From Pecten maximus (lineage: Eukaryota), in the NCBI RefSeq assembly GCF_902652985.1, contig NC_047020.1, positions 30,008,001 to 30,072,000 on the forward strand: a DNA stretch of 64,000 nucleotides, read 5' to 3'. The translations under genes were made by a program, and so were the position numbers. Under the pieces are notes generated by a model that was not told the origin of the DNA, did not search any database, and was given only the letters and a program-made list of their open reading frames with translations. Each line of letters begins with the position of its first letter. Positions within the stretch are counted from its first letter, which is position 1. Below, in pieces: positions 1-64,000 of this stretch.

Positions 1-143
1 GTAACATTATTAATAAGGAAGTTTAAAATTTGACAAAGACCAACTGTTCATCGTATCCCGGTAGCCTAGGTATGTCAACAACAGCATTCAACAACAGGGA
101 AAATGATATAACAGTATCGATAAGTGCATTTTTGAGGAAGATA
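1..143. repeat. Left arm of a diverged ~140-bp inverted repeat (partner at 2574-2713)
   Basis: gtatcccggtagcctaggtatgtcaacaacagcattcaacaacaggga...acagtatcgat...tttttgaggaagata aligns with the reverse complement of 2574-2713. The arm may extend past the window start. Confidence 0.75.
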
Positions 144-1326
144 AAGAAAACGAATTCACTGTTTGGATAAATAATGAGTGATTTGTAAACCAAGACAATA
201 GTACATTGTATCCGGAAAACACATAGTTTCAACGAAAGGTCTGCTGTATCGTTTCAGCCGACGTTATATAACTGATTAGGGAAATTTGAAAAAAATTAGG
301 GGATTATGAAGTTTTGATTGATCAAGTTTTATATTTTTAAACAAAAACACAAAGAGGCTTTACCTCTGTTGCAATTTGGTGTGATCAGGTTTCTTAAACT
401 TCGATAAAGAGTAAAAAAATGTCCTATAGATTATAATATGGTGAACTTTGTTCAGGTTGGTCGGATAATTTGGCCCCGGAAATTCCTTCGGTATATAAAG
501 TAGTTTATTTCTAACCCAGACTCTGCCTATTGTGTAATCAGGCTCTGTTTCCCTTTACACTAGTAAATCTATGCTGTGGAAACCAGTTTCGGCTTTTTTC
601 TGGTACAGTGTGTAGCGGTTGCTTTGTAGGCTCCGGCGGATGTTTATATGGAGTCAATAACTCTACAGTTAAGTTATTAAGTGCCATGCAAGGTAGACAT
701 GTTCAGCCAAAACTTGAACTGGATGGTGTTGTCTTGATGATTAAAACGCTAAGCATAATTATGTTTATTACAATTAAAGATTGCTCTATGCGAACGAGAT
801 TTCCTCTCGAGGGCCCCATGATGGAGGAACAACCGAGTAAGGATATAGGTAGAGGATCAAAATACATGTTTCCGCCTACCGATATCAACTCGAAATCGAA
901 AGTAATTCTACCGAATGGGAATATGCCTAGCGCAACGTTCCTGAATGATGGCCGGTATCTATCTTATATGGATGAATTGAAAAAAGGATGAAAGATGATT
1001 CGATCATTAAGTTGAAGACTGGATTAAATCAAAAGATAGTCAAAGACATTTTCCATGGAATAAGTTGACAATACAATGATCTGATAACGAAGTCATAACT
1101 GTGTTAAAGTTAAAATTATAGAAATGTACATATTTTGCATTGTGAAATAAACACTGTTTGTATACAGATGAAATAAAATAAGGTTTAACGATTTGTGTGT
1201 ATAAATTATTACATATATAGCACAACTATTATAATTATATTGTATATACCGGCCAAATTATGTAATCCCGATGAAGCTTGATTTAAAACAGAGTCCAAAG
1301 TATAGATTTCAAGCCTTCTCAAGGTA

Positions 1327-2535
1327 CAGTGGAACTTCGTTAACTCGAACTCGGATAACTCGAATACCCCGCTTAACTCGAAGTACCTCGCCGGTCCCGG
1401 CCGAATTCTATCTTTATCTTAGTAAAAAAAAACTCGGAAAATTCGAATTCGGATAACTCGAAAAACTCGGATAATACGAAGTAAAAATTTGGTCCCAACA
1501 ATAAAAATCCTACTTGAAATGTTCGAATAACTCGAAGTATAATTTTCGTCGATCGGTGGCAAACGCCGACATTTTTTAAGAGCTAAATTCCGTTTGTAAT
1601 ACTGAACATATCGGCACTACTAACCTACATGCTATTATAAGTGTTTCATAAATTCATGAAAGAAGTTGTCGGTTGAATCTTATAACAACAAGTCTTGGTG
1701 ATAAAAAGTACTGCTTTACTTACATCAGGTAATTTCCCAAGGCGGTCGCCGATATCAGTACACACGATAGTCAACAACTCATCTACCCGTTCGCTCAAGC
1801 GGAACTAATCTCTGACACACCGGTAGATCTACCCGGCTGATGTTTTTACAGGTGTAGAAATGACACTGTCACCGGCGCCTATTAAATCTTTAAACTGCTG
1901 AAACAATAGCGTAATTACTGCCGAGGTGTTCAGAGTACAACTGTAACGGTCAGTGCTGTCTATTAAATCGGATAAAACGCCAACTCAGTTACAGTAACAT
2001 TTTATACGCACATGCGCAGCCCAACTTCCGATGCTAATACACATGGAAATGGCGTGGTTATCAATAAAAAGTAAGTAGGTCGATCAAACAGTATTTTATA
2101 TATGTCCAATAAAAGGTAATGGTTCTGTTACGTTTTGTATGCAATCTGTGTTAAACTTAAACGGTGATTTGTTTTGACATTAATAACTTGTTATTTTGTC
2201 GAATTCCGTTTTATCGTTTACCTTTTGCAAACATGACTTGCACATCAGATCGTTATTGAAGTGACTAAGTGAAAGAAACTTTATCGTGACTGTATATCGG
2301 CAAAACTACACCAAATTACAAGTGACATAACGAAACATTACATATATATTTACATGTATTGACCAGTCTTCACACTAAACTGATGAGCGACAGAGCGAAG
2401 TTATAATGATTATATAATGTTGACAAATATTGACCAAACTTTTCACCAAAAATGATAACTCGCTTAATTCGAACACTCGGATAACTCGAAGTTTTTTCGT
2501 GGTCCCGTCGACTTCGAGTTAACGAAGTTCCACTG
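1327..2535. mobile_element. Non-autonomous Tc1/mariner-superfamily (pogo/Tigger-like) MITE
   Basis: Perfect 23-bp TIRs CAGTGGAACTTCGTTAACTCGAA (1327-1349 / 2513-2535). TA on both sides (1325-1326, 2536-2537). Repeated subterminal ATAACTCGAA motifs. No transposase ORF. Confidence 0.9.
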
Positions 2536-2573
2536 TATATTAAACTATTTGGCCTGTGTTATTGGATTGTGTG

Positions 2574-2713
2574 TATCTTCCTCAAAAATGTGCCTTAATC
2601 GATACTGTTATATATTATCCCTGTTGTTGTATGCTGTTGTTGACGTACCTAGATTACCGGGATACATTGTCGAGGGAGTCTTTGTCGGAATTTAGTCTTC
2701 CTCATCAATAATA
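2574..2713. repeat. Right arm of the diverged inverted repeat (partner at 1-143)
   Basis: Reverse complement matches 1-143 with scattered substitutions and indels. Confidence 0.75.
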
Positions 2714-4722
2714 AGACGTACATGCACGTTTACACATATTACCCTTGTACGAAGCGGAAAGTACTGTACCTCCCTCTACCATGGGATGGTAGGAACTATC
2801 TGCTTTGATTCATAAGTAGGGAATCTTTTGAAAAAAGCTGAACTTGAGATATTCACTTATAATTCTCCGAAACACAAGTATTTCACCTTCTAATGAAATT
2901 TGAAAAAACAGGCTTGAATATCCTGATAGAACTTTTTTTTATTATGACTTACTGTTATACTGTTATATATCATTTGCAACCTTCCGCGGTATCAGAAAAT
3001 CTTTATCTTCTCCAGCTGGCTGCAATTTAAACGTCATTTCCCCATGCAGGTTTTTTCTTAAATATTTTACTCGACGTCGCAGTAGCTTTGAAAGTGAAAT
3101 TTATATTGCACATGAATATATACAATACTAAATCTCGATATTTTATGGGAAAATAGTAGAAAATATTTGAGTAATGATTTGAATATGTATATATTTCCTA
3201 TTTTAGAGATATAATTATAAATTATTTATTTGGTTTTAATTTTTTCATGTTGAGTAATTGGTAGGTAGTGCTTTGGAGCCATGTCATTGTAGCTGGCTAT
3301 ACTCTGTGGTTATGTAACTTGTGTGTAGTGTTTATGATCATCTCTTTTAACTATTCCTCATACCTGTATTTCTACCAATTCTTTATCATGATCCCTACAC
3401 TCTGTTTATAGTTTTCTATCTTTGTTACCTTACTGTAATATATGTTTTCTGATGTTTGTAATAATTACACTTCCAAGCTAGTACATGTATATATGACTTT
3501 GAATTAAATTTCTTGTTATCTTGCACCTGGCATCTTGACATGATGTTTTACGTTATTGGATTATAACATAATTTTCATACCGATCACAATTCTTGTTTGA
3601 TTTCAGTATATACAGAACAAAGTCAGTATATTGCTTCATATAGCCATTTATTCATCGATGTAACTTGTTTTTGCAGTACAGTTATTGATGTGATTGGTAT
3701 CAACTAATTAATTATTATTATTTAGATATAACAGTTATACATGTATACATACAAATTGATCGACATGTTATTGGTGTTCATTCCGGTTCTTCACACAGTA
3801 CGACCCCTCGCTTCAATCTGGGCCAACAATCGTGATTAATATAAGATAACATACATTGTTTTGCAAGATTAAAACATTTATTAACGTATTAAAAATCGTA
3901 GTTAGCCCTTATAATAAACATATAGAGCGAAATGCAACCCAGTATCCAGTCCATTAATACACCCGAGTAATTGTCACTTTTGGAATTGACGCACATGTAC
4001 ATATATTTCATTCATAGCGTTGATAGACCAATTAAAGATCAGGGGAAAATAACGCATCTGAAACTTAAATATTGTTAAACTTTCCGAAAGTCGATTAAAA
4101 TTGAAGGAACTAATTATAGATATTTCCATAATAAATTCACCAACATAATTTATGCATTTCACAAATTAAGTTGTCAAAAATGCGAGAAAAAAATATTTTG
4201 AAAAGAAAACTTTCCAGATGCAATTAAAAGCAAGAAAAAACAACAATATACCATATCCCGATTTTATCGCCAGTATCTAATTTTTGCTATTATTTTAGAA
4301 AGAGTAACTTTCCCTGACACGGGAAAGGTCAGTCAACAGCCTGCTTAGATACTGCAAATACATAGATATTATAACTCGACCACTATACAAAGACCAGTAG
4401 AATGCCAAATCGCCAAATCACTGATTATTACAACAGATCGATGTTGAACGGTACACTGACCACTCAAGAAAAACTTTACTTTTGTGATTGATATCATGAT
4501 GAAAAAGTACAAGAATGTTTATAAAATCCGCTAGGGCCATCATCTTATTCCGAAATATATAGATATTTCTCTAGTATTACTCATTCCAAATAATACCTCA
4601 CTGATTAAGTCAATGATGGATCAGTTTTCCAGAGCATTGTATGGGTTTACGATCTCTATGTCATCTTTCTCGATGCCTTATTCTTTTCTGCTCTTAGATT
4701 AAGAAGTTATCATCGGAGCAAA

Positions 4723-6816
4723 TTATTTCACACCTGCTCCGGTTATATTCACTACTTGACAACCATTTTCTCTTCGGTGCATATTACAAAGGCATGTATT
4801 ACTGTCAGAGTTAGGAATATCATCGCATTTCATGTCGGAGTGACCTATCCAGAACATACCATTGCTGTTGTTGGTAAAGGTAGATACGTTTACATGAGCA
4901 AGGTGTAGATTATGTGTCTCACAGGTCTCCACTGCATCTATCCAGGTTTTATTTCCCTCCACGTAGATTTGGAAATTGTTGTAATTGTCTGAACAAATGT
5001 ATGGATGGTATTCATTGCACGCCCTTACCTCATATCTTGCATCTACTCCATAGGTATTCATTAGCCAACAGCCATCCTGTCTTTCTTCTGTATCACAAAG
5101 ACACGACAGGTTACACGAGGACGGCAAGTCACCGCGTTCGGAGCACTTGATCCAGAACATACCATTACTGCTGTGGTGAATTGTTGATATATTTTCACAG
5201 GCAAGGTGCAAATTACGTGATTCACAAGTCTTTACTGCATCTGCCCATGTCCTCTTTTCTTCCGCGTAGATTTGGAAATTATTCTTATTGTCATAACAGA
5301 TGAATGGATGGCTTTCATCACATGACCTTAACTGGTACTTCACTTCCAAGCCATTTTCATTGATTAGGTGACTTTCGCCTGTGCTTGTTTGTTTATCAAA
5401 AAAACATGTCATGTTATACGGGACAGGGGGGCCTCCATAGTCGCTGACGGAGCAGTTTGTCCAGAACATACCGTCATTGGCGAAGGAAATTGAAGATACA
5501 TTCATCTGAGCAAGATATAGATTACGTGATTCACAAGTCTTTACCGCATCTATCCATGTCATATTCTCCTCCGCGTAGATTTGGAAATTGTTGTTACTGT
5601 CAGAACAAATAAAAGGATGGTGTTCACTACAAGGCCTTATCTGGTATTCCAGATCGACCCCATATTTATTTATCATGCGACAACCGTTTTCTCTTGACTG
5701 TTTTACGCAAAGACCTGCTGAGTTGTACAAGGCCGGAAAGTCACTACTGCAGTCGCTGACGGAGAAGTTTGTCCAAAACATACCGTCATTGGCCAAGTGA
5801 ATTATGGATATATTCACACGCCCAATGTGTTGATTACGTGATTCACAAGTCTTTACCGCATCGGTCCATGTCTTATTCTCCTCCGCGTAGATTTGGAAAT
5901 TGTTGTTACTGTCAGAACAAATAAAAGGATGATATTCACCACAAGGCCTACATTGGTATTTCACATCCATTCCATTTTTATTAATCAGGCTACAGTCGTT
6001 TTCTCTCGTTTGCTCATCACAGAGGCATGTTATGTAGTTCGGGGCCGGAACATCACCACATTCGCTGACGGAGCAGTTTGTCCAGTACATACCGTCATTG
6101 GCGAAGGAAATTGAAGATACATTCATCTGAGCAAGATATAGATTACGTGATTCACAAGTCTTTACCGCATCTATCCATGTCCTATTCTCCTCCGCGTAGA
6201 TTTGGAAATTGTTGTTACTGTCAGAACAAATAAAAGGATGATATTCACCACAAGGCCTAAATTGGTATTTCACATCCATTCCATTTTTATTAATCAGGCT
6301 ACAGTCGTTTTCTCTCGTTTGCTCATCACAGAGGCATGTTATGTAGTTCGGGGCCGGAACATCACCACATTCGCTGACGGAGCAGTTTGTCCAGTACATA
6401 CCGTCATTGGCGAAGTCAATGGAAGCTATATTCATCTGAGCAAGATATAGATTACGTGATTCACAAGTCTTTACCGCATCTATCCATGTCTTATTCTCCT
6501 CCGCGTAGATTTGGAAATTGTTGTTACTGTCAGAACAAATAAAAGGATGATATTCATCACAAGATGTATGCTCGTATTTCAAATCCCTAACACTTTTGCG
6601 CATAAGAAGGCAGTCTTTTTTGTGCGCTTGCGTTTTACAAAGACAAGGAAATTGATGTGACAAATGGAAAACACCGCGTTTGTTTTCGGGATGACTGAAC
6701 TGTATATAATTTGAATTACTGTGTAGCTCCCATTTGTGGATTTTGCTATTTCCTGATACCAGCATAAACAGGGTAATCAACTGATAGAAGACAACACATA
6801 TTGAGAAGTTAATCAT
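4723..6816 (-). CDS. Secreted Cys-rich protein with tandem atypical C-type lectin-like domains (697 aa, single exon)
   Basis: 2.1-kb ORF from an ATG. Hydrophobic signal peptide ending VSG|N. Six copies of FQIY..E.xTW.DAV.TC..R.L.LA...G.[YF]W and six of C.E.HP[FY]IC at ~103-aa (309-bp) period, matching the CTLD W..A...C, WxG-like and C....FIC motifs. No TM segment. No EPN/QPD or WND motif. Confidence 0.85.
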   Translation of the reverse strand: MINFSICVVFYQLITLFMLVSGNSKIHKWELHSNSNYIQFSHPENKRGVFHLSHQFPCLCKTQAHKKDCLLMRKSVRDLKYEHTSCDEYHPFICSDSNNNFQIYAEENKTWIDAVKTCESRNLYLAQMNIASIDFANDGMYWTNCSVSECGDVPAPNYITCLCDEQTRENDCSLINKNGMDVKYQFRPCGEYHPFICSDSNNNFQIYAEENRTWIDAVKTCESRNLYLAQMNVSSISFANDGMYWTNCSVSECGDVPAPNYITCLCDEQTRENDCSLINKNGMDVKYQCRPCGEYHPFICSDSNNNFQIYAEENKTWTDAVKTCESRNQHIGRVNISIIHLANDGMFWTNFSVSDCSSDFPALYNSAGLCVKQSRENGCRMINKYGVDLEYQIRPCSEHHPFICSDSNNNFQIYAEENMTWIDAVKTCESRNLYLAQMNVSSISFANDGMFWTNCSVSDYGGPPVPYNMTCFFDKQTSTGESHLINENGLEVKYQLRSCDESHPFICYDNKNNFQIYAEEKRTWADAVKTCESRNLHLACENISTIHHSSNGMFWIKCSERGDLPSSCNLSCLCDTEERQDGCWLMNTYGVDARYEVRACNEYHPYICSDNYNNFQIYVEGNKTWIDAVETCETHNLHLAHVNVSTFTNNSNGMFWIGHSDMKCDDIPNSDSNTCLCNMHRRENGCQVVNITGAGVK

Positions 6817-7159
6817 CTTCCTTTAGTCAGTATCTTCACACGAACAATTCACATCATAGTCCAGGTGTCTATAAACTACCTGACAAGGCTTATCCGGACG
6901 CAATGTACGTGTGGCCATGTTCATAAAAAAACTTCCTCGTTTCGAGATAACCGAGATACCATGGAATGTTTATCATGCTTCAGATTAGAATCGCCCGTCT
7001 ACATGTATTTTGCTAAATCAGTTATTGAACTGCCACAGTGTAAAAGTTTTGATCAACAGCACTACCTCGATTTCATTGCTGGTTATTACACCAACATATT
7101 GTGCTTTATAAAAGTTTGATACGTGACATTTTACTGTGTAGATATGTCGATGCGACAGC

Positions 7160-7164
<5 letters not shown>

Positions 7165-7214
<50 letters not shown>
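7165..7214. repeat. (AG)n microsatellite
   Basis: About 25 perfect AG units. Confidence 0.95.
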
Positions 7215-7218
<4 letters not shown>

Positions 7219-9702
7219 AACCGACGAAACGCGGAGAGGAGTGAAACAAAAGGAAGATCTATAAGAAAACAGTTTCAAAGCAGAATACCTGATGTTCACT
7301 AAAGTAGTAAGCGTCTGTCTTATGCTTTAAGGTCAAGTAGAAGTCACACTCTTAAGATAAAGAAAGGGGTAGGCATAACGAAACCTCCCGACATTGACAC
7401 AAGAGTAAAACACAATCTCATAATTCCGTGGCCCAGGCTGTGATATAGGAAACAATATCCATAAACTGATATCACACCCCTAACTTACAGATTTTGCAGA
7501 CATTTTCGTTTGCAGTGATTATGAAAAAAGAGATGAAATAAATAAAAAGATAATACAATAATCATTATATACTGATTTCAAAAAGGTTTCCCCACTATAT
7601 AGAATGGCGATAACACCATACCAGTTTAGTATATGGGATACTATCTTTGATGCATATAAAACGACAATTGACGTTTTTGCTTAAAATTTCGGTTTTGTCT
7701 TTAGGTCGATGTTCTTTAAGAAAACACCATAGGAAACAAACAATCTTTAATGTCGTTCCAACAACAAAATAACAAAAGAACATCAACGCATTGTAACGTG
7801 TGTTTATTCAGTAAAAACATTGTTTTTATATCAAGTGCATACCTGACAGATTCATTTGGTGTTTACATTCAGCATAAGCTTAACGATCTGTACAATGTGA
7901 AAAATCCTACCATGATTACTCGACATATTATCCCGGTAACTTAGGCATGTAAACAATAGCGTGCAACACCAGAGATAAGGAATTGATCATTGTATGCTGC
8001 ACGTAGTTGAGAAAGTTAAAGAAAATAATTTTTATTTTATTTTATTTTTATGATTTGTGCTTAACTTATAGCACGCACTCTGTATCATAATAATTGATTT
8101 AGTAAGTGACAAATTAGATAATAGTACATTGTTTTCTTTCGTTTAGTATCATAATTGAGTCAAGTAGAATAAATATATATAATTTGATTATTTTTTCAAC
8201 GATAAGTTAGTTAAATATAAATGGGGATTCAGTAATTGATAAATGACATCTAGACATCAACATGAAGAATGTACATGTATAGCAATTGATTTTATCACAG
8301 TTCGTCATATATCAAATCATGTAAAACATTTAATTCAAAATATTATTTATATGTGTCTATAGTTATACAATATAATTCGAAGAACATATGTTATTACAGT
8401 TTTTCCACGTTCATTATCAATGTTGTAACAATTCATGGAAAGATAGATAAATATGCATCCTTGTTATTATAATCATCAATACATAAACGTGCTTGATATG
8501 ACTAATAATTAATAAGATTAGCTTGTTATACAATACAGCAAAATTGTCCTACAATATGATACTTATAGCAAAGACAATATGCCTTTATACAAATGTGAAG
8601 CATATTATATTTAAATAATAAATTCTGTAAATAATGATGGGGAAAAATAGTCGAACCTTATTTTTCAAAACTATCAAGCAAGATAATTCAGTTAGAAATA
8701 ATCAATTTTTCAAAACTCCAGAAATTACAGTACATCAGAGAGAGAAACAAAATATTTGATTAAAAAAAAAATCAATGGATGAAATATGAATAGCTCAATC
8801 ACAAATGCTATAAAAAGTAAAAACAAAACCGCAACATCTTCCATTTTCAAAGCAGGAAAAACGATTAGAAAAACGTTCAACTTTAAATCCAAACACACCG
8901 AGATACAAAGACACAACAAAAAATACAACATAATAAAAAGGGGCATTACCAAGAGCAAATAAAAAATGTGCTATTATGCTAGTGATATATAAAAATGGTA
9001 TTCAACGAGGCGACCATTTAAATTGATATTTGAAATACGGTTTATATTTAAACTACAAACCTTACAGTTTAGACATAGCATACGCTCATAATCTTGTGAG
9101 AACTTGAATCATTAACCCTATCATAATGAAGTCATAATATACACCAAGACAGTGTGCCATTTGGAAAGTGCTGCTTCACCTGGTAAGGTTTGCTTCCCAA
9201 ACCATACCAAAGGTAGTGATTAATGCGTAGCATGACATATGTAGCATAAATGTATCAAACATGTGCGTGTGTATACAACAACCATGCGGGCTTTGTTACA
9301 GAAATAGTAGTCAGTGAGCTAACTAGTCAGTGATAAAAATTAATATAGGAAATATTATCGTCATACTGTTACTTTATAATATTTTTCTGGTACAACATTG
9401 ATTTAAATAATCAAAAATCCTTTATTTTGATAGCATGCTACATAGAACGACAATGTTTGCCCGGAAGGAGGAGAGCAGCGTGTCCCAACAGAAACTAATA
9501 CAGGTATGAGTTTTATCATTATTTTATACCTAGCTATACCTTGTTTCTGCAAATTCAGGTATGGGGACGCTTAATTCTGTAAACTAGCGTAAAATGGTCT
9601 TCGCGCTGAAACAACATCAATAGAAAATTGAAATGTTAATATTGGATAATATAGCTTAAAAAATGTTTTGATAAAAACGATAATTTGTTTTTTTACTTAA
9701 TG

Positions 9703-11457
9703 TCACAACTGTTCATTCTGAGCAATCTCGTGAATAGCATTGTATGTGTCCGAATCAGGCCGAGAGGTTTCGTCTTTCTGATGGAGATGTCCATAGACCC
9801 CTTCAGTCAAAGCTCCCACGTGATCATACACGTCACTAGCCATTTGTTGTTTCTGATGTAGAACACCATATTCATCGGTAGAATCGTCCCGAATATAGAG
9901 TCGTGGTGCATGATCGTAAGTGTCATTTTCTGATTCACAATCTTTGCGAGCATTTTTGTTTTCAAAATGGTCGTATTTACTTTCATCATCAGACTCTGTC
10001 TCTGTTCTTGTATCCCCCTCATCTTGTCCTGAAACATTTAGTATTTGGGGCAGGTAAATTGGATTTTGATATTCGTCCTGTTGACGCAGTTTTCCTCTCA
10101 GTGATTTATCAATGTATCCCGCAAGACCTGACGTTTGTATGATGGTCTTTTGCTTCCCCCTGCTATTTCGTCTATACTTTACATACACTACCGTAGCTCC
10201 TATAATGAGCAGTAGTACCCCACCAGAAACAGCTCCCGCTATCAACGCAGTGTTATCTTTGTGATTCCGTTTTGCTTCCTTTGAACCGACAAGTTTTGGC
10301 CTTACTGTTGTGGTATTTGCAGTACTTGATTCATAAGTATTTAAAACACTTTCATTCACTCTTGATGTTATAAAAGTTCCGGTAGAGGTGATCCCTACAG
10401 TATGATATATGTCATCCGTTGTTGTAAATAATGTATCAGAATTGGTCGAATCTAAAGGCATTGTTGTAGACAATGTATCAGAATTGGTCGAATCTAAAGG
10501 CATTGTTGTAGACAATGTATCAGAATTGGTCGAATCTAAAGGCATTGTTGTAGACAATGTATCAGGATTGGTCGAATCTAAAGGCATTGTTGTAGACAAT
10601 GTATTCGAATTGGTCGAGTCTAAAGGCATTGTTGTAGACAATGTATTCGAATGGGTCGAATCTAAAGGCATTGTTGTAGACAATGTATTCGAATTGGTCG
10701 AATCTAAAGGCATTGTTGTAGAAGATGTATGGTCAGTTGTTGAAAATAGTATGGTCGTCTCTGTTGCTAATGTTGATTCTGTACTATTGGTTGTCGAATT
10801 AGAATTAATGTTTTGACTAGTCAAAGACGAGTCAGTTTTAGTAGAAAGGGTCGTAGACGGCGTTAATAATGCGGAACAAACAGAAGAGGTGGGAGGTCGG
10901 AATCCCTCGGAATCCATTTCACATTTGACATATGTAGATAAATTTGAATTCATTAAGGAGTTGTTAGAAGTTATTTGATATTGTGATACGTTTGTACCGT
11001 ATTCTGGTGTCCAACCGTAAAACGTCCCTGTCCAGAAAAAAACGTCACTATCAAAGTTAATAACAGATAGGTTAAAGTTTGTCGGAGTGATGTGTAAATT
11101 ACGTAATTCACAAGTCCTTACTGCATCTGTCCATGTGCTATTCTCCCCAGGGTAGATTTGGAAATTGTTGTGCTTGTCAAAACAAATGAATGGATGGTAT
11201 TCATTACAAGGCTCTATCACATCATGTCCGGTGAAATTCATTAGTTGACACCCGGCTTCTTCCCCCGTAGCTATGCGTTGTATTTCACAAAGACACGTTA
11301 AGTTGAATGATTGATCAAAATCACCACATTTGCTGTCGGGACAACGAAATTTCTTACAATTAAAATCATTATCTGGTTCCACCTCGCAGGTTTCCTGATT
11401 GCCTGATGCGACACAGAGCCAAAGACTCAAAAGGAAGATCCTTAAAAGTATGGACAT
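9703..11457 (-). CDS. Type-I membrane receptor: CTLD-like module, S/T-rich mucin stalk, TM helix, multi-tyrosine cytoplasmic tail (584 aa, single exon)
   Basis: The ORF track starts at a GTG (11502); the first ATG (11457) gives signal peptide MSILLRIFLLSLWLCVASG|N. CNEYHPFIC..NNFQIY..ENSTWTDAVRTCE..FFWTG is homologous to the 4723-6816 repeats. TM ALIAGAVSGGVLLLIIGATVVYV is followed by KYRR. The tail carries NPIY and several YxxPhi motifs. Confidence 0.87.
   Translation of the reverse strand: MSILLRIFLLSLWLCVASGNQETCEVEPDNDFNCKKFRCPDSKCGDFDQSFNLTCLCEIQRIATGEEAGCQLMNFTGHDVIEPCNEYHPFICFDKHNNFQIYPGENSTWTDAVRTCELRNLHITPTNFNLSVINFDSDVFFWTGTFYGWTPEYGTNVSQYQITSNNSLMNSNLSTYVKCEMDSEGFRPPTSSVCSALLTPSTTLSTKTDSSLTSQNINSNSTTNSTESTLATETTILFSTTDHTSSTTMPLDSTNSNTLSTTMPLDSTHSNTLSTTMPLDSTNSNTLSTTMPLDSTNPDTLSTTMPLDSTNSDTLSTTMPLDSTNSDTLSTTMPLDSTNSDTLFTTTDDIYHTVGITSTGTFITSRVNESVLNTYESSTANTTTVRPKLVGSKEAKRNHKDNTALIAGAVSGGVLLLIIGATVVYVKYRRNSRGKQKTIIQTSGLAGYIDKSLRGKLRQQDEYQNPIYLPQILNVSGQDEGDTRTETESDDESKYDHFENKNARKDCESENDTYDHAPRLYIRDDSTDEYGVLHQKQQMASDVYDHVGALTEGVYGHLHQKDETSRPDSDTYNAIHEIAQNEQL
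10427..10722 (-). repeat. Coding 42-bp minisatellite (7 x STTMPLDSTNSDTL) forming the mucin stalk
   Basis: tctaaaggcattgttgtaga recurs every 42 bp from 10451 to 10703. Confidence 0.95.
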
Positions 11458-12675
11458 TCTCCTTCCTCCGTATGCAACTCCCACCGTACTTGATTGTTCC
11501 ACTGGTTATGACTGGCTAGCCAAGGTATTACTGATAAAATGTGTTGTCGATATGCTTCCTCGTTCCTGATAATCGATATCGTTATCTAAAAGGTTGGATC
11601 GTTAGATCGTACACCAGAGATAAGCATTGTAATGTGAATTATCAAAATCCCTAAGTGAGAATCTGTGTTTAGAAATGTTAAAAAAAAAAAAAAAAAAAAG
11701 ACACAACACACCGAAGGCATACTCTAAGATTCAAACTTAATCAAGCAATGCATTGATAATGGATATGTTGATATAATGACGTCATGAGAAATTATATTCC
11801 GGATTTGAAACTTAAATCTATTCCACGTACTACCCCATAGCGAACCGAAGACTATAGAATAAATCGTCCAGGAGAAAACAATAAATAATGGTGCGGGATA
11901 TTTGGTTTTGTGATTATTGTTTATGTTATAACGTTCAGATATGCTAACTGATAACTGAGGGCATATTTCAGACTTTTAATCAAACTATGATAATACACTA
12001 TTTCGCTCTTAGATATTATAAAGTGCATTACTTAGTCTCCCCTGTTACTAAACTTAGCCTTGTATTTCACAGGGGTGGCCTTTATGGACATACATGCCCT
12101 CCCTACATGTACCTTATTTCAGGTTGTCATTTACACCTTTTGGTGTGCCCTTTACCTGTTTGATTACACATTTCATTTTAAAGTAGATGAACCCCACAGT
12201 TGACTTATCGTGTCCCTAACTGTTCCGTTGTTTCATGCAGTAAAGCCAGACATGAAAAAATCAACACCATAGCTTCCGCAATTGAGCCTGTAATTGTTCG
12301 TTAACTCTGGATGTTTGGGAGAGAAATTGTATTTTTAACTTTTCTGATGTTGGGCAAAGTTTTGATAGTTGGTTATGTCTTGTTTGACATCGTCACTTGA
12401 ACTTTTAGATAAAGTAGCTGTATACCATGTATGATGAAGTAATACATCCGGCCCTTGTTTCTAGTGTTTTGACACATACTGCTAGAATGTTATCGTTACA
12501 CAATGTTTGTTACAAGGCAAAATTTCTATCAACGGTTTTTACCAGCGGTATTACAAATATTAGCGTCATCTGCGTCCCATTTTATAAGGAAAGGGTAGCA
12601 TGTGGTTTTCTCAAGAATAAGTTCCTGGTTCCTGTTCACAAATGAAAATAATTTGTCAGTCACTAAGAAAATAAA

Positions 12676-12679
<4 letters not shown>

Positions 12680-12717
<38 letters not shown>
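12680..12717. repeat. (GA)n microsatellite
   Basis: About 19 GA units. Confidence 0.95.
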
Positions 12718-12720
<3 letters not shown>

Positions 12721-15565
12721 ACATCTTTGTCACATGCGATAATACATTTTCATATTTTTGTAAACAATTAGTGTTTTATATTGTTTATTAAATAATTTAC
12801 TCACAAAGTGTGTTAAAGACATCTTGTTTCAAGCTGTCTGATTACAAGTAAAATGCCATTAACATGTCTATTACTTATCCCTGGTTATATTCCAAGTTCT
12901 TCCAAAAATTTTAAAAAAAAATCCTTAGTAAAACTTAAATCCTCAAACTCAGTCAAGAAGGCATTGTCAAGCGTAAGAAACTTTTTTATATTTTCAGATT
13001 CTAACCTACTCAATTAAGGAACTACAAAACTTTCTAAAACACATCTTCTAAACATCATCTATATTATTATTTAAGGTATAAATCCTTTAAAGAAATAACA
13101 TTATGTATTTAAGGGTTTCATTCTGATTTGTAACAATCTCCCAATTTTTCTTTTCTGACTTCTGTTGATCGATACTATGTTCATGCAGCTGAGAATGTTT
13201 ATATGTACATACAGTGTTATTGTCTTTATTTCGATTTACAATTAACAATTCAGAATGGTATGGATGAAGATCATTACTGTATTGTAATATAACCAGAGAT
13301 ATGATTCTGAGAAACGCACCCATCAAATCGTGGGAATGGAGCTTAACACTAAATATTTGAGATAGATCTAATCTGAATGCACATTATTGAAGTTTAACCC
13401 CAGTGAACATTTATACTAATAGCAGTATGGGATCGCTATCAATGAATGTAAAGTAAATCTGCAAAATGTCTTAGCCGAATTAATGACGAACAGATAATTG
13501 GTAAAACGTTATGCCCCGCCCACATTGCTTAATATTTTACATGCTCGATTGATTAAATTTTATTATGTTTTGAAGCTATTATATTTTGGTGGGTTTTTTT
13601 TTGTGTTTACGTTCGTATTCCTATATTGACCATACATTTATTAAAATTATTTGATATTGTGTCCTTTTTATTGTTTCTATATTATTTGTTTCTTCAAGTC
13701 TTTCTATGTTTTTTTTTTTGCTTTTGAATATAAAGTTTTATCAAGTTTAACTTCATCCTTTATCGGTTTATCTTCATTTAATTTCTAAATTTCAAATCTG
13801 CTCAGTTTCGTCAAGAATACACAAGTAAGGTATGCAATTAACATCTGCAATGTAACTTGAACCAACCCTACACGCGCCTTGGTACGTTCCCAGGTGATAA
13901 ACAGAAAATCATGAGGTTTTTTTTATTAAATGCCTATACGATTCACCACATTCATGGTGAAGAATGAAGAAAGTTTATGAAGGAATACTTTATGGTACTA
14001 TATCAAGTCGTTCTTGTTCGTTTTGGTGTTTTCGTTGTTATCTCCCTAATTCTTATTGGAGATGGAGGCTTAACCTGGATTTTACATATTTGCATATTTT
14101 GTCATAATTTGGATATTTTGATATGTATCACATAATATTTCTTTAATACTTCTTTCAATCGAAACCTATTAAGTACATCTCATTTTTGATAAGACTCTCC
14201 ATATCATAAAAACGTTCATGATTACCGTTTTCACTTCAAAGAATCAAAACAATTAATGTATCCATCGTTTAATACGAGGACACATTGAGTAAGGCAGGCA
14301 GGTGATATTAAATCTATTTCGAAATCATCCTATTTAGAATTCTACCGTTACGAACTCCTTGCCAATTAATTCGTTCATTCGGATGCACTTCGGTTGAAAC
14401 GAAGATTGTCGGTTAGACAGGTGAAATTTGTGACCCCTCTCGATTCGCTATATTAACATGGTATCGCCATGCGACCGGCTGGGTGGGCATATTACTTAAA
14501 TTGATAACTTTTACGCCAGTAATGTCTTTAACCAGCGTGTGTTTATCTAGTTGAGTTACATGGTCTCCCAGCTGGTCGCCCTGCAGGGACATAGTAAGAA
14601 AGAAACAAGCACCTGGAGAAAAGGAAGTTGTTCGACTGGCAATGCTTTATATATCTTTGACTTCAAACCTGTGATGTTAGTACAACACAAACAGGTCCTA
14701 TACAAAATTGTATGCCCTGTTGAATATTCGGTATTTACTTGGAAAGTTGGGTCCTGTTATCTCAGGCGATTGAAATATATATATGACGATTAAGCAATTA
14801 AAAGGGGAAAAAATTGTCAAAGGTTTGTTAACTCGTGGCAATATCAGTCATGAAATATTTTTCGATATTCTATACAAATAATATGATATCTTACCTAATT
14901 TATCTGTTTAAGTGTCGATTAAATGTCGATTTATAACTATTTGTTCCTGTACTGTTATCTAATGAAGCCGATATATACTTTCCTAAATTATATAACAGGT
15001 AGCATTTATGCATTTTTGGGGATTGAAGGAAATACAAACTCGTCTAAATTAGGTATCTATATATCAATGTGTTTTCAATCTTGACGGTATTAAGCTCGGA
15101 TATAATCAATCATGTTTAGGTTTGTCTTATATACTCGCTGTAACCCATATATACATGTATATTTCTACTGACCTGTGATAATCTTTCTAAATCAGGCCTC
15201 TAGATATATAACTGTGATGTAATACTCTACCTCTTAAAAAACCATGCCTCTAACACTGTAGTACATATTATAATGAATCTTGTGTAGATTTGTCTGATAT
15301 ATAAGTAGTATTTGAGACAGAACCATGGCATACCCGCTGTAATGTGGGAATGATGGTAAAATTGATATATAAGATTGTATTGTCTCAGAACTTCTCGAGA
15401 ATATAGACTCATAAAGCAACATATGAAATCGGAATAGTGTGATATGTAGTGTTGTTGAATGACCTGCCAAAAAAATCGTTTTCTTCCAAAGCGCTTACCA
15501 CATCAATTTGTAACTAAGTATATGACTTTGTCAGAATGAATTACTGTTTGAGTTCGTACCCCGGG

Positions 15566-15630
15566 CAACTTCGCTAGCCAGGGGTGTTCAATACGATACT
15601 CTCCTTTTACACCCTCGGCTAGCGAAGTTG
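15566..15630. repeat. Short hairpin / mini-MITE-like inverted repeat
   Basis: caacttcgctagccaggggtgt (15566-15587) is the near-perfect reverse complement of acaccctcggctagcgaagttg (15609-15630). Confidence 0.7.
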
Positions 15631-17154
15631 AAACCCGTGTTAATATTAAATTTGTCCTAGAGTTATGGCGCTTTGCATATAGGAACTTATAATCACCTAT
15701 TTTTAGAACTACCGCTTGCCACGTCATTTTGTAACTTAGGATTTCGCTTTGTCATAATGGATAATAGTTTTCATTTGAACCCCGTGACAATATTCCACAC
15801 ACACACTATTGTAATGTAATCACAATACCATCCACAAATAACCCCAGACGTTCAACTCAATTTATCAACCAACTAGCAACAGAAAGCATTATGATGCTTT
15901 CCATATAGTGACCCTGACTTATTTTCAAATTAAGTGGGCGCAGACGACACATCCAATTCTGTGGAATTCTAGTTATACAAAAAGGTTAACCTAATGCGGT
16001 TAATGAGATTGTGAGTTATGAGCACGAGCTGTGATTTACAAGGAAAATGTATAATTTCAGTTTCATATTTTGTCGGGTAGGGTGATTATAACGAATCGTG
16101 ATATACGTTTAAGATGACGAATAATTCATCTTTACTATTAATAGCAAGAGTAGATATCGGATTGAATTATAGAAAATATTCTACATGAAGTTATTAAATA
16201 CTTTTTTCCAGGCGAGTAGATAAAGCATTGGGGTTCTCTACCATTCACCATTTTTGTATTTCCAATCATCAGTAAATATGTTGAACTTAGCTCGGAATAA
16301 AACAGTTCATCCATTCTGAAAAAAATCCCACTAATTCCGAAATCTACAATACTAAACCTAGTTCATACCATATTTTCTTCCGATAGCTCGCACTTTGAAC
16401 ATCATCTAGCATCCCTATCCCACCTACGGCCATACCCACGCACATTCACTTGCGAAAAATACCACTTTGACCAACCTCTAAATCAAACTGTGCCCTTAGT
16501 TGGCTGACATATCAGAAACGTTACCAAAGACCTAACACCGATATGTATATTAACGATTTGTTATAGTTTGTCACCAAATGAAAAAAAGATAATTGGCCAT
16601 ATTGATCGGATATACCTTGTAGGACTTGAAATCAAGGCACAACTGAGTATTTAAAGTTCCCAATGATTAATTTTCTATTCATAGCTACCTCCCTGCATCA
16701 CCTCCCTATGGCTCATTATCACCATGATCTCATTTGAAAATCTTTTAGAAGGAAAGGACGCTTACTCTACAATAACACATGGTCTTATTTTCGCTGACTT
16801 TTTCAGGAGCATCTGCATTTTGGTTTATATTTTGCCTCCGTTGATAGATTTGGTGTTGGTATTATGGTTTGTTTTTATGTTGGTATTAGTTGTTGTTTCT
16901 TTACCCGCCATACCGCTTGTATTGTCAACCCTATTCATATCACCTTCCCAGGCCTACTTTGTCAACAGTTTACATAACCTTTCTCACCGACTGTCTCACC
17001 AATTCAAATTATTAAAGTTATGAGGTACCATTTAGATTGACCTTTATCCTTCCTATCTCACCGTACTCTTAATCTTGTATATGTCTGGTGTAGAAATATA
17101 TATAAAATCATTAATACATGTCTGGGGTACAGCAATAGGGCTTTCTACCACTAT

Positions 17155-18573
17155 TTTGAACCCTCACAATATTCCTTAGTATTGTAAAAATGCTGCCGCG
17201 GACACGTGGTTAATTGTTCACCAATGAAGGAATTGCCGGAATCCGCAGATTTTCCTGTTTATAACATCCCACTCGAGGTGCACACGAATTCTAACCAAGT
17301 TCCTAACCGTCTAACTACTCAGGAAATGACGACAGAGTTGATTTTGAACCGTGACCATAGTCCGTAGTATTGTAATAATGCTGTAGCGGACACGTGATTA
17401 ATTGTTCACCAATGAAAGGATTGCCGGAATAAGCAGATTTTCCTGTTTATCACATCCCATTCAATGTGCACACGAATTTTGACCAAGATCCAAGCCTTCT
17501 AATTACTCAAGAAATGACAACAGAAATGTACTTTGAACCGTCACCATATTCCGTAGTATTGTAACAGTGCTGGCGCGGACAGGTGGTTGATTGTTTACCA
17601 ATGAAAGGATTGCCAAAATAAGCAGATTTTCCTGTTTATCACATCCCACTCGAGATGCACACGAAGTCTGACCAAGATCCGAACCTTCCAACTGTTAGAG
17701 AAATGACGACAGAACTGTATCTTGAACCATAGTATTGTCACCATATTCCTTAGCATTGTAACAGTGCTGCCGCGGACACCTGGTTTATCGTTCATCAATG
17801 AAAGGATTGCCGGAATAAGCAGATTTTTTTGTTCATCACATCCCACTCGAAATGCACACAAATTCTGACCCAAACCTTCCAACTACTCAAGAAATGACGA
17901 CAGAACTGTTATTTGAACCGTCACCATATGTTGTACTATTGTAACAGTGCTGCCGCGGACACGTGGTTAATTGCTCACTAATCAACGGATTGCCGGAATA
18001 AGTAGATTTTCCTGTTTATCACATCCCAGTCGAGGAACACAGGAAGTCTGACCAAGATCCGAACCTTCCAACTACGTACTTAAGAAATGACGACAGAACT
18101 GTTTTTTGAACCGTCAAAATATTCGTACTATTGTAACAATGCTGTCGCGGGCACGTGGTTAATTGTTCATCAATGAAAGGATCGTAGGAATAAGCAGATT
18201 TTCCTGTTTATCACATCCCACTCAAGGTTCACACGAATTCTGACCAAGATCAGAATCTTTTAACTACTCAAGAAATGACGACAGAACTGTATTTTGAACT
18301 TCAACATGTTCCGTAGTATTGTAACAATGCTGCCGCGGACACGTGATTGATTGTTCACTAATGAAAGGATTGCCGGAATAAGCAGATTTTCCTGTTTATC
18401 ACATCCCACTCGAGATGCACACACATTCTGACAAAGATCCAAAGCCTTCTAACTACTTCAGAAATGACGACAGAACTGTATTTTGAACCGTCACCATATT
18501 CCGTAATAATGTAACAATGCTGTCGCGGATACGCGGTTAATTGTTCACTAATGAAAGGATTGCCGGAATAAGC
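17155..18573. repeat. Satellite-like tandem array, ~190-bp unit, ~7.5 diverged copies
   Basis: cagattttcctgtttatcacatcccac recurs at about 17246, 17434, 17623, 17820, 18004, 18194 and 18383. Confidence 0.9.
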
Positions 18574-18730
18574 TATGATCAGGCAAAAAAAAACACCACT
18601 TTTTGCTGTGTATCGAAAAATTAGAAATATAAATCTACCAGTTGACCTTAAATTTAAGTTATTCGATTCATTAGTTGCTCCAATTTTGTTATACTCGTGT
18701 TAAATAAGGAAATATGATAATGTAAGTCAA

Positions 18731-19240
18731 CTTGAAAAAGTACATCTACAATTTTGCAAACGAATTATCGGTTTAAGAAGAAATACGTCTAATTTTGTGA
18801 TATATGGTGAGACAGGAAAATATCCAATTACAGTTGATATTAAATTGAGAATAAATTCTGATATACTCTTATTAAAAGTGAAAATAAACTGTCTAGCCAT
18901 ATGTACTAATTGATGTATTCTCTCCATGAATGTGGTCAAATTAACTTTAAATGGTTGATTATGTTAAAGATATCTTAGACAATGTCGGAGTAAGTTTTGT
19001 GTGGATGCAACAGAAAATATATTTACCTGATATCAATCACTTATAACAAAATAATTACACAAAAATTACAAGATAAATTCATTTAGACTTGGTTTGATCA
19101 GTTGGGAAACTCGTCACGAGGACAAACTTATAGTATATTTAAAGATAAAATTGGCATCGAAGATTACCTTAAACGATTAAACATAAAGGACAGGAAGGTA
19201 CTTTGTAAATTTAGAACTTCCAACATAAAACTTCCGGTTA
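18731..19240 (+). mobile_element. Degenerate non-LTR retrotransposon ORF2 C-terminal fragment (RTE-X-like)
   Basis: Manual translation gives LEKVHLQFCKRIIGLRRNTSNFVIYGETGKYPITVDIKLRI and, after frameshifts, FKDKIGIEDYLKRLNIKDRKVLCKFRTSNIKLPV. These are typical post-RT motifs of invertebrate LINEs. Confidence 0.65.
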
Positions 19241-20639
19241 ACTTTTTTTTTATTTATTTGTAATAATTATAACGTAATACAGTTAGGATGCAAATATATT
19301 CCAGCCTACTTTTACAAAAAAAAAAAAAAACAATTATTATAAAATGAAAGGAATGTTTACAATCTTTAATAAAAAAAAACTGTTAATAAACGTAAGCCTA
19401 TGTGTCCAAAAACTATGTAATATGTTATGATGACATCACAATAATTACTGTTACTGTTTTCCTTTTTGCATGCAGTATTTTCACGAGTTCTAGCTATATA
19501 ACATTTTAAATGATTCCAATATCGTAGGAACACTACATGTATTAATATTGCCTGTCATGCTTGTAACATGAAAAAGATATGTGACCTCTTGTCCTGTAAC
19601 CTATTCATGCTTCACCTGTCATTCCTCTTTACCTTAAACATCACTTATGTACCAGTAGGACAGAATGTTCAAATAATGTTGCTCTTATTACCATAAGTAC
19701 TGTAACGAATGTGCATGACATGCAAGTGGTCAATATAGTCTGCAGCATGAAAGTTTGTGAACGAGTGATCAGCTGATCTTTGTTGACGTTTGTACCTCCG
19801 GTGGGTTCAGAAAGCTATACAAGTCATTAATGTGTAATTTGTGAATAGTGGGCAGCACAGACTGATAGAGTACATGTTTTACTATCTGTCCATGTACTCA
19901 GTTGTTCATTTAACAGTATTTCTGATTTTATATGATTTTTATTGTCAACAAGTAGCTTATCACAGGCTGCAGCAGACGCCATCTTGGATCGTCACTAAGC
20001 TCAACGTTCAGTGGCCGAAATCTGTATTTGCATAGTGTAAGTCTCATATCGATAATTGTAACATAATTCATAGTTAATAAGATCCATAAACTTTCTAATG
20101 TATGAGATATTCACATTTTTTACGTACTTGTAGCGTATAACCGTTATTTTAAAGACATTTTCGTCTCGGTCAGTCGTACTGCTCCAACTGAAAAACTGTT
20201 GACGATGACGATTCGACCGGTTTTTGTAAACTCTGTAAATACGGTTCGAAATCGGTATTAGAGGTAACTAATTAGTTCTTAAGTGTATAAAGAACAAATT
20301 CACACTAAAAAACAATTGTTGTACACTAAGGAAATTATTTTCTCTATGTTTTCATTTTCGGCACTATAATAGTGAGGAAACAGTCTAACATTCCGCCATC
20401 TTGCCTCCACTTCTTCCAAATATGGAATTGTGGAAGCTGGGAAGAGTATATAAGCTAGTTTTTCTGATAAGGTACATTTTTCTGAGGAGTTATCTCCCTT
20501 CCATAGATTGTAAGATATTTGGCAATAATCTTACAATACAGAAATTGGTAAGATAACCATTTTCCATAGAATTTTAATAATATAAATATGACAAAGATAA
20601 CTTTAAATAATTAAATATAATTCCTTCGGTTACTACATG

Positions 20640-20856
20640 TACAAGAGTCTATTACCCTCTTGTATATCTATTACAAGATGATTAGAGTTTAACCTTGTAA
20701 TAGTGAAATTGATGCCTTTATCAATTTCCATAAATAACTAAATGTAATTCTTATTGTTAATACAAGAGTCTAGTATCCTCTTGTATATTATTACAAGATA
20801 ATTGGAGTTTAATCTGGTAATAGTGAAATTGATGCCTTGATCAATTTCCATAAATA
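20640..20856. repeat. ~121-bp tandem duplication (2 copies)
   Basis: tacaagagtcta..accctcttgtatat..ttacaagat..gtaatagtgaaattgatgcctt.atcaatttccataaata at 20640 and 20761. Confidence 0.8.
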
Positions 20857-21513
20857 TAAGTGACTAAAAGCTAATTGTTACTCTCTTAAAAGAGTTGTTG
20901 TATTTAATATTTGTTAGTTTAAGTTTAGGAAAATACTCATTAATGTTAAATTATTGACTTGTACTCGCGGTTGTTTTACTCCAGTATTAAACTAACTTAG
21001 GAAATATAGATCTACAAGTTGTTGAATTGTAAAGTTTATTTTGTTATTGAAATGTTGTTTACAAAAATAGAATGCTATAAACAGCTTGGCTGTGATATTC
21101 TGTACATTTGTACTTATACGCTACCATTTACAGTAATTGTTACATCATTATACTGGCACAGCTTCTAATTATTCAATAATTAGAAAAGAGAGAGAGAGAG
21201 AGAGAGTGAGAGACCATTGTGACTCTGTATCTGAAATACTGAAATTATATGTATTGAACTTGTACACAGGCGTTGAGTTCTTCTTTTAATTAATTGGCTA
21301 ATCTGATGATCTGTGATCATTCACGAGACCTGAAAAGGCATGAGTGAGGAACCCTCAAGTGTAGAGTTGAAGGCGAGATTCGCTTCAGTACCAACAGACA
21401 GCATGCCACCTACATTGTATTTCAAACGTCATCTTTAGGGATATTAGTAGCTTGTTTTATATTTTTGCTTGCTTTCTGATAAACAGACGACGAATTGTAA
21501 ACAAAAAGTAGTT

Positions 21514-22199
21514 ATGGGAAACGTTCTGATCAGGTTCATCATGCTAGATTGACGATGAATTGCAGCTCTCTAAAATGCCCACCTATTTAGTCGTAATCTT
21601 ATCGACAGCCCTGTATGTTCATGCAGACAAGCGTATGAAACCACTGAACACTTTCTATTGTCTTGTCCAAACTATACCATTGTAAGAAACGAATGTTTTG
21701 TAGATCTACCAATAGACTACACTTTTGATATGCTCCTATACGGAGATCCAAATCTATCGATTACAGAGAATGAAAATATTTTCCATTGCATCCAACTTTA
21801 TATTTTAAAAACCAAACGTGTTTAAATTAATAGTGCCATTTTACGAGTCCCAAGAGGTCACTAGTGCTGTATATTTACATTATATTACTATGTTTTATTA
21901 TGTCATTATGATTATGTAGTACCTATAGTATCACTAGGTCCCATTACATCTCTCTCTCTCTCTCTCTCCCCTCTCCCCCTCTCCCCCCCCCCCCCCCTCC
22001 CTCTATCCCTCTCTCATCAATAGTTTTGTTTTTAAGTTATACTATTTGACTAATAAATGGCTATACAGTTTTGTCACCCGCCAATCTATTATATAAGGAG
22101 ACAGATTTAAATAAGTATTTTCATACTTTTTCTGAATCCTTTTATTATTATGTATCATATATATGACATGTAAATATTGAATAAAACATTGTTTAAACT
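21514..22199 (+). mobile_element. 5'-truncated CR1-like LINE 3' end with 11-bp TSD
   Basis: Frameshifted translation HARL..NCSSL / AHLFSRNLIDSPVCSCRQAYETTEHFLLSCPNY..LLYGDPNLSITENENIFHCIQLYILKTKRV* (C-terminal Cys/His motif), then a 3' UTR with AATAAA. Flanked by AAAAAGTAGTT at 21503-21513 and 22200-22210. Confidence 0.85.
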
Positions 22200-22309
22200 A
22201 AAAAGTAGTTCCAGAAGTACTTCCGGTCCAGAAGGTTAGCGCGTTCAGTCCGTCATACCCTATGGGTTTACAGAGAAATATCTCTTGTCTTAAACTGGAG
22301 ATATAGAGG

Positions 22310-22690
22310 TTACACAACGAGTAGTTGTTGGATATGGAATTTAAATAAATTCCATATCCAACAATTTCGAGTCGTGTGACCTGTTTCTACCACAATAATA
22401 TCGGCTTGAATCAAAGGGAAACGTGGCCAAGTATAATTTCGCGTATGCAAATAAAGTGTACCGGTGACGTCCGGGACACGGTGATTTGACGTCATTAGAT
22501 TATTGATGACGTCAATAACAATTGCAGCCTGGGTCAAAGTTCATGGTGTTAGCTAATCAAAATGCGTACAGAGTTTATACCACGTGTGGTATAAACAGAT
22601 TGTTAATCAACAGCTGTAATGATTAACTGATGGTCTGAGAGTTGAATAACACAGGGTATTGTGGTAGAAACATAGGTTAATTGTTGGAGA
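22310..22690. mobile_element. Small non-autonomous element with hairpin plus subterminal inverted repeats
   Basis: Perfect 19-bp hairpin (22325-22343 / 22346-22364). 16-bp IR tgtttctaccacaata (22382-22397 / 22657-22672). Internal palindrome at 22573-22596. Confidence 0.6.
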
Positions 22691-23288
22691 ATAATATCAC
22701 GTTTCCCTGCCTTGGGGATGCGACAAAGAAATCTCAAGTTTCAAGTTTTGTATTCACCAAATGCAATACAGCATAAAAAATAATTGAACGAACTTGATAT
22801 AATCACTCGCTACAGATTCATAAGATAATTTCTTTTATCTGTTGCTTGCATAAAAAAAACCAAATTTACTTAAAGTTTTAACATTTTTGCGTAAAAATAG
22901 TTTTATAAGCTTATAAACACTCGGATGTCTATAATAATATTGTTTTATAAACTTAACTCTTTAGTTGGATATAGTAGAGTCATAACCAGAACATCAAAAC
23001 TTATACAAAACTATCGAAATATGGTAATCAAACCAGAGACTCTATAAAACGGCTGTTCTCCTTTACATCCAAACACCAACTGCCCAAACATCATTTTCCC
23101 CACTTTTCATCCACCAAAAAAAAAAAAAAAAAAAAGATTAAAATCTGGATTTACTATTAAATCAGCTGACAAACTACTCTAGGTCCTAATTTCACTAATG
23201 CAGTTTAAACTGACCTCCAGTGACCTAAACTGACTCCTTACTATGCCCTGGTATTGACAGGCACATATACCAGCCCTCTGAAAACCCT

Positions 23289-23449
23289 GCTTGTTTGTAT
23301 ACATTTGTATTTTCGTTTGTTTACTGATAAGCAGACGACGAATCGTAAACAAAAAGTAGTTCCGGAAGTACTTCCCGTTTAGAAGGTTAGCGCGTACAAG
23401 TTGCCATACCCTAGGGGTTGTCAAGTATAAAACTGGAGATAGATAGGTG
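23289..23449 (+). repeat. ~160-bp segment duplicated at ~21450-21513 + 22200-22310; contains an ETS-type CCGGAAGT motif upstream of the CBR gene
   Basis: ctgataagcagacgacgaatcgtaaacaaaaagtagttccggaagtacttcc..agaaggttagcgcgt..cataccta..aaactggagata is shared with the LINE-interrupted copy. Confidence 0.75.
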
Positions 23450-23885
23450 AATAGTTGGATAAAACAATATAAAAATCGGTATTTGTATGTAATATATTAC
23501 TAATAGAAAATCATTCACACATAAAACAAATTATAATGTGAAATGGCCATAGTGGTCAACTTACACATTGTCTATGTCCTTATTCTGAATCATTTACATT
23601 AAACTGACAATGATTGCCCTCTCTATCTGCCGATAATTTGTAACACCATAGCGCATTCGTACCAGGATGTAGATGACTAGAGTATTTATTCGATTATTTG
23701 TACAGTAAAAGTATAGATTAAAATAGTTGTGTGTTAACATCCTGTATCGTAAACACACGATGTGCTGTGGTTCCACGAATGTACGGGAGTGTTGATCCTG
23801 GCCATGTATAAAACCAAACCTACCCAACACATCATTTAACTAGTATCGAGGCGAGTTACGAGGACGCATTCATTACACCGTCACG

Positions 23886-23912
23886 ATGACATCTCCAAAA
23901 GCAGTTGCAGTG
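23886..23912 (+). CDS. CBR1: CBR1-like exon 1 (MTSPKAVAV)
   Basis: ATG at 23886, donor GTAAGC at 23913; supplies the beta-strand preceding VTG. Confidence 0.8.
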
Positions 23913-36347: not shown

Positions 36348-36469
36348 GGCTTAGAGACACTATCTTATGATAGCATAGTGTTAGTTGACCTTAACTTTAG
36401 TATCTAATCACCTTCTTTCAGTACCGATTTACATAGCATTGTGTTTTCATCTTTTCATCTTCTCAATAT

Positions 36470-36750
36470 GTAGTCTCTTATCTTAATACTAGTCTTATTT
36501 AACGATAACTCTATTCTTCCATCTCATCCTTAAATAGATTCTTATCTCAATACTATTCTCAGTTTACCATAACTCTATTCTTCCATCTCATCCTTGATTA
36601 GTCTCTTATCTTAATACTACTCTCAGTTTTCCAAAACTTTATCCTCTCGTCTCTATTCTCTCATTTTATCCTTAATTAATCTTTGATCCTACTATTGATC
36701 TCAGTTTAGTATCACCTATTCTCTCATCTTATCGTTTAGATAGTCTCTAA
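36470..36750. repeat. Degenerate ~64-bp pyrimidine-rich tandem repeat
   Basis: ataactctattcttccatctcatcct at about 36505 and 36569; tagtctcttatcttaatact also recurs. Confidence 0.55.
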
Positions 36751-39589
36751 GTTTTTTTGTTTTTTTTTGATAGTCTCAACTCTAAACTTAACCTCTTCCA
36801 TCAATATAAGTTTCCTGTCATAAGTTGAGTCTCTCATTATAAGATTAGTCTCGTTTTACCTCAATATCGTAGTTTAATAGTATACTGATCTTACACTTAG
36901 CTTGGCTAAGGATAGCTTGGTTTGAAATTTGCGGAGAGTTACTTCCCTTTGTTTCACTTTGTCAGTATATTAGCGATAACTTGACAGCTGACGGGAAAGG
37001 GGGTGCAGAAAAGGTTTAACTAATGGGGTCATCGTCACTACATGTACATCATTGCACGTATTCAAATTCCAAAATTGTTTTAGAAAAACAATACATTTTA
37101 GCCTAATATATGTATGAAGTTTAGGTATGTATGTGAAAAAAGGTAGGTAAAGTCTAGACGAGGAAATGGATATATTATGACCCGTAACACAGGACGAAAC
37201 TGCAATGACCTTGGCACTAAGGAACAGTGAGACACTGTTTAGCAAGTTTGTGTATGTTTTATTTCCCTGTCATGCATGCTGTACATACTTTATTCATAAA
37301 GCAATATGGCCTCGGGAAAAGAAGAGGAAGAGTGTCTCATACCAAAAATGAGAGGGCAATAGCCATGTGAATAGTTTAACAATCGATTTCTGTCCCACAA
37401 TCCTTTTACGTGTAAGTGTATATTTTACGAGAGACATGGTTCTTAAAACTCCAATAATATTAGAGGATTACACGGCGAGAAGCTTATGACTGGCGCCTTG
37501 TAACCTTCAAATCAAAGGTATCATGTTATTGCGTCGTTTTCAGAAATACAGCATTAAATCCAGAGGTTTTTTCATATCTTGATCTCCAGGTATAATTATG
37601 GTCAAATGTCAGACTGAAAGTGCCTGCCCGGTTAATACAAACATAGAATGCAACGCAAAAAAGTGAAGTTTCTTTGTTCTATACATTTGTTGCAATTGAT
37701 ACACACATTCCGTATTTTTAACCTCCACGACCGCAACACATATTAGAGATTTGGTCAAATAATCGGTGACATGATGCTAGCGAGTGTTTCGTGACAAATA
37801 CTAATTGATTTGGTGTGAATTAGTGATGGAATAGTTTAAATGGTATACATAATGCCTAAATTATATTGGTGTCGTGGAATCTTTCCAGTTGAGTCATATA
37901 GGGACCAGTGAATAAAGGTCGGTTGACAGAGATCATTAGCTGGAAGTACATGTAGGTTTTTAAAGACAAACTAACTATAGTTACTTAACATGCATACAGT
38001 TACAGGGACACACGACACTCCCCTATATGGAGACGTATAATCAGATGTAGACTAAGATGAATTAAAGTGACAAGAGAACGGCCCGGACAAGGAAGAAGCG
38101 AGACACAACCCCATGTAAAGTACTGTGACATTACTTCCCATATTTCAACGAGCGCATTAAAATCGATCAGGATACACTTTTTTTTCAAGCTCTAAAGTAG
38201 TCCTAAACTATTATGACTAATTTTGATGTTTGATTATTAACAAGTGTAAAAAAAAATAATCAAGAAAATTTCATAACACTGAATATACATGTATCGACGT
38301 TACGGTAATGTTTCAGTCATTTTTTTTTTTTTTTTTTTGAGTTTTACTTCAAAAGGTGTTTAATGAAAAAATAATAACTCGCTCTATAATATCAACTTTC
38401 CAATTCAGTGTAATTTAAATATTACTTACTTCTCACGAATATTAGACCAAATTTGAAGCACAACCTTCGATATGAAGTCTTGCAGTCTTGAGGTTGAACA
38501 ATAAACAGTTGTATTTTAAGATACGCCATTGTGGAATGCCCTAACGTAATAGGCTAACTTCTCTGTAACAGCGTCCTGCCTACCCTACATCACTGACCAC
38601 GGCTAATGTTCCACCGGTCTTATTCCAACAAACGTGACGTCTGTCCCCCGCTATTTTTAGATATTAGAGACAGGGTTCCATGTTTTATTTAACATCACTC
38701 AGCAGCCAAGTTAATAAAATAAAATTAAACAAAGCATTTCTCGATTAATGCATCTTAGTTTCTTTTGAATTTCCAATAATAAAAATAACACTGTTTATCT
38801 CTGGCCTGAGGATGGAGTGTATCGTTCTCCAAACAAAAAAGGAACACTTTACAGTCATCTAAGACTCAAATCTATGTTCGAAGCTAAACATATATACAAC
38901 TAGGTTCTAGACTATCTTGATTTGCGAGTCTGTTCTATTAGATGTAACAAACCATAAACATGTTCCCTGTGTGTTATTTTAGATATAAGATGACTTACTG
39001 TTATTTGTCTTTTATATTTTTGATATTTTGATTCCTTTTGCAAATTTTCCATCTGTGATTGCATTTCCCTAATCATCTTTAATGTCTGGGCGGGTAATTA
39101 TGATATGAAACTTAATAATAATTTCGAGATTATCAAACGAGACTGTTTGGCATTCCTTGAGTTATAACAAAAATTGTCGATTTCACAAGAGGAATTTGGT
39201 AAAGTGCAAAGTGATGGATTCAGAAATGTTTTCGAACAAATGAGGTCGGCGGCCATAGCCCAACCTTCTTCTAGTGTTGTAGATTTGCCTGAATGTACGT
39301 GACGAAGGTGTTTAATGGTGTGTAAGCCAGTAACTATAAGACATTTGGAACTCAATCTCATAAACCTAGGATCTCTTGCTGTCCACTGTGGGTTCTTTGA
39401 ATGGAAATTACACGTTGACGTTGTCATTATCATTTCTGGGGAGGTTTGGCATTTCCAGCTCTTCAGGAAAAATGGGTTTTACTGTAAGACGCCTTTCTAT
39501 GTTTCCGTAACTTACAGTCGGAAAATGTGGTGCTATACACACTAGGGAAGGTCCAAATATACATAGACTGTGACAAATTATTGGGTCCC

Positions 39590-41978
39590 TGTGATTTTGG
39601 GTACTGAGAGAACAGTTCGAGAGTTGGTGGAATTGTTAGGGTGTTTGAGTATTGAGAGGACTGTTCGAGTGTTGAGAGAATTGTTAGGTTGTTTGGGTAT
39701 TGAGTGGACTGTTCGAGCGTTGATGGAATGGTTAGGGTGTTTGGGTACGAAGAGGATTGTTCGAGTGTTGAGGAACCTGTAAGTGTGTTTGGGTATTAAG
39801 TGCACAGTTAAAATGTTGAGGGAGCTGTTAGGGTGTTTGGGTATTGAGAGGCTGTTCGAATATTGAGGGAACTGTTAGGATGTTTGGGTATTGCGAGGAC
39901 TGTTCGAGTATTGATGGACTTGTTAGGGTGTTTGGGTATTGCGAGGACTGTTCGAGTGTTTGATGGAATTGTTAGGGTGTTTTGGGTATTGCGAGGACTG
40001 TTCGAGTATTGATGGAATTGTTAGGGTGTTTGGGTATTGTGAGGACTGTTCGAGTGTTTGATGGAATTGGTAGGGTGTTTTGGGTATTGCGAGGACTGTT
40101 CGAGTGTTTGATGGAATTGTTAGGGTGTTTTGGGTATTGTGAGGACTGTTCGAGTATTGATGGAATTGTTTGGGTGTTTGGGTATTGCGAGGACTGTTCG
40201 AGTATTGATGGAATTGTTTGGGTGTTTTGGGTATTGCGAGGACTGTTCGAGTATTGATGGAATTGTTTGGGTGTTTGGGTATTGTGAGGACTGTTCGAGT
40301 ATTGATGGAATTGTTAGGGTGTTTGGGTATTGAGAGGCTGTTCGAGTGTTGATGGAATTGTTTGGGTGTTTGGGTATTGCGAGGACTGTTCGAGTATTGA
40401 TGGAATTGTTTGGGTGTTTGGGTATTGCGAGGACTGTTCGAGTGTTGATGGAATTGTTAAGGTGTTTGGGTATTGAGAGGCTGTTCGAGTATTGATGGAA
40501 TTGTTTGGGTGTTTGGGTATTGTGAGGACTGTTCGAGTGTTGATGGAATTGTTTGGGTGTTTGGGTATCGTGAGGACTGTTCGAGTGTTGATGGAATTGT
40601 TTGGGTGTTTGGGTATTGAGAGGCTGTTCGAGTATTGATGGAATTGTTAAGGTGTTTGGGTATTGAGAGGCTGTTCGAGTGTGGAGGGAATTGTTAGGGT
40701 GTTTGGGTATTGCGAGGACTGTTCGAGTATTGATGGAATTTTTTGGGTGTTTGGGTATTGCGAGGACTGTTCGAGTATTGATGGAATTGTTAGGGGTTCT
40801 GGGTATTGCGAGGACTGTTCGAGTATTGATGGAATTGTTAAGGTGTTTGGGTATTGCGAGGATTGTTCGAGAGTTGATGGAATTGTTTGGGTGTTTGGGT
40901 ATTGAGAGGCTGTTCGAGTGTTGATGGAATTGTTAGGGTGTTTGGGTATTGAGAGGCTGTTCGAGTGTTGATGGAATTGTTTGGGTGTTTGGGTATTGCG
41001 AGGACTGTTCGAGTATTGATGGAATTGTTTGGGTGTTTGGGTATTGTGAGGACTGTTCGAGTGTTGATGGAATTGTTTGGGTGTTTGGGTATTGCGAGGA
41101 CTGTTCGAGTGTTGATGGAATTGTTAAGGTGTTTGGGTATTGCGAGGACTGTTCGAGTGTTGATGGAATTGTTAAGGTGTTTGGGTATTGAGAGGCTGTT
41201 CGAGTATTGATGGAATTGTTTGGGTGTTTGGGTATTGTGAGGACTGTTCGAGTGTTGATGGAATTGTTTGGGTGTTTGGGTATCGTGAGGACTGTTCGAG
41301 TGTTGATGGAATTGTTTGGGTGTTTGGGTATTGAGAGGCTGTTCGAGTATTGATGGAATTGTTAAGGTGTTTGGGTATTGAGAGGCTGTTCGAGTGTGGA
41401 GGGAATTGTTAGGGTGTTTGGGTATTGCGAGGACTGTTCGAGTATTGATGGAATTTTTTGGGTGTTTGGGTATTGCGAGGACTGTTCGAGTATTGATGGA
41501 ATTGTTAGGGGTTCTGGGTATTGCGAGGACTGTTCGAGTATTGATGGAATTGTTAAGGTGTTTGGGTATTGCGAGGATTGTTCGAGAGTTGATGGAATTG
41601 TTTGGGTGTTTGGGTATTGAGAGGCTGTTCGAGTGTTGATGGAATTGTTAGGGTGTTTGGGTATTGAGAGGCTGTTCGAGTGTTGATGGAATTGTTTGGG
41701 TGTTTGGGTATTGAGAGGCTGTTCGAGTGTTGATGGAATTGTTTGGGTGTTTTGGTATTGCGAGGACTGTTCGAGTATTGATGGAATTGTTTGGGTGTTT
41801 GGGTATTGTGAGGACTGTTCGAGTGTTGATGGAATTGTTTGGGTGTTTGGGTATTGAGAGGCTGTTCGAGTGTTGATGGAATTGTTTGGGTGTTTGGGTA
41901 TTGCGAGGACTGTTCTAGTGTTGATGGAATTGTTTGGGTGTTTGGGTATTAAGTGCACAGTTTGAATGTTGAGGGAAT
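39590..41978. repeat. 47-48-bp GT-rich minisatellite (~50 copies), left part
   Basis: Unit gggtattgcgaggactgttcgagtattgatggaattgttagggtgttt; contains a 715-bp higher-order duplication. Confidence 0.95.
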
Positions 41979-41993
41979 AATAATAATAATAAT

Positions 41994-43247
41994 GGTCTTT
42001 ATCATATGACTACCGTTATATACGGTGTCATAAACCCATCACATAAATTTTCTTTATGACACTAGTGTAATAACACCTTTCGCTACGCTGATTGGCTGGT
42101 TCCGTGAGAACTGTATTCATACGCGTGGGAACAACCTACTTCTTTTTACTACGACTCGTAAAAATGGCGACTAGTGCTTGTAAACTTTGAAAAAAAATCA
42201 ACTGAACGACAAATTGGTCTATTAACATAACATATTGTACAATCAAAGATAAAATCCAAGATGTAAACATCCTAAGTTTTTTAATTATATTTATACTATA
42301 AGATGTTAAATTAGGCCTGGCAAACATCTATTTTATGACCCCTAGTCTAGTAACATATTTCAACTCCGATAGAAAATTGCGGTTGCGTTGTCCGATGAGA
42401 CATATCTAGTCTAGATTCTTTTCAAATAAACAAATAATAACATTATTTAATAAAATCCTCATGAAAAACGGCAATGTAGTTTGTTACAACTTGCCTTCAA
42501 CGGTTACTCAGAATAACATGCTGACACTGTCGTCGACAAACACGTGTAATGTCAAAACAAACAACACTGCCAACAAATCGGCATCCAAAGTCGCTTTTCA
42601 CGGCAGTCTGAACACAATGTTCAGTGGGAATATTCACGGTGGAACATTTCACATCTCCATAAACTCCCGCGAGGACGAGGATAAACACAAAGCAGTGAAA
42701 AGGCGCCGTACAATGGTTCTGTACGACAGCGACAGCGAATAGACATTTGTACAACGAAGCCTCCATTATCGCGCCAAGTGACATCACGGCTTCGTCACAT
42801 CAAAAACAGTCGCTCATGAACTTTCAAACTAAAATATTTTCCTCATTGCTTCAAACACCAAGGACAATTTATCTATTATAGATTAAATGAAAAAAATGCT
42901 GAAATTTTGTTTTGAGACGTGTATTTAATAAAATGAATCCTTTTCAAGAGTCAGTTGTGTTAGAACTATTTCTTCTCTCGTCGGTATAATTGACCTACTT
43001 CGAAGGTTCGGGTGATTTGGTTGAGATGTGACGATTCAAGGCAAAAGAGAAAATCAGTTTTTCATGGGGAACGATGAAAGAAAACGTCATATGATAAAAA
43101 GAATCTGTCATTCGTTTCCCTTCATATTAGATTTATGATACTCGTTTAGAATTTTTTATTTTTGCTCGCCAGAGGCTCGCAAAAATAAAAAATTCAAAAC
43201 TCGTATCATAAATCTAATATGAAGGGAAACTCATGACAGATCCTCTA
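41994..43247 (+). mobile_element. Non-autonomous element with a 139-bp terminal hairpin, probably Crypton-like
   Basis: IR tctttatcatatgac (41996-42010) versus gtcatatgataaaaaga (43086-43102). Long palindrome at 43103-43241 followed by cctcta. Internal ORF remnant 42461-42742 ends FSGNIHGGTFHISIN..KRRRTMVLYDSDSE, which from memory resembles C-termini of DUF3504/Crypton-type proteins. Confidence 0.55.
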
Positions 43248-45693
43248 TTTATTTATTCTTTATAACATGTTGAGCTTAAAAGCTCGTCTTACACATGGTC
43301 AAGATAAGTAATAAAATATACAATAATTACAACGTATAAAAGAATAATACTATAACACATGATATAAAATACAACATAATTTTGGAGCTGTCATTAAATG
43401 TAAAGGATAAAAGTACAACTACGGCAAGATTACAGATTACTCCATAAAAAAGTTCTTTGCTGCTTTCTTAAAAGATGAAAGTGTTGAACAGTTTCCTCAC
43501 ATTACTTGGTAAAAGATTCCATGTATGAGCTCCTTGATATTTAAAAGACTTTTTGAAAGTATTTGTATGGTGAGATGGTAAGTAAAAAACATTTGTGGTT
43601 GAGAATCTGGTAGACCTACCATGGACATCATATATGCTAGTAAAACAATTTAAGTTTTGTGGAGCTAGATCATTAAGTATCTTGTACATAAAAAACAGAC
43701 TGACTATATAAAATCCTTTTCCTAAAAGGCAGTCATCTTAGTAATTTAAACATGTCATTAGTAGGAGTTAAAAAGTCACAATTTAAAATAATTCTGGCTG
43801 CTCTCTTCTGAAGACGCTCCAACTTAACAATATTCTTTTTTGAACTGTTGCCCCAGACAGTAGCACAGTAGTCAATATGAGGATTGATAAAACAGTTAAA
43901 AAACGTAATACAGGAAGTCTGGCTTAAAAATGGTCTTATCTTTTTCATTTGAAAACTGGTAATCCCAGGACATACAATCATCAACTGATACTCCTAATAG
44001 CTTTCCGTGTTTTACATTTTCTATATTTACATTGTTGATGACAACAGATAGTTCACCTTTTAATTTACATTTCCTCTGTGAGGTAGACACAAGCATAGCT
44101 TTGGTTTTGTCAGTATTAATACACATTTTGTTAACATCACACCATGATGAAACTGACTTGGCATCCTCATTGAGGTTTTTATTTACATCATCAATAGATT
44201 TCGCATGGGTCTGAGCTGCAGTGTCATCTGCATACATATACATATCACTCTGATTAGTAACAACAGGGAGATCGTTTACATACAAAATAAACAACAAAGG
44301 CCCCAATATTGATCCCTGAGGGACTCCAACTGAAAGGGGGAGAGAATCACTAAGTGTATTCTTAAAATTTAGAACTTGAAATCTCCCGCTCAAATAACTA
44401 TTTAAAAAATGCACTGTTCTGGATGAACATCCAAACAATTCAAGTTTTGAAAGCAAAATTTGATGATTAACAAGATCAAAGGCCTTACGGAAATCCAAAA
44501 ATAGAACACCAGTTAGCTTTCCTTTATCTATTGCATCAAACCAAGAATTTGTAATGTTGGTAAGTGCAGACTGACATGAATGTTTAGGTCTGAAACCAGA
44601 CTGGCTATCTGTAATCAAATTGTTTATAGTCAAAAACTTATAAAAATGAACCTGTATGTGTTTTTCTAAACACTTGGATAAAACAGGTAATATCGAGATT
44701 GGTCTGTAATTAGACAACAATTCTTTTTTACCCTTTTTAAAAAGAGGGCATACTTTTGCATAATTCCAGTTTTGAGGGAAACAACTTGTATCAATACACA
44801 CATTAAGCAGTTTACAGACAACTGGAGCAATAGCCTTAGCACAGTATTTCAGAAATTTTGCGCTAATATTATCAAGCCCAGTGGCTTTGTTGACATCTAA
44901 GTTTAATAAAAACTTTTCAGTAAAAGGAATGTCAACTTTTGGTATGTCAAAAACGTTACCTTCCAATTTGCTTTCTGTGAATAATTTAAGCTTTAAAAAC
45001 AAACCTGAAGATTCATTATCACCAACTTCTCTTACATATTGGCTTGCTATATTGGTAAAATACTTGTTAAAACAATTTCCTATTTCATTTTCATCAGTAA
45101 TATCATTGCCATCTAGATCTTTTATAAAACCTGGCACACTAGAAGACTTTTTTGGACATAACTTCTTATAATTATTCCAGTAGGTTTTGGAATCTTTGCA
45201 CTGATCTAAAACGGAAGTGAAACATTTGATTTTGCAGATCTTATCATGGCTGACACTTTATTTCTCCACTTACGATAAAGATCAAGATGGCCCTCATGTT
45301 TATGTTTGTTTCTAATTTGAATACTTACAGTAATATCATCATGCCACCATTCTGGAATTTTCCGATAACGTACTCTTTTTTCTTTAAGAGGTGCATGTTT
45401 ATCTACAACATCTTTAAACAAAGATTGAAAAGTTTGTAGCATGTCATTTACATCATCAAAAACATCTTAACATGACCATGGTACATTTTCAATATCAGAG
45501 ATGAAAGTATCTGTATTAAATTTTTTCATATATCTATAATGAATAGAGTATGTGGCGTTTTCTACTTTCTCAGTGTTACATCTTACAGCACATACTGGAA
45601 AATGGTCGGAACTTCAGTATGTAATATTTTTTCTGACTTGATAGTCCATATATGGTCAATACTAGTTCCACTATCACTCTGAACTCTTGTAGG
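43248..45693 (-). mobile_element. 5'-truncated, frameshifted CR1/L2-group LINE (Crack/Daphne-like), APE-RT ORF2
   Basis: RT motifs NYRPISILPVLSK, QSGFRPKHS, FLDFRKAFDLV, GVPQGSILGPLLF, YADD (43896-45137). Endonuclease tail PTRV..TSIDHIW (~45640-45693). Post-RT IDYCATVWGN..LQKRAARII and SFKYQGAHTWN.LP lie in other frames. AATAAATAAATA at the 3' end. Confidence 0.93.
43896..45137 (-). pseudogene. Reverse transcriptase domain of the LINE (largest open fragment, 413 aa)
   Basis: Contains PQG and YADD. Bounded by frameshifts to the fragments at 45206-45442, 43733-43984 and 43468-43689. Confidence 0.9.
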
Positions 45694-45694
45694 G

Positions 45695-46155
45695 TTAGGG
45701 TGTTTGGGTATTAAGTGCACAGTTTGAATGTTGAGGGAATTGTTAGGATGTTTGGGTACTGATAGGACAGTTCGAGTGTTCATGGAACTGTTAGGGTGTT
45801 TGTGTATTGAGTGCACAGTTTGAATGTTGGGGGACCTGTTAGGGTGTTTGGGTATTGTGTGGACTGACCGAATACTGAGGGAACTGTTAGGGTGTTTGGG
45901 TATTGTGTGGACTGACCGAATGCTGAGGGAACTGTTAGGGTGTTTGGGTACTGAGAGGCTGTTCGAATGTTGAGGGACCTGTTAGGGTGTTTGGGTACTG
46001 AGAGGCTGTTCGAATGTTGAGGGAACTGTTAGGGTGTTTGGGTATTGTGTGGACTGTTCGATTGTTGAGGGAACTGTTAGGGTGTTTGGGTATTGTGTGG
46101 ACTGTTCGATTGTTGAGGGAACTGTTAGAGTATTCGGGTATTGAGTGGTCTGTTT
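45695..46155. repeat. Right part of the 48-bp minisatellite (~10 diverged copies)
   Basis: Same unit family (tgttagggtgtttgggtattg..ggactgttcga..gttgagggaac) as 39590-41978. Confidence 0.9.
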
Positions 46156-48552
46156 GGGCAGTGAGTAATCCCTTTGGGTACTAAGTGGAATGTTTAGGAA
46201 AATTCCAACATGTTGAAGATTACTCATCTGCAAAAACAAAGCATGTTAAACCTGATAGTATACGAAATACATGTTCCCAGAGAAACAATTATAAACTGAT
46301 ATGTGTACATGTATCCAATGTATAATTTGTATACAATTTAGGAGTACGGGTAAACTCGACACTATTATTACGATTGGTAACTCAACTCCTTTTCCATTAC
46401 ACCACGGTGGATGTACTAATGAATGCTGACGTACTGCCTAAAATAATTTACAAATGTGTGCCTCGCATGATTGCAAACAAAGGTAAAGTACATACGCACC
46501 CTCCGATACAGCGGTATCATTAAACACATGTCGGCTTTATCGGTAGAGAGGATTTTAATTAGAATATCATCCGATGGCTGATCTATGCCGGGAACCTGCC
46601 GTTATTCGTCAATCTGTCGTTAAGTGATGAAGATGTTTTTGACCCAGTGACATGTTGTTGATTGCAAGTTTCTACATAACTCGTTGCTTTATCTCCTAAA
46701 GGTGCACGGGCCAGGGTTTTTTTTCTGGCCCTATGGACAAGCTTAAGCGAACCAAGACCACGTAAGACACTCTTTACTTTCAGGAATGAAAAGTTTTACA
46801 AAATGCTGTTGATACACGAATCTATAAACTGACATGTCTTGTTATTTGTTTTCAATTTGATATTACAAACCAGTGACCTGTTTCAGTAGTTTCTGGTATC
46901 TGCTATTCATGATCATAGTACGTTTTACGCTTTCAGTGAACGCGAACAATTTACCGACTGATCCATTTTTTTTTTTATTTATTATCTCTTACGAAACAAA
47001 AAAAAAAAGGTTCACATTCTTATTTACAAAGTTTCTGTTCACAGTAACAACATTAAAGCTTAAGAGTGACACATTTTTATTTTAACTGGACACAACATCA
47101 ATTTGCGAAACACGTAAGCTAAACCCCGCCCACTTTCTCCGTTGGTTTGTTACACTGACTGATTTTCGGCAGTCCGTCAATATTTACACAAATTCGTATC
47201 AGACGAACTAGGTCACGTTCTACATGAAATCATCGAGAAATAAATGGACTTGACACTCATCGATATAGAAACAATGGTCAATTGTAAATATATCATTTCA
47301 CATGCCTATATAGCTATTCACCACCTCGCCAAAATTAACCATCGCTAAAATAACCCAGTATGTGCACTTGTTCATGGTTAGGATGAATGAAAAAAGAGGC
47401 GTGTTCCTAAGCAATGCTAATTAGTTCCGGAATGGACGGAGAAGCATTGATGACGGTGGCAAAACCACCTTTACAACCCCCACCCCGGGATTTGAAACGG
47501 TTTAGGCGTTAAAAAAACTGCCCGCGTCGCATACGGCAATATTGCTATTAACCTTTCCAATCGAGACACGTGTATGCGTTACACGTTATCAGATGACTTT
47601 TGGGGTTTAATAATGCTCAGCTTTGATTCCAGTACAGAACTGGACTATGGTGTATGGATCTGCGGGTTGTATTACATGTACATGTAGTTCGTATTACACG
47701 GAACATGACAAAAAATGTACATTAACTAGTACTGACGAGAGACTGGTAATACAGGACTGATTCGAAAAGCAATAATGAAAAAAATCGCTGATTTCATAGG
47801 ATATTAAATCATTGATTAACTACCAGTAAGAGTACAAATCTTTGTTTTACCACCTCGAAGTACATGTTCAATTGCACATTACTGGTAGCCGATTTCCGCC
47901 GTTGAGGTTGCGGGTAAAAAATAAATTCTGTGATTGTCTACCTAAATCCCTTAACATCTGTGGAAAGGTTATTGCTAGAATGACAAAATGTGCGTGGACC
48001 CAAATGGATATTCCACTCACTTTTAACGTCTTGAATTTTCGATCACTTTCAAAGTAAATATTCTATCATTCGATATACATGTCTGCTATTCTTTGTGGTT
48101 GGTAATTTTTATGTTAATGACGGTAGCGACTAAACAACAACTGTTTTGAATACATAATGACAAAATTAGATGATCTGACCACACGGGAACCTTGTACGAT
48201 GTTTACTTGCCGAAATATACGCAATTTAATTCCAATCCAAACCGCTACACAGCTTCAGGTCGCCATCTTTGCTCAAATCGAAGCATCTGGGCGTTTGAAA
48301 GAGTCAGTACTTCAAAGCTTCTAAACGATCTTGTGATGCAAATTTTAAGATTATAATAGAAACGAAATGTGAATTTTATAATAATTTGATTTCAATTAGA
48401 TCTACTTATGCTTTAAGTTAGCATATCGTAGCAATTATTTACGATGAAACTTTAATGTTGCACTAAATACTGATCACAATATTTTCATTTAGGCATTTTT
48501 TTTTATTTCTTCAATTTCATTTCTTTCAAGAGTTGATTTAGATTTCCCAATA

Positions 48553-48722
48553 AATTCGCGGGAAATGAATTTGATGACGTAACCGGAAGTCCACATGCTA
48601 TTAGAATGTGACCCGGAAAACATGCATGACGATAATAAAAACAGAAGATCATTGAACATTATACCGGATTATTTTCGCATTTTTTGAGACACCAATGTGC
48701 TAAAATACAACGGAAGGTAACA
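48553..48722 (+). promoter_or_regulatory. Candidate housekeeping-type promoter / first non-coding exon
   Basis: Tight cluster of TTCGCGGGAAA (E2F-like, 48555-48565), TGACGTAA (CRE-like, 48575-48582) and CCGGAAGT (ETS, 48583-48590), a second CCGGAA, and AAG|GTAACA at ~48717. No downstream coding exon identified. Confidence 0.35.
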
Positions 48723-51307
48723 CTGATTTTGTTCATAGCTATCGTATTAAGTAAAACGAACAGTTATTGCGAAAATAGCAGCATTTGCTTCACCTAGTTG
48801 GGCTAGACCTACTTTCGTTTTACAGTTTACAGATATAGTAAATAATTCATCTTCACAACCAGTCGATCTAATTTTTTTCTATTAAGAATATTTGTACTTC
48901 TCACCAGAAACGTATATACCTGATATACAAGTCTCTGTTCTCATGTACAATGCATCTTTGTTTAAAATTGACTGGTATGCACTATGCAGGTCGGATCCTA
49001 CTTCCCTCATGATCAGCTGACCCTGGCCACAGGTCCACGTCACGATCGTATCCTTTCGTAAACCCTTCATAATAAATGTTTATATCCACGGCAGATTTGT
49101 CTTGATTCCTACAATTTTCTACCTTCTTGCAGAGATATTATAATGTTAAAGATAATGTAACTATAGATTGCAAAATACTGCACATATCATTCAACGAAAG
49201 ACCATGCTTTCCCTAGATGTAAAAGTATTAGAATATAATGCTACTGGTCACACAATATTTGTTTATATTTGTTATTTAAGTGGATGTATATGGCAACATT
49301 TTAAATACTTTAATATATATAAATACTTATTACCGGTTAGCTTGTAATAATAATAATAATGATAAGTGCGGATTTTACAACAATGTCTTGTTATTATTAG
49401 GAGGGCACGCACTTCCCCTTGGTGGTTTCGCTAAATAGAAATTTAAACAAAATAAAGTTCTTTCGAATACTAATCGTTTTCGATACAATACATTTTGAAG
49501 TCAGAAAAAGAGGAAGAAATTGTCACAGTGCTTGTCTTCATAAATATAATTGCATTTTACAACCACAGGTTCCATTCTGGCATACACCCCGCAGTGAAAA
49601 ATCTCCGACATTACATTGACGTTAATCAAAATGACTTCAAAATCACGTGGTGTGATCTAGACTGCATCTGTGTGCTCATAGATGTCGCCCAGATTAAAAC
49701 CAACGTAACAGGAAACTGGCGGCAAATGTAAATCATGCAAATAACGTAAAACATTTCCTCTGACGCAGAGTCGATGTTGTTCACTAGTGGCTTCAGCACT
49801 ATATTGCTATATTTCCGTATTTGTGTCTCTGTCCTGTTCTGTAGGCAAGCTACCGAGTCGTTGTCAAAAATCCTTTCGTATTTGATTTGGAAAAAAAAGC
49901 AAAGCAAAAAAAAAATGTTTTTGCATTTTGACCTTTCATGCATGAACAATAAGTTGGCAATAACGTCAATCGTCTGCAATATCTTAGTCTGTCTATTCCA
50001 TTACCGATGTTATTGAATACAAATGGGTAGATATTTTGTAAAGAAAAAATGTGCTGAAAATATAAATAGAATGAAGAAGGACACAGACATGATAAGCATT
50101 AGCCTGTGGTTGTGTCGACTCTGGAAAGGCTGGACCAGGTTTTTTGTTTTAATAAACAGACATATTTTGACATGCGTATACAAATATATGTTACTTCAGT
50201 TAGATTAAGACATTATCATCAACTATTCCTTAGCTAACTATTCAGAGTGAATTTCATTTCTGCATTTTGATTTTCAGTAAGCACACCAGACAAAACCACG
50301 TCACAAACAGTCAATGAAATATAGTCGATTACAAAAGATAAGTCGAATGTTATCAGCGGTCAAACTTGATCATAGATTATCATACAGATTTTTCTAATAT
50401 TTGTTTGAATTTGACGTGACACGTACGGAAATATGTAAGAAGTGATATAAACTTCTTTGTACAAGACGCACACTAGTGACCAGTACCTGTAACTATCAAT
50501 GATAGAAATAGACACAGCAAATGCTCAAAAATTGGAAATAATTCCTGGGTGCAAAAAGCAAAAATAACGATATAAAAAGAAGTTGTCATTCCATCTCAAA
50601 GTGGATCGAACGAGGGCAAAATTAAAAACAAAGATAAGGATTTGCATGGAGACTCCATAAAGGGTAAAGAGAGAACGAATAAATATTGGGTTTAAGTAAA
50701 GAAGAGGAGACGCATTTACCCATAATTCAGTCATATTAATATTTTTGAATATTGGATAATTTTGAAAGAAAATATGGTATAGGATGTATTGTCGAAACAG
50801 TATATGTATGCAAAGGCCATGGCCTGGTGATGTCGTTATCCAAGACAACAGTAAATATGTCCTCCATCACTTATAGAATCCAATCCATGACCTCGACCAG
50901 GATAGCAGGGTTACGTTATAGCACTTAGAATGGAAATAAATAAGGCGGTTATCATACAGTGAAGATATATGTAAACTATCTGCCCATGACTGCAACTTCA
51001 TCAATTTTTGTTGTTCAGAAAATATGTGAATGTATTTGAAAATGTGCTGACTCGGCTCTATAAAACACTAAAAAAGATTACTGGCTTTTTGGTAAAGTGT
51101 ATCTCAACCTTTATATCGAAAATTGCATTACATGTGTACGGTATCATCTGTTAAACGTACAGAAGAAATGCATTATCTGAAAATAATAGAAACGAAATGC
51201 ATTGGCGAACTGAAAGGCGGACTTCCTGGTGACAGTGTAATGTCAAAATGACGGATATGACAGGGATCGACACGACCAGTTTGTCCATGTCTGTTTGTTG
51301 AACCGGA

Positions 51308-52752
51308 AGCAGGTTAACTGATAGACATGATGTAACCAGGTTAACTGATAGACATGATGTAACCAGGTTAGTTGATAGACATGATGTAACCAGGTTAACT
51401 GATAGACATGATGTAACCAGGTTAACTGATAGACATGATGTAACCAGGTTAACTGATAGACATGATGTAACCAGGTTAACTGATAGACATGATGTAACCA
51501 GGTTAGTTGATAGACATGATGTAACCAGGTTAAGTGATATACATGATGTAACCAGGTTAACTGATAGACATGATGTAACCAGGTTAACTGATAGACATGA
51601 TGTAACCAGGTTAGCTGATAGACATGTTGTAACCAGGTTAGCTGATAGACATGTTGTAACCAGGTTAACTGATAGACATGATGTAACCAGGTTAGTTGAT
51701 AAACATGTTGTAAGCAGGTTAACTGATAGACATGGTGTAACCAGGTTAGCTGATAAACATGTTGTAAGCAGGTTAACTGATAGACATGTTGTAACCAGGT
51801 TAGTTGATAAACATGATGTAAGCAGGTTAACTGATAGACATGTTGTAACCAGGTTAACTGATAGACATGATGTAACCAGGTTAGCTGATAGACATGTTGT
51901 AACCAGGTTAGCTGATAGACATGTTGTTTCCAGGTTAACTGATAGACATGTTGTAACCAGGTTAACTGATAGACATGTTGTAACCAGGTTAGCTGATAGA
52001 CATGTTGTTTCCAGGTTAACTGATAGACATGTTGTAACCAGGTTAACTGATAGACATGATGTAACCAGGTTAGCTGATAGACATGATGTAACCAGGTTAG
52101 TTGATAAACATGTTGTAACCAGGTTAGCTGATAGACATGTTCTAACCAGGTTAACTGATAGACATGTTGTAATCAGGTTAGCTGATAGACATGATGTAAC
52201 CAGGTAAGCTGATAGACATGTTGTAACCAGGTTAACTGATAGACATGATGTAACCAGATTAGTTGATAGACATGATGTAACCAGGTTAGTTGATAGACAT
52301 GTTGTAACCAGGTTAACTGATAGACATGATGTAACCAGGTTAGCTGATAGACATGATGTAACCAGGTTAACTGATAGACATGTTCTAACCAGGTTAACTG
52401 ATAGACATGTTGTAATCAGGTAAGCTGATAGACATGTTGTAATCAGGTTAGCTGATAGACATGATGTAACCAGGTTAACTGATAGACATGTTGTAACCAG
52501 GTTAACTGATAGACATGTTGTAACCAGATTAGTTGATAGACATGATGTAACCAGGTTAGCTGATAGACATGTTGTAACCAGGTTAACTGATAGACATGTT
52601 GTAACCAGGTTAGTTGATAGACATGTTGTAACCAGATTAGTTGATAGACATGATGTAACCAGGTTAGCTGATAGACATGTTGTAATCAGGTTAGCTGATA
52701 GACATGTTTTAACCAGGTTAACTGATAGACATGTTTTAACCAGGTTAGCTGA
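51308..52752. repeat. 27-bp minisatellite, ~53 copies
   Basis: Unit aggttaactgatagacatgatgtaacc, with substitution variants only. Confidence 0.97.
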
Positions 52753-53573
52753 CGACACCTTCTATTACACTGATGGTATAACGCTAAAGTTTGATGGTCA
52801 TTTAGTTGCATTGCCTGAGTTCGCTTCTCTGTATACAACCGTTACTGCGGTAGTCCATCTGCTGTGTAAGACGGACATATTTACGTAATCAAATACTACT
52901 TTAATAAGTTATAGATAATGCATGGAAAGCGTGCCTCAAGTCATTTACATGATCATTTGATCTATTACGGGGATAGTGCATATTTACATTGTCTTCATTT
53001 TGACAAAGGTCGCAACATTTTCTCGTCATTTTTGTCTCTTTGTTAAATATTTATAGGTATCCGTATTGTGCTAAAGGAGGATACGGTACAAAAACAATCA
53101 GATGTAAATATTTGTCTTACAAATTAACTGATTAAGGATTTTAAAACAGTTTTATGGTGTCGATTTAATAAATGTACATAAAGTAACTTAATATGAAACG
53201 TTTAAATATTTCTTTTTTTTAATTTTTACTGATGAAACTTTCTTTCTTAAGAAAAGTGCTGCAAAACATTAATGTTTGACAAAACCTAATTATTCTCATC
53301 TTATTAACAAGATTAAAATCTCATCTTGCTTCATTAATCAAAACAATATGACCGCCAAAACTTTAAATAAATGATCGCAATTATTTTAACCAGTTTTTAT
53401 GAACAGTCGCTGTCGTTTTGACGAAAAGTAATGAATGATCTTCATTGTGATAATGAATCTCAATGTTGCTCAAGGACACTTAATAAAGCTCCATGAATGG
53501 TCGTGAGGATATGTTACTTTGCATTGTTTAGAAATGTCTCTATGAAATATTGCTTAATGTTTGCCTGATACCA

Positions 53574-53792
53574 GGGGCCGTGGTGGCCGAGTGGTTAAGG
53601 TGTCCCGACACTTTAACACTAGCCCTCCACCTCTGGGTTGCGAGTTCGAAACCTACATGGGGCAGTTGCCAGGTACTGACCTTAGGCCGGTGGTTTTTCT
53701 CCGGGTACTCCGGCTTTCCTCCACCTCCAAAACCTGGCACGTCCTTAAATGACCATGGCTGTTAATAGGACGTTAAACAAAAACAAACCAAA
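53574..53792 (+). mobile_element. Full-length tRNA-derived SINE with V-domain-like core and 13-bp TSD
   Basis: Starts GGGGCC. A box TGGCCGAGTGG, B box GTTCGAAAC, core ggtttttctccgggtactccggctttcctccacc, A/C-rich tail. TSD TTGCCTGATACCA at 53561-53573 and 53793-53805. Confidence 0.93.
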
Positions 53793-54039
53793 TTGCCTGA
53801 TACCACTTCCATCCATTGGCAAAACTTGCCGGTAAAACAGTTTTCCTAACATGTCAAGTATCATTATCGTTATCGGCATGGTCATCGTTATTTGTATCTT
53901 TGTCCTTGTTGGTATTGTCGTCGTTAATAGTATGATCGTCTTTCGTTATATTTTGGCACTGTCGAGGTTGTTGAGACTAGTACTGTCAGTACTAGTTCCT
54001 GGCTGATTGCATTGTCTTCAGTGATGTTACCGTCATATA

Positions 54040-54450
54040 ACTGATGGTATCGTTGTTATTGATAGTATCGTCGTCATTGATGTTATCGTCGTCATTGATT
54101 TATCGTCGTCATTTATGACATTTTCATCATTAAGGTTATAATAAACATCGGTGTTATTTTAGACATTGTCGTCATTGCTGGTACCGTCGTCATTGCTGGT
54201 ACCGTCGCCATTGATGGTATCGTCGTCATTTGTGATATCGTATTCATTGATTGTATCATCGTCATTGATTGTATCATCATCATTGTTTGTATCGTCGTCA
54301 TTGGTGATATCGTCGTCATTGGTGATATCGTCGTCATTGGTGATATCGTATTCATGGATTGTATCATCATCATTGATGGTATCGTCGTCATTGGTGATAT
54401 CGTCGTCATTTGTGATATCGTCGTCATTTGTGATATCGTTGTCTTTTGTG
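54040..54450. repeat. Degenerate 18-bp minisatellite
   Basis: Unit approximately atcgtcgtcattggtgat. Confidence 0.85.
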
Positions 54451-57003
54451 GTAGCCTTTTCGTGTGTGTATTGTCGATAAGTTTACGTCGTGGTTGTAAT
54501 ATTGACATGGCTATCATTTTTTATTTTCAGAATGCAAATGCTCGCCTTAAATGAAGTTCCTAACAAGGGAATTGATGACATTAGCATGACCCACTGCCCT
54601 TTGACGATAGGCGCTAACGATAACGTATTGTCTTTACAGCTGTACTTCGTGTAAGGTTATCCCGCATCATTGGTCTATGGCGGCCCGTGTCAAACGCTCC
54701 GACAATTATGATCAAAGAGTGCAAGACTCAATTCCATTGTTATAATTGTATGCTAAATCAACTTTATATATCTATTTACTCCTTGTGTAAACCAGTTTCT
54801 GTTACATCTGGTCATAAATTACAACCTGTTGAAAAGCGGTGTCATTTATGACCAGATGAAACAGAAACAATAGTTTTACAAGAGTTTTTAAAGACGGACA
54901 CTCAGCTCCTATAAATGATATGTCCGAACTAGCCACATGTAGGGTCACTTACATGGACTGTATTGTACATGTCTCCATTCTATATCTATAGACTAGTTAC
55001 CATCAGTGGTTAGGTATGAGCCTGTATTTATATAATTTCAATCATACATAAAATATGTAAAATTACCTCCTTACATAAATATATTTATTGTTTTTCAATA
55101 AATGATATGTGTGTGACTGTGCATGCATGCAAAGCACCTGATAACTTGATTTTCCTCTGTAAATACTGCTACATTTCCTGTTTGCAAAATGAGTAAGGCT
55201 TGCTAAATAACAAAGAAAATATAACCTTTTCACATTGTTTATTTTTCCAAAGAAGAAATACTAGCAAATCATTCTTTAGTATTGAAAATCTCTTCAGTTA
55301 CCGGTAAATGACTGGGCGTGGACCTACCTTGTTTATATTGGATTCCTAAAGTCTAAATCACTACAAACCTTTTAATCTTTTACTCAGAAAAAATATTTAT
55401 CCAAAGAACTGACTATTTTCAGTTCTTCTAATTCAGGGTTTCAGTTGTATTCCAGAAGTGGAACTAATGGTATGTAGATTTCAATGAACCCAAAAGAGCT
55501 TTCGATAAATCTTAAACAAAGCTTGCTTAGAGAGTCTTTAACAAACATTTGCTTTTTCTAATCTTTACACTACAAATTTCTGTTGGAAACCTACTGACTT
55601 TTGAATAACACTTCTTGTTACTTGTATTTGATTTGTTGTTGTTGTTGTTGTTGTTGTTTGTTTGGGTTTTTTTCTTCAAAAAAGCCGCACAGCGTTATAA
55701 ATTAATGGTTGTTAACTTTACAGTCGTGTGATCTAGGCCAAAAACTATTTCAAGGAAGAATTGGTGATATTGGTTGAAGCTTTGACCGGCAACATCTCTT
55801 TTTAGTTAAGTTATAAAACCTTCAAACAAACTATATGAAGTATATTCATTTTGTAGATAACTCATGCTGTACTTTAGAAGGAGACCATTTCTTGTCAAGA
55901 CGTTTCTTTGTAAGATCAGTCTGCAAGCTTTTCTGCATTCTTTATCACTATTTCTCTGAAAATATGTATTGCTGTAAATAGATTGTACTTGTACACACCA
56001 GACCCGCCCCTACCTGTCGGTATACCGTATACCTCATTCAGAAATGGCAGATTAGCTCTTCAAAATCGTTTCCCAGTGGAATTACCCTTTCTTCTTTTTA
56101 ACGAAAACAACATGTCATGCTTTCTCCTATCATATTCTCAAGGCTGAATCAAGCGCGTTGATTACTTATGTTAGTTGTCAGTGTTGCTCCAATCTTTTAT
56201 TGCCTCCCTCGTTCTGAAAATCGTTTTCCTCATATACATACCTGTTAGTCAATAAATAATATAAGATTATATTTCCCCTGGGTTGTACCAATCGATGGCA
56301 AAGATATACATATAGATATAAACGATAAAGAGAAGCCTATGAATAGTTCCTTAGTATATTAGTTTATTTCATTCAGAAAGCCATCCTAGAAAGCGGATAA
56401 GAATTCAAAGAACTCAGAATGATTTCCTTTGAAATGTAGATAAAAAAATCCTCTGTTGTGGTCGCGGATTGTTTTTACTGGCGGTGATGTGTCTGGTGGC
56501 GACTTGATCCATAGGTACTACACTGATTGAGGATAAGATAAATGGCAGAGTTGCATGCTGAATTAAAATCTCTATCTCTTAGCCAGTCATGGAAACTTCA
56601 AAAGAAAAAAGTGACAGTGAATTAACCCAGAACTGTCTTATCCTGATAATCACCTCGCGATTAATAAGTTGTATATACAATGTTTTACTTTTTTGCACGA
56701 ACTTGTTTAAAAAAAACATAAAATGTCCTCAAGTCGGTAAAGAGTTTCAACAGCATATTAGCAAATGTTAACTCCTAATAATCCGATAGATGTATAAACA
56801 CAACATTTCATATCAAAATAATAAAAAGGGCAAGTTAGGAACAAAACATACACGTAGGAGCAGGTGTTCCGGAAGGGTAAGCGTCTCCGTTAATCTAGGT
56901 TAAATCCAGTTAACAAGTGAAGGGTTGTACAAAGGACACACAAGATACACATATTAACTACTGTTAAAACACATTAAGAGTTAGATACATGCTTATGTAA
57001 CTA

Positions 57004-57045
57004 CACCATACAGCTGTTTCGTCCTCTTAGGACTTGTCTGTGATA
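57004..57045 (-). ncRNA. Decayed minimal type-I hammerhead ribozyme motif (Penelope/retrozyme style)
   Basis: Minus strand reads tatca-CAGACAA-GTCC-taaga-GGAC-GAAAC-AGCT-GTA-tggtg. Stem II, GAAAC, palindromic stem III, GUA triplet and a weak stem I are present; the CUGANGA core has two substitutions. Confidence 0.45.
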
Positions 57046-59955
57046 AAAATAGGCTCGACGTGTTAATCATGGTAGACGGCAAAAACACTCGAGATAGGTC
57101 GAAAGATATGTCAAAATCTTAATGGGGAGGTACAAATACGTCAATTAATCGATTCATGGGAAAATGAAAGTTAAGATCTGAAAAACATCATAAAACTGTT
57201 TTGTTCTTCCGTCAGTGATGGTAGTGGAAAAAAGTGAAGTAATCACGAAGGGAAGAAAGGGAAACAATATGGTACCTAACAAATGTTGCAATATAACAAA
57301 AAGTGGGAGGTACATCCCCCATTACTCATAATACATTTTATATGTATTCAATATTGTATACATTTTGTTATTGTAAAAGAATAAGCCTGTTTACAGTAGG
57401 AAATAAATTATTACATATGAGGTCATACTATCAACCATAACCCTTTCGTTGTCTTTATTTCTTCAAGATACACATTTCTAAAACCCCTATTTGTTGTTAT
57501 ACCGGAAATCAACAAATGTCACGGATTAATAGATTACATGTTGCATGTAAACACTGACGAATGGCGAAGCAGGAATATCATCTTGAAATAGAGAATTCAC
57601 AGAATGGAAATTGAAATCGTCATCCTTCGTATTTATCGCTGTAGTAAGTAAACTTTGACATTAACGGCTGATATAGGAAAGTCTGTAAATCCATAATTAT
57701 TTATATCCGATCAGCATGGTTTCCAAAAGGGAAACAATAAAGAACCTAATGGTAAGATGCACACATTCTACCCAATATTTGTTTCTAAATTTATATTTTG
57801 TGAAATTTGCCTAACAAAAGATGGATTAATCTGCTATTTTATCAACTGATGAATTTTCTGAAAAAAAAGCTTTGCTGAATAACACGATGTACAATGTGAT
57901 AGTCTTATGACAAAAAAAGGCTGGCCGTGAATGTCAACCGTCTATGAGGAATATTGTGAATTTTTAGTGTTATTTTTGACCTTATCGTTAATTTCGTGAC
58001 ACGACCAGAGAAAGTACTTGGTCTGCCGTAATGTGATTTGTGAGTACCTCACCAGTGACATTCCGAAATTGACAGATGTTGATATCTTATGCATACGTAG
58101 CTATTTTAGGTTGTCTGCTAAGTAACTTACTGCACTTTTTAGCTTATTCATAAACTTTTGAATATTGAAAGTTAAGATACTCATCGCATTTTTATAACCT
58201 GTTGATGGGATATATGGGAAACACAGCCAAAATAATCCCAAATCAGAGTTGACACTCGCATCGGAAACGTCTAGTTTTCTATTATATAATTCTTATGAAC
58301 AAGTCCTTTTCTTTTGCCATTCAAAGGAAGACATCATTTTTTTGTGTATCTGTAGTAAAACCATTCACGTAACGATATATCTATTGCTGATGTATGGATA
58401 TTTCATGATATATTATATATTGATATCGTATACATGTCAAAAAGAAGATCATACTTCAGATCTATTTATTTTTTTTAAAGTCATCAGAGCTGAAGAAGAC
58501 AGGCCTGCATCAAGTTAGATTTAGTATAATGTATGCATTTTACTATTTCCATGTTGCTCATGTTTAGCCATCAAATTGCATTAGTAACATTTATAATTAC
58601 AAAAGAGCTAATAATTAAAAGTTTATGTTTTTTTTTATATTTTCTTACATCGATCTTTATTTGAAATCAATTTCCTCTAGGTACAGTAGTTGTTTGTATA
58701 TATGTTTATACATGTTTAATATTTTGTGTACATTCTTTTATAATTAAGATATCATATGTAATTTGAAGCGTATTAGAGTATTTTGCAAATTAGATAGTGC
58801 GCTGTATACATATTGTATATTATTATTATTTTCTAGAAGACAACAGTTCATTACTCCAGGTAGGAAACATACATTTGCTCAATTCGATGTGTTTTAAGAA
58901 AACAAGATCACCAATAACGCATATACAATGTACCCAGATCTAATTAACCAATCCACTACCCTACTTCGTTTACACATTCCAAGATGTTAAATATTGGTTT
59001 CGCAAAAAATTTACTGTCTGTTATCACTGTTAAGGAAACAGAGTCAGTCCCGTCCAGTAATCATTACTAAATTTGGTTAGACTTCATTTTGTTCAATCTG
59101 TCCACTCTCACCCCGAAACTCCTATCTTTTCCTGGCGGCCTATCGGTTCGCTGTTACACGTATCAGCGCTGTGGAAATCTCGGCATTGATGTCTGTTACT
59201 ATGCCCTGTCTAGGATGTTGTGTGCGTTAGATATATATGAAGGTAGCATGCCTTAACCAATCACTTCATAGAAGAAAATCATGAGATACACTTAAGTTTT
59301 TTTTCATGTGCGATTAATTGAAAGATAATCTTCCGATAGCAATTGATCAATTTCAAATAAATTTTGAATACATTGTAATTCTAATTCATTATTCCTTATA
59401 TTACGAAAAAATATCCAGACATTGCTCTGTAAATCTATCGGTGTTTCTTAAAATAAACTTAAGTTTTCTAAGAACGGCAGATATTCTTGTGGTAAGATAT
59501 AGGACATGTAGAGATTAGCGCCTTTTCGTACAGAATTACCCATTTCGACATTGTTAACGGCATAAATACTATTGTTATCAACCTCAGAATTGTTTATCAA
59601 CATACAAGTTTATGCTAAAGAAACTAAAGGAATTGTGAATTTATATCTTTAGAGAAAGGGAGAGCACAATGAGTAACGACATAATGTATCTATGACCTTC
59701 CCTTAGAACATGTATATCAGAAATGACAACGTTTAAATTATTCAGATTTCACTTGAGCCTCACAAAGAATATGCTTCTTGTACGCAAAGTTTCTCCGGAG
59801 CAAAAGTGATGTTTCAGAAAATGCAACTCGGGCCAAGTTTACGTAGTTGATTATTGTTGTTTAACTGTATCCAAATCTTCACGCAGACATGGTTTTTGTT
59901 ATTGCCTATTAAATAATTAATTTGAAATGGTTCAAATAAGATAGAAATGTATATG

Positions 59956-60010
<55 letters not shown>

Positions 60011-60011
60011 C
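59956..60011. repeat. (ACA)n microsatellite
   Basis: About 18 perfect units. Confidence 0.95.
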
Positions 60012-61164
60012 GAAACAATAACAACAGGACATCCGTTGGTTTACACAACAAATACTGATCCGGGGCTTTCGACATCTACCAGACATTCACCAAGCTGACA
60101 ATTGCCCCACCAGGTACGTAACATAGGTTGATTAACAGACAACACCAGGGTGAAACAAAGGCATCAGAATTATAGTGTAAAGATCAAAGGTTGACGGGGA
60201 CCATCATCAGTGGATATTTGCACTGTGTAACTGTGTACGTGTAATATAGAGACAAACCATAGTGTCACCATTCCGATAAAACGCATAGCAAACATGTGAA
60301 GCATAGGACTAGAGCTCAAACACCATCACCCGATTTGTGTATACTTTGCAGAGCTTTTGATTAATTGAGGCGTTCCATGTACTGTTTCATGTTTTATAGT
60401 ATGTCGAGATTTTGTCAGAATTAATTAATCGATCCGGATTTACATGTCCGTTTCAGTCTGTCGGTTACGACATTAGAATTGACACGCAAGTTTCTCATAC
60501 GACCCGGTGTATTCTCGAGAGAAAGCACCCTATCACCAAAGGCAGCGTTCACACTCTATCCTTCAGATTCAAGAGAATTCTTTATTAGCTCAAACCAAAT
60601 ACACCCCTGAAGTGCAACAGAGGGAAAGTGCACAGGACAACCGTGTAAAACAGGGAGTAAAGGTCCCGTCCGGATGTAAATAAGGTTAATGTACTCAGAG
60701 AAATCTATATCTTTGGGAAGTTGATTATGTATAATTAGATTTTTTCTTATTTCCACAAACATTCTAATGCAGACAATCATATTACTGAGTGCTAAAACCT
60801 TTCAAAAAACTATCATGTCCTGTGATCGATATCGTGTTATAAAAAACCTGGAAACCGAACATTGTCGATGTATCATCGGTAATCGAAATGCTTCAGATAA
60901 TGAAACCTATTAATGAAATACATCATGTTATCGCTATGGATACATTCTTTCATTTCTGACAGAAAGTCTTCGTTTGAGTTTAGAACATATCTTTTATATA
61001 ATTTGTTTGCTACTGCAGTTCATCCTATTCCTCAATGATGCAGATTTGTAAGTATTCGCCTGTAAGATTTTGTTTGTATATGCGGAACTAGAATATCTTG
61101 GTTTCTGTGGAGGAGATTTCCAGGAGTCTTATTTCTGGTTTTGCTAGTAGAATTCGTCTTGTGT

Positions 61165-61700
61165 AATGTAGAATGTGTCTGGTAGAATATGTCTAGTCTG
61201 TTACAAGGTGTCTGGTCTGTGGTAGAATGTGTCTGGTCTGTGGTAGAATGTGTCTGGTCTGTGGTAGAATGTGTCTGGTCTGTGGTAGAATGTGTCTGGT
61301 CTGTGGTAGGATGTGTCTGGTCTGTGGTAGAATGTGTCTGGTCTGTGGTAGAATGTGTCTGGTCTGTGGTAGAATGTGTCTGGTCTGTGGTAGAATGTGT
61401 CTGGTCTGTGGTAGAATATGTCTAGTCTGTTACAAGGTGTCTGGGTTTTACAAGTGTCTGTTCTGTGGGTAGGATGTCTCCTGGTCTGTGGTAGAAGTGC
61501 CTGGTCTGTGGTAGAATGTGTCTGGTCTGTGGTAGAATGTTCTGTCTTTGGGTAGAATGTGTCTGGTCTGTGGTAGGATGTGTCTGGTCTGTGGTAGAAT
61601 GTGCCTGGTCTGTGGTAGAATGTGTCTGGTCTGTGGTAGAATGTGTCTGGTCTGTGGTAGGATGTGTCTGGTATGTTAGGATGTGCCTGGTCTGTGGTAG
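61165..61700. repeat. 21-bp minisatellite gtgtctggtctgtggtagaat
   Basis: More than 20 copies, grading into the 19-bp array. Confidence 0.93.
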
Positions 61701-64000
61701 GATGTGTCTGGTATATTAGGATGTGTCTGGTATATTAGGGTGTGTCTGGTATGTTAGGATGTGTCTGGTCTGTGGTAGGATGTGTCTGGTATGTTAGGAT
61801 GTGTCTGGTATGTTAGGATGTGTCTGGTATGTTAGGATGTGTCTGGTATGTTAGGGTGTGTCGGTATTTTAGGATGTGTCTGTATGTTAGGATGTGGTCT
61901 GGTATGTTAGGAGGTGTGTCTGGTTGTTAGGGTGTGTCTGGTATGTTAGATGTGTCTGGTATGTTAGGATGTGTCTGGTATGTTAGGTGTGTCTGGTATT
62001 GAGGGTGTGTCTGGTATGTTAGATGTGTCTGGTATGTTAGGATGTGTCTGGTATGTTAGGATGTCTGGTATGTGAGGATGTGTCTGTTATTAGGTGTGTC
62101 TGGTATGTTAGGTGTGTCTGGTATGTTAGGGTGTGTCTGGTATGTTAGGTGTGTCTGGTATGTTAGGATGTGTCTGGTATGTTAGGATGTGTCTGGTATG
62201 TTAGGATGTGTCTGGTATGTTAGGGTGTGTCTGGTATATTAGGATGTGGTGTGTCTGGTATGTTAGGATGTGTCTGGTATGTTAGGGTGTGTCTGGTATG
62301 TTAGGGTGTGTCTGGTATGTTAGGGATGTGTCGGGTATGTTAGGATGTGTCTGGTATTGTTAGGATGTGTCTGGTATGTTGAGGGTGTGTCTGGTATGTT
62401 AGGGATGTGTCTGGTATGTTAGGTGTGTCTGGTATGTTAGGGTGTGTCTGGTATATTAGGGTGTGTCTGGTATGTTAGGGTGTGTCTGGTATGTTAGGAT
62501 GTGTCTGGTATGTTAGGATGTGTCTGGTATGTTCAGGTGTGTCTGGTATGTTAGGATGTGTCTGGTATGTTAGGATGTGTCTGGTATGTTAGGGTGTGTC
62601 TGGTATGTTAGGGTGTGTCTGGTATGTTAGGATGTGTCTGGTATGTTAGGATGTGTCTGGTATGTTAGGGTGTGTCTGGTATGTTAGGATGTGTCTGGTA
62701 TGTTAGGATGTGTCTGGTATGTTAGGATGTGTCTGGTATGTTAGGATGTGTCTGGTATGTTAGGGATGTGTCTGGTATGTTAGGGATGTGTCTGGTATGT
62801 TAGGTATGTATCTGGTATGTTAGGGTGTGTCTGGTATGTTAGGGTGTGTCTGGTATGTTAGGATGTGTCTGGTATGTTAGGATGTGTCTGGTATATTAGG
62901 GTGTGTCTGGTATGTTAGGGTGTGTCTGGTATGTTAGGATGTGTCTGGTATGTTAGGGTGTGTCTGGTATGTTAGGGATGTGTCTGGTATGTTAGGATGT
63001 GTCTGGTATGTAGGATGTGTCTGGTATGTTAGGGTGTGTCTGGTATGTAGGGTGTGTCTGGTATGTTAGGGTGTGTCTGGTATGTTAGGGTGTGTCTGGT
63101 ATGTTAGGGTGTGTCTGGTATGTTAGGATGTGTCTGGTATGTTAGGGTGTGTCTGGTATGTTAGGATGTGTCTGGTATGTTAGGATGTGTCTGGTATGTT
63201 AGGATGTGTCTGGTATGTAGGATGTGTCTGGTATGTTAGGGTATGTCTGGTATGTTAGGGTGTGTCTGGTATATTAGGATGTGTCTGGTATGTTAGGGTG
63301 TGTCTGGTATGTTAGGGTGTGTCTGGTATGTTAGGGTGTGTCTGGTATGTTAGGGATGTGTCTGGTATGTTAGGGTGTGTCTGGTATGTTAGGGTGTGTC
63401 TGGTATGTTAGGGTGTGTCTGGTATGTTAGGGTGTGTCTGGTATGTAGGGTGTGTCTGGTATGTTAGGGTGTGTCTGGTATGTTAGGATGTGTCTGGTAT
63501 GTTAGGGTGTGTCTGGTATGTTAGGATGTGTCTGGTATGTTAGGGTGTGTCTGGTATGTTAGGGTGTGTCTGGTATGTTAGGGTGTGTCTGGTATGTTAG
63601 GATGTGTCTGGTATGTTAGGATGTGTCTGGTATGTTAGGGTGTGTCTGGTATGTTAGGGATGTGTCTGGTATGTTAGGATGTGTCTGGTATGTTAGGGTG
63701 TGTCTGGTATGTTAGGATGTGTCTGGTATGTTAGGATGTGTCTGGTATGTTCAGGTGTGTCTGGTATGTTAGGGTGTGTCTGGTATGTTAGGGTGTGTCT
63801 GGTATGTTAGGATGTGTCTGGTATGTTAGGGTGTGTCTGGTATGTTAGGATGTGTCTGGTATGTTAGGATGTGTCTGGTATGTTAGGATGTGTCTGGTAT
63901 GTTAGGGTGTGTTTGGTATGTTAGGATGTCTGGTATGTAGTAGGTGTGTCTGGTATGTTAGGGTGTGTCTGGTATATTAGGATGTGTCTGGTATGTTAGG
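61660..64000. repeat. 19-bp satellite gtgtctggtatgttagg(a/g)t running to the window end
   Basis: More than 110 copies; the two major variants differ as TTAGGAT / TTAGGGT. Confidence 0.97.

What the first reader, a model, noticed from the sequence alone, without database searches (positions are those of the whole stretch)
4723..11457. Tandem intronless pair: secreted multivalent lectin-like protein plus membrane signalling receptor sharing the same atypical CTLD module
Seen: two adjacent same-strand single-exon genes share CLC..GC..C.EYHPFIC..NNFQIY..EN.TW.DAV.TCE.RNL..FW and a signal peptide ending SG|N. One has ~6.5 copies and no anchor; the other has ~1.5 copies on a mucin stalk with a TM and a Tyr-rich tail. 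Known: CTLDs are major invertebrate recognition domains, and Ca2+/sugar binding uses EPN/QPD and WND, which are absent here, while an extra CxC plus further Cys are present. Inference: a lineage-specific soluble opsonin/decoy plus receptor recognition module (immunity, mucus or gamete recognition) binding a non-canonical ligand. This is the best candidate for an undescribed system in the window.
Basis: partly seen in the sequence, partly recalled or inferred. Interest (0 to 1): 0.75.

Follow-up and report, generated by a model that had tools for sequence, protein, structure and literature searches.

The report
Circularly permuted lectin receptor, secreted copy
Two neighbouring, transcribed scallop genes share a lectin-like domain that is predicted to fold from two swapped halves (a likely natural circular permutation): one carries it once on a membrane receptor with tyrosine motifs that would signal, the other six times in a likely secreted protein; both are offshoots of a large receptor family, and no conserved soluble-plus-receptor pair was found.

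The parts
3633..6885 (-). Gene A transcript (approximate; single exon as far as contigs show)
   Evidence: RNA contigs end at 3633 (X3, X9) and at 6865-6889 (X3, X6, X7, X9); DNA runs continue beyond
4723..6816 (-). Gene A CDS, 697 aa, likely secreted, six permuted-CTLD units
6751..6816 (-). Gene A predicted signal peptide (aa 1-22)
   Evidence: hydropathy; same SG|N end in paralogs
4846..6612 (-). Gene A array of six C-half+N-half cores (aa 69-657), 103-aa period
4726..4845 (-). Gene A C-terminal leftover: WSC remnant and first strand of a seventh unit
4694..4725 (-). Stop codon made by a 34-nt deletion, followed by an out-of-frame remnant of the seventh junction
   Evidence: same junction, unspliced, in contigs of RNA and DNA runs
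3647..3652 (-). AATAAA of gene A, 14 nt before the RNA contig end
7788..11520 (-). Gene B transcript (approximate; single exon as far as contigs show)
   Evidence: RNA contigs 7788-7828 to 11476-11523 in X3, X6, X7, X9
9703..11457 (-). Gene B CDS, 584 aa type I membrane protein
11287..11388 (-). Gene B WSC remnant (aa 24-57, six Cys incl. CxC)
   Evidence: aligns to the WSC end of full-length relatives
11032..11250 (-). Gene B predicted permuted CTLD core (aa 70-142: beta3-beta4-beta5 then beta1-alpha1-beta2)
10867..11031 (-). Gene B decaying C-half of CTLD2 (aa 143-197)
10243..10866 (-). Gene B S/T-rich stalk with 42-bp repeat (10419-10730)
10174..10242 (-). Gene B transmembrane helix (aa ~406-428)
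   Evidence: hydropathy
9706..10173 (-). Gene B cytoplasmic tail: NPxY (10054-10065), three YDH motifs, ITAM-like Y544xxV-x7-Y555xxL (9784-9828)
7803..7808 (-). AATAAA of gene B, 15 nt before the X3 contig end

Best explanation
Gene B is a transcribed member of a scallop family of intronless membrane proteins and likely works as a Ca2+-independent recognition receptor whose binding domain is predicted to be a circularly permuted C-type-lectin-like domain, while gene A is a likely secreted derivative that repeats that domain six times. Origin (inferred): the ancestor had CTLD1 with a WSC insert followed by CTLD2; an N-terminal deletion removed CTLD1's first half and most of the WSC, so CTLD1's second half (C70-C84 hairpin, PFIC strand) folded with CTLD2's first half (FQIY strand, helix with C116, FW strand), C92 bonding C116, and CTLD2's own second half decayed. 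Function (inferred): ligand clusters B on its mucin stalk; the tail Tyr motifs are phosphorylated and recruit Syk-type and SH2/PTB adaptors. A arose by internal duplication of the 103-aa permuted unit and loss of stalk and TM; it would bind the same kind of repetitive ligand by avidity (agglutinin or opsonin), not necessarily as B's partner. Shown: sequences, homology, transcription, selection. Predicted: fold, disulfides. Untested: secretion, ligand, signalling, tissue.
For: Family link: B/A profile vs full-length family probability 97.4, E 9e-12 over 152 columns; family profile hits Kremen WSC and NKG2A; Pfam WSC in 1 of 15, Lectin_C in 2 of 15. CTLD ancestry: A units vs fish tandem CTLDs probability 97.0. 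Permutation: terminal C-x7-C in 15 of 15 full-length, 0 of 9 B-types; PFIC-to-helix Cys spacing 24 in 9 of 9; 3 of 9 have no Cys that could serve as the usual partner; identity among 7 B-types 0.45/0.47/0.55 for remnant/C-half1/N-half2 but 0.29 for C-half2, flat 0.20 in 9 full-length; AlphaFold with 30 rows gives pLDDT 72-89 over model residues 51-130 and 38-59 after it; order-keeping alignment matches CTLDs only from residue 76 on in 49 of 50 rows, including 4 tandem-CTLD chains; split halves score 0.51 against best control 0.01, weak support, partner pLDDT at least 56, runs agree in at least 66% of contacts; A's repeat spans exactly remnant to FW (104 aa in B) and A both begins and ends as whole permuted units. 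Function: RNA cover with silent controls empty; dN/dS 0.18-0.67 in 15 of 15 unit pairs; 12 synonymous of 18 listed SNPs in A; ITAM-like motif in 4 of 5 B-types with full tails, NPIY in 5 of 5.
Confidence: 0.6

Rival explanations
1. One reading: A and B are a dedicated, co-regulated soluble opsonin or decoy plus signalling receptor that share a ligand.
For: Adjacent, same strand, both covered in all 5 RNA-type runs laid; cores ~83% identical in DNA; A under purifying selection; the 10-mer AACGAGGAAG occurs only twice in the window, once upstream of each ATG (found after the fact).
Against: A is as close to C, D and E as to B (79-85% DNA) and not resolved as B's sister; no multi-unit relative in two database searches; three B-types on another part of C6 have no A-type neighbour; neighbours in a tandem cluster share expression by descent.
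Confidence: 0.2
2. The module is an ordinary but degenerate CTLD in normal order: in B, CTLD2 folds with its own second half and the upstream half is an appendage; in A five normal-order chimeric domains are flanked by two broken ends.
For: A's units read in normal order match fish CTLDs end to end; a late Cys survives in 6 of 9 B-types; short inter-domain linkers also occur in ordinary tandem CTLDs (P0009, P0016); the model places one strand of C-half2 (156-162) near the core.
Against: Leaves C92 and C179 of B unpaired in several species; D1, D2, E lack any late Cys; P0006 has lost much of C-half2; conservation and model confidence favour C-half1.
Confidence: 0.25
3. A is a transcribed by-product of birth-and-death turnover, a truncated receptor duplicate with no present function.
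For: A ends at a deletion with a decayed unit behind the stop; units 4-5 have lost some Cys; C and D1 have broken tails and several full-length paralogs have internal stops or no TM.
Against: 2.1-kb ORF open in all contigs shown, no stop among 18 listed SNPs, 12 of them synonymous against ~76-81% non-synonymous expected, P about 1e-5 to 2e-4 (only the best-supported rows were listed and repeats may mis-map); own poly(A) signal and 1.1-kb 3' UTR with no trace of stalk or TM.
Confidence: 0.12
4. The proteins are not immune: they serve adhesion, mucus particle sorting, shell matrix or gamete recognition.
For: Non-Ca2+ CTLDs and heavy N-glycosylation (19 sequons in A) suit these roles; bivalve CTLs act in mucosal particle selection (PMC10140915, Discussion); tissue unknown.
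Against: Large tandem birth-and-death arrays and ITAM-like tails resemble immune receptor clusters (recalled); oyster CTL receptors with a Tyr motif signal through Syk (PMC13027682 passages).
Confidence: 0.25

Closest known systems
C-type lectin-like domain superfamily (Pfam PF00059; CLEC4F, langerin, NKG2A, CLEC12A)
   Same: Strand-helix-strand N-half with TW..A...C and the central Trp; C-x13-17-C-x7-C C-half; sequence and structure hits
   Different: Halves in reverse order in the conserved core; second helix reduced; long loop replaced by a WSC remnant; no EPN/QPD/WND; below Pfam cut-off
Bivalve CTLD+WSC proteins (e.g. Tegillarca KAJ8318989.1 'WSC domain-containing'; Mizuhopecten LOC110458986; Pecten LOC117329946)
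   Same: Homologous ectodomain, S/T stalk, one TM, Tyr-Asp-His tails, intronless tandem arrays. CTL+WSC architectures are named as bivalve-specific in PMC10140915 (Discussion read)
   Different: B-type lacks CTLD1's first half, most of WSC and CTLD2's last Cys; A has no stalk, TM or tail
[quoted passage not shown]
   Same: Same B-type architecture, NPIY and ITAM-like motif
   Different: Uncharacterised; C-half2 even shorter; no multi-unit soluble form found
Oyster CgCLec-HTM / CgCLec-TM1 (hemITAM-Syk-ERK receptors)
   Same: CTL-type ectodomain, TM and Tyr motif; CgCLec-HTM has a C-terminal TM (passages of PMC12842671 and PMC13027682)
   Different: Described as CRD plus one hemITAM binding LPS and bacteria; B has ten Tyr, a mucin stalk and a permuted, motif-less domain. 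Functional analogy only; sequences not compared
Secreted multi-CRD scallop lectins CfLec-3, CfLec-4, AiCTL-9
   Same: Soluble tandem CTLDs acting as opsonins (passages of PMC12842671)
   Different: Those have normal-order CRDs with Ca2+-site motifs; A's units are young internal duplicates of a receptor module
Saposin/swaposin permutation by duplication
   Same: Permutant cut out of a tandem repeat, with one-end-truncated intermediates predicted (passages of PMC3320104)
   Different: Different fold; here parent, permutant and re-amplified permutant lie in one genome

Membership tests
CTLD superfamily | Pfam Lectin_C at curated cut-off | tested here: not met
   No hit for A or B; relative P0004 E 0.002, 19.2 bits, below 22.6
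CTLD superfamily | Profile homology to bona fide CTLDs | tested here: met
   Probability 97.0, E 9e-11; 97.3; PDB hits CLEC4F and NKG2A at E 5e-4 to 6e-4. The comparison set came from the search with this profile, so it is not fully independent
CTLD superfamily | Four core Cys and central Trp | tested here: met
   Present, in permuted order in B (C70, C84, C92, C116, W142); unit 5 of A lacks the first Cys
CTLD superfamily | CTLD fold over a whole domain | tested here: inconclusive
Ca2+-dependent C-type lectin (CRD) | EPN/QPD and WND motifs | tested here: not met
   WND position reads YQF/VIE/YEV
Ca2+-dependent C-type lectin (CRD) | Ca2+-dependent sugar binding | not testable with these tools
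   needs binding assays
WSC domain (PF01822) | Complete ~90-aa eight-Cys domain | tested here: not met
   Only the last five to six Cys remain; complete WSC in relatives
Bivalve CTLD/WSC/CTLD type I receptor family | Homologous ectodomain | tested here: met
   A and B-types one branch within the family, SH-aLRT 91, quick tree
Bivalve CTLD/WSC/CTLD type I receptor family | Stalk, TM and Tyr tail | tested here: met
   Met for B, not for A
Circularly permuted domain | Both halves present in reverse order, normal-order partners missing | tested here: met
Circularly permuted domain | Halves pack as one domain with the parent's disulfide | tested here: inconclusive
   Confident model span and weak complex support 0.51 vs 0.01; contacts not shown
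ITAM/hemITAM C-type lectin receptors | YxxL/I-x6-8-YxxL/I or acidic hemITAM in the tail | tested here: inconclusive
   YDHV-x7-YGHL (V at the first position) and DEYGVL; relaxed pattern in 3.5% of 2000 tail shuffles
ITAM/hemITAM C-type lectin receptors | Syk recruitment on ligand binding | not testable with these tools
   needs cell assays
Conserved soluble-plus-receptor pair | Soluble multi-unit partner in other species | tested here: not met
   0 of 4 close hits multi-unit; 0 of 2 hits of 383-1220 aa; synteny in other genomes not testable

The most novel reading that the evidence does not exclude
[quoted passage not shown] The permutation alone I put near 0.65; the whole reading lower.
Probability: 0.25. 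Interest if true: 0.72.

Novelty: new variant of a known kind. Interest (0 to 1): 0.52.

Why it matters
The CTLD is one of the commonest animal recognition folds, and two full-text searches found no paper describing a permuted form (1 and 3 listings, none about this by title or abstract start; a 2026 survey of permutations has no C-type mention in its main text, but its supplement could not be read). A verified case with parent, intermediate and re-duplicated forms side by side would be a clean test of permutation by duplication. It also shows a receptor family of dozens of genes that Pfam-based bivalve lectin surveys would largely miss (Lectin_C matched 2 of 15 members), with ITAM-like tails that make it a candidate diversified immune receptor system in a farmed shellfish.

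Tried and rejected
Pfam on A and B: only unrelated hits such as FAD_binding_8, rejected as repeat noise. Word-index search with B's ectodomain: none. ESM Atlas: Lectin_C leads at 0.82-0.83, below the reliable range, leads only. Single-sequence AlphaFold of A: pLDDT 36, not used for fold search. Foldseek and its second look: no match, no evidence either way. Assembly error at A's stop: rejected, same junction in independent runs. Splicing of A to a downstream TM exon: no joint there in 8 runs laid, and no B-like TM/tail between A and gene C; contigs drop rare forms, so a minor splice is not excluded. One A+B transcript: RNA contigs do not cover 6890-7787, and each gene has its own AATAAA; lack of cover is only a weak hint. 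DNA carry-over in RNA runs: single-copy 12727-15230 and a very deep satellite are empty in X7 and X9. Tree: careful search did not finish, quick tree used; P0029 and P0030 left out as near-duplicates. Rfam: none. Earlier scan notes: nothing. Paper searches with no usable hit.
Full report
1. Observation. Both ORFs are as reported: A, 4723-6816(-), 697 aa, and B, 9703-11457(-), 584 aa. A has an N-terminal hydrophobic stretch, six PFIC/PYIC motifs 101-104 aa apart and no later hydrophobic segment; B has one module, a 14-aa S/T repeat, a TM from about residue 406 and ten Tyr in its tail. EPN, QPD and WND are absent. The window is G000:C6:30008001-30072000; a paralog on C6 is 98% identical over half its ectodomain to a protein named for Pecten maximus on a contig of the same length, so this is a scallop.

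2. Expression and integrity. Four RNA runs of one study and one probable RNA run of another were laid with three DNA runs (contigs only). RNA contigs cover about 3633-6885 and 7788-11520, do not cover the gap between, and are empty over single-copy DNA at 12727-15230 and over a satellite with DNA depth above 60,000. Each 3' end lies 14-15 nt past an AATAAA. 5' ends are ragged (6865-6889; 11476-11523), which fits single-exon genes. Contigs run unspliced through A's stop. That stop comes from a 34-nt deletion; a remnant of a seventh junction follows out of frame. dN/dS is 0.18-0.67 in 15 of 15 unit pairs. Of the CDS differences that the tables listed (40 of 158 and 40 of 279 rows were shown), A has 12 synonymous of 18 and B 2 of 10, none a stop; neutral expectation is 73-81% non-synonymous, so A departs (P 1e-5 to 2e-4) and B does not. 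Mis-mapping among A's repeats is possible.

3. Family. The module occurs in five receptor-type genes here: B, C (4 kb left of the window), D1 and D2 (C6 1.82 Mb) and E (C6 2.68 Mb). D and E sit in arrays of longer intronless genes; one of these as query gives 50 matches, 42 on C6, a lower bound in which some rows are two pieces of one broken gene. Their layout is signal peptide, CTLD first half, WSC, CTLD second half, CTLD2, S/T stalk, TM, Tyr-Asp-His tail. Their profile hits Kremen's WSC (E 0.027) and NKG2A (E 0.013); Pfam finds WSC in 1 of 15 and Lectin_C in 2 of 15; a Tegillarca relative passes both cut-offs. The B/A profile matches this family from the end of the WSC onward (probability 97.4, E 9e-12). 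A profile search of 1.84 billion representatives gave 25 hits; the four strong ones are single-module B-types, one named from Mizuhopecten yessoensis, three unnamed; most others are fish tandem CTLDs. A search with A gave two hits, both receptors. In a quick tree A's units and the B-types form one branch (SH-aLRT 91) and A is not resolved as B's sister. Truncations recur: C and D1 have short broken tails, L052 and L053 end before a TM, several paralogs have internal stops.

5. Mechanism. B likely binds a protein or a Ca2+-independent glycan ligand, is held out by its stalk, and signals through its tail. NPIY is kept in 5 of 5 B-types with full tails and YDHV-x7-YGHL in 4 of 5 (relaxed ITAM pattern in 1-3.5% of shuffles). 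That NPxY binds PTB domains and YDxV binds Nck-type SH2 domains is recalled, not tested. Oyster CgCLec-HTM and CgCLec-TM1 signal through Syk (passages of PMC13027682) and are the nearest functional analogues; motif-less, Ca2+-independent bivalve lectins exist (SPL-1/2, passages of PMC12842671). A would bind the same class of ligand by avidity. Whether it helps, competes with or ignores B is open; the evidence for a dedicated pair is adjacency, shared presence in RNA runs and one shared upstream 10-mer.

6. Literature seen. PMC10140915: passages and the Discussion; it names CTL+WSC as a bivalve architecture but not this clade. PMC12842671, PMC13027682, PMC3320104, PMC13552848: passages only. 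Searches for a permuted CTLD and for an intronless scallop lectin-receptor cluster gave no description, judged from listings. The library lacks most subscription journals, and the supplement of PMC13552848, which may list permuted folds, could not be read.

7. Verdict. Real, expressed genes; new variant of a known kind. Interest 0.52.

Noticed in passing
L017:3961-5853 (-), G000:C6:30001961-30003853, 4 kb left of the window: Gene C: third cluster member, B-type ectodomain on a ~390-aa S/T stalk, TM, tail cut to 11 aa with an out-of-frame remnant behind it. Expression not tested.
   Followed up: partly
window 6932-6941 and 11555-11564 (-): AACGAGGAAG, with an ETS-like GGAA core (recalled), lies 125 and 107 nt upstream of the two ATGs and nowhere else in the window; C, D1, D2, E lack the exact 10-mer. 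Found after the fact.
   Followed up: partly
G000:C6 1.73-1.83 Mb (+) and 2.53-2.76 Mb (-): Two oppositely oriented arrays of the full-length receptor family with near-identical members (E matches D1 at one end and D2 at the other): inverted segmental duplication or retained haplotype.
   Followed up: no
L018:1762-2135 (-): A Tyr-Asp-His tail like that of L077 beside an unread stretch: probably a fourth receptor gene ~14 kb left of gene C.
   Followed up: no
L052, L053 (G000:C6 2.69 and 2.59 Mb): 391-aa ORFs with signal peptide and complete full-length ectodomain but no TM: other candidate soluble forms.
   Followed up: partly
gene B CDS: 8 of 10 listed polymorphisms are non-synonymous, three in the ectodomain (D41Y, N97S, P125Q), unlike gene A: relaxed or diversifying selection, too few to tell.
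   Followed up: partly
L017:269-1333 (-); L018:6250-9517 (-): Open Tc1-like transposase ORF and a retroelement with RT next to the cluster.
   Followed up: no
window 1324-2540 and 15569-15976: High-copy dispersed repeat, deep in both DNA and RNA runs.
   Followed up: no
window 17152-18573, 24511-31010, 39596-41978, 45694-46154, 51310-52752, 61190-64000: Many satellite and minisatellite arrays; the same 48-bp unit occurs twice; RT fragment at 43896-44243. No other long ORF in the window.
   Followed up: no
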